A stretch of 54,188 bases of DNA from a virus. Taxonomy: Duplodnaviria > Caudoviricetes. The notes under the pieces are model-generated. The model was not told the origin of the DNA. It did no database searches and was given only the letters and a program-made list of their open reading frames with translations. How positions within the stretch are numbered: position 1 is the stretch's first letter; the number at the start of each line of letters is the position of its first letter. Both the position numbers and the translations under genes were made by a program. Of the stretch, positions 1 to 54,188 are shown piece after piece. Location of the stretch: IMG/VR virus record IMGVR_UViG_3300034220_000043, positions 1 to 54,188 of that record. One strand, 5' to 3'.

Positions 1-127
1 AGTCGGCTTCCTGCCGGTCGACGCCGAGACCTGCGCCGATGCGATCCTGCGAGATCCTCGCGTACACCGCTGCGCGCCGCTTCACGGCAGTGATGCTAGG
101 TCACGTGTTGGTACACACGAACACGAC
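1..127 (+). repeat. 127-bp exact copy of 52428-52554 (integrase 5' end plus att arm); attP-like junction at ~127
   Basis: Identical through ...gtacacacgaacacgac, then ggacagc (phage) here versus atgcacg (host) at 52555. Confidence 0.95.
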
Positions 128-178
128 GGACAGCACCTTTAGACGCTCCGTGATGATGGGCTGGTCAGGATGCAGGTC

Positions 179-214
179 GGCCCCGGCGGTGCACCTGGGG
201 CGCATGCCGGGGCC
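179..214 (-). terminator. Hairpin downstream of the antirepressor gene
   Basis: ggccccggc (179-187) / gccggggcc (206-214) inverted repeat just past the stop at 241. Confidence 0.5.
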
Positions 215-240
215 TGAGTCCTGCGGTCGGGGCCGTCAGC

Positions 241-1050
241 CTACCGTCGCATCACGGCGAGGCCCCGGTAGTTGGCCGTCCGCATCTTCCACGCCGGGTA
301 ACCCAGCTCGGTGAGCGCCATCCCGAACCGGGTCTCGGTCGGCACCTCGTCGGCGTGCGCGCGGGCCCAGGCCGAGAACGCGGTGTAGAGCTTGCGGCTC
401 GACGTGCCCATCGCGTGCGCCCCGCAGCAGCGCTGCACCCACTCCTGCACGAGCGCGGTCTCCGAGCGCGCGGTGGGCGGCGCGGGCAGGGTGTGCGGCA
501 GATGCACACCCCCGGTGGCCTGCGTGGAGGGTTCGCCGAGCGGACGGACACTGGGCGCGACCTGCGGTTGAGCGCCGGAGAGCAGAGCGGCGATCTGCGC
601 GAGCTGCCCCTCGGCCGCGGCGGCCCTGGACACCAGGTCCTGCACGAGCGCCACCGGGTCGACGACCGTCACGGTCTGGGCGGGCTGCTGCGCTACCTCC
701 GCCTCCCGCGTGCGCACCGCGAAGTACGCCTGGGCCGCAGCGATCTCCGGCTTGTTCGGGTCGCCGTTCATCGCGACGAGGTACGCCGCGAAGCGGGTGA
801 GGTCGTAGTCGGTCAGTGGACGGTTGCCGTTGATCTTCTGGGATCGCAGGAAATTGCTGGTCACGTCCATGCCGACGTTCTCCGCGGCGCGCATGGCGCG
901 GTTCAGCGGGACCTCGAAGTTCTCCCAGCGCGCGTAGTTCGTCAGCGTCTGCAGGTCGCGGGCGGACCACGTCTCCACGCCCTGCTCGTTGACGCTGCGG
1001 ATCGAGTCGAACGGCGAGGCGCCGCCGGTGCGGTCGAGGGTGGTGTTCAC
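241..1050 (-). CDS. Bro-N/DinD-like phage antirepressor with C-terminal winged-helix-like domain
   Basis: SPFDSIR..E.WSARDLQ...Y.RWENF...DY.LTRFAAYLVAMNGDPNKPEIAAAQAYFA; GTG start with AGGAG RBS. Confidence 0.85.
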   Translation of the reverse strand: MNTTLDRTGGASPFDSIRSVNEQGVETWSARDLQTLTNYARWENFEVPLNRAMRAAENVGMDVTSNFLRSQKINGNRPLTDYDLTRFAAYLVAMNGDPNKPEIAAAQAYFAVRTREAEVAQQPAQTVTVVDPVALVQDLVSRAAAAEGQLAQIAALLSGAQPQVAPSVRPLGEPSTQATGGVHLPHTLPAPPTARSETALVQEWVQRCCGAHAMGTSSRKLYTAFSAWARAHADEVPTETRFGMALTELGYPAWKMRTANYRGLAVMRR

Positions 1051-1409
1051 GTCGTCTCCTTCGGGGTGGTGCGGATGCGGGCTGCGTGCTCGATCTCCAG
1101 GGTGAGGCGCTCGACCTCGACCTCCTCGACCGCGGCGTTCTCCACGCCGGCTGGGCCGCGCAGCAGGTGCAGGAGCTCGTGCACCAGGGTCGGTCGCCAC
1201 TCCTCGTCGGGGAGCCCGGCGTCCAGCTCGATGCTCTGCGTGGCGAACCAGGTGCGGCCCATGAAGCCGACATCGCTGAGGTCGGCCACGCGGATGGTGA
1301 CCTCGCCGCGACGGGCGAGCACCTCGCGCAGCACGAGCGCGATGGGCAGGACGTCGGCGAGGGACGGGGGTTCCGCGGGCACGGCGGAACCAGGGATGAT
1401 GGTGCTCAC
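1047..1409 (-). CDS. ImmA/IrrE-family metallopeptidase (copy 1)
   Basis: R.TLVHELLH..RG...EE HEXXH motif; GTGA overlap with the downstream gene. Confidence 0.8.
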   Translation of the reverse strand: MSTIIPGSAVPAEPPSLADVLPIALVLREVLARRGEVTIRVADLSDVGFMGRTWFATQSIELDAGLPDEEWRPTLVHELLHLLRGPAGVENAAVEEVEVERLTLEIEHAARIRTTPKETT

Positions 1410-1434
1410 GGTCAGCCTCCACGGGGCTGGTCGA

Positions 1435-1470
1435 GGGCCCGGACTCGGTGTGTCAGCACCGGCCGGGCCC
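1435..1470 (-). promoter_or_regulatory. Stem-loop between the HTH gene and immA copy 1
   Basis: gggcccgg..cggtg-loop-caccg..ccgggccc imperfect hairpin. Confidence 0.45.
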
Positions 1471-1492
1471 GCTCTGTGTTCGGGGTAGGGAG

Positions 1493-1765
1493 CTACTGCC
1501 CGTCGCGTCGCGGTCGACCCATCGGTCGCGGCGGTTCGACCCAGCGCGATGCGGCGGACTCCGTGACGCCGAGGCGCTCGCCGATGTCGGCGAACAGCCA
1601 GCCGCGCTTCCTCAGCTCCACGACGATCTCGTGCAGCGTCAGCTGACCGCGTCGGCTAGCCGACGCCAGGTCGAGCAGCTGCTCGTCGGTCAGGTCGTCG
1701 TAGTCGAGCTCGCCCTTCATGAGACGGACCAGTGCATTCATCACCTCGGGGGTCAGGTCCGCCAC
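1493..1765 (-). CDS. Small HTH DNA-binding protein, putative repressor of the transfer operon
   Basis: LRKRGWLFADIGERLGVTESAASRW HTH; divergent from the rightward operon; start codon uncertain. Confidence 0.75.
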   Translation of the reverse strand: MADLTPEVMNALVRLMKGELDYDDLTDEQLLDLASASRRGQLTLHEIVVELRKRGWLFADIGERLGVTESAASRWVEPPRPMGRPRRDGQ

Positions 1766-1792
1766 GCGGCGGATCGTAGGGCATCGGGGCCG

Positions 1793-1827
1793 CTTGAAAC
1801 TTAGCAAGCAACTTGCTAGGTTTCAAG
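1793..1827. promoter_or_regulatory. Palindromic operator in the divergent promoter region
   Basis: CTTGAAACTTAGCAAG-caa-CTTGCTAGGTTTCAAG, 16-bp arms with 1 mismatch, AT-rich in a very GC-rich context. Confidence 0.8.
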
Positions 1828-1851
1828 TACACCAACACCGAGGAGCTCCCG

Positions 1852-1989
1852 ATGCCCAGCAGCACCGACCAGCCCACCGAGACCAGCGCCGAGCAGCCGA
1901 CGCCGGCCCCCGCCCCGCGCTGCGGGGTCTGCGCGACGATCCCCGCCGCGGTCGTCGCCCGGAACACCTGCCCGAACGAGGCCCGCTGA
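1852..1989 (+). CDS. Small hypothetical protein (45 aa, CxxC)
   Basis: GAGGAG RBS, ATG; first of a translationally coupled chain (TGATG overlap). Confidence 0.55.
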   Translation: MPSSTDQPTETSAEQPTPAPAPRCGVCATIPAAVVARNTCPNEAR

Positions 1990-2147
1990 TGGCCCGCCGC
2001 GACCACCAGCCGGACAGCCGCAGGCGCAGCACCGAGGCCGAGCCGGGACAGCACCCGCCCGGCCGGCCGTCGCTGCCGCCCAGGCCCAGCGACCCCGACC
2101 ACCTCGGCGTCGACCCCCGCGACCACGTGCAGCGAGGTGGCCGCTGA
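1989..2147 (+). CDS. Small hypothetical protein (52 aa)
   Basis: TGATG overlaps at both ends. Confidence 0.5.
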   Translation: MARRDHQPDSRRRSTEAEPGQHPPGRPSLPPRPSDPDHLGVDPRDHVQRGGR

Positions 2148-2275
2148 TGCCCGGCACCGAGCAGCCCGCCGAGACCCGCGCCGAGGCCACGGCCCGCATC
2201 CACGCCGAGCTGAAGGCGGCGGAGGCCCGGCTCGACGAGCAGACGCGCGCCGCGAGCACGAGGGAGCACCGATGA
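2147..2275 (+). CDS. Small hypothetical protein (42 aa)
   Basis: TGATG and ATGA coupling; GC3-rich codons. Confidence 0.55.
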   Translation: MPGTEQPAETRAEATARIHAELKAAEARLDEQTRAASTREHR

Positions 2276-2436
2276 CGAGTCGCCGGTGGGACAAGCAGCC
2301 CGAGACCGAGAAGGACGCCCGGTTCTTCGACCTGCGCGAGTCCGGCTACCGCGGGTGGATCGACCAGGACGGCAACGCCGTCTCCGCCGCCGAGAAGGCG
2401 CGGCTCGACGACGAGGCGCAGAAGGGCGGCCGGTGA
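2272..2436 (+). CDS. Small hypothetical protein (54 aa)
   Basis: MTSRRWDKQPETEKDARFFDLRESGYRGWIDQDG; RBS, coupled start and stop. Confidence 0.7.
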   Translation: MTSRRWDKQPETEKDARFFDLRESGYRGWIDQDGNAVSAAEKARLDDEAQKGGR

Positions 2437-2634
2437 TGGGCTGGCTGCGTGGGCACGACCGGTTCGTCGAGCACCGGGACGACTTCGACGCCGCGTCCGC
2501 CGCGGTGGACCACGCCAGGACCCCTGCCGAGCGGAACGCGGCGCTGGAGCGGAGCCGCGTCGCTGGAGCGGAGCCGCGTCGCACTGGAGGCGATGGAGCA
2601 GCAGCGCGCCGCCAACGGCAGGAGCGGCGGGTGA
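2436..2634 (+). pseudogene. Small gene frameshifted by a 19-bp tandem duplication, now reading into the downstream peptidase
   Basis: Removing one 19-bp copy restores MGWLRGHDRF...ALERSRVALEAMEQQRAANGRSGG* ending in a GTGA overlap at 2631-2634. Confidence 0.65.
2542..2579 (+). repeat. 19-bp perfect tandem duplication
   Basis: cgctggagcggagccgcgt x2. Confidence 0.95.
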
Positions 2635-3176
2635 AGGCGCTGCTCGCCGCTGCCGCGCTGGGCCTGCTGCTGGCGGTCCAGCGCGGCGCCCTCGACGGGC
2701 TCGGCCCGGCGCTGCTGCTCGTCCTCCTGGCCGCCGTCGCCGTGTGGGCGCTCGGCGGACGCTCCACCGCGGGCCGCTCGGTCGCCGTCCGCGGCCACGC
2801 ACACGGGTCCGGCGCCCTGCAGGAGGTCGCGACCCACGAGGCCGGCCACGCCGTCGCGGCGCGCGCCCTGGGCGGCCGGGTCCGCTCGGCCACCGTGTCG
2901 GCCGACGGCCGGAGCGGGCTCGTGCGGGCGACGCTGCCGACGCAGTCCAGCCAGGCGGCCATCACCTTCTGGGCGGCCGGGCGCATCGCCGCGGGCACCT
3001 CGCGCGGGGCGAGCGCCGACGACGACCTGATCCGCCGCGAGCTGCGCACCGTGCCGTCGGCCGAGCGCGGCCGGATGCGGCGCGCCGCCGAGCGGGACGC
3101 CGCCCGCATCGTCAGCCGGTCCGCCGGCCCCATCCGCCGCGACGCGGCACGACTCATCGAGAGGAGACGGCTGTGA
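2631..3176 (+). CDS. Membrane-anchored HEXXH metallopeptidase (M41/M50-like)
   Basis: Two N-terminal hydrophobic segments; VATHEAGHAVAA; AAGRIA..GAS.DD. Confidence 0.75.
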   Translation: MKALLAAAALGLLLAVQRGALDGLGPALLLVLLAAVAVWALGGRSTAGRSVAVRGHAHGSGALQEVATHEAGHAVAARALGGRVRSATVSADGRSGLVRATLPTQSSQAAITFWAAGRIAAGTSRGASADDDLIRRELRTVPSAERGRMRRAAERDAARIVSRSAGPIRRDAARLIERRRL

Positions 3177-3328
3177 GGTTCGCCGACCTGGTTTCGATCG
3201 GGGTGATGGCCCTGGTCCTGTTCGTCGTGGTCGTCGCCGCCCTGCTGGCTGCCGAGGCGGCGTCCCGCCGGATCTGGCCCGACCGGCGCGGCCTGGCCAG
3301 CTGGCCGTCCAGGCGAGGACCGTCGTGA
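3173..3328 (+). CDS. Small membrane protein (51 aa)
   Basis: One hydrophobic helix; GTGA overlaps at both ends. Confidence 0.6.
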   Translation: MRFADLVSIGVMALVLFVVVVAALLAAEAASRRIWPDRRGLASWPSRRGPS

Positions 3329-3996
3329 AGGCGCTGCTCACTCGGCTCCGCCAGCTCGACGTCGCCGCCGGCGCCGAGCGGCTGGTGCTCGTCGCCGTCC
3401 TGGGCATCGCCGCGCTGGTCTCGTACACCCACCTCCGCGACGTGTGGACCGCGTCCGGGTCGCCGTGGGCCGACGTCGGCCCGCTGCTCGTCGACGGGCT
3501 GTTCGCCGCGGCGTGGCTGCGGATGCGCCGCCGCCGCCGCGAGGGCGTGCCCGTCGGGGGGCTGGCCTGGACCGCGCTCGGGCTGGCGCTGGCGGCGACG
3601 CTGGCGGGCAATCTCGCCGCGCCGTGGGTGCACGGTCGAGAGGACGTGCTGGCGTACGTGGTGGCGGCCTGGCCCGCCGTCGCCTTCGCGTTGGTGTGGG
3701 AGCTGGTGACCGGCCACGGCCGCGCGCCCACCGACGACCCGGCCGAGGAGCCGGACGCTGCCGCGGACGAGCCCGCCCCGCCGCCGCGCCAGCCCGAGGT
3801 GGAGGAGCTGGCGCCCGCGCCGCTGGACGTGGAGAGCTGGGAGGAGAAGCGCGACCGGCTGCTCGACGAGGGCGTCGGCCGGCCGACGCTGAGCCGCGAG
3901 CTGGGCATCAGCGACTACGAGGCCCGCCAGCTCGTCGAGACGCGGAAGCTGCTCGTCACCAGCACCGCCAACGGCCACCAGGTGGCGGGCCCGTGA
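3325..3996 (+). CDS. DUF2637/SpdA-like membrane 'spread' protein with C-terminal HTH
   Basis: AALVSYTHL..PLLVDGL..ATLAGNLA..AAWPAVA..ELV four-TM pattern; GRPTLSRELGISDYEARQL HTH. Confidence 0.75.
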   Translation: MKALLTRLRQLDVAAGAERLVLVAVLGIAALVSYTHLRDVWTASGSPWADVGPLLVDGLFAAAWLRMRRRRREGVPVGGLAWTALGLALAATLAGNLAAPWVHGREDVLAYVVAAWPAVAFALVWELVTGHGRAPTDDPAEEPDAAADEPAPPPRQPEVEELAPAPLDVESWEEKRDRLLDEGVGRPTLSRELGISDYEARQLVETRKLLVTSTANGHQVAGP

Positions 3997-6170
3997 CGCT
4001 GGAGAAGCGCCCGCAGACCGACCTCGTGCCGGTGCAGCAGCCGGTGCAGGAGCGGGTCCGGCAGCACCTCGTCGCGCGCCGGGTCGCGGTCGTCGCCACC
4101 AGTCGCAGGCGGGCGTGGACGGCGTGGCGGGTGGCGCGCCAGCTCCCCGGCACGGCCTGGTGGCTCCTGGTGTACACCCCCCGCGGGGCCTGGCGGCTGC
4201 TGACGGCGTGGGCCCGCTACCTGCGGGATGTCGAGACCAGCGAGCTGCGCAGCCACCACGTCGGGACGCACGAGACCCCGGAGTACGTCCGCGCGTCGAA
4301 GGAGCGCGCGGCGAACCTACGGGCCCGCGCGCTCGGCTCCGCGCTGCTGGTGGCGCCCGGGCTGGTGCTGCTGCTGGCGTGGCTGGCGCCGCAGGTGCTG
4401 GCCTGGCTGGCCGCTGGCGGGGCGCTGGTGCTCGCCGTGAAGGTGCTCCCGCGGAAGGAGTGGTGGGAGATCCTGCTGCCGCCGGCCGCGGCGTACGGGG
4501 CGTGGTGGGTGACGCCCGACCTGGCGGCCCGGGTGCCGCACCCTCCAGGCTGGCTGGTGACGCTGGGCCTCGCGCTGGCGGTGGTGGTGTGCGGCTGGCA
4601 CGGCCGCCAGCTGGAGCGCCCGCTTGTCACCCTGCCGATGCGCGAGCACACCGAGGGGGACCTCCCGGCGAAGCCGACCGCGACGATGGTGGTCGACGCG
4701 CTGTGCCGCGCCGGGATCCCCGGCATGACCCTGCAGCAGGCCGACCGCGTGCACGACGAGACCCGGGTCATCGCGCCTGGCGTCGCCAGCTCGACGCACG
4801 GCTACATCGTCGAGCTGGAGCTGCCGCCTGGCGTGACCGTCGACATGGTGGTGAAGCAGCGCCCCCCGCTCGCCGCCGCGCTGCGCCGCGACCTGTCGAC
4901 GGTGTGGCCGTCCGGCAACCCCGAGCGGCACCCCGGCTACCTGCGCCTGTTCCTGTCGCACAAGCCGATGAACAGGGCGCGGCAGCCCGAGTGGCCGGTC
5001 GCGGTCGGCAAGCCGCTGTCCTACTTCGACGCCTTCCCGATGTTCACCGACGAGCAGCTGCGCTGGGTCGACCTCGTCCTGGCCGGCACGCACATGGCGA
5101 TGGGCGGAGCGTCCGGCTCGGGCAAGTCGGTCGGGCTCCGCCAGTTCGGCGTCGCGCTGGGGTTCGCGCTGGACACCGACATCATCGTGTTCGACGGCAA
5201 GCGCTCCGGGGACCTCAACCCGATCCGCGAGCTGTGCGTCGGCTTCTTCGAGGGCGCCGAGCCGGAGGACGTGCAGGAGCAGCTCGCCTGCCTGCGCTGG
5301 CTGGTCGCCGAGCGGGAGCGCCGCGCCCGGTTCCTGGCGTCGCTGCCGCGCGAGGAGAACCGCCAGTCGAAGGTGACCCGCGAGCTCGCGGCGAAGTACC
5401 CCGACCAGCTCGCGCCGATCGTCGTGCTGTTCGACGAGGTGCAGGAGTACACGGAGTACGGCATCAAGGGGAACAAGACCGAGAAGAAGATCCGCGACGA
5501 GTTCGTCGCGCTGCTGACCAAGCTGGCCCGCCTCGCCCGCGCGGCCGGCATCAGCCTGGTGTTCGTCTCGCAGAAGCCCGACGCCTCCGTGCTCCCCTCG
5601 GCGATCATGGGCAACTGCGGGATCCGCGTGGCGTTCCGGGTGCTGGAGCAGGTGCACAACGACCAGATCCTCGGCACGAGCGCCAGGAAGAACGGCGTCG
5701 ACGCGACCATGTTCACGCTGCAGGACCGCGGCATCGCCTGGGTCCGAGGCGGCGAGTCGGCCGACACGATGGTCGCGCGCACCTGGTCGCCGATGATCGA
5801 CCTCGACCTCGCCGACGAGCTGGCCGCCAAGGCGTACGCGCTGCGCAAGGCGGCCGGTCGTCTGCCCGCGTCGGACGACGTCGTCGACGCCATCGTGGTG
5901 CTCGACGAGGTGGTCGACTGCACTCGCGTGCTGATCCAGTGGGACCGCGACCGTGCGCACCTCAGCGAGCTGGCCGGGTGGCTCGCCGACGCGAAGCCCG
6001 ACTACGCGGGGCTCGACGCGGCCGAGCTGGGGAAGCGGCTGCGCAACCGCGGCGTCGCCGTCCGGCAGGTCCGTGTTGCCGAGCGCGTGACGGCCGGCGT
6101 CCGGCTGGTCGACCTGCAGGAACGCGGCGCGGACGCGGTGCTCGATCTCGACAACAGCGACGAGGAGTGA
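3993..6170 (+). CDS. traB: FtsK/SpoIIIE-family DNA translocase, TraB-like conjugative transfer protein (725 aa)
   Basis: N-terminal TM helices, Walker A GGASGSGKS, DGK, Walker B VVLFDEVQE, ARAAGI..SQKP, C-terminal wHTH-like region; context with the spd-like gene. Confidence 0.8.
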   Translation: MTLEKRPQTDLVPVQQPVQERVRQHLVARRVAVVATSRRRAWTAWRVARQLPGTAWWLLVYTPRGAWRLLTAWARYLRDVETSELRSHHVGTHETPEYVRASKERAANLRARALGSALLVAPGLVLLLAWLAPQVLAWLAAGGALVLAVKVLPRKEWWEILLPPAAAYGAWWVTPDLAARVPHPPGWLVTLGLALAVVVCGWHGRQLERPLVTLPMREHTEGDLPAKPTATMVVDALCRAGIPGMTLQQADRVHDETRVIAPGVASSTHGYIVELELPPGVTVDMVVKQRPPLAAALRRDLSTVWPSGNPERHPGYLRLFLSHKPMNRARQPEWPVAVGKPLSYFDAFPMFTDEQLRWVDLVLAGTHMAMGGASGSGKSVGLRQFGVALGFALDTDIIVFDGKRSGDLNPIRELCVGFFEGAEPEDVQEQLACLRWLVAERERRARFLASLPREENRQSKVTRELAAKYPDQLAPIVVLFDEVQEYTEYGIKGNKTEKKIRDEFVALLTKLARLARAAGISLVFVSQKPDASVLPSAIMGNCGIRVAFRVLEQVHNDQILGTSARKNGVDATMFTLQDRGIAWVRGGESADTMVARTWSPMIDLDLADELAAKAYALRKAAGRLPASDDVVDAIVVLDEVVDCTRVLIQWDRDRAHLSELAGWLADAKPDYAGLDAAELGKRLRNRGVAVRQVRVAERVTAGVRLVDLQERGADAVLDLDNSDEE

Positions 6171-6238
6171 AGCGCATGTGCAGGTCAGGGCGTTGTCGGG
6201 CGTGTTGTCGAGCGACAACGTCCGCGGGGTTCGACAAC
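6149..6238. repeat. Cluster of five GTTGTCG/CGACAAC heptamers (candidate clt-like site)
   Basis: Copies at 6149, 6192, 6204, 6213 and 6232 in both orientations, at the traB 3' end. Confidence 0.65.
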
Positions 6239-6252
6239 ACGGAGGTGGCCCG

Positions 6253-6450
6253 GTGATCGAGCCGTGGATGTGGTGGGTCGTGCCGCCCGGGCTGTACCTG
6301 CTGCACGTCGCGATGTGGCCGCTGCGGAAGTGCTGGGCGTGCGGCGGCACCGGCCGGCTCGGCGCCCCGATCGGCCGGGCGTACCGGGACTGCGACGCGT
6401 GCGGCGGCCGCGGCGAGCGCTACCGGTGGGGCCTGTTCCGGCGTCAGTAA
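6253..6450 (+). CDS. Small membrane-anchored zinc-finger protein (DnaJ-type CxxCxGxG x2)
   Basis: CWACGGTG...CDACGGRG; GGAGG RBS. Confidence 0.75.
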   Translation: MIEPWMWWVVPPGLYLLHVAMWPLRKCWACGGTGRLGAPIGRAYRDCDACGGRGERYRWGLFRRQ

Positions 6451-6480
6451 CGCGGCCGAGCGCCGGGCCGACGGTCGGAG

Positions 6481-6792
6481 GTGACCTACTCCGCTCCTCC
6501 GCAGCGCCGTTCCCCGGACACCACCTACGGCGCGCCGCCGGCGCCGCGCAGGCAGCTCGTCGTCGCGCGCGAGTCAGCCTCGATGATGTGGCTCCGCGCC
6601 ACCACCTACGTGCTGTGCTCGCTCGCCGCGCTGACGTTCCTCGTGCTCGTCGTCTACGGGTACCTCCAGCTGCAGGCGCTGGCCGCGGCGTGGGAGCAGC
6701 TCGGGGCCGGGCTCGGGGGCCTCGGGGGTGCGACGCCCCCGCCGTCGTTCGAGCTGCCGCCGTTCCCCGAGGACCCGACCCTCGGCGGGTAG
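6481..6792 (+). CDS. Membrane protein
   Basis: Single TM helix; last gene before the terminator. Confidence 0.6.
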   Translation: MTYSAPPQRRSPDTTYGAPPAPRRQLVVARESASMMWLRATTYVLCSLAALTFLVLVVYGYLQLQALAAAWEQLGAGLGGLGGATPPPSFELPPFPEDPTLGG

Positions 6793-6810
6793 CCCACACC
6801 ACCCCGACAT

Positions 6811-6855
6811 GCAGCAGCCCGGCCCTCTCCGTGGATCTGAGGGCCGGGCTGCTGC
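6811..6855. terminator. Bidirectional terminator between the transfer operon and the late operon
   Basis: Perfect 17-bp stem gcagcagcccggccctc / gagggccgggctgctgc between convergent genes. Confidence 0.85.
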
Positions 6856-6878
6856 CGTTCTGCGGGCGGTTGGCTACC

Positions 6879-7097
6879 TCACGCCCCGTCGTCGAACGTC
6901 AGCGTGTAGCTCTGGCCCGGCTCGAACCGCACGGACCGCTTGACGTTCATCTGCAGCGCGACGGCCGGGGTGTAGCGGGACCACTCGGCGTTCACCTCCG
7001 CTGCCTCGCCGTAGTAATCGGCGCCGAAGTTGACGAGGTCCTGGTCAGCGTCGAGCTGGACGCGGGAGTTGCACTTGACCTTGGCGGTGATCTTCAC
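6879..7097 (-). CDS. Hypothetical phage protein (72 aa)
   Basis: GGAGA RBS; typical codon usage; NAEWSRYTP. Confidence 0.75.
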   Translation of the reverse strand: MKITAKVKCNSRVQLDADQDLVNFGADYYGEAAEVNAEWSRYTPAVALQMNVKRSVRFEPGQSYTLTFDDGA

Positions 7098-7135
7098 GGG
7101 GTCTCCAGGTGGTCGGGTGGTGGGAGCAGGAAAGG

Positions 7136-7519
7136 TCAGCGGGTGTAGAGCACCTCGCCGTCGACGGTGATGGGGGCGAGGACCTGGGAGCGGACGAACA
7201 GGCCGGTCACCAGCGACAGGGTGGTGAGCAGCGCTGCCTGCTGCGGGGTGTCGAGCGGGACCCCGAAGGTGACCAGCAGCGCGACGCCGGCCTTGAAGGC
7301 GCCGGTGAGCAGCGGCAGCAGCGCGTCGGAGCGCACCTTGACGGCGGTGTAGACCGACGCCGCGGCGAGCAGGAACGCGTTGATGGCGGCCTGCACCGGC
7401 TCGTTCAGGCCGGGCAGCAGAAACAGGTGCGCGACGACGAGCGCCGAGGCGACGACCTCGGCGAGCATCGCGGGCTCCCGCCCCAGGATCAGGGTGCGGG
7501 ACGTGATGGGGGCGGTCAT
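7136..7519 (-). CDS. Holin
   Basis: ILGREPA motif, ~4 TM helices, adjacent to the endolysin. Confidence 0.75.
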   Translation of the reverse strand: MTAPITSRTLILGREPAMLAEVVASALVVAHLFLLPGLNEPVQAAINAFLLAAASVYTAVKVRSDALLPLLTGAFKAGVALLVTFGVPLDTPQQAALLTTLSLVTGLFVRSQVLAPITVDGEVLYTR

Positions 7520-7570
7520 GGCGTGCGGTACCTCCAAGGTGGGGGAGCGGGCCAGCTGCGCGGCTGGGGG

Positions 7571-8527
7571 TCAGAGGGGTGCGCGGAGCCGGGCGGCCAG
7601 CTCGTCGGCGACCACGGCCGCGAGCGCGCGCGGGTCCGCGCCCGAGGCGACTGCGGCCTGGCGCAGCGCGGCGGCGAGCTCGTCGAGCCGGGCCAGCACC
7701 GTGCCGCCGGCCGCGATGTCGGCGGGCAGCAGCTCGGGCGCGCCGAGGGCGGCGAGGATCTGGTCGCGGGCGTAGCCGACGTCGACGCGACGGGCCAGGG
7801 CGCCCTCGGCGGTGAGAGCGGCGACCTGGTCATGCACGCCGGCGGTCCGGCCCTCGGTGGCGGCGAGGATCTGCACGGCCGCGACCCGCCCGCCCCAGCT
7901 GTTGGTGACCGCGTGGCCCCAGACGGCCTCGGCGATCTCGGCGGCAGTGGGCATGTCGTCGTCCTCCAGGGGTGCGGCGGCCGGCGGCCGGGGGGTCGGG
8001 CTCGGGGTGGGCGCACCGAGGCGGTCGCTCCAGCGCGCGATCTTGCGCACGGCGTCGTCGCCGTAGAGTTGCGCGGGATGGGTCGGTCCGCGGGACAGCC
8101 CGCCGGGGCCGCCGTTGTAGGCGACGAACCCGCCGCGCACGCCGTACCGGGCGATGTGCCCGGCTAGGATCGAGAACCCGACGGTGACGTTGGCCGTCCA
8201 GTCCCAGCAGCCGCCGAGCCGATCGGCCTCGGCCTGGTAGTCGCGGCTCGTGAGCTGCGTGGGGCCGACGCCCTGCTGGCCGGCGCGGCCGGCGAGCAGC
8301 TCGGTGCGGTAGCGCTCGTAGTCGGCGCGGGTCACCTCGGCGCCGGGCCGGTACAGCACGCCCTTGCCGCGCACGGCGTCGGCGCCCCACACGTTGCGGC
8401 CGCCTCCGGACTCCTTCTCCAGCAGGGTCGCGGCGACCGCGAGGGGCAGCCCCGCGGCGGCGGCCAGCTCGACGACCTCGTCGGCGCGGCGGATGCCCCA
8501 GGCGTCGAGGCTGGTCGCGGCGCTCAC
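7571..8527 (-). CDS. Endolysin (lysozyme/lytic transglycosylase-like)
   Basis: LEKESGG..GVGPTQLT..AYNGG SLT-like motifs, Pro linker, C-terminal helical region. Confidence 0.8.
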   Translation of the reverse strand: MSAATSLDAWGIRRADEVVELAAAAGLPLAVAATLLEKESGGGRNVWGADAVRGKGVLYRPGAEVTRADYERYRTELLAGRAGQQGVGPTQLTSRDYQAEADRLGGCWDWTANVTVGFSILAGHIARYGVRGGFVAYNGGPGGLSRGPTHPAQLYGDDAVRKIARWSDRLGAPTPSPTPRPPAAAPLEDDDMPTAAEIAEAVWGHAVTNSWGGRVAAVQILAATEGRTAGVHDQVAALTAEGALARRVDVGYARDQILAALGAPELLPADIAAGGTVLARLDELAAALRQAAVASGADPRALAAVVADELAARLRAPL

Positions 8528-9036
8528 GCGAGCACCTTCGTGAACCGCAGCCACGACCCGGCTCTGATCGTGGTCGGCGTCCCGCTGCTGGTGTTCTGCG
8601 CGAACTGCAGCTGCACCGCGCCCGCCGTGCCGCCGAGCAGCACGTACCCGCGGGGCAGCGCGACCAGCGCGGACGAGAACGCGGCCGACCCGCCGACCGC
8701 GATGGCCGTGGTGAGCGCGCTGGCCCGCACCGCCGAAGTGTCGCCGATGCTGCCGGTCGTGCCCGTGCCGATCCCGAGCATCGACCAGTGCCCCGACGCG
8801 CCGGCCGGGATGCTGAACGCCGCCCGGAGGTCGCCGGTCTCCCCGGCGTCGTAGGCGAGGTAGCCGTCGATCAGGTACGCGGTGTTCGCCTCCAGCGTCG
8901 CCGCCAGGCCGGTCGCGTTGAGCAGCGTCGTGCTCGAGGTCCGGGACGTGTCGGCCGTGGCGCGGCACAGCACCGGGAACAGGTCGTTGAGGTCGGCGGC
9001 CCGCAGCTTCTGCCCGGCCAGGAACGGCGTCGTCAC
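8524..9036 (-). CDS. Minor tail protein (paralog A)
   Basis: FLAGQKLRAADLN..QFAQNTSS..AGSWLR; end of the tail cluster. Confidence 0.7.
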   Translation of the reverse strand: MTTPFLAGQKLRAADLNDLFPVLCRATADTSRTSSTTLLNATGLAATLEANTAYLIDGYLAYDAGETGDLRAAFSIPAGASGHWSMLGIGTGTTGSIGDTSAVRASALTTAIAVGGSAAFSSALVALPRGYVLLGGTAGAVQLQFAQNTSSGTPTTIRAGSWLRFTKVLA

Positions 9037-9045
9037 GAGGTGCTC

Positions 9046-9552
9046 CTAGGTGATCAGGGTGGCGCGCAGCCAGGACCCGGCGGCGATGGTCAGGGGCGAC
9101 GTGGACGGGACGAGCTGGGCGAACTGGATCTGCAGCGGCCCGCCGAAGGTGGACGTGGCGACGAACGCGTGGATGGGCACCGCGGCCGCGGTGCCGCCAG
9201 CGCAGCCCGCCTGCGACAGGGACCCGCCGACGAGCTCGCGGCGCAGCCACTCGACATCGCCGACCCCGCCGCTGGTGGAGTCGGTGAGCGCCACCCCGGC
9301 CCAGTGCCCGGTCGAGTACAGGGGCACGGACAGGCCGAGGCGCAGGTCGGAGGCTCCGCTCGCCGAGGTGTAGGCGATGTAGCCGTCGATCGCGTAGTTG
9401 CCGAACTCGGCCAGGGGGACGGCCAGCCCGGGGGCGTCGACGACGACGTCGAGGCTGACCACGGACACGTCGGAGCGGACCAGCGTGGTGATAGGCAGCG
9501 CGCGGCGCGCGGTGAACGCGGAGACGGAGAAGCCTGCGGGGAAGCTGGGCAC
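9046..9552 (-). CDS. Minor tail protein (paralog B)
   Basis: Shares YxIDGY.AY, DLR, GHW, QFAQ and AGSWLR with the neighbouring gene. Confidence 0.7.
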   Translation of the reverse strand: MPSFPAGFSVSAFTARRALPITTLVRSDVSVVSLDVVVDAPGLAVPLAEFGNYAIDGYIAYTSASGASDLRLGLSVPLYSTGHWAGVALTDSTSGGVGDVEWLRRELVGGSLSQAGCAGGTAAAVPIHAFVATSTFGGPLQIQFAQLVPSTSPLTIAAGSWLRATLIT

Positions 9553-9562
9553 CGGATCCCTC

Positions 9563-12500
9563 TCAGATCGACGTCACGTAGAGATCGGTCAGGTTGGGCC
9601 GGTACACGGCGACGACGAGGCCCGTCGTGAGGGCCTTCGGGGTGGCCGCCACGGTGAAGGTCTGCGGGCTCGATGCCCCGGAGCAGGCGGTGACCTGGAC
9701 GACGACGCCCCCGACCTCGACCTGCAGCGGGTAGTCGTCAGCGACGGTGGACCACAGCGGATCCCCGGCCGGGGTGGCGACCGACAGCGAAGTCGCGCCG
9801 GCGGCGGCCGGGCTGGCGATCGTCGACGTGCCGCTGTCCGCGGCCCGGAGCACGAACTCCCCGATGTCGCCGGTCGGTTCGGCGACGATCCCTACCCGCC
9901 ACGGCTCGTACGGGGCGCAGTTCGCGACGACGTCCCAGCGCAGCTGGTCGAGCCGCTCTGTCCAGCCCTCCACGATCTGGGAGACGGTGCCGGCGGGGTG
10001 CTGGGTGCGGACGGTGTCGATGCCGGTGACGTCGATCCGGGAGGCGAGGGTGATCGTCAGCCAGTCGTCGGCGAGGTCGGGGTTGCGGGCGAGGTCCAGC
10101 TGCAGGCGGGGGTGGCGGTAGCCCTCGACAGTGCCGCGGGCGAGCCGGATCCCGGCGATGTTCGACACCCCAGTGGAGTAGAACCCGGACACGTCGAGGC
10201 TGGTGTCGTAGACGCCGATGGCTGCCGTGCCCATGGGCCCGTCGGTGTCCTCGGCGGTGAACTCCCCGCCGCGGCGGCTGGTGGTGGTCACGCGGTTCCG
10301 CACGCCCTGGTCGTCGAGGACCGGCTCCAGCGCGCGGGCGAGCTGGGCCACGTCGAGGGTCAGGGCCGGGGCCTCGGAGGAGCGGGCGATGAACGTGACG
10401 TAGGTGAGCCCGGCCGACAGGCCGTCGTGGATGACGCCGCCGTCGGCGGTGTCGACCTCGCGGATCAGGGGCAGGAGCTGGTCGACGGGCTGCGCGGCCA
10501 TGGGCTGGCCGCCGGTGCCGATGATCTCCAGCTCGATCCCGGCCTCGTCGCACAGCCGCTGGAGGCGGGGGCCGTTGCTCTCCCCGAGGCGGGCGTTGAA
10601 CGCGGGCTGGTCGGTCACCGCGCTGGTGATGGCGTCCTCGACGGTGATGTGCCCGATGACGGTGTCGGTGATCAGCCCGCCGGGGTTGATCGCGACGGCG
10701 GTGGCGCGGCCGATGGTGTCGCTGGCGACGGTCCCCGAGATCAGGCCGCCGCCGCCGGAGAACGCCTCGACGGGGACGACGCGCAGCGTGTAGTCGACGT
10801 CGGCGCCGTCCTGCGAGAGCTGCAGGGAGATCCGGCGGCGGGTGTTGTCGCTGTTGAACGCGCCGTTGGCGGAGAACGCGAGCGCCCCGGCGGTGTCGTA
10901 GGCCTCCAGGTCGAGCGCGCCGCCGACCTGGTAGCGGACGTCCCAGCGGGCGAGGGTGCCCGTCGTGTAGACCGAGAACAGGGTCTCCTCGGTGGTGGCG
11001 GCGCCGGCGGCGGGGATGCCGAGCAGCATCCGGACCTGCACCTGGCCGGTGGCCGCGTGGTCGGGGACGACACCGCGCCACACGGTGCCGTTCACCTCGG
11101 GCAGCGGGCGCGAGCAGAGGAAGTCGTCGCTGTTGGCCGCCCACTTCGGGTACGGGAACTCGGCGTCACCGGTGATGGTCATCGCGCCCACGCCGGGCAG
11201 GCCGGGCGCGATGCTCGTCGACCCGGGCGGGTCCTCGCACGGCCAGTACGCGCGGACCCCGACCCCTGCCGCGGCCGAGGCGAGCACGGAGCGGCGCAGC
11301 GTCGACAGGACGGGCGCGTTGCCCTGCTTCAGCCGGCGCGTCACCCCGGCCGCCTCCAGGGCCACGGTCGCGTCGCGGCCGGTGGAGTCCCACTGCGGGG
11401 TGAACCCGACGGCGTACCCCTGGAAGCGGGTGCTCCAGCTGGTGCCGTTGTCGAGGCTGACGCGGACCCGGACGGGCGTGTTGCGGCGCACGTTGGGCCA
11501 GTTCGGGCTCTGCCCGCCGAGGCTGTAGAGGCCGGCCCGGTTGTCGAGGGTGAGGTTGCAGGTGGCGGGCTGCGGGGCGGCGGCCTCGTCGCTGCGGCCG
11601 ATGGTGATGGTGATCCGGTCGTCGTAGCGGACGTCGGAGGCGATGTCGGTCCACGTCCAGGTGTCGGGGTCAGCGGCGAGGTCGGCGCCCCACGCGATCT
11701 CCACGGACAGCCGGCCCTGCGCGAGGTGGTCGGGCAGCAGCACGACCCCGGTCCCGAGGGGGACCTGCACGGTGGGCTGGCGCGCGAGGCCGGTGCCGGA
11801 CGCGTGGCCGGCGCTCGCCCTGGTCGCGGTGGCGGCGCCGACGGGCTGGTGCGCGATCCCGGTGCCGGACGCGTGCCCGGCCGGGGCAGTGGTGATGGCG
11901 AGGGTGGTGACCGTGGGCTGGTGCGCGGTCCCGGTGCCGGTGGCCTGGCCGGCGACGGGCCGGACGGACGCGGCAGGCGCGCGGGCGGTGCCGGTACCTG
12001 CGGCGTGCCCTGCTGGGGCGGTTGTGGCGCCGGTCGTGGACACGGCGGGCTGGGAGGCGGTGCCGGTGCCCGATGCGTGCCCGGCCGCGGGCCGGACGGC
12101 GGCCGTGGCGGCGGCGGCGGTGCCCGTCCCGGAGGCGTGGCCGGCTGGGGCGGTGGTGGCGCCGGCGGCGGGCGGTACAGCGATCGTCCAGACGACGTGG
12201 TCCTCGGCGGTCGCTGTCCACGCGCCAGGGTCCTCGGTCGCCGCGGTGACAGTGCGCTCCGCGGTCTGCGTGCCCGCGCCCGAAGGGCCGCCCGCGGCCG
12301 TCGTCAGGTTCGCGTACCCGGACGGCGCGGCGGACGCGGACGAGGCGGCCTCGCGCCCGTAGGCGGTGATCCACAGGTAGTCGCGGGACCCGCCGGGCGG
12401 GGTGAGCGATGGCGGGTCGGGGTTCGCCGAGGTCCCGGCCCCGCTGGCCGCGTAGACGTCCTCCGCGGCCGCAGCGGCGTCGACGGCGAGGACGACGTAC

Positions 12501-12772
12501 GTGCCCTCCTCGGCGAACGACAGGTCGACGGTCAGCGCGGTGAGGGTGACGCCGGGGCGCTTGTAGAACAGCGCGCCACCAACCGGGCCGGCACTCGCCT
12601 CCGCGATCTTCGACCAGCCGGCCGAGGCGGTAGACGCAGTCGGCGCGGAGTCCCACGTGGTGACGACCAGGACACCGCGGGCTGTGGTGGCCCCGGCGGG
12701 CATCGTGATGGCGTGCGTGCTCGACGAGGCGAGAGCACTGGACGCGAGCCGGTCGGCGACGGTGGGCGCCAT
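9563..12772 (-). CDS. Large minor tail / tail-tip protein (1069 aa)
   Basis: Follows the tape measure; WTDI..VR..ITIGRSDE..LTLDNR.G.Y and AYWPCED motifs; N-terminal AGHASGTG repeats. Confidence 0.8.
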   Translation of the reverse strand: MAPTVADRLASSALASSSTHAITMPAGATTARGVLVVTTWDSAPTASTASAGWSKIAEASAGPVGGALFYKRPGVTLTALTVDLSFAEEGTYVVLAVDAAAAAEDVYAASGAGTSANPDPPSLTPPGGSRDYLWITAYGREAASSASAAPSGYANLTTAAGGPSGAGTQTAERTVTAATEDPGAWTATAEDHVVWTIAVPPAAGATTAPAGHASGTGTAAAATAAVRPAAGHASGTGTASQPAVSTTGATTAPAGHAAGTGTARAPAASVRPVAGQATGTGTAHQPTVTTLAITTAPAGHASGTGIAHQPVGAATATRASAGHASGTGLARQPTVQVPLGTGVVLLPDHLAQGRLSVEIAWGADLAADPDTWTWTDIASDVRYDDRITITIGRSDEAAAPQPATCNLTLDNRAGLYSLGGQSPNWPNVRRNTPVRVRVSLDNGTSWSTRFQGYAVGFTPQWDSTGRDATVALEAAGVTRRLKQGNAPVLSTLRRSVLASAAAGVGVRAYWPCEDPPGSTSIAPGLPGVGAMTITGDAEFPYPKWAANSDDFLCSRPLPEVNGTVWRGVVPDHAATGQVQVRMLLGIPAAGAATTEETLFSVYTTGTLARWDVRYQVGGALDLEAYDTAGALAFSANGAFNSDNTRRRISLQLSQDGADVDYTLRVVPVEAFSGGGGLISGTVASDTIGRATAVAINPGGLITDTVIGHITVEDAITSAVTDQPAFNARLGESNGPRLQRLCDEAGIELEIIGTGGQPMAAQPVDQLLPLIREVDTADGGVIHDGLSAGLTYVTFIARSSEAPALTLDVAQLARALEPVLDDQGVRNRVTTTSRRGGEFTAEDTDGPMGTAAIGVYDTSLDVSGFYSTGVSNIAGIRLARGTVEGYRHPRLQLDLARNPDLADDWLTITLASRIDVTGIDTVRTQHPAGTVSQIVEGWTERLDQLRWDVVANCAPYEPWRVGIVAEPTGDIGEFVLRAADSGTSTIASPAAAGATSLSVATPAGDPLWSTVADDYPLQVEVGGVVVQVTACSGASSPQTFTVAATPKALTTGLVVAVYRPNLTDLYVTSI

Positions 12773-14946
12773 CAGGCGCTCGCGACCTGGAGCTGAAGCT
12801 CGCCGGAGCGCTGCATCCGCATGAGGAGGTCGGCGAACGCGCCGGACGCGCCGCCGCCCACGACGAGCTCGACCCGCAGCACGCCGCCGCCCGCGGCGCT
12901 GCTCGCGGGGGGAGCGGCCTGCTGAGGCACACCGGGGCCGCCGGGCAGCGCGACGGCCGGCAGGGACACGCCGAGGGCGACCTGCGCGCCGCCGAGGACG
13001 TCCCGGGCGGCGCCGACCACGTCGGGCAGCCCGGCGCGGATCGCCGCGGCGAAGTCGCCGACCAGGGCCTCGCCGGAGCGGTCGACGTACCCGGACCCGG
13101 AGAACGGCCCCTCCTTCGCCGGGCTGAACGGGAACAGGCGGCGGACCGCGCCGAGGCCGACCTGCACGGCGGCGACGGCGCCGTTGAAGGCGCGCCGGAT
13201 CCCGTCGGCGAAGGAGTCGATCATGCGGCGGCCGGAGTCGGCGAGGATGCCGGGCAGCCCGGCCAGGAAGCCGCGGATCTTCCCCGGCAGGTCGCGGAAG
13301 AACCCAGCGACCCCGTCGAGCTTGTCCCGGATGCTCGTGCGGAAGCCCTCGGTCTTCTCCTTCATGGTGTCGAAGTCGCCGGTCAGCGCGGCCGCGGCCA
13401 GCGACAGGATGTCGATCAAGCCCTGGACGATCGGCGTGCAACCCTCGATCGCCCCCGCCAGGAACTCCAGCACCGGCAGCGCCGCCTCGGCCCCGGCAAC
13501 GAACAGCGGGAACGCGGCCAGCGCGAGTTCGAGGATCTGCGGGATCAGCGGCAGCACGGCCAGCAGGACCCGGGTGATGACGGCGACGAGCCGGTCGAGC
13601 AGGCCGGAGTCGACGAGCTGGGTGATCGCCCCGGTGAGGAACTCCCCGAAGGCCGTGGCGATCTCGACGAGCACGGGGGACAGCGCGATGAGCGCGGTCG
13701 CGAGCGCGCCGCCGACGACGCCGGCCAGCTGGACGAAGGCGTCGAGCAGGCCGGAGTCGACGAGCGCGGTGACCAGGCTGGTGAGCAGGGTCCCGACGGT
13801 GGCGATCAGGCCGGAGTCGACGAGGCTGGCCTGGAAGGCCTCGGCCAGGGCGACGACGACCGGCGCGAGCGCGCTGATCAGGGGGAACACCGCGGTCAGG
13901 GCCGCGATCAGGACCTCACCCATGGCGCCGGACACCGCGCGCATCGCCTCGCCCAGGGCGCCGAGCGCGGCCTGCGCCTCCTCGGTGTTCAGGGCCTCGC
14001 GCAGCGCGGCGGACAGCTCGACCAGGCCGTCGAGGAACACGCTGAAGTCCTCGCCGCCGGCCAGGCCGCGGAACACGGCGGAGAGGATGCCGCCGACGTT
14101 CGCGGCGACCTCGCCGAGCTGGCGCAGCGCGACGAGCGCCCGGTCGATCATCTCCTGGATCGAGCCGTCCTCGACGCCGGAGTCCACCCACTCCCGGAAC
14201 CGCCGCGCGACGTCGCCGATCGCCTCGCCCAGCGCGGGCAGGTAGGTCGAGCCGACGCCGCCGAGCCCGACGAACCCGGACACGAGGTCGGCGACCGAGC
14301 CCTCCATGCCGACGAACGCCCCGCGTGTGTTCTCCAGGATGGCGGTGAGGTCGTCCTGGAAGAACGGGTTGCGCATCGCCTCGACGGCCTGGCGGCCCAT
14401 CTCGCCCATGGCGCCGGCGATCCCGGACAGCCCCGTCTGCAGGATGGGCATGAGCACGGTGCCGGTGCGCTCGATCTGGGTGGCGAACCCGCGGAAGAAC
14501 TCGCCCTGGACCGAGCGCCGCAGGTCGTCGAAGGCCGGCCTCAGGTCGCGCACCGCGGAGGCTGCCTCGACGGCGGCCGGGGCCATGTCCTTCGTGGCCT
14601 CGGCGAACGCGGCCGGGTCGGCCGCCGCGATCGCCTCGCCGAACCCGTCGGTGGCGAGCTTGAAGGTCTGCATCGCGGCGGCCCCGGCGAGCAGCGCCCC
14701 GGGCAGGATCAGCGCGGCGGGCGCCGCCGTGGCGAGCGCGGTGCCCAGCCCGCCGATGGTGCTGACCGCGCCCGACGCGGCGGAGATCCCGGCCAGCCCC
14801 TTCACCACCGAGCCGAGGGGCCCGGCCGCCGACCCGGCCGCCGAGCCCATGCCGCGCGCCCCGGCCGCGATGCCGGACATCGTGCGGGAGGCGAGGTCCC
14901 GCACGATCACGCGGATCTCGACGTCGTTACCGCCCGGTGAGCTCAC
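12772..14946 (-). CDS. Tape measure protein (724 aa)
   Basis: Long Ala/Gly/Leu helical protein after the chaperones; PFSPAKEGPFSG motif. Confidence 0.9.
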   Translation of the reverse strand: MSSPGGNDVEIRVIVRDLASRTMSGIAAGARGMGSAAGSAAGPLGSVVKGLAGISAASGAVSTIGGLGTALATAAPAALILPGALLAGAAAMQTFKLATDGFGEAIAAADPAAFAEATKDMAPAAVEAASAVRDLRPAFDDLRRSVQGEFFRGFATQIERTGTVLMPILQTGLSGIAGAMGEMGRQAVEAMRNPFFQDDLTAILENTRGAFVGMEGSVADLVSGFVGLGGVGSTYLPALGEAIGDVARRFREWVDSGVEDGSIQEMIDRALVALRQLGEVAANVGGILSAVFRGLAGGEDFSVFLDGLVELSAALREALNTEEAQAALGALGEAMRAVSGAMGEVLIAALTAVFPLISALAPVVVALAEAFQASLVDSGLIATVGTLLTSLVTALVDSGLLDAFVQLAGVVGGALATALIALSPVLVEIATAFGEFLTGAITQLVDSGLLDRLVAVITRVLLAVLPLIPQILELALAAFPLFVAGAEAALPVLEFLAGAIEGCTPIVQGLIDILSLAAAALTGDFDTMKEKTEGFRTSIRDKLDGVAGFFRDLPGKIRGFLAGLPGILADSGRRMIDSFADGIRRAFNGAVAAVQVGLGAVRRLFPFSPAKEGPFSGSGYVDRSGEALVGDFAAAIRAGLPDVVGAARDVLGGAQVALGVSLPAVALPGGPGVPQQAAPPASSAAGGGVLRVELVVGGGASGAFADLLMRMQRSGELQLQVASA

Positions 14947-15157
14947 CCTCGGCCTCCTTCCCCAGCGCCTCGATGTTGATCAGCTGCAGTAGCTCGGCCG
15001 GCTGGTCGAGCACCTCGTGCGGCCACTTGCCGAACCGCTCCGCGATCCGGCACAGCAGCTCGGCGTGTGCTAGGCCGCCGGGCTTGCCGACAGGGGTTCC
15101 ATCGGCAGCGATCCCTCCAGGGACGGCCCTCCACCGCTCGATGGCTCCGGCAAAGGG
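14927..15157 (-). CDS. Tail assembly chaperone, -1 frameshift extension (gpGT-like)
   Basis: Slippery C CCT TTG at 15157-15151; the -1 frame reads ...AELLCRIAERFGKWPHEVLDQPAELLQLINIEALG...* to 14927. Confidence 0.7.
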   Translation of the reverse strand, partial: PFAGAIERWRAVPGGIAADGTPVGKPGGLAHAELLCRIAERFGKWPHEVLDQPAELLQLINIEALGKEAEGELTGR

Positions 15158-15507
15158 GCCGGGACGTCGGACACCGCCTTCTGCCAGGCGGTGAGGATCC
15201 GCATGACCTGCCCGGTGTCGACCTGCAGCAGCCCGTCGAGGTTGGCTGGGGTCGGCTCGCCGGGCTTGACCTCCAGGTCCCAGGACAGGAGGACGTCGGC
15301 GAACTTCTCCAGCACCGGCCGCATCTTCGCCATCTGCGCGAGCACCCCGGCCTGGCCGGCGGGGTTGTCGTCGATCGCGGCGGCCAGCTCGCCCATGTCC
15401 AGGACCATCCCGATGGGCGCCGAGCGGGCCCGGACGGTGAGCCCGTCCAGCTCGGCGTCGCCGGTGAAGTCGAGGACGTACACCTTGCCCCGCGGCGTGA
15501 ACCCCAC
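15070..15507 (-). CDS. Tail assembly chaperone (gpG-like)
   Basis: Lies between the tail tube and tape measure genes; LLSWDLE motif. Confidence 0.75.
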   Translation of the reverse strand: MGFTPRGKVYVLDFTGDAELDGLTVRARSAPIGMVLDMGELAAAIDDNPAGQAGVLAQMAKMRPVLEKFADVLLSWDLEVKPGEPTPANLDGLLQVDTGQVMRILTAWQKAVSDVPAPLPEPSSGGGPSLEGSLPMEPLSASPAA

Positions 15508-15509
15508 GG

Positions 15510-15917
15510 TCAGCTCCAGGTCGGGACGGTGCCGTCGGCGAGCACGCCGGGGGCCGTCCAGGTCAGGGCGCCGTCGTTGCCGCGCTTCAGCTGGTAGTCG
15601 GTGAACAGGCACTCGTTCACCAGGGTCTGCCCGGACACGCCGAGCGACACCGTGCGGGCGACCTGCGTCGAGGGCACCGTCTTCAGCACCGCGTGCGACG
15701 CACCGGCGGCGTCGTTGAACACCCCGTTCAGCGTGATGCTGAAGTCGGCGAGCAGCAGCAGCCGCTCGTACGCCGACTTGTCCACCCCGGTGACGTCCTG
15801 CACCCCGCGCGGGGTGGCGAACTCGAAGTCGGTCACGTCGTTCTTGATGGCCTGCGGGCTGCCCGACGCGTCGTCGACGGTCAGCGTGGTCCAGCCGAGG
15901 CCGGTCTCCTTCGCCAT
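15510..15917 (-). CDS. Major tail (tube) protein
   Basis: MAKETGLG..QDVTGVDKSAYERL..; position before the chaperone. Confidence 0.75.
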   Translation of the reverse strand: MAKETGLGWTTLTVDDASGSPQAIKNDVTDFEFATPRGVQDVTGVDKSAYERLLLLADFSITLNGVFNDAAGASHAVLKTVPSTQVARTVSLGVSGQTLVNECLFTDYQLKRGNDGALTWTAPGVLADGTVPTWS

Positions 15918-15926
15918 GATCTGGTC

Positions 15927-16352
15927 CTATCCCCGCTGAGCTGCGGTGTTGAGGCGGTCCTGGTTGGTCGCGAAGTCGTCGACCCACGCGTCCGGGGAGG
16001 CGTGCACGACGCGGTGGCGCAGCGGGTTCCCGCGGGCGTCGCCGCCGCGCACGACGTACAGCGGGGCCCGGCCGACCTCGACGCGGTGGGTGGCGGCGGC
16101 GAAGCACGCCTGGCCGGGCTCGAACACCAGCCACGTCTCGCCGGGCGCCAGCTGCTGCTCGACGTAGCGGCGGCCCGAGGTGCGGGCGGCGTGCGCCAGC
16201 TCGGGGGTGAGGCCCTCGACGCGGGTGCGCCAGCCCTGCAGGTGCGCCGGGCAGGCGACCTCGGCGCAGCTCGCCGGGCGCCAGTGCGTGGCGGCCGGGC
16301 GCTGGATGGCGTACGTCAGCATCTGGTCCGGCCGCAGCCGCGGGCGCATCAC
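15927..16352 (-). CDS. Hypothetical protein in the tail cluster
   Basis: Coupled ORF with Cys/His motif (SCAEVAC..H..GW). Confidence 0.7.
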   Translation of the reverse strand: MMRPRLRPDQMLTYAIQRPAATHWRPASCAEVACPAHLQGWRTRVEGLTPELAHAARTSGRRYVEQQLAPGETWLVFEPGQACFAAATHRVEVGRAPLYVVRGGDARGNPLRHRVVHASPDAWVDDFATNQDRLNTAAQRG

Positions 16353-17074
16353 GCCGCACCGCGCACGAGCAGGACGTGGAACTGGGCGTTGGTGAAGGTG
16401 CCGGTGGTGACGACCCGCAGGTAGCGGCGCACCGCGGCGTCGCGGGCGGTCGCGATCCGCTGGCTCGTGATGCCGGCGGCCGGGGTGAACGCGGCCCCGG
16501 CGAGCGCGGCCCAGGTGGAGCCGTTCGCGGAGTCCTCGACCGCGACGGTGACGCTGGTCCCGGTCAGCGCGAACACGTGGAGGTAGGCGACCAGCCCGAA
16601 CGCCGTCGCCGCGCCGCCGTCGACGGTGCCGCCAGCCGTGGCGGTCGTGTCGGTGCGGATCCCGGGGGTGGCCTGCTCACCCCACTCGACGGCGTACCCG
16701 TCGGCGACCTGCATGGACACCTCGAACGACAGGGCGCCGTCGTTCCCGCGCTTGCCGGCGTAGTCGACCTGCTTGCCCACGAGCCCGGCGGCCGGCCCGC
16801 CGAGCGCGGTGCCGCGGCAGTAGGTGAGCACCTGGCTGCCGGTCGGCAGGCTGGAGAGCCGGTCGTGCGCGCGGTCGGTGCCGGGGTTGAACCAGGCGCT
16901 GTACTCGAACCGGCCGTCGATGAGGCCGCCGAGGCGCTCGTGCCCGCTCTTGTCGATGCCGGTGACGTCCATGGCGGCGGGGCCGCCGCCGATGTTGCCG
17001 AGGGCGCCGATGTCGCCGGACAGGTCGTAGCCGGCGACGAACAGCCGGTCCCCGAGGCCGCTCTGCTTGGTCAT
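16349..17074 (-). CDS. Tail-tube-like structural protein
   Basis: MTKQSGLG..DVTGIDKSGHERL..KRGNDGAL resembles 15510-15917, plus an extra C-terminal domain. Confidence 0.7.
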   Translation of the reverse strand: MTKQSGLGDRLFVAGYDLSGDIGALGNIGGGPAAMDVTGIDKSGHERLGGLIDGRFEYSAWFNPGTDRAHDRLSSLPTGSQVLTYCRGTALGGPAAGLVGKQVDYAGKRGNDGALSFEVSMQVADGYAVEWGEQATPGIRTDTTATAGGTVDGGAATAFGLVAYLHVFALTGTSVTVAVEDSANGSTWAALAGAAFTPAAGITSQRIATARDAAVRRYLRVVTTGTFTNAQFHVLLVRGAA

Positions 17075-17076
17075 GA

Positions 17077-17460
17077 TCAGGAGTCCTCTCGCGGGGGGAC
17101 GAGCGGGGAGGCGCACCGCAGCTCGCCGTAGGCCTGGCGCATGACCTCGAACGTGCGCTGGTACTGCTCCCGGGCCGGGCCCTCGGGCCGGGTGGAGGGG
17201 TCGTAGCCGCCCACCACCAGCGCGAACACGGGACAGAGCGAGCGCTGGGTCAGGCTCTCCAGCGCGTCGGCGGTCTGGCGCTGCTGCCACACGACCCAGC
17301 CGATGAGGCCGACGAGCAGCAGCAGCACCGCGGCGGCGGTCGCGGCGCGGATGGACACCTTCTCGGCGCGGGCGGTGCGCGCGCCGAGCTGCACGACGGC
17401 GAGGCGGAGCTGCTTCACCTCGTCGCGGAGGTCGTCGGCGCTGCGGGCGAGGTCACTCAC
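17077..17460 (-). CDS. Membrane protein (possible lysis accessory)
   Basis: Coiled coil followed by a TM helix and two Cys. Confidence 0.65.
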   Translation of the reverse strand: MSDLARSADDLRDEVKQLRLAVVQLGARTARAEKVSIRAATAAAVLLLLVGLIGWVVWQQRQTADALESLTQRSLCPVFALVVGGYDPSTRPEGPAREQYQRTFEVMRQAYGELRCASPLVPPREDS

Positions 17461-17617
17461 TGGGGTCGTCCTCCGTGCTGGGTGGGGTGCGGTGCGCGGC
17501 CACCTCGGCGAGCAGCTCCGCGGTGAAGTGGTCCAGGCGGTCGACCACGTCGACGAGCTGCCCTCGGAGGCGCTCGCGGTCGGCGATCACCAGGTCGGTG
17601 GTCTCGCTGCTGCTCAT
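17453..17617 (-). CDS. Small hypothetical protein (54 aa)
   Basis: ATGA coupling; MSSSETTDLVIADRERLRGQL; fills the gap between neighbours. Confidence 0.6.
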   Translation of the reverse strand: MSSSETTDLVIADRERLRGQLVDVVDRLDHFTAELLAEVAAHRTPPSTEDDPSE

Positions 17618-17898
17618 CCCGAGCGCCTCTCGTCGCGGATGACGTCCATCGCCGAGGTCATGACCTGCTGGGCGGCGGCCAGGACGGGCAGCACCTTGTC
17701 CTGCAGGTCGGCGTTGGCCTTCCGCAGCTCCTCCTCCAGCCGGTCCGCGCGGGCCTGCTCGCGGGTCGCGTTCGCGTTGAGCTGGGTGAAGAGCACGCGG
17801 ACGGCGAGGACGCCGAGCGCGGCGAGGATCCCGAGCGCGCCGTACTGGATGAGCGCCCCGGTGGGGTCGGCGGCTGCCACGGCCGCGGCCGCGGTCAC
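17614..17898 (-). CDS. Holin-like membrane protein
   Basis: LIQYGALG TM helix followed by a coiled coil. Confidence 0.6.
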   Translation of the reverse strand: MTAAAAVAAADPTGALIQYGALGILAALGVLAVRVLFTQLNANATREQARADRLEEELRKANADLQDKVLPVLAAAQQVMTSAMDVIRDERRSG

Positions 17899-18353
17899 GG
17901 CGCCTGCACCCAGACGTCGTTCAGGATGATCGGCAGGGTGATGTCCGCGGTGCGCAGCGCCGACCCGTCCTGCTGGATCCACCCGAGGTCGGCCGCGAGC
18001 GCGGTCCCGCCGCGGCCGAGGAGGTCAACCTGGCAGGCGATCCCGCCGAGGGTGAAGTCGCCGCTGTACGCGGCGACGAGCGCGTCGACGGCGCGGGCGA
18101 GGGTCGTCTCCACCTCGTCGGCCGGTGCGCCCGCCACCGGCTTGTACAGCCGCACGACGAGGGTCACGAGCGCGGAGGTGGCGGCGAGGCCGGAGCCCTG
18201 CGGGAAGGGCCGGATCCGGCGGAGCATCACCGCGCAGGTGACGCCGTGGCCGGGCGGGTTCTTCGGCTCGTGCCCGGACACCCGGTCGAACTCCCCGAGC
18301 GACGAGGCGTGGGACTGGACGGCGGACAGCAGCGCCGCGGTGTCGAGCGCCAT
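17895..18353 (-). CDS. Tail terminator-like protein
   Basis: HEPKNPPG..YSGDFTLGG..VDLLG; position in the neck cluster. Confidence 0.7.
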   Translation of the reverse strand: MALDTAALLSAVQSHASSLGEFDRVSGHEPKNPPGHGVTCAVMLRRIRPFPQGSGLAATSALVTLVVRLYKPVAGAPADEVETTLARAVDALVAAYSGDFTLGGIACQVDLLGRGGTALAADLGWIQQDGSALRTADITLPIILNDVWVQAP

Positions 18354-18748
18354 CACCCACCCCCGAGCCGGCGGATCGCGCGCTGGAGCGCGGCCTGGAC
18401 GATCCGCGGCACCTGGCCCTTGACCTCGTCGTAGGCGCGGCCGAACGACCGGTACCCGGGGAACCCAGGCCGGGCCCGGTTGCGCGCGCTGGTGCCCTCC
18501 AGCCACGGCCCGTACACGATGTCGTTGTCGTGGACCCGGCCGCCGCCGTCGCCGTTGCGGTCGATGTCGATCTGCGTCTCGTAGTACGGGGTCGGCTGCT
18601 GGATCGACTCGTTCAGGTTGGTCATCACGTTCGCGTACAGCTGGTTCGTGACGTCCTCGGCGGCCTCGGCGATGAAGGCGTCGACCGCGGCGTTGCGCTG
18701 CAGCGACGAGAACAGGGGGCCGTCCAAGTCGACCTCGACGTCGGGCAT
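18353..18748 (-). CDS. Neck / tail completion protein (HK97 gp10-like)
   Basis: VYGPWLEG..FPGY motif; position. Confidence 0.65.
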   Translation of the reverse strand: MPDVEVDLDGPLFSSLQRNAAVDAFIAEAAEDVTNQLYANVMTNLNESIQQPTPYYETQIDIDRNGDGGGRVHDNDIVYGPWLEGTSARNRARPGFPGYRSFGRAYDEVKGQVPRIVQAALQRAIRRLGGG

Positions 18749-18930
18749 CAGGGCCACACCCCGGCCAGCCAGTACGCCACGACCAGGAGCAGCCCGATCC
18801 CGCCGTAGAACGCGAGGCCGGCCACGAGGGCGGCGGCCAGGCCCTGCCAGACCGTCCAGCGGCGGCCGGCCTGCTCCTGCGCCCAGGCGTCGAGCAGCGC
18901 GTCGAGCAGCTCGGCGTTGTCGCGGTTCAC
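18748..18930 (-). CDS. Small membrane protein (60 aa)
   Basis: Hydrophobic C-terminal half; coupled to the next gene. Confidence 0.55.
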   Translation of the reverse strand: MNRDNAELLDALLDAWAQEQAGRRWTVWQGLAAALVAGLAFYGGIGLLLVVAYWLAGVWP

Positions 18931-18931
18931 C

Positions 18932-19972
18932 TCAGACCACCCCCTTGCGGGCCTTGCGCCCGTAGCCGGCGTAGACCTCGGCGCGCAGCCCCTTGATCCC
19001 CGTGGCGCTCGCCTGGCGGGCGGCCTCGCCGGAGCCGATGACCCGGGCGTAGCCGGAGGTCTCCTGCTGCAGGGCCCAGAGCGTCTCGGCGATGGCGAGC
19101 GTCCGGACCGGGCCGGGAGGGGCGTGCACCGCGAGCTCGGCGCCGTCGGCGTGCGCCGCTGCGGTCGTGCCGCACGCGCCGCGCACCACGGTCAGTCCGC
19201 GCGGCGCGTAGATCGTGGCGCCGGCGTTGTGTGCCGCGAGGGTCGAGCCGTCCTGGGCTCGGCGGACGATCAGCCGGTCCGCGGCGATGTCGTCGACGAC
19301 CATGCGCTCGGCGTCGATGAGCAGCTGCTCCCCGATCGTGAACTCCGTGCCGTCGTCGACCTCGACCAGCTGGGCGTTGACCTGGCCGACCAGGTCGACG
19401 CCGAGGAGCTGCCCGGTCGCGAGCTGGGAACGGCCGGTCACGACCATGCGCTCGCCGCCGAGCCGGAGGAGATCGCCCACCCCGACCGCGGCGCCGTCGG
19501 ACACGTCGAGCTCCACCTCGGTGCCGTTCACGGCGGCGGTGAGGTTGCCGCCCAGCAGCTCGTCGGCGGTGTAGCCGAAGGTGCCCGTGATGGCGATGGC
19601 GCGCTGGTAGCTGGCCCCGCCGCCGAAGGTGCCCGCGGCCGCAAGGTCCAGCTCGACCCGGTTGTAGGGCGGACCCGACGCCTGCGGCTCGAGGAAGAAC
19701 TCGGTGAGCTCGGCCCCGCCGGAGGTGATGGCGTCGACGCTGATGACCTCGTCGCGGCCGAGCCACAGCCGCCAGCTGGCGCCCATCTGCTCGTTCGGCC
19801 ACGAGAAGGTGCGGGTGCCGGCCGCCGGGTAGAAGTGCCGGTGGCACAGCCGCTCGATGCTGCGCGAGGCCGCGGCCAGTAGCCGGTCGACCTGGCGGTT
19901 GGCCCGGGCGGTCTCGGCGACGTCGAGCGCCTCCTTGACCTGCTCGCGGGTGGCGTAGCTGGGCAGATTCAC
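18932..19972 (-). CDS. Head-to-tail adaptor
   Basis: YATREQVK..AASRSIERLCHRHF..ITGTFGY; internally duplicated GE.L.I..ERMVV module. Confidence 0.75.
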   Translation of the reverse strand: MNLPSYATREQVKEALDVAETARANRQVDRLLAAASRSIERLCHRHFYPAAGTRTFSWPNEQMGASWRLWLGRDEVISVDAITSGGAELTEFFLEPQASGPPYNRVELDLAAAGTFGGGASYQRAIAITGTFGYTADELLGGNLTAAVNGTEVELDVSDGAAVGVGDLLRLGGERMVVTGRSQLATGQLLGVDLVGQVNAQLVEVDDGTEFTIGEQLLIDAERMVVDDIAADRLIVRRAQDGSTLAAHNAGATIYAPRGLTVVRGACGTTAAAHADGAELAVHAPPGPVRTLAIAETLWALQQETSGYARVIGSGEAARQASATGIKGLRAEVYAGYGRKARKGVV

Positions 19973-21693
19973 GACGGCCCCCATCGCGGGTCTTCGTAGC
20001 CGGCGGTGCGCGAGGCCGCGCCCGCGTACTCCCGGCCCTCGTCGAGGACCGCGGCAAGCCCGCCCCAGTCGCCGCCGTTGGTCGGCGGGGCGCCGACGGA
20101 GGTGCCGGGCCGGTAGCCGTCGAACGGGCAGAACAGCTCGCCGCGCGCACCGATCTCGTACGGGGTGCCGTCGTTCGGGCAGGACTGCGGGCGGGGGGCC
20201 GCCTCCGCGTGCACCACGCGCAGGATGGCGAGCAGCCCCCACCAGGAGCCGCGCTCGGGCTGCGGGGTCGAGTCGAGGAACACGGCGGGCTCGTGCGCCT
20301 GCCCGATACCGACGGCCGGGGCTGCCACTGCAGTGCGCTCGGTGCCGCTCGTGGAGACGTCCGGCGCCACGGCGCTGCCGGTGCCGAGCGCGAGCGCGGC
20401 TGCCGTGGCGATGCTGATCCCGGGCGCGTGCGCAGACCCGGTCGCCGTGGCGAGGGTGGCTGCGAGGGACAGGCGGATGTCGGGCTGGTGCGCGGCGGCG
20501 GTGCCCGCGGCGGCTCCTGCCGGTGCGCTGCCCGCGGTGGTGACCGCGCCGGCGTGGGCCTGGCCCGTGCCCACGGCGTGGCCGGCCGGTGCACCGACGC
20601 TGGCGACGGCGGACACCGCGACCTGGTGCGCGCTGCCGGCGCCGCTCGCGTGGGCGGCGGCCGCGATCAGGGAGGTGGTGAGGGCGGGCGGGTGTGCGCT
20701 GCCGCTGCCCGCGGCGTGGCCGGCCGAGGCGCTGCCGTCCGCGACCACCGAGGCCGGGCTCGCGGCCCCACTGCCGGAGGCGCGCCTGGCCGCCGCTGTC
20801 AGCGTCACGGACGTCGTCGCAGCGGCGCCGGCACCTGTAGCGAGGCCCGCCGTGGCGGCGAGGCGCACGGAGGTCTGAGCCGCTGTGCCGGTGCCGGCAG
20901 CGTGTCCGGCTGCGGCGGCCAGCGCGACTGCGGGGGAGGCGGACGTGCCGGTGCCCGACGCGGATCCAGCCACCGCGGTGGTGCCGCCGCCCGTCGTGGC
21001 GACCGCCGGCTGGTGCGCACTGCCCGTCCCAGCCGCGCGAGCTGCGGCCATCGTCGACGGGTCGGTCGTGACGAGCGCCGCGTAGCCGTTGGCGCTGGCG
21101 TCCCCGTAGGTGATCGTCGCAGTACGCGCGGCCGCGGCCGACGCGGTGAACGAGGCGAACGTGACCGACACGACCGGGGCAGTAGCCCCCGACTCCTGAT
21201 GGTCGATCGTCGTGACGGTCTCGCTGCCCGTCGAGGTGATCGAGTTGACCACGGTCGGCGTCGCGGTGGTGCGCTCCACCCCGATGACGGAGACGAGCTG
21301 CCCGGCTGCCGGGGTGAGGGATCCGGTGGTCGACGCGGCGCTGGAGCCGCCGCGGACGGCCGGCGCGACCGAGCTGCCGCGGAAGGTGTAGACGTCCTGG
21401 TAGTAGTGGCCGAGCGCGATCTGCTTGCTGGTCGTGAACGTGACGGTGACGGTGTCGCCTGCGGTGAGGCCGTGGCCGGTGAACACGCTGACGCGGCAGT
21501 TGCCCGCGGCGCGCTCGTCGAGCTTGGCGAACGTCGAGCCACCGGGGCCGGACAGCGCCGAAGCGGTGTCCACCCCGTCGGCGGTGCCGAAGGCGAACAA
21601 GCCGGCCATCACGGGGGTGACCCCGGTGGGGACGGTGAAGGTGTGCACGAGGTTCGCGCCTCGGACCACAAGGGTCCCGATGATCGTGGTCAT
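19969..21693 (-). CDS. Ala/Thr/Gly-rich repetitive virion protein with C-terminal CPNDG..CPFDG domain
   Basis: Repeated A.G.AxGxGxAHxP units; GC3-rich codons. Confidence 0.7.
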   Translation of the reverse strand: MTTIIGTLVVRGANLVHTFTVPTGVTPVMAGLFAFGTADGVDTASALSGPGGSTFAKLDERAAGNCRVSVFTGHGLTAGDTVTVTFTTSKQIALGHYYQDVYTFRGSSVAPAVRGGSSAASTTGSLTPAAGQLVSVIGVERTTATPTVVNSITSTGSETVTTIDHQESGATAPVVSVTFASFTASAAAARTATITYGDASANGYAALVTTDPSTMAAARAAGTGSAHQPAVATTGGGTTAVAGSASGTGTSASPAVALAAAAGHAAGTGTAAQTSVRLAATAGLATGAGAAATTSVTLTAAARRASGSGAASPASVVADGSASAGHAAGSGSAHPPALTTSLIAAAAHASGAGSAHQVAVSAVASVGAPAGHAVGTGQAHAGAVTTAGSAPAGAAAGTAAAHQPDIRLSLAATLATATGSAHAPGISIATAAALALGTGSAVAPDVSTSGTERTAVAAPAVGIGQAHEPAVFLDSTPQPERGSWWGLLAILRVVHAEAAPRPQSCPNDGTPYEIGARGELFCPFDGYRPGTSVGAPPTNGGDWGGLAAVLDEGREYAGAASRTAGYEDPRWGPS

Positions 21694-21744
21694 GCTGTTC
21701 TCACCGCCCCTCTCGACGCTGGCTCAGGACTCGGTTGGTGCAGG

Positions 21745-22212
21745 TCAGAGGGTCAGCGAGAGGATCCCGGACGCGTTCCACTGGATGGTGAGCGTCCCGG
21801 CGGTCACCGACTGGGAGCCGCCGAAGTAGTTGAAGCAGAGGCCCTGGTCAGCGACCGGCGTGGTGAGCGTGTCGTCGTAGACGAGGCAGCCGAAGGCGGC
21901 GGTGATCGTGGCCGCGGAGCCGTTGGCGAGGTCGGCGGCGTCGAAGGTGTAGACGTTCGACGCGAACGCCGACGTGACCGACGCCAGCGCGAGGCCACCC
22001 GCGGACCAGCCGCCGTTGGACAGCTCGTTGCCGGTCGTCCACTGGCCGGTGTTGTAGCCGGTCGAGGCGGCCGCGGCGGTCTGGTCGGGGGTGCCGGTGT
22101 TGCCGTAGAGCGCGGCCTTGATCGTGTCGCTGTTGACGTCGAACGCGGCGGTGCCGTTGAGGGCGTCGGTGACGAACGCCGAGAAGATCTTCGATGCGGT
22201 CCCGAAGGCCAT
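21745..22212 (-). CDS. Virion structural protein
   Basis: DTIKAAL..FDAADL..LVYDDT..FGGSQSVTAGTLTIQWNASGI; AGGAG RBS. Confidence 0.75.
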   Translation of the reverse strand: MAFGTASKIFSAFVTDALNGTAAFDVNSDTIKAALYGNTGTPDQTAAAASTGYNTGQWTTGNELSNGGWSAGGLALASVTSAFASNVYTFDAADLANGSAATITAAFGCLVYDDTLTTPVADQGLCFNYFGGSQSVTAGTLTIQWNASGILSLTL

Positions 22213-22214
22213 GG

Positions 22215-22523
22215 TCAGCTCCTGTGTGCGGTGGCGGTGGGGGCGAACACGACCGCGTCGGTGCCTTCGTCCCTGGTGACGGTCACGCTCATGACGGGCC
22301 GGCCGTTGTGCAGCTGCACGAGGTCCCCGGCGATGTAGTCCTCCCGCTCCCGTACCTCGACCTTCGACGACGTCCCGGCGGGGACCATCGGCGTGGTGAG
22401 GCCGCCCAGACCGGCGCACGGGTGCATGCGGGTGTGCGCACCGTGCTGGCGGGTGACGTCGGTGAAGGGGCAGCTGGAGCACTCCCAGCGGCGCTCCGGC
22501 GGAGCGAGGAGGACGGCCTTCAT
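22215..22523 (-). CDS. Hypothetical protein (Cys/His motif)
   Basis: WECSSC..HPC..EREDYI; coupled ORF. Confidence 0.7.
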   Translation of the reverse strand: MKAVLLAPPERRWECSSCPFTDVTRQHGAHTRMHPCAGLGGLTTPMVPAGTSSKVEVREREDYIAGDLVQLHNGRPVMSVTVTRDEGTDAVVFAPTATAHRS

Positions 22524-22722
22524 CCCGCCTGCACCGTGACGTTCTCGGTGGGCTCGACGAAGGTGTGGTCGGCGCGGCGGGCCTCGGCGAGCGCGGCCTC
22601 GGCCTGCTCGACACCCTCGCGCGCGCCGTCGAGGTGGGTCTCCAGCTTGTCGACCTTCGCCTTGGCCGCGTCGAGCGCGGCCTCGTGCTGGGTGATGACC
22701 TGGGCGGCGTAGTCCTTGTCGT

Positions 22723-22726
<4 letters not shown>
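22520..22726 (-). CDS. Small coiled-coil protein
   Basis: GAAGGAG RBS; GTGA/ATGA coupling. Confidence 0.7.
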
Positions 22727-22938
<212 letters not shown>

Positions 22939-23042
22939 GCCGTCCTCCTGCTGTCTGAATGGCCCGCTGAGCGGGCGGTAGGGCGAGGGGTGCACCGGCG
23001 GGCCCCGAGGGGGCGTGGGCGGTCGAAGCCCGCCGGTGCGGA

Positions 23043-23498
23043 TCAGGCCGCGACCACGGAGGCGCCGTTGTCGAGCGGCACGTAGGTGATGACCCAGGTG
23101 ATCGCGCCGTCGGAGCCGGCCGAGACCTGCTCGAGCGAGCCCGCGGTCAGCACGATCGGCTGCTTGATCGTCGGCACCGCGCCGGGGCCGGTGAGGATGG
23201 AGTCCCCGACCAGGCCCTGGAAGCCCAGCAGGTTGCCCGCCGGGGTGTCGGTGGTGCCGATGTCGGTCGCGGCGCACAGGTCCCGCGTCGTCCCGACGGT
23301 GGGGTTGTGCTGCAGCTTGTAGCTGTTCGCCACCGTGATCGCCGTGGTGACCTCGCCGACGATGCTGGTGATGGCGACCTTGCCGCCGGCCACGGTGAAC
23401 AGCGCCGAGGTGGCGGCCGACAGGGTGCCGGTGGCCTTCTCCACGCGGGTGCCCAGCGCGAGCGCCCGCACCTGGTCACCCTGGACGAGGGTGCTCAC
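23043..23498 (-). CDS. Capsid decoration-like protein
   Basis: LFTVAGGKV..GEVTT..YVPLDNGA; follows the capsid gene. Confidence 0.6.
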   Translation of the reverse strand: MSTLVQGDQVRALALGTRVEKATGTLSAATSALFTVAGGKVAITSIVGEVTTAITVANSYKLQHNPTVGTTRDLCAATDIGTTDTPAGNLLGFQGLVGDSILTGPGAVPTIKQPIVLTAGSLEQVSAGSDGAITWVITYVPLDNGASVVAA

Positions 23499-23917
23499 GC
23501 GATCACCGAGGCCAGGCTGGCCGGGGTGGCCTGGTACTTGAGGTCGTGGAGGAGCGCCAGGACGGTGCCCGTCGAGGTGCTGGTGCACTTCACGTAGGCG
23601 TGGCCGTCGGGCAGCTGCTCGGCCCGGATGGTGATGGTCGCGACCTTCGAGTCGGCGGTCACGGCGGTCGCCGCCGCGGCCTGCGAGGTCGTCGACCAGG
23701 CGCCGCCCGCGGCCGCGGCGGTGTTGAACTTCGTGACCTTGGTCAGGTTCGCCGCGCCGGTGCCGGCCGCGTCCTGCGCGGAGGCCACGGTGAAGGTGTC
23801 GCCGGCGCCCAGCTGGCCGACGAACGTGACGGCGCCGGCCTCACGCAGCGAGACGTACACGCCGTCGGCGGTGTGCACGAGGTTGAAGAGACGGCCGATC
23901 GGGTCGCCTGCGGACAT
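23495..23917 (-). CDS. Capsid-associated (decoration/cement-like) protein
   Basis: Immediately after the major capsid gene; beta-rich, Ala/Thr-rich. Confidence 0.6.
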   Translation of the reverse strand: MSAGDPIGRLFNLVHTADGVYVSLREAGAVTFVGQLGAGDTFTVASAQDAAGTGAANLTKVTKFNTAAAAGGAWSTTSQAAAATAVTADSKVATITIRAEQLPDGHAYVKCTSTSTGTVLALLHDLKYQATPASLASVIA

Positions 23918-23932
23918 GTTCTGCTCCGATCT

Positions 23933-24002
23933 CCCGCCCGGGTTTCACGACGGGCGGGGCGGGGAGGGCAGGGCGGGCCGGGTGTTGAGGACCGGCCCGC
24001 CC
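23933..24002 (-). terminator. Two tandem hairpins after the major capsid gene
   Basis: gggcgggccgg/ccggcccgccc (23971-24002) and cccgcccg/cgggcggg (23933-23958). Confidence 0.6.
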
Positions 24003-24014
24003 GTGGGGGTTGGG

Positions 24015-25349
24015 TCAGGCCCGGGTCGCGAGCTGCACGAAGGGCGACAGCGTGCCGGCGCCCTTGTTCGGGGTGATCGCGTTCTTGATCCACGGCCGGC
24101 CGTCGACGCGCTCGATGATCCGGTAGGCCGTCGAGTCGACGTTGAACTTGAAGTGCTCGCTGGTCATCGCCGTCATCGACTGCCGGTCACCGATGAGGTA
24201 GTAGCCCAGGTCGACGAAGTTGATGTCGCCCGCGAGGCCGAGGGTCTCGGCCTTCTCGGTGAAGATGACCGGCCGGCCGAGGATGGTCATGGGCGGGCCG
24301 TCGACGCCCGAGCCCAGCCACACCGCGGAGCCGCCGGTGCCGACGCTCAGCGCCATCGTGGCGAGCTCGGGGAAGGTGTCGATGTTGGCGATCCACACCG
24401 CGTTGGCCAGCGCGGACGGCAGCATCCGCGCGTACATCTTGACGATGTTCTCCCAGACGATGGAGCCCGCCGCCTGGCCGGCCTCCTTCGCCACGGCGAC
24501 CCGCGCGGTGTTGCCCGCGTTGAGGAAGCCCAGGGGCTCACCGACGCCCGAGCCGCGCATGAACGCGACGTCCTCGAACCAGGCGAGCGCCTCGGGGAAC
24601 AGCTGGTCGACGAACGCGCTGACGCTGACCGCGGAGTCGGCGAGCAGCTCGTTGGGGATCTCGGCGTAGCCGGTGAGCTTCTGCGCGTCCAGGGTGACCG
24701 ACCCGAACTTCGCCGAGCTGGCGACCAGCGCGGCGGCCTCCTCGGTCCAGTAGCCCACGACGCCGCCGTAGACGCTGGAGGCGTTGGACTGGGCGTCGAT
24801 CATCGGGAACTTGATCCGCGGCGTCGCCATCGGGATGACCCGCGCGCGGGGCCGCACGATCGCGGACTCGAGCGCGACGCGCAGCAGCTCGGCCCGGAAC
24901 TCCTCCGGCACCAGGAAGCCACCCTCGGAGGGGATCGTGGTGCTGTAGTCGTTGCGGATCTGGCCGAGGCGCTCGGCGGCCGGCCGGTCGCCCTTGCGCT
25001 CGTCGAACAGCGCCTTGAGCAGGTCGCCGGTCGACTCGAACTTGCCGTCGAGCTGGGCGCCCGGGGCGTGCCGGTTGTGGTGCTGGCCGCGGTTGCGCGC
25101 GACGGGGGAGTCCGGGCGCAGGTCGGGCCGGTTGGTGACCGGCTGGTCCTTGAGGAACTCGGCGAGGGTGGCCTGCACCTGCTCCTGCACCTGCAGGCCG
25201 AGTGCGGCGTCCTTCTCGGCGACGGCGGTGGCGTAGTTCTTCACGAACTCGCCGAGGTCACCTCCGTCGAAGATCGCCTTGAGCTTGCCGTCGTCGCCGA
25301 GCATCTCCTCGAGCTCGGCGGCGGACGTGGGGATGACCGTGCTCGTCAT
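24015..25349 (-). CDS. Major capsid protein (HK97 fold)
   Basis: SEGGFLVPEEF..NELLADS..GSGVGEPLG..ILGRPV..ERVDG. Confidence 0.95.
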   Translation of the reverse strand: MTSTVIPTSAAELEEMLGDDGKLKAIFDGGDLGEFVKNYATAVAEKDAALGLQVQEQVQATLAEFLKDQPVTNRPDLRPDSPVARNRGQHHNRHAPGAQLDGKFESTGDLLKALFDERKGDRPAAERLGQIRNDYSTTIPSEGGFLVPEEFRAELLRVALESAIVRPRARVIPMATPRIKFPMIDAQSNASSVYGGVVGYWTEEAAALVASSAKFGSVTLDAQKLTGYAEIPNELLADSAVSVSAFVDQLFPEALAWFEDVAFMRGSGVGEPLGFLNAGNTARVAVAKEAGQAAGSIVWENIVKMYARMLPSALANAVWIANIDTFPELATMALSVGTGGSAVWLGSGVDGPPMTILGRPVIFTEKAETLGLAGDINFVDLGYYLIGDRQSMTAMTSEHFKFNVDSTAYRIIERVDGRPWIKNAITPNKGAGTLSPFVQLATRA

Positions 25350-26170
25350 CGTGTCGCCTCTCGGATGGCCGAGCGAAGGAGCTCGGGGTCGAACGGCGCC
25401 GCGGGGAGGGGCGGTGCCGGTGGTGCGGGGAGCGCAGCCGTGGGGAGCGCGGCTGCGGGTGCTGCGTCCTCGACCGGCGGAGCGCCGGCGTCGGGGGTCG
25501 GGGTGGGCTCGGCCGGCTGCTCGACCGGGCCCGGCGCCAGGCGCGCGGCCACGGGCTCGGCCGGGACGCGGGCAGGCAGCTGGGCGACCTCGTCGGCGAG
25601 CCCAGCCGCGACGGCCTGAGCGGCCGTGTACCAGGTTTCCTCGGCGACAGCGGCCCGCCAGGTGGCGACGTCGCCGCCGGCGCGCTGCGCGTACATGGCG
25701 GCAACGTCGTCGTTGGTCTGGTCGAGCATCGCGGCGGTGCGCCGCATGTCGCCGGCGGTGCCCCAGGCGATCGAGCTGGCCTCGTGGATCATCAGCTGCG
25801 ACCCGGCGCCCATGACGATCCGGTCGCCGCCCATCGCGACCACCGACGCGGCGCTGGCAGCGAGGCCGTCGACGCAGATGGTCACGGTGGCCGGATGCCG
25901 GGCGAGCATGCCGGCGATGGCGACGCCCTCGAAGTAGTCCCCGCCCGGGCTGTTGAGCCGCACGGTGATGGCCTGCACGTTGCCGAGCTCGGCCAACGCG
26001 GCGGCGACGTCCTGCGCGGACACGCCCCAGCAGTCGCCCCAGGAGTCGATGACGTCGTAGATGAGGATCTCGCCGGCGCCGGTGGTGGGGGCGAGCGCGC
26101 GGACGCCCTCGCGGACCTGCGCCGGAACGAGGTTCGTCCAGCGGCTGCGCGGGATGCGGGTGTCGGTCAT
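25346..26170 (-). CDS. ClpP-type head maturation protease
   Basis: RLNSPGG..DGLAASAAS..MIH..ETWYTA..GLAD. Confidence 0.92.
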   Translation of the reverse strand: MTDTRIPRSRWTNLVPAQVREGVRALAPTTGAGEILIYDVIDSWGDCWGVSAQDVAAALAELGNVQAITVRLNSPGGDYFEGVAIAGMLARHPATVTICVDGLAASAASVVAMGGDRIVMGAGSQLMIHEASSIAWGTAGDMRRTAAMLDQTNDDVAAMYAQRAGGDVATWRAAVAEETWYTAAQAVAAGLADEVAQLPARVPAEPVAARLAPGPVEQPAEPTPTPDAGAPPVEDAAPAAALPTAALPAPPAPPLPAAPFDPELLRSAIREATR

Positions 26171-26532
26171 CAGACCCGCTCCGGCCAGTGCCAGGTGCCG
26201 CCGCGGTGGTGGTCCTCGGTCCAGCCGCAGCCGCAGTAGCGCAGCGGGTCGCCGTGGTCGGACAGGGTCGGGCAGTCCGGCGCGCCCGACGCGCCCTTCC
26301 CCTCGTCGTGCTCGGCCCGCTTGAAGAACAAGCCGGTCGGGTTGAGTACGCACAGCCCCACCACCGGGACGGCGGAGTCGTGCTCGCGCTGCTGCTCGGT
26401 GACGTCCGGGAGCAGGCCCGGCCCGACCTCGGTGATGATCGCGGCTCGGCACTGCGAGGTGTACTCGCCGCCTGGGGTGCCGTAGCTGACGTAGTGCACG
26501 ATGCGGCCGACGCTCGGCACGGGGTTGGTCAC
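26170..26532 (-). CDS. Conserved hypothetical phage protein
   Basis: PSVGRIVHY..RAAIITEV..GTWHWPER. Confidence 0.75.
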   Translation of the reverse strand: MTNPVPSVGRIVHYVSYGTPGGEYTSQCRAAIITEVGPGLLPDVTEQQREHDSAVPVVGLCVLNPTGLFFKRAEHDEGKGASGAPDCPTLSDHGDPLRYCGCGWTEDHHRGGTWHWPERV

Positions 26533-26699
26533 TGGCTCTCGCCCTTCTTCACCACGTCGCGGATCCACTTCGGGAGCGCCGCGTACGTGTCGTGGGGTTG
26601 CGCCTCCTCGGCCAGCCGGAACCGGTCGTCCAGGCTCAGGTCGTCGGGGGGCAGCGCGTGCAGGGCGGCCGCGATGCGGTGCGACAGCTCGGGGGTCAT
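26529..26699 (-). CDS. Small protein (56 aa), candidate immunity protein
   Basis: MTPELSHRIAAALH...LPKWIRDVVKKGESQ; ATGA overlap with the portal-fusion stop. Confidence 0.65.
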   Translation of the reverse strand: MTPELSHRIAAALHALPPDDLSLDDRFRLAEEAQPHDTYAALPKWIRDVVKKGESQ

Positions 26700-29578
26700 G
26701 GCGCCTCCACCACGAGCGCGCCGCGGTTGAGCACCACGTAGTAGCGCTCGCTCTCACCGGGGTCAGGGGTCATGACCAGAGCGTCGTAGCCCAGCGCGGC
26801 GGCGAGCCGGCCCGGGTCGCCGAACGCCTTGCCGAAGTCGCCGCTCTGTAGCCGCTCGTCGGCCGCGGCGATCTCGCGCAGGTCGGACAGGCTGATGACC
26901 CGGGCGTCGGGGCGCAGCGCCATCCGCATGACGACCCCGTCCTCGTCCGCGCCGCGCCAGCCCCGGCCGGCGGCGTAGCCCTCGGCGGCGCTCTCGTCGG
27001 TCGTCGTGTAGGTGCCGTTGCCGTAGGTGCCGAGCCCGGTGAACAGGCGGCCGGTGCGGAACTCCCGCGCCCACTGCTCGGCCTGGCTGCCCGCGATGCC
27101 GCGGTAGACCTCGACGTGGTCGTCGCTCAACGCGGCGAACGCGGCGGCGCTGAGCACCGTGGGCAGCGCGTCGAAGTCCTGGCTGCTCAGGATGCGGGCG
27201 AGGATGGCGTCGTGGTCGTCGGGCTGGTCGATGTCGGCGAGAGCGGCGACCTCGTCGGCCCAGTCATCGAGGGTGGTGCGCGGGCCGGGCGGCGAGGCGG
27301 GCCGGGCGGGCGCCGGCGGGGTGGTGGTCTCCGGGCGCCACACCCCGGTCACAGTCCCGCGGCAGCGCTCGCGGCCGTCGCAGTCCACGTAGCCGCCGAT
27401 CGCGGTGTAGAGCTTGTCGTAGGGGCCCAGGTCGTCGGTGGTGCACACGAACCGGCCGTCGATGGCGCGGCACCGCGGGCAGGTGTTGCCGTCGAGGGTC
27501 TCGTCGGCGTAGATGGACCCGCTCGGGCCGCTGGCCATCGTGTCGATGCGCGCCCGGTTCTGGGCGCCGGTGAGCACCCCGCCGAGCTTGGTGTCCTCGC
27601 GTGCGGTGCTCGCCTCGGTCAGCGTGGCCTCGACCTGGCCGGCCACCTCGGCCCCGCCGCCGCCGTTGTAGTTCACCCGCATCGCCTCGGTGCCGGCGGT
27701 GAGCGCCTGCGCGGCGGCCATCAGCGCGGCGAGGGTGGCGGCCACGTCGTCGTCCGGCACGGGCGCGGTGGTGGCGCTGACGCGGCCGGGCAGGGCCAGG
27801 CTGACGCCCTGGGCGGCGGCCTCGCGCTTCACCTGGGCGGCGGCGTCCCCGGCGATGGCGCGCATGGCCTCGACAATGCGGGCCTGCGCGGGCGCGGGAT
27901 CGACGGCCAGGGCGGCGAGGGCGGGCAGGTCGTTGTCGTCGATCGCGGCGGCGATCTGGCGGCGCAGGTCGGCGCGCCAGTCGGCGCGGACGTCGGCCAT
28001 GCGGTCGAGCAGCTGCGCGAGGCGGCGCTCGTAGGCGGCCTGCACGGGCGCCAGGTCGACGTCGGGCGCGCCTTCGGCGCGCAGCGGGGCGCGCGGCACG
28101 TCGTGGTGGACGCAGGCGACGCCGTGCCCGCCCGTGCAGTCCCAGCCCTCGGCGTCGGGGTGCCGGTTGGTGGTGCCCGTGCCCGGCTCTCGCCCGCCCG
28201 TCGAGGGGTCGGAGGCAGGTGGCGTGCCGGGCACGGGCGGCTCGGGGGCTGCCGCGGAGGCGGCCGGGGCCGGCAGCGAGACAGCGGCCCAGTCGATGTT
28301 CGGGTAGAGCACCGGCAGGAGCCGGTCACCGAGGGCGGCCGGCGCCGACTGCAGCAGCTGCAGCAGCTCGGTGCGCTGGGGGTCGCTGGCCTCACCGGAT
28401 CCGAAGCGCATCTCGGGCAGGCCGTAGGCGGCGCGCACGTCGTCGGCGTTGAACCCGGCGCGGATCAGCTCGGCGGCCGCCCGGACGACGGAGTCCCGCT
28501 CGGCGTTGGCGGCCTCCTCGTCGCTCGCCACGGGGCTCTCGTAGTCGAACTCGACGCCCTTGCCAGTGGCCCCGAACATGGGCAGGAGGCGCGTGTTGAG
28601 GGCCTGGCGCCAGCGCTCGAGCCGGGGCACCGTCAGCAGCTTGGCGAACTGGGCGTCGGCGGCCTTGGCGGCGGCGAAGTTGACGCCGTCGGTGACGCCG
28701 AGGGTGGCCCGGCTCATGCCGTAGGCCTCCATCAGCACGTCGCGGGAGACGTTGCGGAGCTCGGCGAACTGCATGTCACGCTGCGTGTACTTGCGGTCGA
28801 CCCACTTCGCGCCGTGCTCGATGACCGCGACCCGGTGGGCGTTGGACACGCCGCGATGCTGCTCGGCCCAGCGCCGTGTGAACTGCTCCCACTCGTCGTC
28901 GTCGAGGTTGTTCTCCAGCTCGATGACGCCGCCCGGCTCGGCGCTGTTGCGGAAGAACGCCGCGTTCCACGCCGCCGCCGCGGTGCTGGCCTCCAGCTCG
29001 ACGAGGATGGCCTGCACCGGCCCCATGCCCCGGTACGGGTCCTCCGGGTTGGGCATCTTGATCTGGATGACCTCGTCGGCGGCGAGGGGGATCTTGTCGC
29101 CGTCGGGGGTCTTGTAGGTCCAGCCCAGCAGGAACTCGGTGGGGTGCTTGACCGGCTCCATGCGGTCGGGCCGGACGGGCCAGAGCTCGACGGGGATGTT
29201 GCCCTTGCGCACGACCACCAGCAGCGTCTCGCCGGCGAGGTCGACGTGCTGCTGCCCGATCTCGATGAGGTCGGCCTGGGTCATGAACGGGTTCGGGTTC
29301 TCCCACAGCGTCAGCGCGGCGTGCACGGTGACGCGCTCACGCTCCGTGTCGGAGGTGGCCTTGCCCGGCTTCGCCTTGCGGTAGAGGCCCCAGTCGGGGG
29401 CGGCCGTCGCCGTCGAGGTGCGGTTGACGATGGCGAACAGGGTGCCGACGCGGCCCATCTGCGCGAGCGGCCCGGACCCGCCGCCCGCGCTGCCGCCGAA
29501 CCCGGTGCCGGAGCGGCGCGGGCTGTACGGGACGGGCGCCTCGGCGCGGGGGCGCAGCACGGGGGACAGGAGGCTCAC
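26696..29578 (-). CDS. Portal protein fused to a MuF-like domain and a C-terminal ART-like domain (960 aa)
   Basis: HK97 portal motifs (PNPFMT, LWPVRPDRM, FFRNSAEPGG); D.NTCPRC..CDGRERCRG; C-terminal YRG..YGNGTYTT..YA..GYD..YVVLNR. Confidence 0.85.
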   Translation of the reverse strand: MSLLSPVLRPRAEAPVPYSPRRSGTGFGGSAGGGSGPLAQMGRVGTLFAIVNRTSTATAAPDWGLYRKAKPGKATSDTERERVTVHAALTLWENPNPFMTQADLIEIGQQHVDLAGETLLVVVRKGNIPVELWPVRPDRMEPVKHPTEFLLGWTYKTPDGDKIPLAADEVIQIKMPNPEDPYRGMGPVQAILVELEASTAAAAWNAAFFRNSAEPGGVIELENNLDDDEWEQFTRRWAEQHRGVSNAHRVAVIEHGAKWVDRKYTQRDMQFAELRNVSRDVLMEAYGMSRATLGVTDGVNFAAAKAADAQFAKLLTVPRLERWRQALNTRLLPMFGATGKGVEFDYESPVASDEEAANAERDSVVRAAAELIRAGFNADDVRAAYGLPEMRFGSGEASDPQRTELLQLLQSAPAALGDRLLPVLYPNIDWAAVSLPAPAASAAAPEPPVPGTPPASDPSTGGREPGTGTTNRHPDAEGWDCTGGHGVACVHHDVPRAPLRAEGAPDVDLAPVQAAYERRLAQLLDRMADVRADWRADLRRQIAAAIDDNDLPALAALAVDPAPAQARIVEAMRAIAGDAAAQVKREAAAQGVSLALPGRVSATTAPVPDDDVAATLAALMAAAQALTAGTEAMRVNYNGGGGAEVAGQVEATLTEASTAREDTKLGGVLTGAQNRARIDTMASGPSGSIYADETLDGNTCPRCRAIDGRFVCTTDDLGPYDKLYTAIGGYVDCDGRERCRGTVTGVWRPETTTPPAPARPASPPGPRTTLDDWADEVAALADIDQPDDHDAILARILSSQDFDALPTVLSAAAFAALSDDHVEVYRGIAGSQAEQWAREFRTGRLFTGLGTYGNGTYTTTDESAAEGYAAGRGWRGADEDGVVMRMALRPDARVISLSDLREIAAADERLQSGDFGKAFGDPGRLAAALGYDALVMTPDPGESERYYVVLNRGALVVEAP

Positions 29579-29769
29579 CCTCGGTCACCGGCCCTGGCGG
29601 CCAGCACCAGCAGCGCCACCCCGAGGGCAGCCAGGCCGGCGTGCCACAGCCAGGCGGCGGCCACGAGAGCGGCCAGCCCGGCGACGTCGGCCGCGGCGCG
29701 CAGGCCCGGCTCGGTGACGCGGGCGAGCAGCGCGGTGAGGACGGCGCGGTTGGTGCTGCGGTCGCTCAT
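29575..29769 (-). CDS. Small membrane protein upstream of the portal
   Basis: Two TM helices; coupled. Confidence 0.65.
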   Translation of the reverse strand: MSDRSTNRAVLTALLARVTEPGLRAAADVAGLAALVAAAWLWHAGLAALGVALLVLAARAGDRG

Positions 29770-29990
29770 CGCTTCCACCGCTCGTCGGACCACATGCCGT
29801 CGGCGAGGTCGGCCTGATCGATCCGATGCAGGACCGGCGGGGTCGCGCCGTCACGCACCAGCCACAGCGGCACGGGCCGGGCGGGCGTGAGGTGCCGGGC
29901 GGCACGGACGAGGGCAGACGCGGCGTCGAGCGCGGCCGTGGCGGCGATCGTGCGCAGGGCCTGGCCGGCGTCGTGCAGCAGCTCGTTCAC
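29766..29990 (-). CDS. Hypothetical protein
   Basis: GTGA/ATGA coupling. Confidence 0.55.
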   Translation of the reverse strand: MNELLHDAGQALRTIAATAALDAASALVRAARHLTPARPVPLWLVRDGATPPVLHRIDQADLADGMWSDERWKR

Positions 29991-30319
29991 GAGGTCACCC
30001 CCCGCGGCGAGGTGGGGTGCGTCAGCTCGGCGGGCGCGGTCTGGTGGGCGACGAACGCCACGCCGTCGACGTCGGGCTCGCACCACCCGTCACGCAGCGT
30101 CGTGCTGGGGATCCAGCGGGCGGGGAGGAGGCCGCAGCTGGCGGTGATCGGGTGCCGGTCCTGGTGCGGCTGTGTGTCCCACCAGGCCGCGTGCTCGGTG
30201 CAGCTCATGGTCACGCTGTCCACCGCCCACACGTGCACGGTGGCGGGCGCGCCGCAGTAGCGGACGGCGGTGCCAAAGAGGCAGCGCTGCACCACGGCCA
30301 GCTCGTTCGCGACGCTCAT
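29987..30319 (-). CDS. Hypothetical Cys-rich protein
   Basis: ATGA coupling to terL. Confidence 0.55.
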   Translation of the reverse strand: MSVANELAVVQRCLFGTAVRYCGAPATVHVWAVDSVTMSCTEHAAWWDTQPHQDRHPITASCGLLPARWIPSTTLRDGWCEPDVDGVAFVAHQTAPAELTHPTSPRGVTS

Positions 30320-31917
30320 CCGAGCCACCGCATCCGCGGCCGGGCGTCCCGGTCCAGCCCGCAGGCGTGCACCATCGCGTCGACCCGGTCGGGGCTGTCC
30401 TGGCCGGGCTGCCAAGTGGAGGCCTGGTGCTCGAGCTGGGGGTGCCGGCCGACCATGACGGCGCGGCCGGTCTCGAACAGGGGCGCGGCCCACTGCATCC
30501 GCGTCTCCTTCGACCCCTTCGCCGTGATGGTCCGCAGCCGGGGGCCGCTGGTGCCGATGCCGACGATGGCCTGGGCGTCGGCGGGGGTGAGCTCGGCGAG
30601 CTGGGCGGTGATGAGGGCCCGGCGCTCGGCGGGGTCGTCCGGGCGGCTGAGCCGGTCCAGGGCGCCCGCCGGGCCGCGGCCGTGCACCAGGGCGAGGGCC
30701 TGCTGGTGCAGCTCGGCCCAGGCCTCCCGGATGCGGGCCGGCAGCTGCGACAGCGACTGCTCGTAGGCCAGCGTGGGGGCGTCGCGGCGCACGCAGACGA
30801 GCAGCGCGGTGCGCGCCCAGCGAGCCACGGTCATCGGGGCGGACAGGTCGTCGAGGATGAACACCCGGCCGTCGGGGTGCTGGGCGGCGACGATGATGCC
30901 CGCCTCGTCCCCGGAGCCCTCGTTGTCGGCGGGGTCGACGACCACGACGGGGGGCAGGCAGCCGGCCGGGGCGGCGTCGAGGCGCCAGGTGTCGAACCAG
31001 GCGCCTCGGAACACGCCGCCCTCGACGGGGGCGGGCTGGCCCTGGTACAGCGCGGCGAAGGTGCGCTCGCCGACGGCGGCCCGCTTGCCTTCCCAGTCGG
31101 CGACGGTGCGACCTCGGGCGGAGACCAGCCACTCGCCGGGCCGGCGGCCGAGCGCGTCGGGCTCGATGCCCTTCTCGGCGTTCGGGGCCATGGCCAGGGC
31201 GGGGATATTGAGCACCGGCCAGCCCTCGGCGATGCGGCGGCCGGCGAGGTCGTCCTCGTGCCAGCGGGTCTGGACGACGATGACGGGTGCGCCGGGGGCG
31301 AGGCGGGTCAGCGCGACCGAGCTCCACCAGTCGTGCAGGTTCTCCCGCACGGTGGTCGAGTCGGCGTCCTGCTGGTTGCGGATCGGGTCGTCGATGATCA
31401 GCAGGTCAGCGGGCCGGCCGGTCAGCGCGCCGCCGACGCCGGTGGTGACCATGCCGCCGCTGTGCTCGGCGAGCTCCCAGTCCGACGCGTCGGCGTGGCC
31501 GCGGTCGAGCGCCAGGCCGTACGGGGCGCCGTGGGTGAGCACGAGGGACCGCACGACCCGGCCGGAGGTGCGGGCCAGGGAGGCGGCGTAGGACGCGTAC
31601 ACGACCCGGCGGTCGGGGTCCTCGGCGAGCAGCCACAGCCCGAGCCAGCGCAGCAGGGTGGTCTTCATCTCCTGCGGCGGGACCGAGACGACAAGGCGCC
31701 CGTCACGCTGCGCGACCGTCTCGCGGAGGCGGGCGGCGACGAGGTCGACGGCCTGCGTGCGGACGAACGTCGGGTCGAACCGGGCGGCCAGGTGGGCCGG
31801 GGTCGGGCACTGCTCGATCAGCCGGCTGCGCGCCTGGGCCAGCTCGTCACGCTGGCGGGCGCCGGCGTCGTGGCCGTCGAGGAGGTCGGCGGCACGCTCG
31901 AGGAAGGCGATGCTCAC
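30316..31917 (-). CDS. terL: Terminase large subunit
   Basis: PPQEMKT Walker A, GGALTGRPADLLIIDDP, QTRWHEDDL, LYQGQP, VDPA, SPDRVDA. Confidence 0.93.
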   Translation of the reverse strand: MSIAFLERAADLLDGHDAGARQRDELAQARSRLIEQCPTPAHLAARFDPTFVRTQAVDLVAARLRETVAQRDGRLVVSVPPQEMKTTLLRWLGLWLLAEDPDRRVVYASYAASLARTSGRVVRSLVLTHGAPYGLALDRGHADASDWELAEHSGGMVTTGVGGALTGRPADLLIIDDPIRNQQDADSTTVRENLHDWWSSVALTRLAPGAPVIVVQTRWHEDDLAGRRIAEGWPVLNIPALAMAPNAEKGIEPDALGRRPGEWLVSARGRTVADWEGKRAAVGERTFAALYQGQPAPVEGGVFRGAWFDTWRLDAAPAGCLPPVVVVDPADNEGSGDEAGIIVAAQHPDGRVFILDDLSAPMTVARWARTALLVCVRRDAPTLAYEQSLSQLPARIREAWAELHQQALALVHGRGPAGALDRLSRPDDPAERRALITAQLAELTPADAQAIVGIGTSGPRLRTITAKGSKETRMQWAAPLFETGRAVMVGRHPQLEHQASTWQPGQDSPDRVDAMVHACGLDRDARPRMRWLG

Positions 31918-32564
31918 GACGCCACCACCCGTAGGTGCCGGGCCACGACGCCGCGCGTCTCGGCGGCGACCTCGGCCGGGATCGGCACCTGGGAGGCGAG
32001 GTGCGCGAGGCCGGCGTCGACGGCCTTGACGACCGCGGCGGCCTGCAGCTCGCTGATGCGGGCCATGCGCTCGTCGATGCCGAGCTTGGCGATCAGGCCC
32101 AGCACCGACGCGCAGCGGTCGAGCGCCCGCTCGAACAGCGCCACCTCGGCGCGCAGCTGCTCGGTGCCGGCGCCGTGGGCCTCGTAGCGCAGCGGCGCGT
32201 CGGCCTCGGCGGGCCCGCACTCGGGGCAGGTGCCGGTGGTCAGCTCGTTGACCTTGACCGCGAGGGCGTCCTTCCACGCGACGACCTGGCCGGCCAGCTT
32301 GGCCAGCTCGCCGAGGGGGTCGTCGATGGGCGCGACGTCGAGGCGGGCGAGGCCGCGGCGCACCTGGGCCTCGGCCTCGCGGCGGGCGGCAGCAGCGCGC
32401 ACCTGGGGGGCGGCGCCGCCGTGGCTGCGGCAGACGGTCGCCCCGCGCACCGGCCACTGCTTGCACGGGCCGCGGGGGGTCGTGCCGGTGCAGCGGCTCC
32501 GGGTCGGGGCCGATGGGTCCGCGGCCGGGGCGAGGGCCGATGGGTCGAGGCGGAGGCCGGTCAC
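31914..32564 (-). CDS. Terminase small subunit-like protein (HGG zinc-binding domain)
   Basis: RC..C..GATVCRSHGG; directly upstream of terL. Confidence 0.7.
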   Translation of the reverse strand: MTGLRLDPSALAPAADPSAPTRSRCTGTTPRGPCKQWPVRGATVCRSHGGAAPQVRAAAARREAEAQVRRGLARLDVAPIDDPLGELAKLAGQVVAWKDALAVKVNELTTGTCPECGPAEADAPLRYEAHGAGTEQLRAEVALFERALDRCASVLGLIAKLGIDERMARISELQAAAVVKAVDAGLAHLASQVPIPAEVAAETRGVVARHLRVVAS

Positions 32565-32752
32565 CGGGACCGCCGCCGGGTCGCGCGGTTCGGCGCGGTG
32601 AGCGCGAGCGGCGGGTGCAGCTCGGGGACCAGCAGGCGGCCGAGCGCCTCGCGGTCGCGGCGTCGGGCGGTGCCGGCGTCGTTCATGGCGTGGAACAGGC
32701 GATCCCACTTGCGCGTGCCCCACTGCACCTCGAGGTCGGCCAGCTCGCTCAC
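32561..32752 (-). CDS. Hypothetical protein (63 aa)
   Basis: GTGA coupling. Confidence 0.55.
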   Translation of the reverse strand: MSELADLEVQWGTRKWDRLFHAMNDAGTARRRDREALGRLLVPELHPPLALTAPNRATRRRSR

Positions 32753-33024
32753 AGGCGGGCCTCGGGCACCGGCGGCAACGCGCCGGCCGGAGCGGCGGGC
32801 GGGACGAGGGAGGGCGGCGTGACGGCCGCAGGCGCCGGAGCGAGCAGCAGGGCGGCGGTGACCCCCGCGGCGGCGAGCAGGCCGCCCAACGCGATCAGGG
32901 CCGCGGAACGCCGAACGCCAGCCGGGCCGCTGCCGTGACCAGACAGCGACCCGCCGGCGTTCGCCTTGCCCGCGGTCCCGCGCGGTGAGGCAGTGGTGAT
33001 CCTATCCGCCACCGCACCCACCAC
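32749..33024 (-). CDS. Possible small membrane protein
   Basis: Hydrophobic segment; start uncertain. Confidence 0.35.
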   Translation of the reverse strand: MVGAVADRITTASPRGTAGKANAGGSLSGHGSGPAGVRRSAALIALGGLLAAAGVTAALLLAPAPAAVTPPSLVPPAAPAGALPPVPEARL

Positions 33025-33116
33025 CTCTCATCGTACTGCGTGTACGCAGGTGTTGCTTGCGCGCAGTGATCGGGCGCAGGGTAGCGGATCGATCACCGCA
33101 CGGGAAGCCGACGGGG

Positions 33117-36100
33117 TCACACCGAGTCCTGCCACGCGTACGAGGGCTCGCTCGGGTCGGCCACGATCGACACCCCGAGCAGCTCGGTCTCCATGCACCG
33201 CACCAGCTCGGCGGTCGCCTCAGCGGCGTCCTCGGCGGGCACGAACACGTCGAGCTCGTCGTGCACGGGCAGCAGCGTGCAGGTTCCCCAGCGGGTGTCG
33301 CGCCAGCGCACGAGGGTGTCGACGAGCAGCTCGCGGGCGGTGCCCTGGATGCAGTAGTTGGGCCCCTTGTGCGGGTACTCGCGCGGCAGGTGGATCACCC
33401 GGCCCGAGTAGCTCGGGTACTGGGTGGCGCCGCGCTTCACGGCCTCGCGGATGGACGCCGACCACGCGGCCAGGCCGGGGGTCAGCCCGTCGAGGGTGTC
33501 GATGACGGCCTGCATGACGTCGTGGCCGACGCCGACCTGGGTGGCGAGGGTGGAGATCCCGCCGCCGTAGATCCGGCCGAACACGCCCCGCTTGGCGATG
33601 TACCGGTTGGCCTTGGTCGCGCCCTCGCCCCAGACCTGGCGGGCGATCTCGCCGTGCAGGTCGCGGCCCTCGGCGAGGAACGCCAGGAGCGTCGGGTCCT
33701 GGCTCAGCGCGGCGGCCACGCGCAACTCGACCCCGGAGAAGTCGGCGCCGATCATGAGCTGGCCGGGGTCGGCGGTGATGCAGGCCCGGACCCCGCCCTC
33801 GCGGGAGAGCTGCTGCAGGTTGGGTCGCACGCAGCTCATGCGGCCGGTGTCGGTGCCGAGGGTGTAGACCGTCGGGCGGGCGCGGCCGTCGCCCCGCTCG
33901 CACAGCAGCCGGTAGGGCTCGAGGAACAGCCCGAGGGCGGTGTCGTGGTGGCGGTGGTCGAGCACGGCGCCGACCAGCTCCCCGAGCGGGCCCTCAGCGC
34001 CCCGCAGCGGCTCGAGGACGCCGGCGGCGACACTCGGGCGCCCGGTGGCCGTGCGCGGCAGCGGCGCGCCGAGCTGGAGGGCGACCTCGGCCACCTGCTG
34101 GTCCGAGCCGGGGTTCTCCACGCCCAGCGCGCGGACCCGCGCGGCGGCGGCGTCGCGGCCGGCGGTGTGGCGCTCGGTCATCTCGCGGACGTGCTCGGCG
34201 TCGATCCGCACGCCGCGGTGCGCGACCCGCGCGGTCATGCGCTGGGCGAGGCGCTCGCGCTCGTAGACCGCGGCGTCGGGCCGGGGCAGCGCGCGGGCGA
34301 GCGCGGCGGTGTCGAGCACGTCGGAGGCGGCGTAGCGCAGCATCGTGGTCGAGCCGGTCGCCACCTGCGCCCAGCCGGAGCGCTCGGGCGGGGTGTCGAC
34401 CTTCGTCGAGGTGAGCCAGCGCCCGGCCTTCCACAGCGCGGCCCGAGCGGCGTCGGCGGCCGGCGCCGTGGAGGCCGCCCCGAGCACCGCCCCGGCGAGC
34501 GCCTTGAGCCCGGGATCCGAGCCGGTGGACTGCGGGTCGGCGAGCTTGGCCGGGATCACGGTGTCGTGCATCCGGTCCCAGCCGCTCTCGGCGTCGATGA
34601 GCCCGGCGTGGGCCAGCGGCACCAGGTCGGCGGTCGCGGAGTGGGCGTGCAGCACCGGCGCGGCGGCGAGCAGCTCGCGCACCAGGCTGGCGTGGTCGAC
34701 CGGGTGCAGCACCGCGGCGGCGATCTCGTCGCCGAGCTGCACCGAGCGCAGCTCGTAGTCGGCGTGGCCGACCGGGTAGCCGGAGGTCTCCACGTCGACG
34801 GTCAGCGCGCCGGAGCGGGCGAGCGCGGCGCGCACCACCTCGCCGGCCTGGGCCGGGGTGACGGGCAGCGTGTTGCCGGCGCGGTCGACCACGGCGGGCA
34901 GGCCGAGCACCTCGCCCTGCGCGGTGGCGATGGCGTCGAGCCGCTTCTCCTCGGCCAGCTGGCGCCGGGCCTCGGCCTTGCTGATCTTCGCCTCGGTGGC
35001 CCGGGCGGCGGCCTCGGTCCTGCTCACGGAGCGTGGCGTAATCGCCTTCTCCGGCGCCGGGGTCGGCGGTGTGGACGGTCGCGGAGGCGGATTCGTACCC
35101 CCCACACCGTCCACCGCGCCCGCTACCTGGGGGTTCTCGCCTTCTTCGCCTCGGGTGTGGAGGGTCGGAGGGTTGGCCCCTACCGCCCTTCTATGAGTGG
35201 TGTTTTTCCACTGTTCTTCTTCTCCATCTACTGTATGACGAGACCTACCCTCCACACCCTCCACAGGAGATACAAAAACAGGGGGTGACATGGTGTTATC
35301 GGTTGTGGAGGGTACTGCGATAGACCCCCCACCAACCCCCCACAGACCCTCCACACGAGGCGCGAACGGCGAGGCCGAGCCGCCGGGAACGGCCGAGGGC
35401 GCGCCGGGGGCGGGCGCCGAGGCGGCGGGCGGCGGGGTCGGTGTGGAGGGTTGCGGGAAGCCCGGGTCGGCCCGCACCACTAACGGTCTGTAGTTGGCGT
35501 CGCGGCGCCTGAGCACGCCGAAGCCGAGCTCGTTGAGCGCCCGGCCCCAGGCCGTCTCGGTGAGGATCGAGGAGTCCCGGATGCCGGCGTCGCGGCACCA
35601 GCCCCGGAACCCGACGTAGAGCTGGTGCGACCTGGTGCCGTGCTCGTCGGGCTGGACCGACTCGGTGAGCCACTGCCCGAGCACGTCCTGGGAGCCGACG
35701 AGCTCGTCCATGACGAACTGGACGGCGAGCGGCGCGGCCGAGGTGAGGGCGCTGTCGGGGTTGGCCAGCCAGCCGGCGGCCTCGCGCATCAGCAGGGCGA
35801 GCACCCCGGGCGCCTCGGCGGCCCAGCGCGCGCCGCTGAGCGCCTGCCTGCGGGCCCGGACCTCGGCCGGGTCGCCGTTGCACGGCAGCAGCCGGATCCG
35901 GCGGCGCACGGCCGCGTCGGACACCGAGGGCGGGGTGTTGGAGGTGAGCACCAGGGTGTGGGTGGGCCGGAAGGTGATGGGGTTCTGGTTCATGGCGTTG
36001 CCGGTGAGCTCGCCGCCGCCGGTGAGCTGCTTGAGCCGCTCGGTGTTGCGGGTGCCCTCGCGCATGGCCTCGTCGATGAACGACAGCCGCCGGCCCTTGA

Positions 36101-38015
36101 GCGCGAAGACGATGCTGGCGTGGCCCTCGCCGCTGCCGAGGAGGCGGTGGTCGGCGGCGTGGGCGTAGGACCCGAGCACCTCCATGATCAGCGTGATGAG
36201 CGAGGTCTTCCCGGTGCCGCCCTCGCCGAACAGGATGGGCAGCGCGGCGTCGGCGTAGCCGGTGGTGGCGATGGACAGCACGCGCAGCGCCCAGGCGCGG
36301 ACCTCGGGGTCGGGCCACACCGCGGCGAGGAAGGCGTCCCACAGCGGCGTCGGGACGGGCGCGGGGCCCACGCCGGCGGCGACGAGGTGCGGGCCGTGCG
36401 GGTCGAGGTGCGTGGCGATGGTGGGCACCTCGGCGCTGGCGCGCAGGTCCCACGGCCAGCCGCCGGCCCACAGCACGTCGGGCTCGCGGTCGAGGTCGGC
36501 GATGCGGACGGTGGCGGGGTGGCGGCCGCCGTCGGTGTGTCGGCGCATCGTGGCGGCGACCGCGGCCGCGGGCCCGCTGGTCATCATCCGCAGGCGGCGC
36601 TTGTAGGCGCGCTGCGCCGGGCTGGCGGGCTCGCCCTTGGCCACGGGGGTGGGGTCGCCGTCGGGCATCAGGGCGGCGCACTCCGACACCACCCGCCCGG
36701 CGAGGTCGCCCTCCATCGACCACTGCTCGGCGCCGCGCAGCAGCCACGCGCTCTTGGTGTCGCTGGCGCGGCGGGCCATGTAGAAGCAGCGGCGCAGCAT
36801 CGCGTCGGCGAGCGGGTGGTCGAGGTCGACGCCGGGGTCGAACGCCTCGGTGCCCACGACCTGGGCCCAGGACGGGTCGACGAGCTTGGGCGGCAGCTGC
36901 AGGTGCAGCGGCTCGAAGGGCTCGGGGTCGTCCTCGCCGGCGCGGCGGTCGTCGACCGGGCGGGGGCGGGCGTCGACGGTGACCCCGGTCAGCCCGGCCC
37001 ACCCGGGGCCGCCGGGCAGGGTGCAGGGGTCGGCGAGGTGCTGGACGCCGCCGAGGACGGTGACGGCCTTGCGGGCGCTGGAGAGCAGCATGCGCTCGAA
37101 CTCGGCGTCGCGGGCCTCCCCGGCGGTGACCGCGGCCCACTGGTCGCGCAGGGCGGGCAGCGCGGCGCCGAGGCCGGCGTGGCCCATGGCCGCGGACTGG
37201 ACGAGGCGGTGCGTGCGGGCGGTCATGGCGTCGTGGCGGGCGCCGACGTCGGGGTCGGCCAGCGCGCGGGCGGTGGCGTCCAGGGCGTCGTACATGACCG
37301 AGCAGGCGGGCCGGTCGTCGGCGCTCAGGGCGGCGAGCAGCGCCTCCCCGCTGGCGTGGCTGGCCGAGGCGGGGGCGGCGTCGGTGGCGCCCTCGCGCAG
37401 CCCGTCGACCCAGGCCGGGGGCAGCTCGGGCAGCTCGCCGGGGGTGGGGAGCCGGGTGGCGGGGGCGCCGTCGGGGGCGTACCAGGTGTAGGCGGTGCCG
37501 ACGTCGCCGTGCGGGGAGGGCCAGACCACGGCGTAGCGGTGGTGGCGCTGGATGATCTCGATGTCGGGGCGCAGCACGGTGGCGTAGCGCCCGGCCGGCA
37601 CGCGGTAGAACCGGATGCGGCTGGGGCCCTGCCCGCGGGCGGTGGAGCTCCACGTGGGCGGCAGCAGCCCCCAGCGCGCTTCGGCGGCGGCGAGGGTCTG
37701 GCCGCCGACCTTCACCTTGCCGCTGGGGGTGGTGTAGTCGTCGACGTCGATGCCGACGATCCCGTCGGGCAGCCGCAGCGCGATGGAGTGCCCGGCGTAG
37801 CCGTTGCCGGCCCAGGCGGCGAGCAGCTCGGCCGAGGTGTCCTGGCCTTCCTCGCCGGTGTAGCCGGTGGGCGGCGGGCTCTTGGTCTCGGCGGGCACGG
37901 GCAGCACGGCGGGCCAGCCGGCGTGGTGGTAGAGCGCGGCCGCGGAGGCGAAGACGGGGGGCGCGGTGGTGGTCACGGGCGGCCGCCGAGCGGGCAGGGG
38001 GACTTCATCGTTCAC
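33117..38015 (-). CDS. Multidomain replicase: PrimPol primase + D5/P4-type SF3 helicase + 3'-5' exonuclease + family A DNA polymerase (~1630 aa)
   Basis: GIDVDDY; GEGGTGKTS, SFIDE, LKQLTGG; VDVETSG, YAASDV; TGRMS, PNLQQ, ADFSGVELRV, RYIAKRGVFGRIYG, VHDEL; no internal stop. Confidence 0.9.
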   Translation of the reverse strand: MNDEVPLPARRPPVTTTAPPVFASAAALYHHAGWPAVLPVPAETKSPPPTGYTGEEGQDTSAELLAAWAGNGYAGHSIALRLPDGIVGIDVDDYTTPSGKVKVGGQTLAAAEARWGLLPPTWSSTARGQGPSRIRFYRVPAGRYATVLRPDIEIIQRHHRYAVVWPSPHGDVGTAYTWYAPDGAPATRLPTPGELPELPPAWVDGLREGATDAAPASASHASGEALLAALSADDRPACSVMYDALDATARALADPDVGARHDAMTARTHRLVQSAAMGHAGLGAALPALRDQWAAVTAGEARDAEFERMLLSSARKAVTVLGGVQHLADPCTLPGGPGWAGLTGVTVDARPRPVDDRRAGEDDPEPFEPLHLQLPPKLVDPSWAQVVGTEAFDPGVDLDHPLADAMLRRCFYMARRASDTKSAWLLRGAEQWSMEGDLAGRVVSECAALMPDGDPTPVAKGEPASPAQRAYKRRLRMMTSGPAAAVAATMRRHTDGGRHPATVRIADLDREPDVLWAGGWPWDLRASAEVPTIATHLDPHGPHLVAAGVGPAPVPTPLWDAFLAAVWPDPEVRAWALRVLSIATTGYADAALPILFGEGGTGKTSLITLIMEVLGSYAHAADHRLLGSGEGHASIVFALKGRRLSFIDEAMREGTRNTERLKQLTGGGELTGNAMNQNPITFRPTHTLVLTSNTPPSVSDAAVRRRIRLLPCNGDPAEVRARRQALSGARWAAEAPGVLALLMREAAGWLANPDSALTSAAPLAVQFVMDELVGSQDVLGQWLTESVQPDEHGTRSHQLYVGFRGWCRDAGIRDSSILTETAWGRALNELGFGVLRRRDANYRPLVVRADPGFPQPSTPTPPPAASAPAPGAPSAVPGGSASPFAPRVEGLWGVGGGSIAVPSTTDNTMSPPVFVSPVEGVEGRSRHTVDGEEEQWKNTTHRRAVGANPPTLHTRGEEGENPQVAGAVDGVGGTNPPPRPSTPPTPAPEKAITPRSVSRTEAAARATEAKISKAEARRQLAEEKRLDAIATAQGEVLGLPAVVDRAGNTLPVTPAQAGEVVRAALARSGALTVDVETSGYPVGHADYELRSVQLGDEIAAAVLHPVDHASLVRELLAAAPVLHAHSATADLVPLAHAGLIDAESGWDRMHDTVIPAKLADPQSTGSDPGLKALAGAVLGAASTAPAADAARAALWKAGRWLTSTKVDTPPERSGWAQVATGSTTMLRYAASDVLDTAALARALPRPDAAVYERERLAQRMTARVAHRGVRIDAEHVREMTERHTAGRDAAAARVRALGVENPGSDQQVAEVALQLGAPLPRTATGRPSVAAGVLEPLRGAEGPLGELVGAVLDHRHHDTALGLFLEPYRLLCERGDGRARPTVYTLGTDTGRMSCVRPNLQQLSREGGVRACITADPGQLMIGADFSGVELRVAAALSQDPTLLAFLAEGRDLHGEIARQVWGEGATKANRYIAKRGVFGRIYGGGISTLATQVGVGHDVMQAVIDTLDGLTPGLAAWSASIREAVKRGATQYPSYSGRVIHLPREYPHKGPNYCIQGTARELLVDTLVRWRDTRWGTCTLLPVHDELDVFVPAEDAAEATAELVRCMETELLGVSIVADPSEPSYAWQDSV
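35071..35451. repeat. Iteron-like GTGGAGGGT/ACCCTCCAC cluster around an AT-rich core; putative replication origin
   Basis: Exact copies at 35157, 35247, 35256, 35305, 35346 and 35443; 1-mismatch copies at 35071 and 35106; AT-rich ~35190-35300. Confidence 0.75.
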
Positions 38016-39856
38016 GCACCTGTCGGGGAGCAGGGTTCGGTCAGAGCGGGGCCGGCCTGGTCGGGGAGGTTCAGGCCGAGCCGGTGGGCGATGAGGGGCA
38101 GGTAGGTGGGGTCGCGCTCGATGCCGAAGGCCCAGAAGCCCTCGTCGCGGGCGGCCTGCAGGGTGGTGCCGGAGCCGGCGAACGGGTCGAGTACCACCCC
38201 GCCGGGCGGGGTGACCAGCCGGACGAGCCACCGCATGAGCGCGAGCGGCTTCACGGTGGGGTGCGCGACACCGTCGACCTTCGGGCGTTCGGAGGTGGGG
38301 GCCTTCGCGCAGTAGAAGAACCGCGACGCCCCGCCGGAGTCCGCGCCCCGGGCGGGGACGCACTCGGTCTGCCCGGCGAACGCGCCGTACGCGTCGCGGA
38401 ACTTGTCGCTGCCGCGGCGGGTGGGGTTGGCTCCGCTGGTGAGCGCGCCGGTCTGCGCGTCGAGCTCGGCGGCTGCGTCCTCGTCCAGCACCACGTTCGC
38501 CGGCCACCGGCCCTGCTGAACATGGCCTGCCGTACACTTAGGGCATGCCGTGGATCGATCAGCAGGGGTACGTCCGGATGATCCATCAGGGTCGGGAGAC
38601 GCGAAAGCATCGAGTCGTCGCGGAGCAGATGCTCGGGCGCCCTCTCCTGTCGACGGAGCACGTTCACCATCGGAACGGGACGAAGTCGGACAACCGTCCG
38701 GAGAACCTGGAGATCGTGGATAACCGGTCTCACCTGCGCGAGCACTGGCAGGAAGGGCACTACGACCCGCGGGTGAAGCGTCAGACGAAGCCGGAAGCGA
38801 CGTGCTCAGGCTGCGGTCACTTCGGCCGTCTGCGGGCGAAGGGCATGTGCAGCTCGTGTTACTTCCAGGACTACTACCAGCGGCACCCGGAGAAGTGGGC
38901 GGCGTACCAGGCTCGACGCCGACGCGCGTAGCGTCGATGTTCAGCGCGCCCGTCCCGTGCGCCAGCACCGTCGCCGCCACCGTCCCGCCGCACGGCTTGC
39001 GCGCGACGACGATCGGCTCGTGGCCCGGCTTGAGCGCGGTTCCCCAGCCCTGCCAGCGGACAGCGTCCGGCGTCGATTCGCCGACCCGTTCAAGCCTGTT
39101 TTTCGTGGCGTTCCAACCGTCCCGTCCGTCAGCGCGCATGAATCCGACCCCCTCAGCGGGTCGGGTGGCGAACTCGACGCCCGGGGTGCCCTTGCGCCCG
39201 TTGAGGCGCCACACCTCGACGTCGAGCTCCGGGCCTACGCCTAGAAACTCCCGCAGCCAAGGCCACTTATCCAACGGGGGAACTTGCGAGTTTCGGTCAG
39301 GACTGAACCAATATTGAGACACATTGGCAGTGCCAAAGTGTTCGTCGATTTCACGGCGGCTGCGCCCAGACTGGGCGAGGGCGGCGCGAAGGGCTCGGCA
39401 GACAGTCGCCCTAGGATCGACGTCCTCGGTCCGCAGCTTGTCGATCGCCTTGCCCACATCGAGCGACTTCGGGAAGCCGGAGCCGTACAGCCAGGAGATC
39501 GAGTCGCGGATCTCGAACCCGGCCAGCCGCACCGACAGGCCCATGAGGTCGACGGTGCGGGACCCGGCGAACGCGAGCAGGTGCCCGCCTGGCTTGAGCA
39601 CCCGCAGACACTCGTCCCACACCGCCGGCGGCGGCACGAACCCGTCCCACGCCGCCGACATGAACCCGCGCCCGTCCGGGACGTGCTCCCGGTTGCCGGA
39701 GCACCAGGCGGTGACGGCCTGCGCGATGGCGGCCGGGCGGTGCTCGGCGAGGCCGTAGGGCGGGTCGCACACGATGGCGTCGAACTGCTCGTCGGCGAAG
39801 GTCCGCAGCACGTCGAGGCAGTCGCCGTCGAGCAGCACGGGCAGCGGCGCGGTCAT
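38012..39856 (-). CDS. N6-adenine/N4-cytosine DNA methyltransferase with two internal insertions
   Basis: DPPY, GSGFPKS, WGTALKP, GRWPANV, HPTVKP, DPFAGSGTT. Confidence 0.88.
   Translation of the reverse strand: MTAPLPVLLDGDCLDVLRTFADEQFDAIVCDPPYGLAEHRPAAIAQAVTAWCSGNREHVPDGRGFMSAAWDGFVPPPAVWDECLRVLKPGGHLLAFAGSRTVDLMGLSVRLAGFEIRDSISWLYGSGFPKSLDVGKAIDKLRTEDVDPRATVCRALRAALAQSGRSRREIDEHFGTANVSQYWFSPDRNSQVPPLDKWPWLREFLGVGPELDVEVWRLNGRKGTPGVEFATRPAEGVGFMRADGRDGWNATKNRLERVGESTPDAVRWQGWGTALKPGHEPIVVARKPCGGTVAATVLAHGTGALNIDATRVGVEPGTPPTSPGAAGSSPGSNTSCTCPSPADGRSDRSLSTSLPASSDASPAGRSALPASARAGETGYPRSPGSPDGCPTSSRSDGERAPSTGEGARASAPRRLDAFASPDPDGSSGRTPADRSTACPKCTAGHVQQGRWPANVVLDEDAAAELDAQTGALTSGANPTRRGSDKFRDAYGAFAGQTECVPARGADSGGASRFFYCAKAPTSERPKVDGVAHPTVKPLALMRWLVRLVTPPGGVVLDPFAGSGTTLQAARDEGFWAFGIERDPTYLPLIAHRLGLNLPDQAGPALTEPCSPTGA
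38545..38931 (+). CDS. HNH endonuclease nested antisense inside the methyltransferase
   Basis: GYVR..HRVVAEQMLGRPL..EHVHHRNG.KSDNRPENL..H; C-terminal CxxC..CxxC. Confidence 0.88.
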   Translation: MPWIDQQGYVRMIHQGRETRKHRVVAEQMLGRPLLSTEHVHHRNGTKSDNRPENLEIVDNRSHLREHWQEGHYDPRVKRQTKPEATCSGCGHFGRLRAKGMCSSCYFQDYYQRHPEKWAAYQARRRRA

Positions 39857-40320
39857 CGCGTACCGGCCCGGCGGCTCAGCGGGTCGGGGAGCCCGCAGTC
39901 GGAGGCGGCCGCGAACAGGCTGTGACGCCCGGCGTCGGCGGCGTGCGGCATGCCCTTGACGAGCAGCCCGGCCGCGATGAGGCGGCGGTCGGTCGCCCAC
40001 GGCTTCACCTCGGACGCGGACCGCAGCACGACGCGCATGCCCCGGTCGCCGGCCCAGGCCTGCAGCGCGCCGATGAGGTCGCGGGCGGTGCGGCCGCCGG
40101 CGGGGGTGGAGGAGCGCCCGGCGCGGGGCCCGACGACGAACGCCTCGACGGCCAGCAGCACCTCGGCGGGGTCCTGGGCGCCGAGCAGCATCTCGACGGT
40201 GTCGAGCACCAGCTCGGGGGTGACCTGCGCCAGGGCCGCGGGGCGCCAGGCGTCGAGGTCGATGCGGGCCAGGCCGGTGGTCGAGCCCGGGTCGACGCCG
40301 ATCACGGTGCGGATCTTCAT
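39853..40320 (-). CDS. RuvC-like Holliday junction resolvase
   Basis: VIGVDPGSTTG..VE.F..VK..HAADA. Confidence 0.75.
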   Translation of the reverse strand: MKIRTVIGVDPGSTTGLARIDLDAWRPAALAQVTPELVLDTVEMLLGAQDPAEVLLAVEAFVVGPRAGRSSTPAGGRTARDLIGALQAWAGDRGMRVVLRSASEVKPWATDRRLIAAGLLVKGMPHAADAGRHSLFAAASDCGLPDPLSRRAGTR

Positions 40321-41642
40321 GCCGCCACCGCCAGGCGCTGCGCGAGGTGGCCCAGCAGGTAGCGGAACGCGGCCGCGCCCTGCTGCGGCACGACGCCGTC
40401 GCCGAGCAGCGACAGGGCAGCGTTGCGGTGGCCGTTGGCGCGGGCCGCGAGGTCGGGGACGTCGCACACCCAGCCCTGGGGCAGGCCCATCATCCACTCG
40501 ACGAACGGCGGCGCGAGCTGGAAGCCGCCGCGGGGGCCGAGCTGGGTGGGGGCCGGGGCCTCGCGGTCGAACATGCAGCCCCAGCGGGCGACGGCCTCCG
40601 CGTAGACGCCCCAGTCGGCCGGCGGCGCGGCGGCGACCGCGATCTCGCGGGACCAGTCGCGGAGTCCCTCGCCGGTCAGCCAGCCCCGATCGCCGCCGGC
40701 ATCCGCCTCGCGCGGGGTGGGGATCAGGGTCACGGCAACGTCGCGCAGCCGCGGTCCGTGGTCGTTCCCGCCGTGGGTGCGCCGCTCGGGAACCGCGCGC
40801 ACGCCGCCCTGACCGTCCGTTCGGATCGGCGTAGGCAGTAGCGTCACCGCGGTCTGCAGGTTCAGCCCGCCGTCGCGGCCCGAGGTCCCGGCCCCGGTGG
40901 TCATGGACTGCGTCGGCGTCGGGAGCAGGGTGACGGCCTCGCGCAGCGACATGGGCACGACGGGCTGGGCCCGTACGCCGGCGCGGCTGTCCTGGTGGGT
41001 CGGCGTGGGCAGCAGGGTCAGGTGACCGCGCCCAGCAGGGTGGGGTTGCCCCGGCCGTACGTCATCGATGAGCGCTCGGCGTCGGAGCAGGCCGGCGTCG
41101 GCAGCAGCATCGATGGCGACGACGAAGCACCGGGCCCGCTGGTGGCAGCCCCAGACTCCGGGGTCGGAAGCGCGCTGCACCCGCCAGGACCCCACGTACC
41201 CGAGGGCGGCAAGGCCTCGGACAACTCGGCGAAGCTCACCGTTGCTGGTGATGCGGGCAACGTTCTCGCCGAAGAAGATCCGCGGCCGCGTCTCGGCGAT
41301 GGCGCGGGCGACGTTGGGCCAGAGGGCACGGGGGTCCGCCTCTCCCAGCCGCTTGCCGGCTGAGCTGTGCGGCTGGCACGGCCAGGAGGCGGCCAGCACG
41401 TCGATGGGCTCGAGGCCGGCGGCCTCGGCGGTGACGGGCCCGATCACCGGGAAGGCGCGGGCCATGTTCCCGAGGTTGGGCACGTCGGGGTGGCGGTGGC
41501 GCAGCAGCGCGACGGAGGCGGGCTTGATGTCGGAGTGCCAGGCGAAGCGCACCGACAGGTCGAAGTCGGCGAGCGCCCGGGCGACGGCCATGTCGAGCCC
41601 GCCGGCGCCGGTGAACAGGGACCCGCCGGTCAGCTCGGTCAC
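40317..41642 (-). CDS. DNA cytosine-5 methyltransferase
   Basis: SLFTGAGG, PCQ, ENV, HQRAR, EWMMGLP.GW, LGDGVVP; four TL(L/I)PTP repeats. Confidence 0.88.
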   Translation of the reverse strand: MTELTGGSLFTGAGGLDMAVARALADFDLSVRFAWHSDIKPASVALLRHRHPDVPNLGNMARAFPVIGPVTAEAAGLEPIDVLAASWPCQPHSSAGKRLGEADPRALWPNVARAIAETRPRIFFGENVARITSNGELRRVVRGLAALGYVGSWRVQRASDPGVWGCHQRARCFVVAIDAAADAGLLRRRALIDDVRPGQPHPAGRGHLTLLPTPTHQDSRAGVRAQPVVPMSLREAVTLLPTPTQSMTTGAGTSGRDGGLNLQTAVTLLPTPIRTDGQGGVRAVPERRTHGGNDHGPRLRDVAVTLIPTPREADAGGDRGWLTGEGLRDWSREIAVAAAPPADWGVYAEAVARWGCMFDREAPAPTQLGPRGGFQLAPPFVEWMMGLPQGWVCDVPDLAARANGHRNAALSLLGDGVVPQQGAAAFRYLLGHLAQRLAVAA

Positions 41643-41935
41643 GACGCCGCTCCGTCCTGCTGCGCGGCGACGAGCGCGCGCCGGTAGGGCATGGCCCGCC
41701 GCGCCAGCCGGCTGTGCGCCCAGGTGCCCAGCTCGGCCCACGCGCGGCCGTCCCCGTCCTGGGCCCAGACCAGCTCGGCGAGCTGGTGGTCGTGCGCGGT
41801 GGGCCGGTCGGCTGCGGCCCAGGCGGCGAGGCGGGCCAGCAGCGAGGGTCGGGCTGGCCGGTCGTCCCGGCGGGCGCGGGCGGTGAGCTCCTCGGCCTGG
41901 TGCTGCACGAAGGTCCACGGGTCGGTGGTGGTCAT
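41639..41935 (-). CDS. Hypothetical protein
   Basis: ATGA/GTGA coupling. Confidence 0.6.
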   Translation of the reverse strand: MTTTDPWTFVQHQAEELTARARRDDRPARPSLLARLAAWAAADRPTAHDHQLAELVWAQDGDGRAWAELGTWAHSRLARRAMPYRRALVAAQQDGAAS

Positions 41936-43725
41936 GCCGCTGTCTTCTTCCGTCGTCGGAGGTCCCGCACGCCCGCGCCACCGAGCAGTTCGGCGACGAC
42001 GCGGGGGTCCTGGACGAGGTCGGAGAGCTGGCCGGCGCGCTCGACGAGGACCGACCGCACTCGCGACTCGATGGTGTTGACGGCGACGACGTCGACGATC
42101 TCGACGCTGTCGTGGATCTCGGAGCCGATGCGGTGCTGGCGGTCCTCGGCCTGCAGGGCTTCGACGAGCGACCAGGGCCGCTGCAGGAACACCGCGGTGG
42201 ACGCGGCGGTGAGGGTGATGCCGACGCCGCCGGCGCCGGTGGTGACGCAGATGAGGTCGAGCTCGCCGCGCTGGAAGGCGTCGACGTGGGCGGTGCGCTC
42301 CTTGGCGCTCTGCCCGCCGACGACGTACCCGACGCGGTAGCCGGCGGCGGTGGCGGCCTGGCCGGCCAGCATCATGAGCTGCCGCGACGGGGCGTAGGCG
42401 GCGACTTGGGTGCCGGGGCGTTCGGCCATCACCTCGAGCAGCTCGTCGACCTTCCAGGACGGGGCGCGAAGGGTGACGTGCTGGTGCTGGCGCTCGACGG
42501 GCATCCCGGTGTGCGGGTCGGTGACGATCTCGGTGGTGGTCTCGACGTCGGCGGCCGCGGAGGCGAGCTGGGCGAGGCGGGTCATCTGGGCGAGCACACC
42601 CATGACGGACAGCTCCCCGCCGTCGGGCAGCTCGGCGAGCATGTCGGCCTCGAGGGCGTCGTAGGCCTTGCGGTACTCGGTGGGGAGCTCGACCTGCCGG
42701 ACGCTGTAGACCTTCGGCGGGAGCTCGGTGAGCACGTCGGCCTTGCTGACGCGGCGGTACTGGCCGAGCAGGGTCTGCCGGAACTCGGGCTCGGCGTGCG
42801 GGTTGAGGCCGAGCACGGTGCTGGCGTAGTCGCCCTGGACGGTGTCGCAGTAGCGACCGATCCAGCGCTCCCGCGATGGGTGCGCCGCGGGGCACATCGC
42901 GTACAGGGCGGGCCACAAGTCGCCGGGGTGGTGGGTGATGGGGGTGCCGGACAGCCCGACGAACGCCGAGGCGCGGGCCGCGAGGCGGCGCACGGCGCGG
43001 CTCTGCTCGGTGGCCTGGCCCTTCAGCTTGTGCACCTCGTCGGCGACCACGAACCGGGCGCCGAGCGCGATCAGCGGGTTGTGCCTTGGGTCGGTGTCGG
43101 AGGCGTCCATGCGGGCGGTGCCGTAGCTGGCGACGTAGACGTCGGCGAGGCCGATGAGCTTGCGTCGCCGGGCCGGGGTGCCGCGCCACGCGAGGGCGCG
43201 CCAGCTCGGGGCCCACCGGCGGACGTGCTCGATCCAGGAGTCCGCGACGGCGGGCGGGCAGATGACGAGGACGGGCAGCACCGGGTGCCCGGCGGCGTGC
43301 CGCTCGACGAGGCCGAGGATGGTGGACACGGTCTTGCCTGTGCCCTGCTCGTCGAACAGGAGCGCCGACCCGACGGCGCCGATCATGCAGGCGCCGGCGA
43401 CCTGGTAGCTGCGGGGCGTGAGCCCCGGCGGCGGGGTGACGGCGAGCTCGGTGGGTGGGGCGGTGCGGGCGCGCACCTGGTCGGCGAGCCAGGCGGTGAG
43501 CGCGGGCCCGGCCACCCACGAGGCGCCGAAGGTGCGGGCCAGCTGGATGGCGGCGGGCCAGCTCGCCGGGCACTGCATCGCGCCGGCGGGGGTGGTGGGC
43601 TTGAGCAGCGGGGTGAGGGTCTGCAGCTTCTGGGCGGCCTGCGCGACCTCGGCGTCCTCCCCGGCGGCGATGAGGATGATGCGCTCGCGGTCGGCGGTGA
43701 GCTCGCCGACGATGGTGACGGTCAC
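41932..43725 (-). CDS. SNF2-family helicase
   Basis: DEQGTGKT, DEVH, LSGTP, GVGITLT, QAEDRQHRIG. Confidence 0.92.
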   Translation of the reverse strand: MTVTIVGELTADRERIILIAAGEDAEVAQAAQKLQTLTPLLKPTTPAGAMQCPASWPAAIQLARTFGASWVAGPALTAWLADQVRARTAPPTELAVTPPPGLTPRSYQVAGACMIGAVGSALLFDEQGTGKTVSTILGLVERHAAGHPVLPVLVICPPAVADSWIEHVRRWAPSWRALAWRGTPARRRKLIGLADVYVASYGTARMDASDTDPRHNPLIALGARFVVADEVHKLKGQATEQSRAVRRLAARASAFVGLSGTPITHHPGDLWPALYAMCPAAHPSRERWIGRYCDTVQGDYASTVLGLNPHAEPEFRQTLLGQYRRVSKADVLTELPPKVYSVRQVELPTEYRKAYDALEADMLAELPDGGELSVMGVLAQMTRLAQLASAAADVETTTEIVTDPHTGMPVERQHQHVTLRAPSWKVDELLEVMAERPGTQVAAYAPSRQLMMLAGQAATAAGYRVGYVVGGQSAKERTAHVDAFQRGELDLICVTTGAGGVGITLTAASTAVFLQRPWSLVEALQAEDRQHRIGSEIHDSVEIVDVVAVNTIESRVRSVLVERAGQLSDLVQDPRVVAELLGGAGVRDLRRRKKTAA

Positions 43726-44069
43726 GGCGCCTCGCTCGCCGGATCCAGGAGCGTCAACGTCAGCCGCACCTTGCGGCCCCCCTCGAATCGGTGGTCCCGC
43801 AAGACGCGGCTGATCCAGTCGGACGGGCTGGCCGCGAGGGGTCCGCGGGGGCCGGCGACCTCGAAGGGCAGGGCGACCCCGTAGGCGAACACGTGCGCGC
43901 GCGGTCGGCAGCACAGGCACTGCCGCTGCGGGTCTTCTTCGGCTGCGGACTGCTGACTGCGGAGGACTCCGTCGATCTCGAACGTGACGCGCTCGCCTAC
44001 GGGGGGCTCGACGTCGGCGCCGATGCCCTCGGTGTTCGGCCGGAACGGGTCCAGCTGGGGTTCGGTCAC
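43722..44069 (-). CDS. Hypothetical protein
   Basis: AGGAG RBS, GTGA coupling to the helicase. Confidence 0.6.
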   Translation of the reverse strand: MTEPQLDPFRPNTEGIGADVEPPVGERVTFEIDGVLRSQQSAAEEDPQRQCLCCRPRAHVFAYGVALPFEVAGPRGPLAASPSDWISRVLRDHRFEGGRKVRLTLTLLDPASEAP

Positions 44070-44096
44070 GGTGTTGCTCCTGGTCACGAGGTGGGA

Positions 44097-44138
44097 AGCG
44101 CGGCCCGCCGGTCGGGACGGCATCCGGCGGGCCGCGCT
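44097..44138 (-). terminator. 15-bp-stem hairpin in an intergenic gap
   Basis: agcgcggcccgccgg / ccggcgggccgcgct. Confidence 0.6.
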
Positions 44139-44149
44139 GCTGGGGTGGG

Positions 44150-44335
44150 TCAGCCCGCGGTGCGGGCGCGGCGGATCTCGGCGGCGTACGCGGGGACGTC
44201 GCGTAGCCCCTTGCCGAGCTCGCGCGCGAACAGCCGGGCCGCGTAGCGCCTGCTCCACTCGCGACGGGCCGACAGGTAGGTGAAGCGCCACTCGGTCCGC
44301 AGCGTGCGGATCAGGGCCTCACGGAGGGCGGTCAC
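44150..44335 (-). CDS. Small basic hypothetical protein
   Basis: GTGA coupling. Confidence 0.55.
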   Translation of the reverse strand: MTALREALIRTLRTEWRFTYLSARREWSRRYAARLFARELGKGLRDVPAYAAEIRRARTAG

Positions 44336-45309
44336 GATCCGGCGACGGGCGCGGGCGGGAGCTGCTGCCCGACGAGCCCGGCGAGGAGCTGCTGCTGCGC
44401 GGGGTCCAGCCCCGGCAGCCCGGCCGGGACCTGCGGCACCCCCGCGGGCGGGCCGGCCGGCGGCTGGGCGGGCGCCTGCTGCTGCTGCTGCGGGACCGGC
44501 GGGGCCAGGGGCTGCGGCATCGGCGGCGCGGGCGGCATGGCCTGCTGCGGGGCCTGCTGGGGCGGGGCCGGGGGCTGGTACTGCTGCACCTGCTGGGGCG
44601 GGGCCGGCGGCTGGTACTGCGGCGCCGGGGCCTGGGCCGCGGGGGCCTGCGGCTGCTCCTGCGCGGGGGCCGGGGGTGCGCCTTGGGGCCGCTGGTAGAC
44701 GACCTGGTAGGTCTTCGCCGGGTTCATGCCGACGCCCGCGGGCCGGGTGCCGGTGCAGGTGATCTGGATGACCGCGCCCGCTTCGGGCGGTCCGTCCGGC
44801 GCTCCGGCCGCGCGCATGGCCCGGCCGAGCTCGTCGCGCGCACCCGGCCCGACGTACCACTGGGCGAGCCCGTCGGGCCGGTCCGCGGTGGGCTGCGTCT
44901 GCAGCGGCACCTTGAGGATCATCTTCGGGCGGCCGTCCTTGAAGAACGAGGGCTGGCCGTTCTGCGGGTTGGTCTGCTGCTGCACGTCGGAGTGGGTGAC
45001 CTCGCGGGTCACGATCCCGACGTGGGTGGTGCCCACCTCGAACTTCAGCGCGGCGCCGCCCCCGACGCTGGGCTGGCTGTAGAAGGCGTCGAGGGTGCCG
45101 GCCGCCAGCTCGGGCGCCGGGGGCTGGCCGTAGCCCTGCGGGGCGCCGTACTGCTGCGGCGGGGCCGGGTAGCCGGGCTGGGCCTGCGGGTACTGCGGCG
45201 CCGGGTAGCCCATCGGCGGAGGCTGGTAGCCCATCGGCTGCTGAGGCACGGGCGCGTACTGCGGGGTGCTGGGGAACTGCGGGGGCTGCGTGTACTGAGG
45301 CTGCGTCAT
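44332..45309 (-). CDS. Putative ssDNA-binding protein with Pro/Gln-rich termini
   Basis: Core ALKF..G.V..QQTN..F.DGRPK; location next to the nuclease and helicase. Confidence 0.6.
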   Translation of the reverse strand: MTQPQYTQPPQFPSTPQYAPVPQQPMGYQPPPMGYPAPQYPQAQPGYPAPPQQYGAPQGYGQPPAPELAAGTLDAFYSQPSVGGGAALKFEVGTTHVGIVTREVTHSDVQQQTNPQNGQPSFFKDGRPKMILKVPLQTQPTADRPDGLAQWYVGPGARDELGRAMRAAGAPDGPPEAGAVIQITCTGTRPAGVGMNPAKTYQVVYQRPQGAPPAPAQEQPQAPAAQAPAPQYQPPAPPQQVQQYQPPAPPQQAPQQAMPPAPPMPQPLAPPVPQQQQQAPAQPPAGPPAGVPQVPAGLPGLDPAQQQLLAGLVGQQLPPAPVAGS

Positions 45310-45815
45310 GGTGTGGTGATCTCCGGTTCCAGAATCGAATTCGTTGTCAGGATGTTGAGGAGTGCGAACTCTCCCCACGCTTCGATCGCTGCTGCGTTGT
45401 ATGCAACTGCTGCATCGACTGCGTCGATATACCGCCCCAGCTTGATCTGGCGGTTGTTAATGGTGATGTTGGCTTGCCACTTGCGATTAGTGCGGTCCCA
45501 AGAGACGCCCTTAAAACCCGACGTGTTGTTTCGGGGAATACGACGGTTCGCTTGATTCTGCGAGCGCGTGCTGATGCGCAAGTTGCTGCGCCGGTTGTCG
45601 AGGCCATCGTGGTTGCGGTGATCAACCTGCTGGTCCGGGCCAACTGCGACGAGAAGCTGGTGCAGATAGAGGCTGCGGGGCCGGCTGTAACGAACCGCGT
45701 AGACGCACTTGCGCTTCGTCACGGGGTGCCAGGTAGAGCTGTCGGCCAAGTCCCTATCCGCCGCATCGACGAGCAGTCGGAATCCCCCCGGCAAGTGCTT
45801 CTCGTAGACCTCCAT
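45306..45815 (-). CDS. HNH-AP2 homing endonuclease
   Basis: VDHRNHDGLDNRRSNLR; NTSGFKGVSW..KWQANI..LGRY..AAVAYN..GEFA; low GC. Confidence 0.92.
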   Translation of the reverse strand: MEVYEKHLPGGFRLLVDAADRDLADSSTWHPVTKRKCVYAVRYSRPRSLYLHQLLVAVGPDQQVDHRNHDGLDNRRSNLRISTRSQNQANRRIPRNNTSGFKGVSWDRTNRKWQANITINNRQIKLGRYIDAVDAAVAYNAAAIEAWGEFALLNILTTNSILEPEITTP

Positions 45816-47785
45816 CAGGCCCGCCCTGCGGAGTGGCCGGGGCAGCCGGAGCCGCCGACGCGCGCGGCCTCCGGGCGGAAGAAGGGACAGAACGCGCACG
45901 CCGAGGTGTCAGCGGGCACGTCCATCAGCTGGGCGAGCCCGGCGCTGATGGCCGCCGCCCACTGCTTGCGGTAGGTCAGCTCGGGCACGACGACCTGGTC
46001 GAGCAGCTCGTCGTCGGCGGGGGTGTAGGGGCGCTCCCACACGTAGAGCCCGTCGAGGCTGGCGGCGGTGCGGGGGTAGGCGAGCAGCGCGACCCGCTGC
46101 ACGGGCAGGCCGAGGCGCCGGTAGCCGCGGGCGTAGAGCAGCATCTGCACGACGTAGTGCCGGGGCGGGCCGGCGGCGGAGCGCACCTTCGCCATCGACG
46201 ACTCGCCGAGGATCTTGTGGTCGCCGAGGGTCTGCTCGGCGGCGTCGTACAGGTCGGCGGTGCCGTCGTGCCCGTCGATGGGGGTGACGCGCTGCTCGGG
46301 CACCCAGCGCAGGTGGCCGAGCCGGTCGTTCTCGGCGCGGAACGCCTCCTCCAGCCAGGCGTGCCCGGCGGTGCCGAGGATGGAGGGCCACGGGTCGATG
46401 ACGTGGTTGGTGCGCGGCAGCCCGGCCAGCTTGCCGGCGACCTGGCGGTGGCAGGTGTGCCCGATCTCGGACGGGCCGAGGTGCACCTGCAGCGATCGGG
46501 GCGCGCGCTCGGCGTGGGCGTGGACGACGCGCCGGATCTCGCCGGCGTACCGCGCGGCCCAGGGGGTGTTGCCGTTGAGCTGCACCGCCTTGGCCCCGGC
46601 CATGAAGTCGGCGGGGGACAGGCTCACGGGAGTAGTGCCGGGTTCAGCACCGAGCGCCACAGCTTCGGCGCCAGCGGCGGTGCGTTGCGCGCCTCCTGCC
46701 GGAGCTGCTGTGATGCCGGCGTCGGTGCGGACAGCAGGTCCGTCCGCGGCGGGCAGTACGGCTCCCAGATCACCCGCTCGCCGTACGGGTCCGTCGGATC
46801 CGGGCGCGACACCAGCACCTCGTGCAGGTACGGCCGCTTCTTCGACGGGAACTTCACCGCCCGCGACGACCCGTCGAACAGCAGGACCCACACCGACTCC
46901 GCCACCGGACCCGGGCTCCACACCTCGCCCGTCAACGTCTCGCCGCTCGCCGCTCGGAACTCCACCGCTCAGCCCGCCAGCGCCCGGAGCGTCCAGCTGG
47001 TCGACTGCCGGGCGAACGCCGCGTAGATCGCCGGGTGCTCCGCCTTGCACCTCTTCGAGTCGAACCCCCACTTCGACACCGCCTGCAGCTGCAGCGGCTC
47101 CGTCAGGTGAGGGCTGTTCAGCAGCACCGTCGTGGCCTCCGGGTGCAGGCGCGCTAGCTCCGCCTTGATCCCGTCCTTGATCTCCGTCAGCTCCGCCTCG
47201 GCCTCCGTGGCCTTCGCCTTCGCCGGGCCGTACCGCGCGGTCAGCTGCTCCAGCCGGCTCTCCGGCTCCGGGCGCACCGTCGGGGCCGGGCTCGGCGGCG
47301 GGGGTGCGCTTGCGGCGGGTGCGCTTGGGCTTGACGGGCTGCTCATCGGGGCTGGCCTCCTGGGTGGTCATGGCGTCGATCTGCTGGTGCTCGGTGGGTG
47401 CGGGCTCGCCGGCCTCCCACGCGGCCTGGTCGAGGTCGGCGAGCTCGGCGGTGGACAGGTGCGCGGGCAGCCCGCACCCGGCGTGCACCCAGCGCGGCGC
47501 GGCCGGCGTGCCGGCGTTGGTGAACCCGTCGCCGCGGCGGTCGCCACAGCCGCACAGGGCGGGCGGGCCGGGCTTCTCGATGACCTCGACGCCGTCACTG
47601 GCGTCGGCGACGCGGTCGCAGCACGGCGAGCAGTACGGGTGCGGCACCCCGGCCTCGTCGGCGAAGCCGCTGACGTAGCCGCAGCGCGCCCCGGCCCGCA
47701 CCCCGACGCAGTCCCACGGGGAGCCGCAGACCTGGTCGCGGGAGGCGGTGAAGCGGATGACCCGGACCGTGGTGCTGGTCGTCAT
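45815..47785 (-). CDS. Cas4-like PD-(D/E)XK exonuclease ORF with Cys-rich N-terminus (656 aa); possible internal start at 46627
   Basis: LGPSEIG..C.R, GTAGH, GTADLYD, DHK, Q..LYA, C.FCPF in the C-terminal part; no stop between the ATG at 47785 and 45815. Confidence 0.75.
   Translation of the reverse strand: MTTSTTVRVIRFTASRDQVCGSPWDCVGVRAGARCGYVSGFADEAGVPHPYCSPCCDRVADASDGVEVIEKPGPPALCGCGDRRGDGFTNAGTPAAPRWVHAGCGLPAHLSTAELADLDQAAWEAGEPAPTEHQQIDAMTTQEASPDEQPVKPKRTRRKRTPAAEPGPDGAPGAGEPAGAADRAVRPGEGEGHGGRGGADGDQGRDQGGASAPAPGGHDGAAEQPSPDGAAAAAGGVEVGVRLEEVQGGAPGDLRGVRPAVDQLDAPGAGGLSGGVPSGERRDVDGRGVEPGSGGGVGVGPAVRRVVAGGEVPVEEAAVPARGAGVAPGSDGPVRRAGDLGAVLPAADGPAVRTDAGITAAPAGGAQRTAAGAEAVALGAEPGTTPVSLSPADFMAGAKAVQLNGNTPWAARYAGEIRRVVHAHAERAPRSLQVHLGPSEIGHTCHRQVAGKLAGLPRTNHVIDPWPSILGTAGHAWLEEAFRAENDRLGHLRWVPEQRVTPIDGHDGTADLYDAAEQTLGDHKILGESSMAKVRSAAGPPRHYVVQMLLYARGYRRLGLPVQRVALLAYPRTAASLDGLYVWERPYTPADDELLDQVVVPELTYRKQWAAAISAGLAQLMDVPADTSACAFCPFFRPEAARVGGSGCPGHSAGRA
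46624..46965 (-). CDS. Hypothetical protein nested in an alternate frame of the nuclease ORF
   Basis: Globular-looking sequence, GC3-rich, GTGA overlap with the nuclease-domain start. Confidence 0.6.
   Translation of the reverse strand: MEFRAASGETLTGEVWSPGPVAESVWVLLFDGSSRAVKFPSKKRPYLHEVLVSRPDPTDPYGERVIWEPYCPPRTDLLSAPTPASQQLRQEARNAPPLAPKLWRSVLNPALLP
46969..47346 (-). CDS. Hypothetical protein nested in an alternate frame of the nuclease ORF
   Basis: Coiled coil plus FDSKRCKAEHPAIYAAF; GC3-rich; true start may be downstream. Confidence 0.7.
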   Translation of the reverse strand: MSSPSSPSAPAASAPPPPSPAPTVRPEPESRLEQLTARYGPAKAKATEAEAELTEIKDGIKAELARLHPEATTVLLNSPHLTEPLQLQAVSKWGFDSKRCKAEHPAIYAAFARQSTSWTLRALAG

Positions 47786-48354
47786 GCCGCACCGCCCGGG
47801 CGTCCCGGGGCCCAGAGGATGCCGAGCTGGTAGCCGCGGGCGACGGCGTGCGCACGGTCGCGGGCGCCGAGCTTGCGGAACAGCCGTCGGTTGTGGGTCT
47901 TGACGGTGTCCTCGCCGAGGTACAGGCCGCGGGCGATGTCGGCGTTGGTGCGGCCGTTGGCCATGCCGTCGAGCACCTGGCGCTCCCGCGCCGACAGGGC
48001 GATGTCGCCGGCCCCCTCTGCGGTCTCGGGTCGCCACGCGGCGGGCTGGGTGAGGTAGGGGCTGACCACCTGCAGCACGGCGAGCAGCAGGCCGTACCGG
48101 TCGGCGTAGTGCCCGAGCTGGCGCTGCAGCTGCGCGACCAGCGCGACGTCGACGAACGTGGAGGCCGTCCGCCTGTCGTCGGGCGTGGGGTCGAGGTGGC
48201 CGTGCAGGACGGTGAGCAGCGGGGGCAGCAGGTGCTCGGCGTGCTGGGGACGCAGCACGTCGGCGAGCTGGCGGATCAGGTCGGCGTTGACGGTGTAGGT
48301 CGCGTCGAGCGGCGCGCCGGCGGTCCTGGTGGGCGGGTCGAGGGTGGCGGTCAC
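47782..48354 (-). CDS. LuxR-family transcriptional regulator
   Basis: LSARERQVL..GRTNADIA..EDTVKTH..KLG.RDRAHAV. Confidence 0.9.
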   Translation of the reverse strand: MTATLDPPTRTAGAPLDATYTVNADLIRQLADVLRPQHAEHLLPPLLTVLHGHLDPTPDDRRTASTFVDVALVAQLQRQLGHYADRYGLLLAVLQVVSPYLTQPAAWRPETAEGAGDIALSARERQVLDGMANGRTNADIARGLYLGEDTVKTHNRRLFRKLGARDRAHAVARGYQLGILWAPGRPGGAA

Positions 48355-48366
48355 GGTGGTCTCCGA

Positions 48367-48720
48367 TCAGAGGGGGCCGAGGACGGCGCGCGGGTCGCCG
48401 TCGCGGCGGGCGCGGAAGATGTGGGCGTCGAGGGCCTCGACACCGATGCCGATGCGGCGGGCGGCCTCGCGGCGGCCGACGCCGACGCGGCGCAGCAGCT
48501 GGTAGTCGTCGAGCACCTCGTCGCGGGTGCGGGACGGACGCTCGTACTCGTCGAGCTGCTCGGTCGCCCGGGTGACGCGGTGGCAGTGCTGGCAGAGGCC
48601 GCGCCCGCAGTGACGGCGCTGGCCACGCCCGGCCTTCTGGTTGCGCCGACACATGGGCCAGCCGCACTTCCGGCAGGTCGAGGCGGCGGCCACCTCGCGG
48701 GCCAGCGTCGGCGCGCTCAC
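48367..48720 (-). CDS. Zinc-finger + HTH protein
   Basis: CRKC..GRGLCQHC; RREAARRIGI. Confidence 0.7.
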   Translation of the reverse strand: MSAPTLAREVAAASTCRKCGWPMCRRNQKAGRGQRRHCGRGLCQHCHRVTRATEQLDEYERPSRTRDEVLDDYQLLRRVGVGRREAARRIGIGVEALDAHIFRARRDGDPRAVLGPL

Positions 48721-49172
48721 GACGCTGCCGCCCGGTCGTGGCCCGCGGCGATGCGCAGCCCGGCGGCGCAGGTGCGCAGCTCCCGGACGACCACGGAGTC
48801 GTTGGCGTTGTCGGACCAGTCCATGACCGCGACCTGATCGTCGAGCCGCAGGTGCTGGGCCAGCGCGGTGACCGCGGGGTGCGGGACCTCCCACACGTTG
48901 GTGCCGGTGTCGAGGTCGTAGTGAGGCATCCCGAGCATGACGCCCTCGACGTCGACGACGTCCCGGTAGCCAGCGGCTACGCCGAGCGCGCCGACGGTGC
49001 AGCAGCTACGCCCCTCGGTCCAGGTGGTCGCGAACAGCGAGCAGGTCCAGACCTCGCCCTGCTCCAGGCCGTTGACCTCGATGAGCTGAGCCGCCCGGTC
49101 GAGGATGTCGGCGATGGCGCGGGCGTCGAGCTGGTCGTCGGGGATCGGGACGACGGGCAGGCTGAGGGTCAC
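48717..49172 (-). CDS. DUF6197-like protein
   Basis: ADILDRAAQLIE.NG..CCTVGAL..WSD..VV..LR. Confidence 0.6.
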   Translation of the reverse strand: MTLSLPVVPIPDDQLDARAIADILDRAAQLIEVNGLEQGEVWTCSLFATTWTEGRSCCTVGALGVAAGYRDVVDVEGVMLGMPHYDLDTGTNVWEVPHPAVTALAQHLRLDDQVAVMDWSDNANDSVVVRELRTCAAGLRIAAGHDRAAAS

Positions 49173-49387
49173 ACGACACCCCCGAACGCGAGGGTCAGCA
49201 CCTGGGCCGCGGCGACGGCCCCGATGAGGGCGGCGGCGAGGACGCGGTGCACGTCGACGAGGCGGGCGGGGCGGGGCGCGCGGTGGCGGCCGCCGGTGGT
49301 GTGCGGGCCGGGCCATGAGGCTGCGGGCCGGCGGGTCGGAGCAGCGGCGGGGTGCTCGCCGGTGACGGTGGCGTTGGTGCTGGTCAC
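49169..49387 (-). CDS. Small membrane protein
   Basis: AGGAG RBS; C-terminal TM helix. Confidence 0.6.
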   Translation of the reverse strand: MTSTNATVTGEHPAAAPTRRPAASWPGPHTTGGRHRAPRPARLVDVHRVLAAALIGAVAAAQVLTLAFGGVV

Positions 49388-49443
49388 GGGGTTCTCCTGG
49401 AAGCTGGCCGTCCGGGACGACGGCGAGGTGAAGGTGCGGCGGG

Positions 49444-49614
49444 TCAGGACGCGCGCGGCGTGGCGAGCTGCGCGGCGGGGACCTCGGCCGGCGCCATCAG
49501 CAGCGCGGTGACGACGGCGTGCTGCTCGGCCGTGATCGGGGGGAAGGTCTTGAGCAGCTGCTGCACGTAGGCGTCGCGCGCCTCGTTGACGCCGGCAGGC
49601 TGCGGCCTGCTCAC
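49444..49614 (-). CDS. Small hypothetical protein
   Basis: GTGA coupling to cro; FPPITAEQ..LL. Confidence 0.6.
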   Translation of the reverse strand: MSRPQPAGVNEARDAYVQQLLKTFPPITAEQHAVVTALLMAPAEVPAAQLATPRAS

Positions 49615-49868
49615 GACGCGAGGCCCGCGCCGACGGGCGCCGGGGTGTCGACGGTGAACAGGTCGCCGATGGTGAGCTCGGGGAAGGCGCCGAGCAGCGC
49701 CTCGATGAAGTTGACGGTCAGCGCGGTCTCGCCGCCGAGGGTGCGGCGAACGGTGTCGACGGACACGCCCATGCGCCCGGCGAGCGCGGTGGTGGTGGCG
49801 CACTTGGTCAGCGCGCGGAACTTGTCGAGCTGGTCGGTGCGGATGCGGATCTCGGGACGTCTGGACAT
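49611..49868 (-). CDS. Cro-like HTH regulator
   Basis: ALAGRMGVSVDTVRRTLGG..FIEALL..DLF; divergent from the repressor. Confidence 0.8.
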   Translation of the reverse strand: MSRRPEIRIRTDQLDKFRALTKCATTTALAGRMGVSVDTVRRTLGGETALTVNFIEALLGAFPELTIGDLFTVDTPAPVGAGLAS

Positions 49869-49899
49869 CTCGGGCGCCCTTCGCTGTTCGTTACCAGCG

Positions 49900-50076
49900 G
49901 CTGCTGGCGTGCAGCAAAAGTAGCGGGTTCGCTGCACGCATGCAACCCCTGGGCCCGAACAGCGGCACAGGTGCGGCTATGCGCGTCGGTACGTGGCACT
50001 TGTGCGGCTAGTAGTTGCGCCGTCTACCAGCGCATCTGTCACACGTACAGCGGGCCGCTCGCTGCACGCATGCAGC
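49900..50076. promoter_or_regulatory. Three operator-like sites, consensus GCTGCA-N4-TGCAGC
   Basis: tcgctgcacgcatgca at 49929 and 50059; inverted variant gctgctggcgtgcagc at 49900-49915. Confidence 0.75.
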
Positions 50077-50090
50077 TACCATGTGCGTCC

Positions 50091-50591
50091 GTGGCGGATG
50101 GTGACGGCTGGAGCCGGTGGCTGGACTCGCACCTGCGGCGGCTGAAGTGGGACAACGTCGACCTCGTCCGGGCGGCGGATGGAGCGTTCGGCACCGACGC
50201 GGTGTCGCGCTGGCGCACCGGGAAGATGACCCCCAAGGTGCCCGCCATCCGAGAGGTGTGCCGTGCCCTCGGTCTGCCCGCCGTCGAGGGCATGATCGCC
50301 GCCGGCCTGATCACCGCAGACGACGTGGGCGCGACGCTGGTCACCCCGCCCCCGGCCCGCGCCTCGGCCCTGACGAGCGACGAGCTGCTCGCCGAGATCG
50401 GCCGCCGACTCTCACGTGCAGATACAGCTCTCAAACGTGATGCTCGTCACATTGACGAAGGTCCTGAAGCGGACATCCAGATCACCCCGCCTACACCCTT
50501 GCGCCCTGTACCTGCACGAACACAGTCAGACAGCGAACAGCTGGGTGAGGACTACGCCGCGCGCACCAAGCGGGGTGATCGCCCGACGTAA
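50091..50591 (+). CDS. XRE-family immunity repressor (CI-like)
   Basis: WSRWL..DL..AVSRWRTG..P..VCRALG..MIAAGLIT..LTSDELLAEI; start uncertain (possibly leaderless). Confidence 0.82.
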   Translation: MADGDGWSRWLDSHLRRLKWDNVDLVRAADGAFGTDAVSRWRTGKMTPKVPAIREVCRALGLPAVEGMIAAGLITADDVGATLVTPPPARASALTSDELLAEIGRRLSRADTALKRDARHIDEGPEADIQITPPTPLRPVPARTQSDSEQLGEDYAARTKRGDRPT

Positions 50592-50659
50592 CCGTATACG
50601 GCTCGTGCAGTAACGGCGGCGTGATCGAAAAGTAAATACCCTCCGTGGCTCCCCGATGC

Positions 50660-51142
50660 GTGATCAGCGACGACGCGGTCTGCCTCCTCGACATGCTCCA
50701 GGAGATCCTGGAACGTGACGGCGAGCTGCACCTGCGGCACGTCGACCTCCCTCCCGGCAGGCTCGGCCTCGCCCACTTCCGACAGCGGCTGGTGACCCTC
50801 GCCCGCGGCTTGGACCGCGGCGAGTGGCGCGGCACCCTCGGCCACGAGCTGATGCACCTCAAGCGCGGCCCGGTCGCGAGAGAACACGCCGAGGCGGAGG
50901 AGGAGGAGGTCCAGCGCGAGACCGCCGCGATGCTGGTACCCCCGGGCCCGGCGCTGGCCCAGCTCGGCAGGGAGTGGAGCGACGGGGAGATCCAGGAGTT
51001 CGCGTCGCGGTTCGTCGTGGACCGCGACACCATCGAGACCGCACTCGACCAGGCCGGGGTTCCCGAGACGCCGGCGCGGGGCAGCGTCCCGGTCCCGCGG
51101 CTGCCGGTGTTCATCGAGCTGGGCTCGGCGTCGCGACGCTAG
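50660..51142 (+). CDS. ImmA/IrrE-family metallopeptidase (copy 2)
   Basis: RGTLGHELMH..RG..EE..AA.LV; lies between the repressor and the integrase. Confidence 0.82.
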   Translation: MISDDAVCLLDMLQEILERDGELHLRHVDLPPGRLGLAHFRQRLVTLARGLDRGEWRGTLGHELMHLKRGPVAREHAEAEEEEVQRETAAMLVPPGPALAQLGREWSDGEIQEFASRFVVDRDTIETALDQAGVPETPARGSVPVPRLPVFIELGSASRR

Positions 51143-52512
51143 AGGTGTGCGCGCGCCCGGATCTGCACGGTCCCCTCGACGAAGTACGCGCCGCCCGGCC
51201 GGCGCCCGGCCTGCTGGCGCAGCAGCGTCACCTCGACCAGAGCGCCGACGACGCGGCGCTGCCGGTCCACGTCGAGCGCCCGGAACGCCGCCCGTGGGTC
51301 GCGCGCGTCGGCGACACCGGCCAGCGGGGTGGAGCCGGCGTGGCGCATCAGCTCGTCCTGCGTGGCGGCAATCTCCGCCTGCAGGGGCTGGTTGGCTACC
51401 CGGAACTGCGCCGGTGTCATGCCCCCGTCCAGGTCGCCGAGCGTCGCGGCCAGCATGTCGGAGCGGGCGCGCAGGACTGCGAGGCGGTGGCGCAGAAGCG
51501 TCAGGTCGACGGCCGGTGCCAGCAGCGCGACGTTGTCACGGGCCAGCAGCTCGGCGACGACGTGCAGGACGAGCTCGTCGACGGGCGGCGCGACCCGGCT
51601 CATGTGGTTGGCGGCGCAGGCGTAGCGCGGCTGGCCGTCGGAGCGGGTGCCGCCGGAGCGGACCAGCTCGCCGCACTCGCAGCGGTACAGGAACGAGCCC
51701 AGCAGCTTGAGGCTGGTGCCGCGGTGGGTGAGCCGGGCCGGGTCGGACAGCAGCGTGACCAGCGCCTCCCAGGTGTCGCGCTCGACGATCGCCGGCCAGC
51801 GGGCCGGGCCGAGGATGCGGCCCTTGTTGCCGGCGAGCCCGGCGTTGCGGGGGCGCAGCAGCATCTGCCGCAGGTTGGACGGGTCCCAAGCCCGGCCCGA
51901 GGTGGTGCTCACCCCGGCGGCATTCCAGCTCCGGGCGATCGAGCGCGACGAGTGCCCGGCCAGCAGGTCGGCCGCGGCCGCGGCGACTAGCTCGGCCTCG
52001 GCACGCCGCACCGTGACCCCGTCGCGCTCGAAGCCGAACGGGCGCCGCCCCCCGAGCCAGCGTCCCTCGGCGAGCGCCTGAGCCTTCTGTCGGGCGACGC
52101 GCTCGCCCTTCTGCTCGGACTCGTGGCGGGCGACGGCGCCGACGATGCGCGCGGTCATCCGGCCGGACGCCGTCGACAGGTCCAGCTCTCCGGCGCGCAC
52201 GGTGTGGGTGGGCGCGCCGCGGGTCAGGTCGATGTAGCGCTCGAGCTCGACGGGGGAGCGGTGCAGGCGGTCGGCGTGCCAGGCCAGCACAGCGTCCACG
52301 TGGCCCGCCTCGATGTCGTTGAGCAGGCGCTCGTAGCCCGGCCGGGGCTTGCCGGAGTAGGCGCTCGTGTCGTTGTCGACGTAGACCTCGGCGACGTCCC
52401 AGCCGAGCTGGGCGGCCAGCGCGCGGCAGTCGGCTTCCTGCCGGTCGACGCCGAGACCTGCGCCGATGCGATCCTGCGAGATCCTCGCGTACACCGCTGC
52501 GCGCCGCTTCAC
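51139..52512 (-). CDS. int: Large serine recombinase (integrase)
   Basis: AVYARISQD, DNDTSA, RPGY, DRL.R, recombinase domain, CECG..C zinc ribbon. Confidence 0.95.
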   Translation of the reverse strand: MKRRAAVYARISQDRIGAGLGVDRQEADCRALAAQLGWDVAEVYVDNDTSAYSGKPRPGYERLLNDIEAGHVDAVLAWHADRLHRSPVELERYIDLTRGAPTHTVRAGELDLSTASGRMTARIVGAVARHESEQKGERVARQKAQALAEGRWLGGRRPFGFERDGVTVRRAEAELVAAAAADLLAGHSSRSIARSWNAAGVSTTSGRAWDPSNLRQMLLRPRNAGLAGNKGRILGPARWPAIVERDTWEALVTLLSDPARLTHRGTSLKLLGSFLYRCECGELVRSGGTRSDGQPRYACAANHMSRVAPPVDELVLHVVAELLARDNVALLAPAVDLTLLRHRLAVLRARSDMLAATLGDLDGGMTPAQFRVANQPLQAEIAATQDELMRHAGSTPLAGVADARDPRAAFRALDVDRQRRVVGALVEVTLLRQQAGRRPGGAYFVEGTVQIRARAHL

Positions 52513-52554
52513 GGCAGTGATGCTAGGTCACGTGTTGGTACACACGAACACGAC
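52428..52554 (+). repeat. Second copy of the 127-bp segment; prophage-host (attL/attR-type) junction at ~52554
   Basis: Direct sequence identity to 1-127; lies just upstream of the integrase start and abuts the host gene. Confidence 0.9.
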
Positions 52555-52584
52555 ATGCACGGCGATCACCGTAGGGTGCCCGGT

Positions 52585-53634
52585 GTGCACGAGGACCTGC
52601 GCCATCACGGCGACGCCGAGGCCGGGCCGGGGCTGCTGGACTTCGCGGTGAACGTGCAGGGCGCGCGACCCCCCGCGTGGCTGCGCGACCGCCTCGCCGC
52701 CACCCTCGACGACCTGGGCCGCTACCCCGCCGCCGCCCACGACCGGCGCGCCCGCGAGGCCGTCGCCGCCCGGCACGGCCGACGTCCCGACGAGGTCCTG
52801 GTGCTGGCCGGGAGCGCGGAGGGGTTCGCCCTGCTCCCGGCCCTGCGCCCGCGGCTGGCGGCGGTGCTGCACCCCGGGTTCACCGAGCCGGAGGCGGCGC
52901 TGCGCGACGCGGGGGTGCCCGTCGTCCGGGTGCTCACCGACGCCGCCGACGGCCACCGGCTGCACCCCGGCGCGGTGCCGGCGGAGGCCGATCTGGTCGT
53001 CGTGGGCAACCCGACGAACCCGACGGGGGTCCTGCACCCGGCCGCGGACGTCCGCGCGCTGGCCGCGTCGGGCCGGATCGTGCTGGTGGACGAGGCGTTC
53101 GCCGACGCCGTGCCGGGCGAGCCAGAGTCGCTGGCGGCGGAGCGGGTACCGGGGGTCGTGGTGTTCCGCAGCCTGACCAAGACCTGGGCGCTCGCCGGCC
53201 TGCGCGCCGGGTACGCGCTCGGTGAGCCCGCCGTGCTCGCCCGGCTGGCCGCGCCGCGCCCACCCTGGCCGGTGTCGACGCCGGCGCTGGAGGCCGTGGT
53301 CGCCTGCAGCGAGCCGGCCGCGGTCGCGCAGGCCCAGCGGGCGGCCGCGCGACTGGCCGAGCTGCGCGCGGCCCAGGCCGTCGCCCTCGCCGCCGTCCCG
53401 GGCGTGACGGTGCTGTCCGGCCGGGCCCCCTACCTGCTGCTCCACCTGCCCGACGGCCGCGGCCCCGCGGTCCGGGAGGCGCTGCGCGACGCCGGGATCG
53501 CCGTCCGCCGCGGCGACACGTTCCCGGGCCTCGGGCCCGACCACGTGCGGGTCGCGGTCCGTCCGCCCGACGCCGTCGCCCGCCTTGTGGACGCCCTCCG
53601 CACCGCGCTCGCCCCCGTCGGGACGAGCCGGTGA
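52585..53634 (+). CDS. cobC: Rv2231c-like PLP-dependent aminotransferase/decarboxylase (host); alternative start at 52555
   Basis: [45 protein letters not shown]. Confidence 0.85.
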
Positions 53635-54188
53635 CCGCCCGCCTCGCCGACGCCGTCGCCGCCCTGGAGGCGGCCTACCCGCCCGCCCTCGCCGCGGACT
53701 GGGACGCCGTCGGGCTGGTCTGCGGCGACCCCGACGAGCCCGTCGGGTCGATCGTGGTGGCCGTCGACCCCGGGCCGGAGACCGTCGCCGAGACCCTCGA
53801 CGCCGGGGCCCAGCTCCTCGTCACCCACCACCCGCTGCTGCTGCGCGGAGTGCACGGCGTGGGAGCCGACACGCCGAAGGGTGCGCTGGTGCACCGGCTC
53901 GTCCGCGGCGGGGCGGCGCTGTTCACCGCCCACACCAACGCCGACTCCGCCGACCCCGGGGTGTCCGACGCCCTGGCCGCCGCGCTGGGCCTGGCGGTCG
54001 AGGGGCCCCTGGTGCCGGCCAACGACCCGCCGCTGGACAAGATCGTCACGTTCGTGCCGGTCGGACCGGCGATCACCGCCGTGCACGAGGCGCTGTCCGG
54101 CGCCGGAGCGGGGGCGATCGGCGACTACAGCCACTGCTCCTTCGCGACCGCGGGCACCGGCCAGTTCCGCCCGCTGGAGGGCGCGAAC
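53631..54188 (+). CDS. Nif3-like dinuclear metal centre protein (host, truncated by the window end)
   Basis: YPP.LA.DWD.VGL..GDP, THHPLL, HTNAD; GTGA overlap with cobC, same order as Rv2231c-Rv2230c. Confidence 0.9.

Follow-up and report, generated by a model that had tools for sequence, protein, structure and literature searches.

A complete tailed phage of Pseudonocardia carries a compact operon for a TraB-like DNA translocase, and a short repeat array that looks like the cognate site of this protein straddles the stop codon of its gene. Both were found in a 54,188-nt viral DNA stretch (IMG/VR record IMGVR_UViG_3300034220_000043), which was analysed over its full length and is called the window in this text. 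From the sequence, we give about an even chance to the reading that the module is a plasmid/AICE-type cassette for the transfer of double-stranded DNA that is native to the phage. The element would then have two routes of spread, one through virions and one that is contact-dependent and needs no capsid.

The att-bounded element and its phage genes

Positions 1-127 of the window are an exact copy of positions 52428-52554, and the identity breaks at 128 and 52555. The left end of the contig thus represents the joined (attP) form and the right end a phage-host junction, which places the TraB module together with all phage genes inside one att-bounded circle of 52,427 bp. The junction at 52554|52555 lies about 30 nt upstream of a host cobC-like gene that is 82-88% identical to genes of Pseudonocardia species. 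There is a single att-bounded unit (128-52554), its serine integrase is the only integrase, and the GC content is uniform along the window. The element is a 52.4-kb temperate, probably siphovirus-like phage of a species of Pseudonocardia, a mycelial genus of soil bacteria, and integrates just upstream of cobC.

The joined form is present in contigs from two runs belonging to two studies. In run X1, the probable source run, one contig piece stops at base 127 and another one, starting at 98, spans the joint. Run X2 has a 575-nt contig that matches positions 1-494 across the joint with zero differences. A single 22.7-kb Logan contig (depth 36.7, equal to that of the other phage contig) spans the attP joint and the module and reaches into the tail genes. 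The identical ATPase protein is also recorded in a protein collection on a contig of 52,568 bases, the length expected arithmetically if a circle of 52,427 bases had been assembled with an overlap of 141 bases.

The initial annotation had located the module between attP and the lysis genes of an otherwise complete tailed phage, and the att repeat and the gene set bear this out. We found TerL, portal, ClpP-type protease, HK97-type capsid, head-tail adaptor, major tail protein, tape measure and holin genes, so that terminase, portal, capsid, protease, head-tail, tail, lysis and integrase functions of a temperate tailed phage are all represented. No tail sheath was found in the window, which suggests a non-contractile (siphovirus-like) morphology. 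Holin and putative lysin (7136..8527) are the first genes of the late arm and face the module. The protein encoded at 241..1050 also matches phrog_63 ('anti-repressor Ant', E 3.8e-9) and, below the cut-off, the NCBIfam model DinD (E 1.9e-34). A second integrase or a Rep gene is absent, as had been proposed; the integrase fragment at the left end belongs to the same phage gene. Neither ParA/ParB nor a plasmid Rep was found in the window. We considered the class of phage-plasmids (extrachromosomal prophages) and rejected it, since plasmid replication and partition genes are missing while the integrase and the phage-host junction attest integration. The features discussed here are listed in Table 1.

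Table 1. Features of the phage element and of its TraB module, in window coordinates
Feature	Position	Strand	Basis or remark
attP-type joint	1..127		integrase gene 5' end + 42 nt upstream; circular or tandem form
Anti-repressor-like protein (Bro-N / DinD N-terminal type)	241..1050	-	phrog_8036, E 4.3e-32
Small HEXXH protein (HELLH), weakly ImmA/IrrE-like	1047..1382	-	Peptidase_M78, E 0.028, below cut-off
Divergent 90-aa HTH protein, candidate repressor	1493-1765	-	HTH_23, E 2.9e-4, 21 bits, below gathering score
35-bp palindrome, candidate operator	1793-1827		16-nt arms, 15/16 complementary, 3-nt spacer CAA
Five small ORFs	1852-1989, 1989-2147, 2147-2275, 2272-2436, fifth from ATG 2436	+	ORF calls
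HEXXH membrane protein (HEAGH), putative membrane metalloprotease	2631-3176	+	two N-terminal hydrophobic segments
51-aa single-pass membrane protein	3173-3328	+	hydrophobicity
DUF2637 polytopic membrane protein	3325-3996	+	PF10935, E 8.7e-10, 39.2 bits (cut-off 22.8)
TraB-like dsDNA translocase, 725 aa	3993-6170	+	FtsK_SpoIIIE PF01580, 39.1 bits (cut-off 24)
GTTGTCG/CGACAAC x5, candidate clt / TraB recognition repeats	6149..6238		straddles traB stop codon
CxxC-x17-CxxC (zinc-ribbon-like) protein, 65 aa	6253..6450	+	hydrophobic N-terminal stretch
69-aa membrane protein, last gene of operon	6583-6792	+	ORF call
Bidirectional terminator-like hairpin	6811-6855		17-bp perfect stem; folding z -6.0 / -6.9 on the two strands
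Holin	7136-7537	-	phrog_9752, E 1.4e-16
Putative lysin	7571-8527	-	56%-identical homologue adjoins traB module of family locus L006
Prim-Pol / D5-like helicase / family A polymerase replicase, 1619 aa	33117..37976	-	domain matches
Large serine integrase	51139..52512	-	sole integrase of the element

Layout and control of the operon

The module is a tightly coupled rightward operon (1852-6792), in which eight gene junctions in succession overlap by 1 or 4 bases. According to the ORF lists and domain matches, the gene content and coordinates first given for it were essentially right. The same applies to its control elements: a divergent HTH gene, a large palindromic operator and a terminator of its own had been described, and the gene, the 35-bp palindrome and a strong hairpin are all present. 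The palindrome holds the elements TTGAAA-17-TAGGTT rightward and TTGAAA-17-TAAGTT leftward, from which we infer a candidate operator with face-to-face promoters; a consensus scan found no sigma-70-like site at these promoters. No GntR-type TraR/KorA was found in the window, and the HTH_23-like gene and the palindrome occupy the kil-kor place. A homologue of the 90-aa HTH protein (39% identity) lies upstream of the DUF2637-TraB pair in family locus L008. At the other end, the hairpin separates the convergent module and late operon.

The small ORFs at the start of the operon gave no family match in Pfam, PHROGs and NCBIfam searches; L012 encodes a homologue of the fourth ORF (52% identity). All five tiny genes of the initial annotation are there as ORFs, but a 19-bp stretch duplicated in tandem (2553-2590) shifts the frame of the fifth. 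As it stands, it runs on into the HEXXH ORF; minus the duplication, it would extend over 60 codons from ATG 2436 to TGA 2634. The same frame shift is seen in run X2. The HEAGH protein that follows has a 40%-identical homologue in L009 and only weak Pfam matches (M50B/M50/M41, E 0.002-0.1, below cut-off). For the CxxC protein downstream of traB, we placed the start at GTG 6253 behind GGAGGTG instead of at 6178. Its homologues directly follow traB in six loci (L006, L011, L012, L013, L015 and L016), and its match to DnaJ_CXXCXGXG is weak and below the cut-off.

The product of the gene directly upstream of traB is a DUF2637 protein, which has a linker that is acidic and rich in Pro, ends in an HTH-like tail and also matches phrog_733 (E 4.8e-9). 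It had been called Spd-like, a label that we could not substantiate: homology to SpdB2 went undetected, with a probability of 0.7% in an hhalign comparison of 10 DUF2637 proteins with 5 SpdB2-type proteins. Other Spd homologues (SpdB3, Spd79) were not found in the window with Pfam and NCBIfam. A bridge between the two groups is provided by a pSTS2 protein that is 56% identical to SpdB2 and labelled DUF2637 in RefSeq; in its cut form, it scores 21.7 bits against the DUF2637 model, below the cut-off.

The TraB-like ATPase and the repeats at the end of its gene

The ATPase consists of an N-terminal helical membrane part (residues 18-204), an alpha/beta domain (230-330), the motor (340-620) and a C-terminal domain (639-715). 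Its Walker A (G377, K378) and Walker B (D481, E482) residues are invariant in 31 relatives. In an AF2 model (mean pLDDT 84.8), the N-terminal part is again helical and the motor matches E. coli FtsK 2ius (Foldseek E 1.6e-13, TM 0.64). With hydrophobic segments at 111-153 and 184-204, the N-terminus is predicted to be membrane-associated. The modelled C-terminal domain has the topology H-E-H-H-E-E (639-704), and in the list of its structural neighbours, which extends down to Z 4.8 and has 30 chains at Z>=5, winged-helix domains make up by far the largest part. These fold matches are modest (best Z 6.5, best Foldseek E 0.06), and a sequence search of the domain against solved structures gave no match.

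A tblastn search of 72,556 plasmids with the ATPase returned 31 records, all from actinomycetes, including pSVH1 and pSG5, whose traB genes have been studied experimentally (PMC4447253). The protein is 34.5% identical to the Tra of an AICE-like Streptomyces circle of 18.4 kb (L014). In the same kind of search against 50,697 phage records, there was no hit at E<=1e-5 and only seven records appeared at all (E 0.2-0.7). The 40 rows of our tree, drawn without EccC/EssC sequences, fall on two sides of a branch with an SH-aLRT of 100 and a length of 2.71. On one side are the family of the window, pSVH1, pSG5, pSTS2, pCM32 and the AICE-like L014 and L016; on the other are 11 chromosomal FtsK proteins and gp196 of mycobacteriophage Wanda. 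Matches of the ATPase to EccC/EssC were weaker (NCBIfam, Foldseek). Against the NCBIfam model NF041214 (plasmid_TraB), it scores 20.4 bits at a cut-off of 800, but this model is narrow, since TraB of pSVH1 itself scores only 41 bits. The question left by the initial annotation, TraB or chromosomal FtsK, is answered by the tree in favour of the former, and the comparisons support placing the ATPase with the conjugative TraB/Tra proteins.

TraB plasmids carry clt regions, in which direct 8-bp repeats are recognised by the matching TraB (PMC4447253). The heptamer GTTGTCG occurs 17 times in the whole 54 kb, and five of these copies fall within 90 bp at the traB stop, an enrichment reached by 13 of 2160 windows. 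The copies form two direct pairs in inverted orientation rather than a purely direct array, and the RNA fold of the array is not unusually stable (z -0.06). As a positive control, the same test finds GACCCGG x6 directly 3' of pSVH1 traB. When all 200-bp windows are ranked by repeat enrichment, the one at the traB stop comes within the top 2.5% for 9 of the 13 loci of the family. The other four show weak or no enrichment: none in L008, and 9.7%, 3.8% and 2.9% of windows scoring as high in L015, L011 and L014, respectively. Among five reference plasmids tested, pSG5, pSTS2 and pCM32 lack an enrichment at this place. The repeats also lie just upstream of the next gene and thus could be an operator for another protein.

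The relatives of the ATPase help to connect the repeats with one of its domains. The window protein and that of L001 are 63% identical in the motor and 29% in the C-terminus, and their repeat words differ. Compared with L006, the motor is only 38% identical and the C-terminus 54%, with the words GTTGTCG and GTTGCCG. L001 shares the word GGTCAGG with L010 (motor 41%, C-terminus 65%) and with L007 (38% and 55%). Among these relatives, the repeat word thus tracks the winged-helix-like C-terminal domain and not the motor, as would be expected for a TraB/clt pair. This joint change of domain and word also provides a natural specificity series for the reading of DNA by TraB-type motors. We regard the array as a cognate-looking candidate cis site of the ATPase, which these comparisons support.

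Other carriers of the module and its possible roles

In 10 IMG/VR contigs, the core of DUF2637, TraB and zinc-ribbon genes was found next to genes for lysis and tail. It adjoins tail or tape-measure genes in eight of these loci and an endolysin only in the other two; of five records tested, three also encode an HK97-type capsid and a portal. The cassette is also carried by two circular 'plasmids' of Pseudonocardia (41.9 and 27.4 kb), which are in fact phage genomes; the proposed arrangement thus recurs in independent complete elements. The larger one, pPaSha2, is a close architectural relative; its carrier, Pseudonocardia alni Shahu, is in culture, and methods for conjugation and gene deletion in this strain have been published (PMC8928166). 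Some members of the family were binned as Phycicoccus, Gaiellales and Myxococcaceae; if this binning is right, these are no classical mycelial hosts. The DUF2637-TraB core also occurs apart from phages. L014, the circle from Streptomyces sp. NBC_00562, has genes for GntR, NUDIX, Prim-Pol and an integrase but lacks phage genes. L016 is an island of about 12 kb in Nonomuraea, a small AICE beside dnaA/gyrAB, and additionally has the small CxxC protein.

A tra function on a phage has a precedent in the Streptomyces plasmid-phages pZL12/phiZL12 and pFP4, which likewise unite tailed virions and an actinomycete tra function on one DNA molecule. These two, from Zhong et al. in 2010 and Chen et al. in 2012, are said to be autonomous plasmids of about 90 kb with rep and par genes. 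By that description they differ from the present element, a 52-kb integrating Pseudonocardia prophage that has a serine integrase but lacks partition genes. The name phage-AICE hybrid, given in the initial annotation, is fair for the gene content, but the idea is less new than had been assumed. SpdB2 homologues have been remarked on in the temperate phages phiC31 and VWB; going by that remark, these have a lone Spd-type membrane protein, in contrast to the translocase, repeats and three-gene core found here. Phage-encoded FtsK/SpoIIIE ATPases are also described for Thermobifida phage P1312, whose FtsK-like ORF63 lies a few genes from a serine integrase (PMC4569894), and occur in Omegavirus/cluster-J-type mycobacteriophages such as Wanda, whose gp196, of 442 aa, is found on the chromosomal FtsK side of the tree. 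PhiNon1 of Nonomuraea gerenzanensis (59 kb, integrated and circular) was called reminiscent of pZL12, in a text in which the terms FtsK and TraB do not occur (PMC5431353); our Nonomuraea match L016, in contrast, lies in a small AICE and not in a phage.

The module resembles the TraB/clt/Spd systems of pSVH1 and pSG5 (Thoma et al. 2015, PMC4447253, as far as described there) in its membrane-anchored FtsK-like translocase of the same clade. Like pSVH1, it has a short repeat array directly 3' of traB, and like Streptomyces TraB plasmids, it has a translationally coupled gene for a polytopic membrane protein just upstream and a divergent repressor gene. It differs in that the identity to pSVH1 TraB is only 26-29% over the motor, DUF2637 shows no SpdB2 similarity, the repressor is not GntR-type and the carrier is a phage. 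AICEs have been defined by an integrase, a Rep (RepSA, RepAM or Prim-Pol) and an FtsK-domain Tra in one att-bounded element, in a survey that set complete prophages aside (Ghinet et al. 2011, PMC3218068). By this definition, a serine integrase, a Prim-Pol and a TraB-like protein are all present within 128-52554. AICEs usually have tyrosine integrases (te Poele et al. 2008, PMC2440964). Apart from its serine integrase, the element differs from them in lacking a NUDIX Pif and a GntR Kor, in its additional virion, lysis and lytic replication genes and in being four to five times larger.

If the module serves transfer, the 90-aa HTH protein would bind the 35-bp palindrome and keep the operon shut in a kil-kor manner. 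Besides the integrated prophage, a joined attP circle or tandem exists, seen as DNA forms only. Membrane-anchored hexamers of the TraB-like protein would recognise the GTTGTCG repeats through the winged-helix-like C-terminal domain and pump the phage dsDNA across a septal or lateral wall, either into an adjacent hyphal compartment or into another hypha in contact with the first, a step suggested by homology, fold, repeats and covariation. Conserved synteny suggests DUF2637 and the small zinc-ribbon membrane protein as conserved partners, and the HEXXH membrane protein and the tiny proteins as lineage-specific accessories. In the recipient, the DNA would be replicated by the Prim-Pol/PolA replicase of the phage and then either integrate through the serine integrase or go lytic. 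It counts against transfer that prophage excision is normally tied to lytic induction, which kills the donor compartment.

The pump might act vertically instead, clearing or distributing replicating phage circles across closing septa or into spores in the manner of FtsK/SpoIIIE, but specifically for phage DNA and with no horizontal transfer, so that each compartment or spore would retain or obtain the phage. A motor of the FtsK type, a cis site within the phage DNA itself, which suits any movement of this DNA across a septum, and the free circles formed by related elements in cultured Pseudonocardia genomes are compatible with such a role, as is the participation of TraB in intramycelial spreading (PMC4447253). 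Nevertheless, we consider it rather unlikely, because the element integrates and is inherited with the chromosome, the ATPase groups with conjugative TraB and AICE Tra and not with the FtsK of chromosome segregation, and no partition genes were found in the window. It is less probable still that the membrane ATPase is a moron for lysogenic conversion or exclusion, which blocks incoming conjugative elements or phages or acts on foreign DNA. The module lies at the prophage end by the att site, a place typical of morons, and has a promoter region, a candidate repressor and a terminator to itself; the nearest phage family, phrog_1358 (E 1.2e-28), is filed under 'moron, auxiliary metabolic gene and host takeover'. 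However, the repeats are on the phage's own DNA and their word changes with the C-terminal domain, a covariation that points to this DNA as the substrate, and AICE-like elements that lack phage genes have this cassette as their transfer module.

That the cassette has its closest relatives outside phages in AICE-like elements, and that the module lies on the strand opposite to all late and early phage genes, could also mean that a separate small AICE was inserted in or next to the prophage, or that the assembly is chimeric. We think this highly improbable. No second integrase and no plasmid-type Rep accompany the module, the fragment at the left end being the phage's own integrase, and the GC content is even. 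The Logan contig spans joint, module and tail genes, and contigs from unrelated samples and two closed circular replicons have the cassette in the same place by lysis or tail genes. Separate bounds or a misassembly, which the initial annotation had allowed for, are thus countered by the single att-bounded circle, the joint in two runs and the recurrence of the arrangement. AICE-like and phage-borne copies interleave in the tree, which shows that exchange between both kinds of element has happened.

A broader reading of the transfer cassette is only tentatively put forward, and we judge it as a whole to be possible but doubtful. This branch of TraB proteins would be mainly phage-borne, with temperate phages of Pseudonocardia and related filamentous actinomycetes routinely owning a pump with matching repeats as a second, capsid-independent route between hyphae. 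AICEs and phages would swap the pump and, separately, the DNA-reading domain together with its site as cassettes. If this is true, AICEs would be capsid-less relatives of pump-carrying phages, or the reverse.

Phages and conjugative elements are usually treated as separate routes of transmission. Large surveys of phage-plasmids look for conjugation by relaxase and type IV secretion profiles (PMC7969092), and such profiles are blind to a single-protein TraB system. If the cassette works on phage DNA, these temperate actinophages could cross between hyphae without receptors or virions, and this would change our views of their host range, of their spread through soil mycelium and of the evolution of phages and AICEs.

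Boundaries and gene content of the element

The record is a single contig of 54,188 bases, flagged as viral, with a GC content of 74%. Bases 1–127 are identical to 52428–52554, which hold codons 1–28 of the integrase gene and 42 nt upstream of it, and the identity of both copies stops sharply at 128 and 52555. The contig therefore runs from the joined attP through the whole phage and the integrase to the phage-host junction and host DNA, and the element is 128–52554 (52,427 bp). The start of a cobC-type aminotransferase gene follows the junction by about 30 nt, so that integration may replace the promoter region of this gene. Since the CobC-like protein is 82–88% identical to proteins of named Pseudonocardia species, the host is a Pseudonocardia, a mycelial actinomycete.

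The module is neither a separately bounded element nor a product of misassembly: it shares its att-bounded unit with the virion genes, there is one integrase, and the joint recurs elsewhere. The evidence for the joint consists of Logan contigs, not reads. In the probable source run (X1), which gives no evidence independent of the window, the circle is tiled by two pieces that have the same depth (36.7): one stops at base 127, and the other begins at base 98, crosses the joint and the module and reaches the tail genes. A contig of 575 nt from X2, a run of a different study, spans 1–494 with zero differences, which shows that the joint did not arise as an artefact of a single assembly. All four runs are dated 2020 and labelled biocrust or soil, and may belong to one campaign. 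An identical ATPase is encoded on a 52,568-base contig in the protein collection. By arithmetic alone, this length is 52,427 + 141, the sum expected of a circular assembly whose ends overlap by 141 bases.

Genes were called by codon-position GC, and the calls were scanned against Pfam, PHROGs and NCBIfam. Nearly all genes called in 6879–49868 are on the minus strand and jointly make up a full tailed-phage genome; the plus-strand exceptions are three weak or antisense calls, at 38545–39758 and 47304–47678.

Features of the element
Feature	Position	Strand	Remarks
Anti-repressor-like gene and small HEXXH (ImmA-like) gene	241–1382	−	overlapping; between attP and the module's repressor gene
19-bp tandem duplication	2553–2590		in the module's fifth small ORF
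TraB-like ATPase	3993–6170	+	725 aa
GTTGTCG/CGACAAC repeats	6149–6238		5 of 17 window copies; span the ATPase stop codon
TGACCTGC(G/A) site	6178–6190		
Hairpin	6811–6855		no T run
Holin	7136–7537	−	lysin-like protein beside it
Tape measure	12772–14946	−	also tail proteins, major tail protein
HK97-type capsid	24015–25349	−	also head-tail proteins, ClpP-type protease
Portal	26696–29578	−	
Large terminase	30316–31917	−	
Prim-Pol/helicase/PolA replicase	33117–37976	−	1619 aa
AT-rich island	35155–35450		inside the replicase ORF
Methylase ORF	38012–40000	−	662 aa; N6/N4 methylase motifs at both ends
HNH_3 endonuclease	38545–38931	+	antisense to the methylase ORF
Large serine integrase	51139–52512		followed by host CobC-type aminotransferase and NIF3
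Methylases, SNF2 helicase, RecE-like exonuclease, LuxR-type regulator, Cro-like HTH protein			further phage genes

Several features lie outside the module. The AT-rich island, between the helicase and polymerase parts of the replicase, holds CCCTCCACA five or more times, with both orientations represented, and is a possible origin of phage replication. [quoted passage not shown] The window's sole other cluster of comparably rare words, besides the repeats at the traB stop, is at 35.2 kb. The methylase ORF has DPPY near its N-terminus, and its Pfam match covers the C-terminal 60 profile positions; the HNH_3 gene, opposite its low-complexity middle, looks like a homing-endonuclease insertion that left the host ORF open. 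The anti-repressor-like and ImmA-like genes may form a second regulatory pair acting on induction.

The module and its TraB-like ATPase

Gene calls and family scans bore out the gene content and layout of the module as first observed; the interpretation first given to it is supported in part. At eight junctions in succession, neighbouring genes share 1 or 4 bases. To the left of the operon are a divergent 90-aa HTH gene and, within an unusually AT-rich gap of 47 bp, a 35-bp palindrome; to its right is a 17-bp perfect hairpin common to the converging late operon (fold z −6.0 and −6.9). A consensus scan gave no promoter and a single terminator-like site, unrelated to the module. GTG 6253 is the most likely start of the zinc-ribbon gene, whose distance from the ATPase gene is then 82 bp. 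Owing to the tandem duplication, the fifth small ORF changes frame and reads through into the HEXXH ORF; the duplication is also present in an X2 contig (2422–2761, no differences).

The label 'Spd-like' in the initial annotation is not supported, as profile comparison detected no kinship of DUF2637 proteins to SpdB2; the sole bridge between the two is the pSTS2 protein. Pfam and NCBIfam scans of the window found no GntR regulator, NUDIX Pif or other Spd homologues.

A tblastn search with the ATPase against 72,556 plasmid records matched 31, all from actinomycetes (27 Streptomyces, two Pseudonocardia, one Nonomuraea and one Saccharopolyspora) and including pSVH1 and pSG5. For pSVH1, deletion of traB is reported to abolish transfer, and TraB to bind clt, its recognition site (PMC4447253). 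Against 50,697 phage records there was nothing at E ≤ 1e-5, merely seven chance-level rows (E 0.2–0.7). The large protein collection gave 86 matches among 8,000 scored candidates, 73 of them at E ≤ 8.8e-75 and mostly metagenomic. With the ATPase as single query, a scan of genome contigs gave at least one match, a short contig labelled Gaiellales, and a scan of IMG/VR none, where an alignment-based scan did find loci. The NCBIfam plasmid_TraB model proved too narrow to be of use.

Kinship to chromosomal FtsK or to EccC/EssC would speak against a role in conjugation. In the protein collection, chromosomal FtsK matched at E 1.6e-7 to 7.7e-4 only, over about 27–35% of the query. EccC/EssC matches were weaker, with NCBIfam E-values of 3.7e-4 and worse, and Foldseek gave 5.9e-9 and worse for EccC/EssC versus 1.6e-13 for FtsK. 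We built a tree of 40 sequences (quick IQ-TREE, SH-aLRT support only) from the window, seven IMG/VR loci, pPaSha2, the AICE-like Streptomyces circle L014, the Nonomuraea island L016, five plasmid TraBs, mycobacteriophage Wanda gp196, 11 chromosomal FtsK and 12 of the 75 non-self matches ranking above chromosomal FtsK (P0002–P0075), chosen to span the identity range; it excludes EccC/EssC and the partial genes L003, L007 and L013. One branch (SH-aLRT 100, length 2.71) unites all plasmid, AICE and phage-borne TraB-like sequences, with chromosomal FtsK and Wanda gp196 on its far side. The ATPase thus groups with TraB of plasmids and AICEs, as had been supposed.

Repeats at the traB stop codon and the C-terminal domain

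Clustered 7-mers span the ATPase stop codon and are a candidate clt. The identical count recovered the repeat array directly 3' of pSVH1 traB (GACCCGG, six copies), and in most relatives it found a lineage-specific word at the traB stop; the word was weak in L015 (pPaSha2) and absent in L008. We also ranked 200-bp windows (step 25), locus by locus, by the best Poisson enrichment of any 7-mer. The stop-codon window reached the top 2.5% in nine of the 13 loci of the family, in pSVH1 and in a further Streptomyces plasmid, and fell outside it in pSG5, pSTS2 and pCM32; these ranks are generous to chance because neighbouring windows overlap. A mere RNA hairpin formed by the repeats at 6171–6252 was rejected, as the fold is no better than that of shuffles (z −0.06).

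Repeat words at the traB stop and genes flanking the ATPase gene in related loci
Locus	Word	Copies	DUF2637 upstream, found by	Small CxxC homologue 3'
L001 (= L004)	GGTCAGG	8	RefSeq annotation	
L005	CGTTAGG	4	tblastn	
L006	GGTTGCC / GTTGCCG	5	Pfam	yes
L007	GGTCAGG	6		
L008	none		Pfam	
L009	CGCATCG	5	tblastn	
L010	GGTCAGG	5	Pfam	
L011	TGTCGCG	3	Pfam	yes
L012	TGTCGCG	7	Pfam	yes
L013				yes
L014	GCTATCG	5	RefSeq annotation	
L015	weak only		RefSeq annotation	yes
L016	GCTAGCG	6		yes

Of 18 loci, 11 (the window, L005–L010, pSVH1, pSG5, L019 and L020) have a separate conserved word, TGACCTGC(G/A), often longer as GACCTGCGGAAAC, 10–150 nt 3' of the traB stop; in four Streptomyces plasmids it lies at a fixed +145 to +148 from the stop. 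Its enrichment is moderate, since the GC-rich sequences compared are rich in the 7-mer GACCTGC, which the window alone contains 44 times.

A split of the ATPase alignment into motor (residues 230–620) and C-terminus (from residue 636 on) showed that the repeat word tracks the latter.

Pairwise identities of ATPase parts, and repeat words
Pair	Motor	C-terminus	Words
Window, L001	63%	29%	different
Window, L006	38%	54%	one base apart
L001, L010	41%	65%	shared, GGTCAGG
L001, L007	38%	55%	shared, GGTCAGG
L014, L015	57%	30%	different
L014, L016	46%	46%	one base apart

Such covariation is expected if the C-terminal domain were to read the adjacent repeats and both were exchanged together. It is the strongest new evidence, drawn from few informative comparisons that are pairwise rather than on a tree.

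An AF2 model of the ATPase (alignment of 31 of the 73 relatives; mean pLDDT 84.8) has the architecture expected: first a helical membrane part, then an alpha/beta domain and the motor, and at the C-terminus an H-E-H-H-E-E domain. Modelled alone (pLDDT 77.4), the latter has very largely winged-helix structural neighbours (Z 4.8–6.5), suggestive of a winged-helix-like fold. Compared by sequence with solved structures, the C-terminal 96 residues gave chance-level rows only, and Foldseek with the domain model no row at E ≤ 0.001.

Recurrence of the cassette in phages and AICE-like elements

A profile scan of IMG/VR yielded ten loci (27 pattern matches). DUF2637 lies directly upstream of the ATPase gene by Pfam in five of the nine loci L005–L013, where the scan covered 144 of the 155 ORFs of at least 70 aa; the sequences of L007 and L013 begin within or at the ATPase gene and do not include its upstream side. 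Tail or tape-measure genes are found in the fetched flanks of eight of the ten loci, which is no estimate for the whole family because the contigs were pre-selected as viral; L008 and L009 have an endolysin alone. Of five records tested, three carry an HK97-type capsid and a portal along with the cassette; L008, a 66-kb record with direct terminal repeats, was matched by neither Pfam model.

Two closed circular 'plasmids' are phage genomes by annotation, with the cassette between integrase and lysis or tail genes. Pseudonocardia alni pPaSha2 (CP052773.1, 41.9 kb) encodes capsid, protease, portal, terminase, Bet, integrase and holin; P. broussonetiae unnamed3 (L001, NZ_CP053567.1, 27.4 kb) encodes terminase, head-tail connector, HK97 gp10, tyrosine integrase and Prim-Pol. 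MOB typing labels both circles non-mobilizable despite the TraB-like gene. In the main texts searched, pPaSha2 is not described as a phage, and that of the strain paper (PMC8928166) names it zero times.

The core also occurs without phage genes, in L014 and L016. The latter (NZ_LT559118.1, about 689,000–702,000) comprises an XRE-like regulator, DUF2637, TraB-like and CxxC proteins, Prim-Pol and a tyrosine integrase, and adjoins gyrA-gyrB-recF-dnaN-dnaA in Nonomuraea gerenzanensis; its record is filed among plasmids as 'plasmid I' (11.85 Mb). We had considered this match to be the published PhiNon1, and rejected this, since it is a small AICE adjoining dnaA/gyrAB.

For Streptomyces plasmid-phages, the concept of conjugation and virion production by one element is already in print, as is the remark that phage DNA might be spread by Spd homologues of actinophages. 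A phage-plasmid survey sought conjugation with CONJscan (PMC7969092). Our literature search, of main texts largely from open journals, found no description of integrating temperate phages that have a TraB gene and its cognate repeats as a conserved feature. What appears new, judging from sequence, is thus a TraB gene with clt-like repeats in an integrating temperate phage; a conjugating, virion-making element was already known. Because L014 and L016 interleave with the phage-borne sequences in the tree, the cassette has moved between AICE-like elements and phages. We consider the chances about even that it moves the phage's own double-stranded DNA between hyphal cells or compartments, independently of capsids.

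Follow-up and report, generated by a model that had tools for sequence, protein, structure and literature searches.

The window analysed here is the entire 54,188-nucleotide (54-kb) stretch of virus record IMGVR_UViG_3300034220_000043, and its GC content is 0.74. The same record encodes serine integrase, terminase, portal and capsid genes, and the source element is a temperate siphovirus-like prophage of a high-GC soil actinobacterium. On the minus strand, one frame runs without interruption from position 38537 to a stop codon at 33117–33119. Its first 174 codons are rich in arginine and proline and overlap the upstream methyltransferase gene, which makes them implausible as protein. The coding sequence could begin further in, at either of two GTG codons. 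The GTG at 38015, which overlaps the methyltransferase stop as GTGA, gives 1632 aa; the GTG at 37976 gives 1619 aa, matches an existing database gene call (P0003, 100% identical) and is where the N-termini of homologues align in an alignment of 36 proteins. Residue numbers below follow the longer form. The features of the locus are as follows.

33117–38015, minus strand: replicase ORF, GTG start at 38015, 1632 aa, stop codon 33117–33119
37446–37934, minus strand: Prim-Pol (archaeo-eukaryotic type) primase-polymerase, residues 28–190 (Pfam PF09250, 65.2 against 22.8 bits)
35580–36353, minus strand: P4/D5-type superfamily 3 (SF3) helicase region, residues 555–812 (NCBIfam TIGR01613, P4-family primase C-terminal region, 115.4 against 108.7 bits)
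~36204–36230, minus strand: Walker A
36069–36074, minus strand: Walker B
35469–35729, minus strand: winged-helix-like domain, C-terminal in the helicase module, residues 763–849 (AlphaFold2)
35031–35462, minus strand: linker predicted to be disordered, residues 852–995 (AlphaFold2 pLDDT 26–39, no secondary structure)
35070–35450, no strand assigned: iteron array and candidate origin, six exact CCCTCCACA copies plus one-mismatch copies
35189–35248, no strand assigned: AT-richest 60 nt, candidate DNA-unwinding element (GC 0.42 against 0.74 for the window)
34920–35021, minus strand: conserved helical segment before the exonuclease, residues 999–1032 (AlphaFold2 helices at model residues 460–493, pLDDT ~90)
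34287–34841, minus strand: 3'-5' exonuclease, residues 1059–1243 (Pfam PF01612, DNA_pol_A_exo1, 25.8 against 23.6 bits)
33183–34154, minus strand: family A DNA polymerase (PolA), residues 1288–1611 (Pfam PF00476, DNA_pol_A, 148.6 against 34.3 bits)

The predicted polypeptide leads from Prim-Pol through a P4/D5-type SF3 helicase with its winged helix and a disordered linker to a 3'-5' exonuclease and PolA, so that four catalytic centres are predicted in one chain. An uninterrupted frame of ~1630 aa with this domain order had been proposed by a sequence-only reading of the same DNA, and both points are confirmed. Pfam scores for the 1632-aa protein are quoted against the gathering threshold. Besides the matches listed above, DUF5906 (SF3 helicase core) was found at residues 595–705 (43.5 against 27.6 bits). 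The residues expected at the active centres are invariant in 36/36 aligned proteins: D90/D92 and H159 of the primase, G602/K603 (Walker A) and D648/E649 (Walker B) of the helicase, D1074/E1076, D1130 and Y1228/D1232 of the exonuclease, and D1425, R1471/K1475/Y1483 and H1585/D1586/E1587 of PolA; we assign these residues to the named motifs of the respective families.

An AlphaFold2 model covering residues 540–1062 adds a winged-helix-like domain. Residues 763–849 (model residues 224–310) are modelled as helix-helix-strand-helix-helix-strand with pLDDT 83–93, consistent with a winged helix, and by analogy with the winged helix of the SaPI Rep protein (PMC9371898) this would be the candidate origin-binding domain. 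The helicase core itself is poorly modelled (pLDDT <50 at model residues 82–148), and the helical segment in front of the exonuclease is conserved among aligned homologues. Foldseek searches with the model returned AsfvPrimPol (8ww8_B, E 1.4e-5) and the SaPI5 primase-helicase (7ola_A, E 1.5e-3), along with MPXV E5 and vaccinia D5. Elsewhere at the locus, Rfam gave no family on positions 32500–40000 (the sole match, F6, has an E value of 0.32 and lies under its gathering score), no tRNA genes were detected in the window, and no RNA runs containing the replicase sequence were listed.

The two halves of the replicase are joined by a predicted disordered linker of ~145 aa, whose DNA is not ordinary coding sequence. 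GC falls to 0.63–0.68 at ~34950–35400, against 0.74 for the window, as the sequence-only reading had noticed, and GC at third codon positions (GC3) drops from ~0.95 to 0.38–0.68, a change confined to codons ~871–995. In all 17 loci compared, the GC3 minimum lies within the linker and the gene frame of the linker contains no stop codon, while each of the other two forward frames has 2–9 (4 and 3 in the window). After shuffling, the chance of an open linker frame was 0–0.12 per locus. These counts bear out the earlier suggestion that selection for the fusion has kept the linker open.

A fusion created by an assembly or frameshift error, or by two genes lying in frame by chance across an intergenic spacer, would have some footing in the metagenomic derivation of the window and in the scarcity of stop codons in high-GC DNA. 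We nevertheless regard it as exceedingly improbable. The read-level check of the linker that had been proposed earlier came out clean: positions 34700–35800 are covered, with 0 differences and 0 gaps at a depth of ~37, by an independent re-assembly, a 29,753-nt Logan contig of run X1 (the run from which the window probably derives), and linker pieces in short contigs from two independent runs (X2 and X3) match with 0 differences. The closure of the other reading frames across the 17 loci speaks against chance, and the genomes of cultured Micromonospora, Labedaea and Nocardioides strains also encode fused homologues, with prophage carriers in Labedaea rhizosphaerae DSM 45361, Nocardioides marinquilinus JCM 18459 and Micromonospora sp. 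MW-13.

The replicase fusion is real and recurrent as judged from homologous sequences. The domain-architecture search that had been suggested yielded at least 120 database clusters of fused homologues. The 120 listed have 50–74% identity, are all 1507–1969 aa long and all have PolA; 113 of them also have a precomputed Prim-Pol and/or DUF5906 match. When the N-terminal module (residues 1–850) was used as query, 47 of the nearest 150 representatives of 50%-identity clusters were at least 1400 aa long, and every one of these fused-size proteins ends in PolA, which is of the window's type in 41 and of a second type in 6. At the DNA level, a contig scan with an alignment-based profile recovered 47 loci; a scan with the single protein gave 34 pattern matches, none of which is a relative. 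Two loci (L013 and L019) are still fused and have the same N-terminal module and an iteron linker, yet their PolA is another one, 47% identical to that of Pas55 from Actinoplanes phage phiAsp2 and ~27–32% identical to the window's, indicating from sequence comparison that the fused architecture there has survived a swap of the polymerase module. The segment comprising helicase, winged helix and linker matched 0/400 other genomes of the class at E 1e-40, a figure to be read as a floor.

A stop or frameshift in the linker of close homologues, the observation expected if the fusion were spurious, is absent from 17/17 loci but has a counterpart in P0160, a protein of 896 aa on a 35-kb contig that terminates within the linker. 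A search for the DNA of this split form returned only another fused relative, L060, whose frame, like those of the 17 fused loci, reads through the array. P0147, P0153 and P0161 are stand-alone PolA genes, each with its own ATG; P0147 adjoins a TrwC relaxase gene and has no iterons nearby. A minority of relatives may therefore be split, and the fusion would then not be indispensable.

These relatives bear on the question of whether the working proteins are separate even though the fused frame is real, either through cleavage in the linker (as reported for PREX), through an internal start for PolA, or because the initiator, once bound to the iterons, stops transcription and leaves the primase-helicase half as the main product. 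Apart from the apparently split relatives, such a reading could draw on the predicted disorder of the linker, which would make it accessible to proteases, on the possibility that a protein-bound array within a gene acts as a roadblock, and on the isolated actinophages, which keep the two genes apart: coverage of ≥80% of the query at a single place was seen in 0/4065 matching records. However, an open frame would be needless if only the halves mattered, and it stands open against chance in 17/17 loci; an in-frame start with a Shine-Dalgarno-like site ahead of the exonuclease is absent in 11/16 loci, the window included; and the fusion was retained when PolA was exchanged. On balance we think separate working proteins unlikely; the full-length chain is a putative product, and its activities are predicted.

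The low GC of the linker is attributable to a conserved iteron array carried by its DNA, and not merely to a loose protein tether. The array begins ~20 nt past the last winged-helix codon. Exact CCCTCCACA copies lie at 35156(-), 35248(+), 35257(+), 35304(-), 35347(+) and 35442(-), and one-mismatch copies of the 9-mer at 35070(-), 35098(+) and 35336(+); counted by its 8-mer core, the array has 11 copies, 6 exact and 5 with one mismatch. All six exact copies in the 54-kb window fall within 295 bp of the linker, on both strands, against an expectation of 0.6, and six were reached in 0/100 shuffles. The AT-richest 60 nt, which contain a small hairpin at 35195–35216, are flanked by the tandem iteron pair and by the inverted copy nearest to it. 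The tandem pair on one side of this AT core and the oppositely oriented copy at 35156 on the other make up an inverted repeat of 16 nt with 94% complementarity.

The layout is common to the 15–16 relatives examined, in which the repeat sequences themselves differ. In 17/17 loci a linker 9-mer is repeated 5–11 times on both strands and is absent elsewhere in the 8–11 kb locus, and in 16/16 relative loci the linker is the top repeat window (5–11 copies against a background maximum of 2–4). The spacing shared among them comprises three copies in direct orientation at intervals of 11 or 21 nt, a single inverted copy, a tandem pair with 9-nt spacing and then a gap of ~80–90 nt, and the iteron core varies by locus between TCCAC, TGCAC, GTCAC, GTCAG and GACAC. 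In unfused relatives with 35–42% identity (L029, L027, L044, L045, L048 and L032), equivalent arrays start 8–22 nt past the stop codon of the primase-helicase gene. No iterons were seen in phiAsp2 Pas55, or where the primase-helicase gene meets the PolA gene in the distant split actinophages Shayna, Attoomi and SuMoo. The wing of the winged helix covaries imperfectly with the iteron class, relatedness is a confounder, and L008 and L016 are exceptions, and no alignment column in the whole protein cleanly separates the iteron classes.

In the protein alignment the repeats surface as linker peptides of the form V-x-G and P-x-T, visible in an otherwise hypervariable linker, which raises the possibility that V-E-G and P-S-T are short protein motifs (docking sites, for example) and the DNA repeats their shadow. 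We consider this very improbable, as the copies are identical over 9–12 nt, third codon positions included, on both strands, and the peptides covary as reverse complements, the pairs VEG/PST, VQG/PCT and VTG/PVT changing together. The arrays of the unfused relatives, moreover, lie in non-coding DNA.

Taken together, these features suggest that the iteron array in the linker is probably a replication origin. In SaPI elements, 6–12 iterons lie directly downstream of rep, with an AT-rich centre and opposite orientations on either side, and Rep binds them through its C-terminal winged helix (PMC9371898). The window has 11 short repeats directly 3' of the winged-helix coding sequence and an AT-rich centre flanked by iterons in opposite orientation; it departs from the SaPI plan in that the array lies inside the reading frame of the replicase. 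SaPI Rep and PriRep5 resemble the replicase further in joining a primase to a self-loading SF3 helicase with a winged helix, which in the replicase is a predicted one, and in having iterons after the coding sequence (PMC9371898; bioRxiv 10.64898/2026.10.17.759575). As described there, however, the SaPI origin is outside the ORF and no polymerase is attached, whereas the window's frame continues through the array into exonuclease and PolA.

The array might instead be a binding site of another kind, such as an operator through which the replicase autoregulates, a site for packaging or partition, or one recognised by a different phage protein. The case for an origin is one of sequence architecture, and the AT-rich core is weak in several relatives (GC 0.50–0.60 for the AT-richest 60 nt in 11/16 loci), which leaves room for such a site; a transcribed and translated origin also raises conflicts between replication and gene expression, which we count against the origin reading. 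Nonetheless, in fused and unfused relatives alike the array always comes directly after the winged helix of a helicase of initiator type, and it agrees in its features with the SaPI origin as published. An element that integrates via a serine integrase would not be expected to have a partition site, the terminase gene is >3 kb from the array, and no sigma-70-like promoter was found in 32600–38700. A non-origin site is accordingly a doubtful alternative in our estimation, less probable than separate working proteins.

Our best explanation, which we hold to be likely, is that of a replicase fusion whose linker-encoded iteron array serves as the phage origin. The winged helix would bind the iterons immediately 3' of its own coding sequence, and the SF3 module, in the manner of SaPI Rep proteins at their own origins, would assemble and melt the AT-rich core. 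Prim-Pol would then make primers, to be extended by the tethered proofreading PolA. We postulate that the ancestral order was a primase-helicase gene, the origin and a polymerase gene, and that the frame came to extend across the origin once the stop codon had been lost; it would have been maintained from then on, with all iteron copies changing sequence together as phage lineages diverged. More tentatively, and with less than even confidence, the locus could be a self-contained replicon cassette, one transcription unit holding an origin and all the enzymatic activities to fire and copy it, in which the position of the origin inside the ORF is functional and not incidental. Transcription and translation through the array might then tie the making of the replicase to firing of the origin and to cis action, an initiator bound to its own linker DNA might feed back on expression of the polymerase half, and iterons and winged helix might co-diverge into incompatibility-like classes (TCCAC, TGCAC, GTCAC and GTCAG).

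The origin of phage lambda lies in the inter-domain linker of the O protein. Lambda O is like the replicase in that an origin of iterons and AT-rich DNA is contained in the coding sequence of its own initiator, but it has no enzymatic domains, recruits the host DnaB through P and is unrelated as a protein (PMC3349717). Fusions of helicase, primase and polymerase have already been named in phages, namely gp55 of phage 1706 and Pas55 of phiAsp2 (PMC4889955), and the kind of protein described here, with primase, replicative helicase and DNA polymerase in one phage ORF, is therefore not new. Gp55 of Lactococcus phage 1706, the ‘four-in-one replicase’, for which de novo DNA synthesis has been shown and the coexistence of four activities called unprecedented (PMC12205980), likewise unites an SF3-type helicase, an AEP primase, a 3'-5' exonuclease and a DNA polymerase in one phage polypeptide. 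It differs, according to the portion of that report available to us, in its family B polymerase and in the order of its domains, the helicase preceding the primase; the same portion does not report an embedded origin.

Pas55 is an actinophage protein of 1415 aa with primase, SF3 helicase and PolA in one polypeptide; Kazlauskas et al. 2016 (PMC4889955) cite it as joining an SF3 helicase, a primase of DnaG type and PolA. It has DUF3854 instead of Prim-Pol, however, its alignment with the window protein is confined to PolA (31–32% identity), and its linker is acidic and lacks an iteron array or a strong GC3 dip. An AEP–PolA fusion described in 2023 (PMC10201439) shares the N-terminal AEP and the family A polymerase, but belongs to another PolA cluster and other phyla, and the sections of the paper at hand do not mention a helicase; they list the actinophage ‘D29-like’ PolA cluster without known partners. 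Apicoplast PREX (PDB 5dku, 7sxl) also combines primase, helicase, exonuclease and PolA in one polypeptide, with a TOPRIM primase and a Twinkle/DnaB-type (SF4) helicase (PMC10201439), neither of which was found in the replicase: Pfam gave no TOPRIM or DnaB-type domain in the 1632 aa. The parallel with PREX drawn by the sequence-only reading stands only as an analogy between different primase and helicase families; in matches to PDB entries the PolA part is nearer to Taq (E ~1e-27) and Klenow (E ~1e-22) than to the PREX polymerase (~1e-15). A literature search covering few subscription journals and no supplements returned neither an AEP–SF3–PolA fusion nor an origin in a replicase linker in actinophages; the supplements of PMC4889955 and PMC10201439 may list family members.

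If active, the replicase would be a family A counterpart of the PolB ‘four-in-one’ replicase, and a proofreading, helicase-coupled and self-priming enzyme from high-GC hosts that could be useful for minimal replication systems and isothermal amplification. An origin in the linker would offer a concrete route to gene fusion, by read-through of a cis-acting site. The linker would then be DNA under two constraints at once, in which seemingly conserved peptides are the shadow of protein-binding DNA repeats. For a widespread and unstudied group of actinobacterial prophages, including those in culture-collection strains, the arrays provide testable predictions of where replication may begin.

The minus-strand frame encoding the replicase is uninterrupted from 38537 to 33117, its first 174 codons being R/P-rich and overlapping the methyltransferase gene. 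GTG at 38015, the start adopted in the sequence-only reading and in our numbering, shares the tetranucleotide GTGA with the methyltransferase stop and yields a product of 1632 aa; GTG at 37976 gives the 1619-aa product of the database gene call and is where the N-termini of homologues start. Pfam matches above gathering scores were obtained for Prim-Pol (residues 28–190), DUF5906 (595–705), a 3'-5' exonuclease (1059–1243) and DNA_pol_A (1288–1611), with TIGR01613 (P4-family primase C-terminal region) above cutoff over residues 555–812, and the protein falls into two PHROGs families, 'DNA primase' and 'DNA polymerase'. Across an alignment of 36 full-length homologues, no variation occurs in Walker A/B, in the acidic and histidine residues of the primase, in the acidic residues of the exonuclease or in the motif residues of PolA. 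An AlphaFold2 model of residues 540–1062 (16-sequence alignment, mean pLDDT 62) resolved a confident winged-helix-type domain at 763–849, a structureless linker at 852–995 (pLDDT 26–39) and, after it, a confident helical pair at 999–1032. Foldseek neighbours of the helicase part are AsfvPrimPol, poxvirus D5/E5 and the SaPI5 primase-helicase, and PolA is the only part of the replicase with matches in a PDB sequence search. Profiles, model and alignment together confirm one uninterrupted frame with primase, helicase, winged-helix-type domain, exonuclease and PolA.

The 54,188-bp IMG/VR record (74% GC, estimated 94% complete) carries its minus-strand genes in a long run with 4-bp overlaps, as seen in a GC3-based gene call, and comes from a temperate tailed phage whose host, as inferred from relatives, is a high-GC actinobacterium. 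Profile searches placed the following genes:

24015–25349, major capsid protein
26696–29578, portal
30316–31917, large terminase
51139–52494, large serine recombinase
upstream of the replicase ORF, N6/N4 methyltransferase, C5 methyltransferase, SNF2 helicase and exonuclease

The N6/N4 methyltransferase ORF (38012–40000, minus strand) probably starts near 39856, and its frame is open throughout. Codon bias of the coding type is missing in two places: residues ~196–240 (GC3 0.5–0.67) and the S/P/G-rich residues ~355–485 (~38560–38950; GC2 0.8, above GC3 at 0.35). The latter segment splits the Pfam match in two and could represent inserted DNA, an overlapping gene or one more stretch with a dual use. 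Directly 3' of the replicase stop lie 364 nt without a confident gene call (32753–33116, GC 0.69–0.72), with a small plus-strand hairpin at 33036–33049 and no tRNA or Rfam match. At the record's left end, a second, weak helicase-core match (169–453, minus strand; 35% identity to residues 778–876, one TAG inside) and a nearby FtsK/SpoIIIE-family gene (3993–6170, plus strand) may together be left over from another integrative element beside the prophage.

The fused architecture recurs in a collection of 5.8 billion proteins, where all 120 homologues among the matches listed (at least 120; 1507–1969 aa, 50–74% identity) have PolA and, by our own count, 113 of them also have Prim-Pol and/or DUF5906. 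Named sources include Micromonospora, Prauserella, Nocardioides, Labedaea, Jatrophihabitans and one Mycobacterium MAG. When residues 1–850 alone were used in a full HMMER scan, 47 of the nearest 150 representatives (at 50% identity) were at least 1400 aa long, and in all 47 the PolA module is C-terminal. Across the window and 16 relatives with DNA, the low-GC3 part of the linker holds no gene-frame stop in any of the 17 loci, whereas the other two forward frames hold 2–9 stops each; the probability of an open frame after shuffling is 0–0.12 per locus. This supports the proposal that the open linker reflects selection for the fusion. At assembly level, a contig re-assembled from the probable source run had no differences from the window across the linker, and short contigs from two other runs matched pieces of it exactly. 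With the re-assembly free of differences and the linker open in 17/17 loci, an artefactual fusion can in practice be excluded.

The fusion is not universal. In isolated actinophages the primase/helicase and Pol I genes are separate and adjoining (sometimes with an HNH gene between them), and none of 4065 matching phage records reached at least 80% query coverage in one place. A search among shorter proteins recovered close relatives with PolA alone or the primase-helicase alone, many of which come from short contigs. Where contigs are long, one protein (P0160) terminates within the linker and three PolA genes (P0147, P0153, P0161) each have their own ATG. P0147 adjoins a TrwC relaxase, and these split relatives thus point to mobile modules. 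At L058:3-6890, a stand-alone exonuclease-PolA gene (63% identity to the window's PolA half) lies directly 3' of the gene for a TrwC relaxase/helicase at least 1389 aa long, which places the module in conjugative elements as well. Two Nocardioides loci (L013, L019) keep the N-terminal module and linker fused to a different PolA, 47% identical to that of phiAsp2 Pas55. An Actinophytocola locus (L020) has a +1 frameshift at 6329–6339 (residue 1140), in the exonuclease domain and outside the linker, with its nine-copy iteron array intact; this reflects either decay of a prophage gene or an error in sequencing. Two fused homologues, P0037 (1818 aa) and P0097 (1835 aa), have an additional HNH endonuclease domain (PF13392). 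In a Nocardioides MAG, one 101,680-bp contig carries the fused-replicase locus twice (L012, L014) at a distance of 46,948 bp; the two copies agree in ORF length and GC3, suggesting a two-unit concatemer or tandem prophage of ~47 kb.

GC3 is 0.9–1.0 over the whole replicase gene except at codons ~871–995 (0.38–0.68). Here CCCTCCACA occurs six times, all within 35156–35450 and three per strand; these are its only occurrences in the 54-kb window, against 0.6 expected, and six were reached in 0/100 shuffles. Including one-mismatch copies, the array comprises 11 copies over 35070–35450. The AT-richest 60 nt (35189–35248, GC 0.42) have a tandem pair on one side and an inverted copy on the other, the two forming a 16-nt inverted repeat. 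The sole 500-nt window above the linker in 9-mer repetition contains the hexanucleotide GGCTCG repeated in tandem, perfectly, over 8.8 units at 22778–22830 in the structural-gene region.

In every relative GC3 is lowest at codon 816–916, and the linker contains a 9-mer, present in 5–11 copies spread over both strands, that is absent from the rest of the locus. Among windows ranked by repetition, the linker comes first in 16/16 relative loci and also in L060. The core of the repeat varies from phage to phage. A common spacing is kept: three direct copies spaced by 11 or 21 nt, next one inverted copy and a tandem pair with 9-nt spacing, and lastly a gap of ~80–90 nt. In the protein alignment the array casts a shadow of V-x-G-V-x-G and P-x-T peptides, set in a linker that is hypervariable elsewhere, and the V-x-G and P-x-T peptides covary as reverse complements. 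Iteron class tends to be mirrored in the wing of the winged helix ('RRD.xYR' with TCCAC, 'HT..GKRR' with GTCA[CG]), a pattern with exceptions and confounded by relatedness. In unfused relatives (35–42% identity), comparable arrays start 8–22 nt past the primase-helicase stop codon.

SaPI origins have the same architecture (PMC9371898) and are bound by the C-terminal winged helix of Rep; likewise, in the replicase family the array follows immediately after the winged-helix coding sequence, or after the stop codon in unfused relatives. The lambda origin lies within its initiator's own gene (PMC3349717). We therefore propose the array as the phage origin, and judge from sequence that the linker DNA probably serves this role. 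We postulate that the winged helix encoded just upstream would bind the iteron array, the SF3 module would melt the AT-rich core, and Prim-Pol would make primers for elongation by the tethered, proofreading PolA. The fusion itself may date from read-through across an origin formerly located between two genes.

Helicase-primase-polymerase fusions are known as a kind. Kazlauskas et al. 2016 (PMC4889955) cite two: gp55 of phage 1706 (SF3 + AEP + PolB), later characterised as a 'four-in-one replicase' (PMC12205980), and Pas55 of phiAsp2 (SF3 + DnaG-type primase + PolA). Pas55 shares the PolA part alone with the window protein (31–32% identity), has DUF3854 in place of Prim-Pol and has no iteron linker. 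Czernecki et al. 2023 (PMC10201439) describe AEP-PolA fusions in other phyla and an actinophage D29-like PolA cluster without partners. The parallel drawn with PREX holds as an analogy and not as more. A literature search of incomplete coverage turned up no account of the Prim-Pol, SF3 and exonuclease/PolA combination, nor of an origin within such a replicase linker. The window protein thus belongs to a real, conserved family of one-gene replicases, of a kind already published, to which our analysis adds that the linker DNA of the replicase is probably the origin.

Follow-up and report, generated by a model that had tools for sequence, protein, structure and literature searches.

Why should a short DNA word recur, in both orientations, within the coding sequence of a replication protein? 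The question is raised by a 54,188-nt stretch of viral DNA (the window, below) whose source is a temperate phage of high-GC actinobacteria encoding a serine integrase. Its replicase gene (33117-37976, minus strand) specifies a fused protein of 1619 aa in which prim-pol, SF3 helicase, winged helix and linker precede a PolA exonuclease and polymerase. The start was placed near 37976 by GC3. The gene lies in an open frame, 33117-38537 (minus strand), that runs uninterrupted through the whole replicase including the repeat region. A database protein identical to the 1619-aa replicase exists and carries a precomputed PF09250 match. Our own scans of the replicase gave the Pfam matches DNA_pol_A, DUF5906 and DNA_pol_A_exo1, along with PHROG 1156 (primase) and PHROG 17 (polymerase). 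The primase-helicase part occupies 35496-37961 (minus strand), with prim-pol at the N-terminus and the DUF5906/SF3 ATPase core at 35901-36233; the phrog_1156 match covers residues 193-1014 of P0001 (E = 4e-104) and the PF19263 match residues 769-879. The PolA domains lie at 33183-34841 (minus strand), the 3'-5' exonuclease at 34287-34841 (PF01612) and the polymerase at 33183-34154 (PF00476). An AlphaFold model and a structural match place the C-terminal winged helix of the helicase, the proposed reader of the repeats, at 35472-35693 (minus strand). The repeats themselves are found in the translated inter-domain linker, which measures 540 nt (about 180 aa; 34932-35471, minus strand) between limits set by tblastn of the helicase end and of the PolA start.

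To describe the array, all matches to the 9-mer GTGGAGGGT were collected. Exact copies start at 35157(+), 35247(-), 35256(-), 35305(+), 35346(-) and 35443(+), and the rest of the window holds a single further one, at 524. The array begins 21 nt past the end of the winged helix (35472), with an exact copy at 35443-35451 (plus strand) that the gene reads as P-S-T. Next comes a direct triple in 11-nt steps (35324-35354, minus strand), in which the copy at 35346 is exact and those at 35335 and 35324 are GTGGGGGGT, and then an exact copy at 35305-35313 (plus strand), inverted relative to the triple. A tandem pair, both members exact and 9 nt apart (35247-35264, minus strand), is read by the gene as VEGVEG. 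Beyond the AT-rich core lie an exact copy at 35157-35165 (plus strand), inverted relative to the tandem pair, and three 1-mismatch copies on both strands within 35071-35114 (35071+, 35097-, 35106-). With the two in the triple (35324-, 35335-), copies bearing one mismatch number five in 35071-35343. Allowing up to one mismatch, the whole window contains 35 matches, against a mean of 16.9 and a maximum of 25 in shuffled sequences (none of 100 shuffles reaches 35), and 11 of the 35 are packed into 381 nt (35071-35451). Depending on frame and strand, the same 9-mer yields three peptides: VEG, PST and TLH. The occurrence of copies on both strands and in three frames indicates that the repeat acts as DNA rather than as peptide.

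The array encloses the weakest part of the genome. A candidate DNA-unwinding element (35187-35306) stands out in the 54-kb record by the lowest GC content and the lowest duplex stability: GC falls to 47% over the 120 nt starting at 35187, against a window mean of 74%, and the 80 nt from 35201 to 35280 have a dG of -106, compared to a mean of -137 with a standard deviation of 5.8, that is, 5 standard deviations below. Relatives show a GC dip at the same position in the linker. Further low-GC segments exist at 39.2, 45.3 and 50.4 kb, none of which contains a copy of the iteron. Two overlapping terminator-like hairpins, antisense to the replicase, are present on the plus strand at 35195-35216, within the core (shuffle mean, 0.3). 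GC skew around the array is dominated by gene orientation. A scan of 34500-36000 against Rfam (E ≤ 1) gave no match, and none was found in a scan of 34700-35800 for sigma-70-type promoters. The first-pass annotation of this DNA had reported six exact 9-mers in both orientations, surrounding the most AT-rich stretch and placed directly after the helicase winged helix in a frame that stays open. These features are all borne out by the present analysis; its tally of two 1-mismatch copies was too low.

If the repeats act as DNA sites, related replicons should be informative. The family comprises at least 416 protein clusters, many relatives being labelled "P4 family phage/plasmid primase-like" at JGI. 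Cultured hosts of its members include Nocardioides marinquilinus JCM 18459 (L035) and Micromonospora zingiberis PLAI 1-1 (L036). Nearly all of about 40 relatives carry an iteron array at the same linker position and with the same layout, and the word itself differs between elements (GTG-GA/CA/AC/AA-GGGT and others). An unbiased k-mer count returns as commonest 9-mer of the replicase gene GTGGAGGGT in the window, GTGCAGGGT in L001, GTGGAGGGT again in L002 and GTGACGGGT in L003. In 33 of 39 distinct loci, the count of the top linker 8-mer (median 8) exceeds that of every background window of the same length from the same locus (1,866 windows; median 3, 95th percentile 4). No outstanding 8-mer was seen in the linkers of the other six (L020, L022, L026, L027, L049 and L051), and repeats are weak or unclear in L022, L026, L027 and L029. 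Among 150 spacings between same-orientation neighbours, the most frequent values are 11 (30 cases), 9 (25), 21 (21) and 8 nt (12). The triple phased at 11/21 nt recurs in relatives, followed after 17-21 nt by an inverted copy, after a further 50 nt or so by the tandem pair and then, across some 75-97 nt of AT-rich core, by the next inverted copy. The tandem pair has its counterparts in the VQGVQG of L001 and the VTGVTG of L003. Alignment of linkers shows that the copies change in concert, all of them reading ATGAC in L007, GTGAC in L010 and GTGAA in L011.

More distant sequences were also searched. A profile scan of genome contigs found five members, while a scan with a single protein produced 86 pattern matches, none of them confirmed. 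Comparison with cultured phages by tblastn gave matches in 4,046 records, all below 60% identity, none with 80% of the fused protein matched at a single site. The cultured and distantly related phages Samy, SuMoo and Amyev have separate primase/helicase and PolA genes with no iteron cluster between them, so the linker position is not general. Megablast of the replicase gene against plasmids gave no match, and against phages its sole match was a 68-nt piece lying under the upstream methyltransferase. This sequence occurs in 13 public runs, all as contigs and with no RNA run among them. Contigs compared from four runs yielded neither local depth nor informative variants, one of them (X1, which may be where this DNA comes from) spanning 34300-36300 with 0 differences.

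The linker is maintained as coding sequence throughout the family. Among 40 distinct related loci having both domains, 38 keep the replicase fusion and an open linker frame; across their linkers, the replicase frame contains no stop, compared to 187 and 263 for the remaining forward frames. Forward iteron copies containing TGA number 102, and in none of them does this triplet fall in frame. In the window, in-frame GC3 drops from 1.00 to 0.37-0.50 over 35150-35380. Double coding is thus managed through the frame placement of TGA-containing sites and through loss of the host GC3 bias. One stretch accommodates two codes: some 180 codons stay open while holding 6-13 putative binding sites and an unwinding element.

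To see which protein might read the iterons, we examined the winged helix. Its AlphaFold model has pLDDT values above 90 over residues 50-120, and in structural comparison the model comes nearest to the origin-binding domain of P4 (1ka8_A; Z 9.1; 14% identity; rmsd 2.4 for 76 out of 100 residues), with the AsfvPrimPol C-terminus and RFX DNA-binding domains ranking next. Foldseek returned no match at E ≤ 0.001, with 1ka8_A ranking fifth (E = 0.24). Residues 950-1014 of P0001, which correspond to the winged helix, match no Pfam family at E ≤ 0.01, and PHROG primase profiles extend through the domain. On the strength of the model, the domain is predicted to have the P4 origin-binding fold.

The wing strand includes three consecutive Arg codons (35502-35510, minus strand), the window's wing being of the R..ANYR type and that of L010, for example, of the His type. 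The first (35508-35510) corresponds to the alignment column that covaries with base 4 of the iteron and the third (35502-35504) to the best column for base 1. At the former, His is found in 21 of 22 elements with TGA[AC]GGG iterons and in none of the 19 others (Fisher, 8e-11), making this the best of 285 columns, the next best standing at 9e-5. In seven phylogenetically independent pairs, His and iteron base 4 change in the same direction 6.8 times on average and never in the opposite one (p = 0.016). Extending the comparison to peptides alone gave 16/17 versus 0/34, for a protein set in which 65 of 116 were not callable by the signature; calling iteron type from proteins through exact tandem peptides leaves 88 of 120 uncallable. 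At wing position +2, Arg accompanies 13 of 20 iterons starting with G and none of 11 starting with A or C (p = 4e-4), which is only suggestive of a link with base 1. Left out of the covariation set were L030, whose gene order differs and whose winged helix is not clear, L064, whose frame is broken, L024, which encodes the protein of L012, and loci whose helicase sequences are identical. As the winged helix adjoins the iterons, part of the covariation could reflect co-inheritance by recombination. Against this, all other winged-helix columns show a far weaker association with iteron type than the His column does. Altogether, the distribution of the repeats over both strands and all frames, their concerted switching between relatives and their covariation with a wing residue argue for a role as DNA. 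Concerted switching and covariation on one side, and the open frame (38 of 40 loci) without in-frame TGA (0 of 102) on the other, bear out the dual role proposed in the first-pass annotation as far as its DNA-site and translated-linker parts are concerned.

What the sites are for must be weighed separately. P, S, T, G and A abound in the linker, and short repeats are frequent in linkers of this kind; yet a peptide-level repeat, or a chance product of composition lacking any DNA role, is hardly conceivable for a word read in three ways, present in numbers that shuffled sequences never reach and altered at all copies together in relatives. It is also improbable that the repeats serve another protein or process, be it a partition centromere, terminase (pac) recognition or the antirepressor-like winged-helix protein encoded at 241-1050. 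There is precedent, as N15 has a centromere site within repA (PMC2847241, in the part cited), from which it follows that repeated sites within a rep gene need not be an origin; and the antirepressor-like protein shares its wing motif with the replicase. On the other hand, a PHROG scan of the 49 genes in the window detected no partition gene, in a phage that has a serine integrase, and the terminase genes, at a distance of 2.4 kb, have an upstream gap of their own. As to the antirepressor paralogue, searches of the records of five relatives (49-78% complete) matched only the replicase's own domain, and it is the replicase's own wing residue that iteron type follows.

Somewhat less remote, though still unlikely, is that the iterons are bound by the winged helix for regulation only, in autoregulation through a roadblock that keeps transcription from entering the PolA part, in copy control by handcuffing or by titrating the replicase, with the origin lying elsewhere. 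The sites do sit within the replicase's own transcription unit. Moreover, a paralogous winged helix with an identical ANYR wing occurs in another protein of this phage, which suggests that regulation acts on the iterons, and other low-GC segments could be cited as alternative locations. Those segments, however, are devoid of iterons. The array surrounds the DNA of lowest duplex stability in the genome, and its inverted flanks conform to the architecture that the cited part of PMC9371898 gives for origins of self-loading helicases. We consider that the 35071-35451 segment is probably the iteron-type replication origin of the phage, lying within the linker that is translated as part of a one-polypeptide replicase. 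This reading draws on the presence of oppositely oriented iterons flanking a core prone to unwinding, beside the DNA-binding domain of the initiator-helicase, and on the parallels offered by SaPI, P4, lambda O and N15 RepA.

In the origins of the SaPIs (Staphylococcus aureus pathogenicity islands), as described in the cited part of PMC9371898, oppositely oriented iterons surround an AT-rich centre directly downstream of rep and are read by a C-terminal winged helix. The same source credits SaPIs with a self-loading helicase and 6-12 short iterons directly after its coding region, an arrangement that parallels the phage's, and SaPI5 (PriRep5), like the phage, with a primase fused to the helicase. 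The differences are that the SaPI origin is downstream of the stop codon, while the phage array is translated as a linker with a family A polymerase following in frame, and that SaPI Rep helicases belong to the pre-sensor II insert (MCM-like) clade (PMC9371898, same part), while the phage ATPase matches DUF5906/P4-D5-type profiles. The hosts of the phage family are high-GC actinobacteria. Traits of SaPI/P4-type origins found here are clustered, element-specific repeats, their opposite orientations on the flanks of an easily melted AT-rich centre and their position after the winged-helix sequence; unlike in the known cases, the array lies inside an open frame. The P4 alpha protein resembles the replicase in having primase, SF3 helicase and winged helix in that order. 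In P4, both the origin and crr are located outside the sequence that codes for alpha, and alpha is not known to carry a fused polymerase.

Location of a site within the reading frame of the protein proposed to use it is shared with lambda O and N15 RepA. Lambda O is neither a helicase nor a primase, host DnaB being recruited through the P protein, and lambda has four iterons, which are direct repeats of 18 bp. O and the replicase belong to unrelated families, so that the likeness is one of analogy only; the domains found in the replicase are prim-pol, DUF5906 and PolA, with no O-type domain. According to the cited part of PMC3349717, lambda ori consists of iterons and an adjacent AT-rich stretch in the coding sequence of gene O, whose product binds them. 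In N15, a linear plasmid prophage, the multifunctional RepA initiates bidirectional replication within repA itself and the host polymerase is used (PMC2847241, cited part). Unlike the replicase described here, RepA has no fused PolA. Polypeptides uniting primase, helicase and family A polymerase are exemplified by apicoplast PREX and some phage PolA-helicase fusions; these differ from the replicase in their TOPRIM primase and PolA cluster, and no in-linker origin is described for them in the cited part of PMC10201439, which also lists actinophage "D29-like" PolAs without known partners.

In terms of mechanism, we infer binding, melting and the start of replication at the array. The winged helix of the SF3 helicase module would bind 9-10-nt iterons, (T)GTGGAGGGT, with residues of the beta-hairpin wing reading bases 1 and 4. 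The phased triple, the inverted copy, the tandem pair and the inverted copies on the far side would seat helicase subunits on either side of the duplex of lowest stability. The helicase would then load itself and melt the AT-rich core; priming would be by the N-terminal prim-pol domain and extension by the tethered PolA. With the origin inside the gene, transcription would cross it and the protein would be made beside its own site. More tentatively, and with rather less confidence, the replicase gene may be envisaged as a complete one-gene replicon, a lone frame furnishing primase, helicase, origin recognition and polymerase along with its origin in cis, in which wing residues i and i+2 read iteron bases 4 and 1 as an evolvable code, giving related phages in one host separate, non-cross-reacting origins.

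To our knowledge, the origin has yet to be mapped in most actinobacterial phages. In the present family, which has at least 416 protein clusters, sequence alone suffices to locate a candidate origin, and the concerted switching of iterons, matched by a wing residue, provides a testable specificity rule for winged helices of the RFX/P4 type. For vector construction in Streptomyces-like hosts, a primase-helicase-polymerase carrying its own origin would offer a compact replicon. Should the one-gene replicon prove true, high-GC actinobacteria would have in this family a natural set of replication modules that are both orthogonal and portable, and covariation alone would, as it rarely does, suffice to read a DNA-protein recognition code.

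The 54,188-nt window, which is the virus record itself (94% complete by CheckV; 74% GC), holds a temperate siphovirus-like genome. GC3-guided gene calling, with a PHROG scan covering 49 genes, places the portal, protease, capsid, tail and tape-measure genes within 7-32 kb, the replication module within 33-49 kb and a serine integrase at 51139-52512 (- strand). Two DNA methyltransferase-like genes (38012-38494 and 40317-41642, both -) lie just upstream of the replicase gene; a 68-nt piece of the former matches the Mycobacterium phage Dumbo methyltransferase gene at 90% identity.

The replicase occupies a single open frame, 33117-38537 (-), with in-frame GC3 placing the start of coding near 37976, and a 1619-aa protein identical to it is already on record (P0006). 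Its domains follow in the order prim-pol, DUF5906/SF3 ATPase, the helicase module's C-terminal domain, a 540-nt linker, and PolA 3'-5' exonuclease and polymerase. The first-pass annotation had proposed that the linker DNA, carrying repeats in both orientations, doubles as a candidate replication origin, and that the frame stays open through the repeats. The latter is correct: the frame is uninterrupted and contains the entire array. Across 35150-35380 in-frame GC3 drops from 1.00 to 0.37-0.50; therefore, the usual coding signature is lost and the frame is nonetheless open.

Searching the whole window, we found six exact copies of the iteron GTGGAGGGT within 35157-35451, on both strands, and a sole exact copy elsewhere, at 524-532. 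The six exact copies first reported thus stand, whereas the one-mismatch copies number five (35071-35343) rather than two. The window has 35 matches with at most one mismatch, 11 of them within 381 nt; shuffled sequences averaged 16.9 and never exceeded 25. As the earlier annotation had it, the copies surround the most AT-rich DNA: they enclose the 120 nt with the lowest GC in the record (47%, at 35187) and its least stable 80-nt duplex (35201-35280; dG -106 versus a mean of -137, sd 5.8). The four remaining low-GC segments of the record are all intergenic. The AT-rich core also contains, antisense to the replicase gene, a terminator-like hairpin with a T-rich run after it (35195-35216, +; two overlapping matches; shuffle mean 0.3). 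Forward copies of the window's iteron word (35157-35451, coding strand) include GGAGG, a Shine-Dalgarno-like core at which ribosomes might pause in this phage; it is unlikely to be the function that is conserved, being absent from the GACGGGT and GAAGGGT words of relatives.

We collected 61 related loci (L004-L064) by scanning IMG/VR, GTDB genomes and JGI metagenomes for the pattern; L001-L003 come from three contigs also within this set. With the window included, the 62 loci represent 44 distinct elements. Helicase end and PolA start share one frame, with no stop between, in 38 of the 40 distinct elements that have both in order. The exceptions are L064, which is broken, and L037, which has a frameshift in the N-terminal part of PolA. 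In the latter, from an Actinophytocola genome, the helicase and PolA parts are in differing frames and the helicase frame has two stops; in L030, PolA precedes the helicase. L037 and L030 may each reflect decay, an assembly error or rearrangement. Over 38 linkers the replicase frame has no stop, against 187 and 263 in the other two forward frames, neither of which is open across the linker at any of the 38 loci. Furthermore, none of 102 forward TGA[AC]GGG copies has its TGA in frame, the other two registers holding 46 and 56. This complete avoidance of stops indicates, at the level of sequence comparison, that selection keeps the linker translatable.

A search for family proteins of 890-2834 aa (query residues 600-1350; E <= 1e-10) returned at least 416 clusters among the best 7,999 candidates. 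Some members, from Pseudonocardia, Micromonospora, Labedaea and Prauserella, are named "DNA polymerase" at NCBI. Relatives in cultured phages are distant (all below 60% identity) and have primase/helicase and PolA as separate adjacent genes. One family protein, P0078, carries an HNH_3 domain. In-frame gaps of about 700-930 nt separate tblastn pieces of the PolA domain at L006:4095-4804, L019:7695-8383 and L021:7413-8344; they could mark inteins, or homing-endonuclease insertions, within the polymerase.

Depending on strand and frame, the window's iteron is translated as VEG, PST or TLH. In an unbiased count, the linker repeat was the top 9-mer of the entire replicase gene in each of four elements, with the word varying: GTGGAGGGT in the window (6 copies) and in L002 (10), GTGCAGGGT in L001 (6) and GTGACGGGT in L003 (8). 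Most words in the larger set fit xTG-NN-GGGT(T), NN being GA, CA, AC, AA, GC or CT; CGGACAGTT (L015), GTGACCAGT (L016) and GTGACCAC (L039) are more divergent. At 33 of 39 distinct loci, the top linker 8-mer (median 8 copies) outnumbered that of all background windows of equal length from the same locus (1,866 windows overall; median 3, 95th percentile 4); it did not at L020, L022, L026, L027, L049 and L051. In the linker alignment, change is concerted at every copy, with ATGAC, GTGAC and GTGAA in L007, L010 and L011, respectively. Altogether, these comparisons indicate that the repeats function at the DNA level. Iteron class shows almost no clustering on the PolA tree (13 changes, against a minimum of 7 and a shuffled mean of 14.1), so either the words switch often or modules recombine.

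The layout of the array is shared as well. In gene orientation, three direct copies (first spacing 21 or 11 nt, second 11 nt) are followed, 17-21 nt beyond, by an inverted copy, a spacer of about 50 nt, a tandem pair 8-9 nt apart, some 75-97 nt holding the GC dip and, past it, one or more inverted copies. The commonest spacings between same-orientation neighbours (n=150, 38 loci) are 11 (30), 9 (25), 21 (21) and 8 (12) nt. The window conforms, its phased triple having partly drifted to GTGGGGGGT. At the place of its AT-rich core, several relatives have alternating purine-pyrimidine (CA)/(CG) runs (consensus CACACGCGCGCACACACGCACAGG; L007:5700-5740, and the aligned place in L010 and L011, columns 316-340 of the linker alignment), and the L020 linker has a GT microsatellite. 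Such tracts may serve instead as a readily unwound or Z-prone element.

The domain adjoining the array was modelled from the C-terminal 125 residues of the helicase module, using a 38-sequence alignment (mean pLDDT 79.8; above 90 over residues 50-120). In this model it is a winged helix, the fold that the first-pass annotation had placed directly before the repeats. Foldseek gave no match to the model at E <= 0.001; its top rows were RFX DNA-binding domains and origin-DNA-bound Orc1/Cdc6, and the P4 origin-binding domain came fifth. Upon re-alignment of Foldseek's own matches, the latter (1ka8_A) ranked highest (Z 9.1; rmsd 2.4 over 76 residues), ahead of the AsfvPrimPol C-terminus (8.9), RFX5 (8.3) and RFX1 (7.9).

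Among 830 columns covering the helicase C-terminal part and PolA, the one covarying best by far with the iteron word was the residue that opens the first strand of the wing. It is His in 16 of 17 elements whose iteron base 4 is A and in none of the 9 where that base is G (p 3e-6). In 41 non-identical rows, His accompanied 21 of 22 TGA[AC]GGG elements and none of 19 others (Fisher's p 8e-11, top of 285 columns; runner-up 9e-5). Seven independent contrasts on well-supported branches of the helicase-core tree went the same way 6.8 times on average and never the opposite (sign test, median p 0.016). A protein-only extension agreed. Tandem VTG and VKG peptides, called by exact match, went with His in 8/8, against 0/24 for other types, 88 of 120 proteins having no such peptide; calls by peptide signature, with 65 of 116 proteins uncallable and rows partly overlapping the DNA set, gave 16/17 versus 0/34. 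Proteins with the signature of TGGCGGGT-type iterons have Lys at this column in 11 of 13 cases, possibly a second recognition rule; the window has Arg (codon 35508-35510). The top-ranking of 287 columns for iteron base 1 is on that strand too, two residues beyond this one (Arg in 13/20 G-first and 0/11 A/C-first iterons), with a p of 4e-4 that fails multiple-test correction. Linkage could contribute to the covariation because the winged helix adjoins the iterons; its sharpness at a single column argues for selection on the wing residue.

The iteron sites could possibly be purely regulatory, or be used by another protein. An antirepressor-like protein is encoded at 241-1050 (-), and its C-terminus is paralogous to the replicase winged helix (36% identity over 70 aa, E 2e-11), the two sharing the wing motif ANYR. 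It may bind the same iterons and may compete for, or regulate, these sites. The paralogue was not found in the records of five relatives, which are 49-78% complete. The GTGGAGGGT copy at 524-532 falls inside the antirepressor-like gene, between its two domains, where it reads P-S-T; a single stray match in 54 kb may have arisen by chance.

We consider it probable that the array is the phage replication origin, which the winged helix would bind and where melting and initiation would occur. The comparison among relatives lends support to the proposal that this DNA serves as both linker and candidate origin. The array matches the anatomy of origins used by self-loading winged-helix helicases: iterons of element-specific sequence that point both ways, with the genome's most easily melted DNA between them, and a position directly after the DNA-binding domain of the initiator-helicase. 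In SaPI islands, as excerpted from PMC9371898, six to twelve iterons lie immediately downstream of rep around an AT-rich centre, with at least two on each side in opposite directions; they are recognised by a C-terminal winged helix, and the SaPI5 primase is fused. Excerpts on lambda place the origin inside the initiator's own gene, with iterons and an AT-rich stretch within gene O (PMC3349717), and those on N15 place initiation within repA (PMC2847241). A PolA reclassification, likewise in excerpt, lists actinophage D29-like PolAs with no known partners (PMC10201439). A full-text literature search found no paper on this primase-helicase-PolA fusion or on actinobacteriophage iteron origins, an absence that is not proof. 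Unlike in SaPI, lambda and N15, the candidate origin here is translated, as the linker of a three-enzyme polypeptide, and a large family of actinobacterial phages conserves the arrangement.

What the first reader, a model, noticed from the sequence alone, without database searches (positions are those of the whole stretch)
38012..39856. Intact HNH endonuclease gene nested antisense within a still-open methyltransferase frame
Seen: a clear 128-aa HNH gene (38545-38931, +) lies wholly inside the minus-strand MTase, between the conserved blocks GALNIDATRV and GRWPANV. The MTase frame has no stop across it and reads as a Ser/Pro/Gly-rich loop. No intein terminal signature is visible. Inference: a homing endonuclease that avoids killing its host gene by occupying a variable loop antisense and in frame, with no splicing needed.
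Basis: partly seen in the sequence, partly recalled or inferred. Interest (0 to 1): 0.78.

Follow-up and report, generated by a model that had tools for sequence, protein, structure and literature searches.

The report
Backwards HNH gene inside phage methylase
A small selfish nuclease gene lies backwards inside a phage DNA-methylase gene, and its DNA is kept free of stop codons on the methylase strand, so the methylase can apparently be read straight through it without an intron or intein.

Summary
A 128-aa HNH_3 endonuclease gene (38545-38931, +) lies wholly inside a beta-class N6/N4 DNA methyltransferase ORF (38012-39856, -), between NIDATR and GRWP, and the methylase frame has no stop across it.

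In this window alone the open frame could be chance (P about 0.15-0.34). Comparison shows selection. All 10 distinct antisense-nested relatives found keep the methylase frame open. One is the cultured Mycobacterium phage MKC-IRE-02. Another has 32% GC, where 8.2 stops are expected and none is seen.

Over the same DNA, dN/dS is 0.12-0.25 in the HNH frame and 1.1-2.8 in the methylase frame. So the HNH protein is conserved, while the methylase frame is constrained only to avoid stops.

A TANNNT hexamer at -12..-7 of the ATG suggests the HNH is made from its own leaderless transcript. AlphaFold2 models the insert as a disordered loop on an intact methylase fold. No intron or intein signature was found.

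This is an opposite-strand, new-site variant of the published 'ShiLan' hidden-HNH insertions (PMC11855218). My searches of the held library found no paper describing the antisense form. This scan has noted the same kind before on other DNA. Endonuclease and methylase activity are untested.

The parts
38012..39856 (-). DNA methyltransferase ORF (614 aa from ATG 39856; the first in-frame start is GTG 40000). Beta-class N6/N4 amino-methyltransferase.
   Evidence: Foldseek top hits are M.RsrI, CcrM and M.BceJIV.
39755..39766 (-). DPPY catalytic motif IV (residues 79-82 of the 662-aa numbering)
   Evidence: Invariant columns in alignments A1 and A5.
38924..38941 (-). NIDATR block, the last conserved methylase residues (354-359) before the insert. 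The HNH stop codon TAG (38929-38931) lies inside these codons on the other strand.
38513..38923 (.). The 411 bases (137 codons) between the R359 and G497 codons: the HNH cassette plus a few residual linker codons. Insert-free relatives have about 30-50 aa here.
38545..38931 (+). HNH endonuclease gene, 128 aa. The HNH_3 core is at 38602-38736.
   Evidence: Purifying selection with dN/dS 0.12-0.25.
38782..38886 (+). C-terminal CxxC...CxxC zinc-finger region of the HNH protein (residues 80-114), weakly similar to A20-type zinc fingers
   Evidence: E 3.5e-4 to 2kzy_A. The four cysteines are invariant in alignment A4.
38533..38538 (+). TACACT, a -10-like TANNNT hexamer at -12..-7 from the A of the HNH ATG. 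This is the inferred promoter of a leaderless HNH transcript.
   Evidence: It is at the same position in 5 of 7 distinct same-site elements. L225 and L227 have TTGACT, 17 nt, TATAAT, 6 nt, ATG.
38501..38512 (-). GRWP block (residues 497-500), the first conserved methylase residues after the insert
38168..38182 (-). FAGSG AdoMet-binding motif I (residues 607-611). It lies downstream of the insert, so a stop in the insert would remove it.
   Evidence: Invariant F/G/S/G columns in A5.
38508..38523 (.). Left arm of an inverted repeat flanking the HNH ORF. The right arm is 38937-38952, which is the ALNID-coding DNA.
   Evidence: 16 nt, 81% complementary. Similar 9-10 nt perfect repeats occur in L010 and L011 but were not reported for L007 and L012.

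Best explanation
The region holds a self-contained HNH homing-endonuclease cassette, about 0.4 kb long. It is inserted backwards into the variable linker between the NIDA(T/C)R and GRWP blocks of a phage beta-class DNA methyltransferase.

Shown here:
- The HNH protein is under purifying selection.
- The complementary strand of the HNH gene, in the one register that continues the methylase frame, is kept free of stop codons by selection on HNH codon choice.
- In that frame the peptide sequence itself is not conserved.

Inferred:
- The methylase mRNA is translated straight through the cassette. That gives a full-length enzyme carrying a roughly 130-aa disordered surface loop, with no RNA or protein splicing.
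- The HNH is transcribed from its own -10 element (TACACT at -12..-7) as a leaderless antisense mRNA.
- The HNH cuts insert-free methylase alleles during co-infection, so the cassette is copied in by repair (homing).
- Keeping the frame open preserves motif I of the methylase. In this phage it also preserves translational coupling to the downstream primase/polymerase gene.
For: HNH identity:
- HNH_3 match at E 1.5e-11, over the cut-off.
- The catalytic H/N/H columns and four zinc-finger cysteines are invariant in 5 copies.
- HNH-frame dN/dS is 0.12-0.25 with dS above 1.

Open frame by selection:
- All 10 distinct antisense-nested copies are stop-free in the methylase frame: window, L007 (MKC-IRE-02), L010, L011, L012, L225, L226, L228, L230 and L239 (identical to L240).
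- P(open) under synonymous permutation is 0.17, 0.076, 0.093, 0.021, 0.005, 0.08, 0.68, 0.011, 0.016 and 0 of 5000.
- Stop-creating contexts are never used. NTY before an A-starting codon occurs 0 of 42 times, against 133 of 217 elsewhere. NCT before A occurs 0 of 49 times, against 64 of 171.
- Methylase-frame dN/dS over the same DNA is 1.1-2.8.

Methylase intact:
- It retains all 50 invariant columns of a 47-sequence alignment.
- In the AF2 model the flanks have pLDDT 89-97, and residues 320-446 (the insert) have pLDDT below 50 with no secondary structure.
- The fold matches M.RsrI, CcrM and M.BceJIV across both halves.

Mobility:
- Of 84 methylase ORFs, 81 lack the insert.
- The same HNH family sits at two antisense sites and several sense sites.

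Own promoter:
- A TANNNT hexamer lies at -12..-7 in 5 of 7 distinct same-site copies.
- L225 and L227 carry a near-consensus TTGACT-17-TATAAT placed 6 nt before the ATG.

Precedent: the same-strand version is published (PMC11855218, Results and Discussion read).
Against: - No transcript, protein, methylation or cleavage data exist. No RNA run was listed.
- In this window alone the open frame is compatible with chance.
- One relative (L226) is also compatible with chance, P 0.68.
- The copies share ancestry, so the ten P values are not independent.
- The simple sigma-70 scan found no promoter in 38300-39200.
- L012, L226 and the three second-site copies have no hexamer at -12.
- No insert-free allele closely related to this phage was recovered, so the junctions are known only to within a few codons.
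- Three of 39 sense-nested relatives have a broken host frame. An open frame is therefore not obligatory for persistence.
Confidence: 0.75

Rival explanations
1. The open frame is selected for a different reason. Uninterrupted translation across the cassette keeps the tightly coupled operon working, by avoiding Rho-type polarity or loss of coupling onto the primase/DNA polymerase gene. On this view the methylase itself may be impaired or dispensable.
For: The methylase start overlaps the upstream ORF's stop (ATGA). Its stop overlaps a GTG in the frame of the downstream 1806-aa primase/PolA ORF (GTGA). PMC11855218 (Discussion read) notes that this methylase is not essential in relatives of ShiLan.
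Against: The methylase keeps every invariant motif on both sides of the insert, and its flanks have coding-type GC3 of 0.84-0.94. The open frame recurs in loci with different gene neighbours, although I did not examine those neighbours systematically. This rival is partly complementary to the main explanation.
Confidence: 0.12
2. The insert is a self-splicing intron, or is otherwise removed from the mRNA, and carries an antisense endonuclease ORF. The open frame would then be incidental.
For: Group I introns with endonuclease ORFs exist in actinophages (PMC3706429, listing and abstract only). PMC11855218 could not formally exclude splicing for the ShiLan element.
Against: No Rfam family matched at E up to 10 on either strand of 38200-39300. 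If the insert were spliced out before translation, nothing would select against stops. Yet 10 of 10 copies are stop-free, including the 32% GC copy. The HNH ORF fills almost the whole insert and leaves no room for an intron core.
Confidence: 0.05
3. High-GC coincidence. The methylase was killed by the insertion and is decaying, and the antisense frame merely happens to be open.
For: P(open) for this window alone is 0.15-0.34. Long spurious antisense ORFs are common in this roughly 75% GC genome.
Against: Relatives at 32-61% GC are also open, with P down to less than 1 in 5000. The methylase motifs are intact. dS in the HNH frame is above 1, so stop-free status has survived full turnover of synonymous sites.
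Confidence: 0.03
4. The HNH is not a homing enzyme. It is a partner of the methylase, a restriction-like nuclease whose cutting is blocked by the methylation, and nesting makes the pair inseparable.
For: This HNH family associates with this methylase family strikingly often: 47 nested events in 215 loci found by HNH similarity.
Against: Most methylases of the family lack any HNH. The HNH occupies several conserved sites in both orientations, and the ShiLan element has a phylogeny discordant with its host gene (PMC9957025, abstract and sections read). Both are typical of homing. There is no direct test.
Confidence: 0.05

Closest known systems
ShiLan domain: the hidden out-of-frame HNH insertion in mycobacteriophage DNA methylases (Gosselin et al. 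2023, PMC9957025; Arsenault et al. 2025, PMC11855218)
   Same: It uses the same methylase family (Filuzino, ShiLan and Bipolar are hits). The HNH_3 family is related: 41% identity over the whole alignment and 44.9% over the tblastn match. The host frame is stop-free across the insert, there is no intron or intein signature, the distribution is patchy, and the insert is predicted to loop out.
   Different: The HNH here is on the opposite strand, not the same strand in another frame. The insertion site differs: after NIDA(T/C)R rather than between WGTALKP and FEPxVVARKP. The insert is shorter, about 130 aa against 202 aa. The HNH cannot be translated from the methylase mRNA, so it needs its own promoter. 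'Antisense', 'opposite strand' and 'reverse' each occur 0 times in whichever of the two papers they were searched in.
Pacc40 gp60 hidden HNH-like insertion (PMC11855218, section 3.6 read)
   Same: A secondary ORF with nuclease-like or DNA-binding similarity sits inside an in-frame, disordered insertion of a phage methylase.
   Different: The methylase family and the site are different. The paper describes it as an alternate ORF of the insertion, and orientation is not discussed.
In-frame LAGLIDADG endonuclease domain in the same methylase family (Taj_79 and others; PMC9957025, section 3.2 read)
   Same: A homing-type endonuclease lives inside this methylase without an intein or intron.
   Different: There the endonuclease is translated as part of the methylase polypeptide, in the same strand and frame. 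Here the methylase-frame peptide is a non-conserved passenger and the enzyme is read from the other strand.
Inteins and group I intron-encoded homing endonucleases
   Same: A selfish endonuclease resides inside a conserved host gene without destroying it.
   Different: These rely on protein or RNA splicing. Here no splicing element is detectable, and the selection against stops implies that the insert is translated.
Free-standing homing endonuclease genes that split a host gene into pieces (for example the T4-like phage Aeh1 nrdA/mobE case, recalled and not checked here)
   Same: An endonuclease gene with its own expression signals is inserted in a coding region.
   Different: In those cases the host gene is cut into two separately translated ORFs. 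Here one ORF runs through. Split forms do occur among relatives: Harley gp68 and gp70, and L026, L077 and L079.

Membership tests
ShiLan-type hidden-HNH insertion element (PMC11855218) | HNH endonuclease ORF inside an insertion of a phage N6/N4 DNA methylase gene of this family | tested here: met
   The host methylase aligns with Filuzino gp74 and other ShiLan-bearing methylases.
ShiLan-type hidden-HNH insertion element (PMC11855218) | Host reading frame has no stop across the insertion | tested here: met
   It also holds in 10 of 10 distinct antisense relatives.
ShiLan-type hidden-HNH insertion element (PMC11855218) | HNH encoded on the same strand in another frame of the host gene | tested here: not met
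   The HNH is on the + strand and the methylase on the - strand.
ShiLan-type hidden-HNH insertion element (PMC11855218) | Insertion at the ShiLan site (between WGTALKP and FEPxVVARKP), with a degenerate direct copy of the downstream flank | tested here: not met
   Alignment A1 shows the window's insert about 35 residues further on, after NIDATR. It is flanked by an inverted repeat, not a direct one.
ShiLan-type hidden-HNH insertion element (PMC11855218) | No detectable intron or intein features | tested here: met
   The Rfam scan found no intron family. Pfam gave only methylase families for the full ORF. The insert is modelled as disordered.
HNH_3 endonuclease (PF13392) | Profile match above the curated cut-off, with the His/Asn/His core conserved | tested here: met
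   44.2 bits against a cut-off of 24.8 and 46 bits. H41, H42, N54, H63 and H67 are invariant in A4.
HNH_3 endonuclease (PF13392) | Nuclease activity and site specificity (homing) | not testable with these tools
   This needs a cleavage assay on insert-free alleles.
Beta-class N6-adenine/N4-cytosine DNA methyltransferase (PF01555) | Profile match, motif IV (DPPY) before motif I (FxGxG), and the fold of M.RsrI or CcrM | tested here: met
   E 1.9e-23. DPPY is at residues 79-82 and FAGSG at 607-611. Foldseek gives probability 1.00 to 1nw8, 6pbd and 8urk.
Beta-class N6-adenine/N4-cytosine DNA methyltransferase (PF01555) | Methyl-transfer activity of the insert-bearing protein | not testable with these tools
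   This needs a methylome or an enzyme assay.
Group I/II intron carrying an endonuclease ORF | Conserved intron RNA core | tested here: not met
   cmscan at E up to 10 on both strands of 38200-39300 gave only three chance-level non-intron matches.
Intein | Hint splicing blocks in the host frame, with a C/S/T nucleophile after a terminal Asn | tested here: not met
   There is no intein family in Pfam for the 662-aa ORF. The in-frame insert is low-complexity, has dN/dS above 1 and is disordered. It ends ...HVQQ before GRWP.

The most novel reading that the evidence does not exclude
These HNH cassettes are a third way, besides introns and inteins, for a homing endonuclease to live inside a protein-coding gene. 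The cassette carries its own leaderless promoter. Its coding sequence has evolved under selection on both strands so that one specific second register is always stop-free. It can therefore be dropped into a host ORF in either orientation and be translated through as a harmless loop. The antisense form works from 32% to 65% GC and at two or more sites of the methylase. That implies the 'ORF-compatible' property belongs to the element rather than to the host gene.
Probability: 0.55. Interest if true: 0.75.

Novelty: new variant of a known kind. Interest (0 to 1): 0.6.

Why it matters
Homing endonucleases inside genes are textbook cases of dependence on RNA or protein splicing. This would be an endonuclease that needs neither, and that sits on the opposite strand of its host gene.

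The antisense orientation settles a question the ShiLan papers left open. The endonuclease cannot be made from the host mRNA by frameshifting or internal initiation, so it must be an autonomous cassette.

It is also a clean natural example of selection acting on both strands of the same DNA: protein sequence on one strand and only stop avoidance on the other.

In practice, annotation pipelines miss these genes. MKC-IRE-02 is annotated only as 'methyltransferase' at this place.

The insertion site also marks a loop of beta-class methylases that tolerates about 130 extra residues.

MKC-IRE-02 grows on Mycolicibacterium smegmatis mc2155, so the model can be tested directly.

Tried and rejected
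- Rfam scan at E up to 10 over 38200-39300, both strands: no intron or other plausible family.
- Simple sigma-70 promoter scan of 38300-39200: 0 sites. Only one weak terminator-like site on the minus strand.
- RNA evidence: no RNA holder was listed for 38012-40000.
- Contigs of four DNA runs laid on 37500-40500. One run is the probable source. The others gave short identical fragments, and no contig joined across the insert, so no empty-site allele was recovered.
- Own record: no second copy of this HNH or of the methylase. PF01844 is absent.
- Genome-contig scan with the HNH alignment: 55 loci. None is a close antisense relative, and only L175 has methylase pieces around an HNH, in sense orientation.
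- Intein reading: rejected. There is no Hint family, the peptide is disordered, and it is not conserved.
- Reading the methylase-frame peptide as the functional product with the HNH ORF as a shadow: rejected on GC3 (0.45 against 0.83), the Pfam match and dN/dS.
- L225 was missed by the automated tally because its C-terminal hit fell below the E-value limit. It was checked by hand.
- L227 is cut by its contig end and was not counted.
Full report
**1. What is there**

The window is a whole IMG/VR virus record of 54,188 bp, estimated 94% complete. It has about 75% GC around the finding.

On the minus strand, an ORF runs from 40000 to 38012. Its likely start is ATG 39856, which overlaps the stop of the upstream ORF as ATGA. 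Its stop overlaps a GTG in the frame of the downstream 1806-aa ORF. That downstream ORF carries DUF5906, a 3'-5' exonuclease domain and DNA polymerase A domains. A C5 cytosine methylase lies upstream. The gene therefore sits in a tightly coupled replication-module operon.

The ORF is a DNA methyltransferase. Pfam gives N6_N4_Mtase at E 1.9e-23, and PHROGs gives phrog_67 at 5.8e-65. On the plus strand, 38545-38931 encodes a 128-aa HNH_3 endonuclease at E 1.5e-11, above the cut-off. Its C-terminus has a four-cysteine zinc finger weakly similar to A20 fingers.

The HNH ORF covers methylase residues 357-486, between NIDATR (354-359) and GRWP (497-500). The methylase register has no stop across it.

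**2. Which strand codes in the insert**

- HNH GC3 is 0.83.
- The methylase frame inside the insert has GC1/2/3 of 0.66/0.80/0.45.
- The methylase flanks have GC3 of 0.84 and 0.94.

The HNH is therefore the coding sequence there, and the methylase frame rides through it.

**3. Is the open frame more than chance?**

Not in this window alone. Keeping the HNH protein fixed and resampling synonymous codons leaves the antisense register open in 15-34% of trials. A codon-order shuffle leaves it open in 5.5%.

The answer comes from relatives. I collected the following loci:
- tblastn of the HNH against cultured phages.
- Scans of IMG/VR with an HNH alignment: 80 loci.
- Scans of genome contigs: 55 loci.
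- Scans of metagenome contigs: 80 loci.

The two methylase halves were then mapped onto the 215 loci that had been found by HNH similarity. The results were:
- 47 nested HNH events were found.
- 8 of these were antisense, or 7 after dereplication, and all were open.
- 39 were sense, or 32 after dereplication. Of these, 36 (30 after dereplication) were open. The broken ones are L026 and the second HNH of L077 and L079.

Adding the window, Mycobacterium phage MKC-IRE-02 (L007) and L225 (checked by hand) gives 10 distinct antisense carriers, and all 10 are open. L227 is cut by its contig end and was not counted.

Seven carriers share the window's site, after NIDxxR: the window, L007, L010, L011, L012, L225 and L226. 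Three sit at a second site after GRWPxN: L228, L230 and L239 (identical to L240).

P(open) under synonymous permutation is 0.17, 0.076, 0.093, 0.021, 0.005, 0.08, 0.68, 0.011, 0.016 and 0 of 5000. The last is a 32% GC element in which 8.2 stops are expected.

All ten use the same register, in which methylase codon position 2 faces HNH position 3. In that register, stops arise from NTY or NCT codons followed by an A-starting codon.
- NTY before A occurs 0 of 42 times, against 133 of 217 in other contexts.
- NCT before A occurs 0 of 49 times, against 64 of 171.

The copies are related, so these values are not independent. However, HNH-frame dS exceeds 1 in every pair. Synonymous sites have therefore turned over while the stop-free state persisted.

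**4. What is and is not constrained**

Over the same aligned DNA, HNH-frame dN/dS is 0.12-0.25, with amino-acid identity of 53-75%. Methylase-frame dN/dS is 1.1-2.8, with identity of 23-46%. The HNH protein is maintained. The methylase-frame peptide is free to vary except that it may not contain a stop.

**5. State of the methylase**

The window's protein keeps all 50 invariant columns of a 47-sequence alignment, including DPPY and FxGSG. In an AlphaFold2 model built from that alignment:
- Mean pLDDT is 69.5 and pTM is 0.63.
- The blocks flanking the insert have pLDDT 89-97.
- Model residues 320-446 (368-494 in 662-aa numbering) have pLDDT below 50 and no secondary structure.

Foldseek places the model with M.RsrI, CcrM and M.BceJIV over about 600 alignment columns, that is across both halves.

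In 81 of 84 related methylase ORFs, the stretch between GTGxxN(I/L/V/M) and GRWP is 0-59 aa. Only the three HNH carriers L010-L012 have 130 aa or more. Close insert-free relatives (L090, L114) have about 30 aa there. In the window and MKC-IRE-02 that native linker is almost entirely replaced, whereas L010 and L011 keep it after the cassette.

**6. How the HNH could be expressed**

Because it is antisense, it cannot be translated from the methylase mRNA. Upstream of the ATG, the four high-GC same-site copies share a conserved stretch. It contains a TANNNT hexamer exactly at -12..-7, which is TACACT at 38533-38538 in the window. L225, and the nearly identical L227, have TTGACT, 17 nt, TATAAT, 6 nt, ATG.

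From recalled knowledge of actinobacterial promoters, this is the geometry of a leaderless transcript that starts at the A of the ATG. PMC11855218 (Discussion read) proposed leaderless initiation for the ShiLan HNH.

The hexamer is at -12 in 5 of 7 distinct same-site copies. L012 and L226 instead have purine-rich stretches 9-12 nt before the ATG and hexamers further upstream. The three second-site copies have none at -12. The simple sigma-70 scan found nothing. This step is inference.

**7. Not an intron or an intein**

cmscan found no intron family. The HNH ORF fills nearly the whole insert. The in-frame peptide is low-complexity, unconserved and disordered. Selection against stops would be pointless if the insert were removed before translation.

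**8. Comparison with what is known**

Two papers from one group describe this methylase family as a hotspot for mobile elements: an intein, an in-frame LAGLIDADG domain and the 'ShiLan domain'. I read the abstract, section 3.2 and the figure legends of PMC9957025.

The second paper shows that the ShiLan domain is an HNH endonuclease encoded on the same strand in another frame. The host frame is open and there are no intron or intein features. A second case is reported in Pacc40. I read the abstract, Results and Discussion of PMC11855218.

My data reproduce that class: Filuzino, ShiLan, Bipolar and others. The window's element shares the host family, a related HNH (41% identity over the whole alignment, 44.9% over the tblastn match) and the open-frame principle. 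It differs in strand, site and size, and in needing its own transcript.

'Antisense' occurs 0 times in both papers. 'Opposite strand', 'reverse complement', 'reverse strand', 'complementary strand' and 'MKC-IRE' occur 0 times in PMC11855218, and 'reverse' occurs 0 times in PMC9957025. Searches of the held library found no paper describing an antisense form. Supplements and the authors' repository were not seen.

In GenBank, MKC-IRE-02 is annotated only as 'methyltransferase' at this place.

This scan has already noted the same kind on other DNA. Those notes agree with my reading, which I had stated before seeing them.

**9. Verdict**

It is a new variant (antisense, at a new site) of a recently described kind. 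Activity of both proteins, the transcript start and homing itself remain to be shown.

Noticed in passing
window 45306-45899 (-): A second HNH_3 gene (33.9 bits, over the cut-off), apparently free-standing between genes and on the same strand as its neighbours. Its C-terminal half looks like an AP2-type DNA-binding region, but that name is recalled and was not tested.
   Followed up: partly
L010 3755-4969 (+), inside the methylase ORF L010 2375-5353 (-): The same methylase that carries the antisense HNH has a second insertion of about 300 aa between DPPY and FMG..WD. This one also has no stop in the host frame. It holds a long antisense ORF rich in CxxC pairs, with no Pfam match. It may be a second antisense endonuclease cassette.
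   Followed up: partly
window 38508-38523 and 38937-38952; L010 2970-2979/3399-3408; L011 2969-2977/3419-3427: The HNH ORF is flanked by an inverted repeat whose outer arm is the ALNI(D)-coding DNA of the methylase. The repeat is 16 nt at 81% in the window and 9-10 nt perfect in L010 and L011. It was not reported for L007 or L012. The ShiLan element instead carries a direct copy of its downstream flank. The meaning is unknown.
   Followed up: partly
L017, L056, L087 (IMG/VR loci): Each of these single methylase ORFs holds two sense-nested HNH genes, and the host frame is still open across both.
   Followed up: no
L001 (Mycobacterium phage Harley, NC_051665.1) gp68-gp70: The homologous methylase is annotated in two pieces, gp68 (503 aa) and gp70 (67 aa), with a 29-aa ORF between them. 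It is a split form of the same gene.
   Followed up: no
L007 (MKC-IRE-02) methylase 768-2321 (+): Besides carrying the antisense HNH, this methylase lacks about 60-70 residues of the helical region that the other family members have, at alignment columns 300-400 of A1.
   Followed up: no
window 38782-38886 (+): The C-terminal CxxC...CxxC region of the HNH resembles eukaryotic A20-type zinc fingers (Zfand5, Rabex-5) at E 3.5e-4 to 1e-2. This is an unusual similarity for a phage nuclease.
   Followed up: no
all ten antisense carriers: Every antisense copy, at both insertion sites and from 32% to 65% GC, uses the same register relative to the HNH codons (shift 1). The exactly opposite register (shift 0) would be easier to keep open by avoiding only three codons.
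   Followed up: partly
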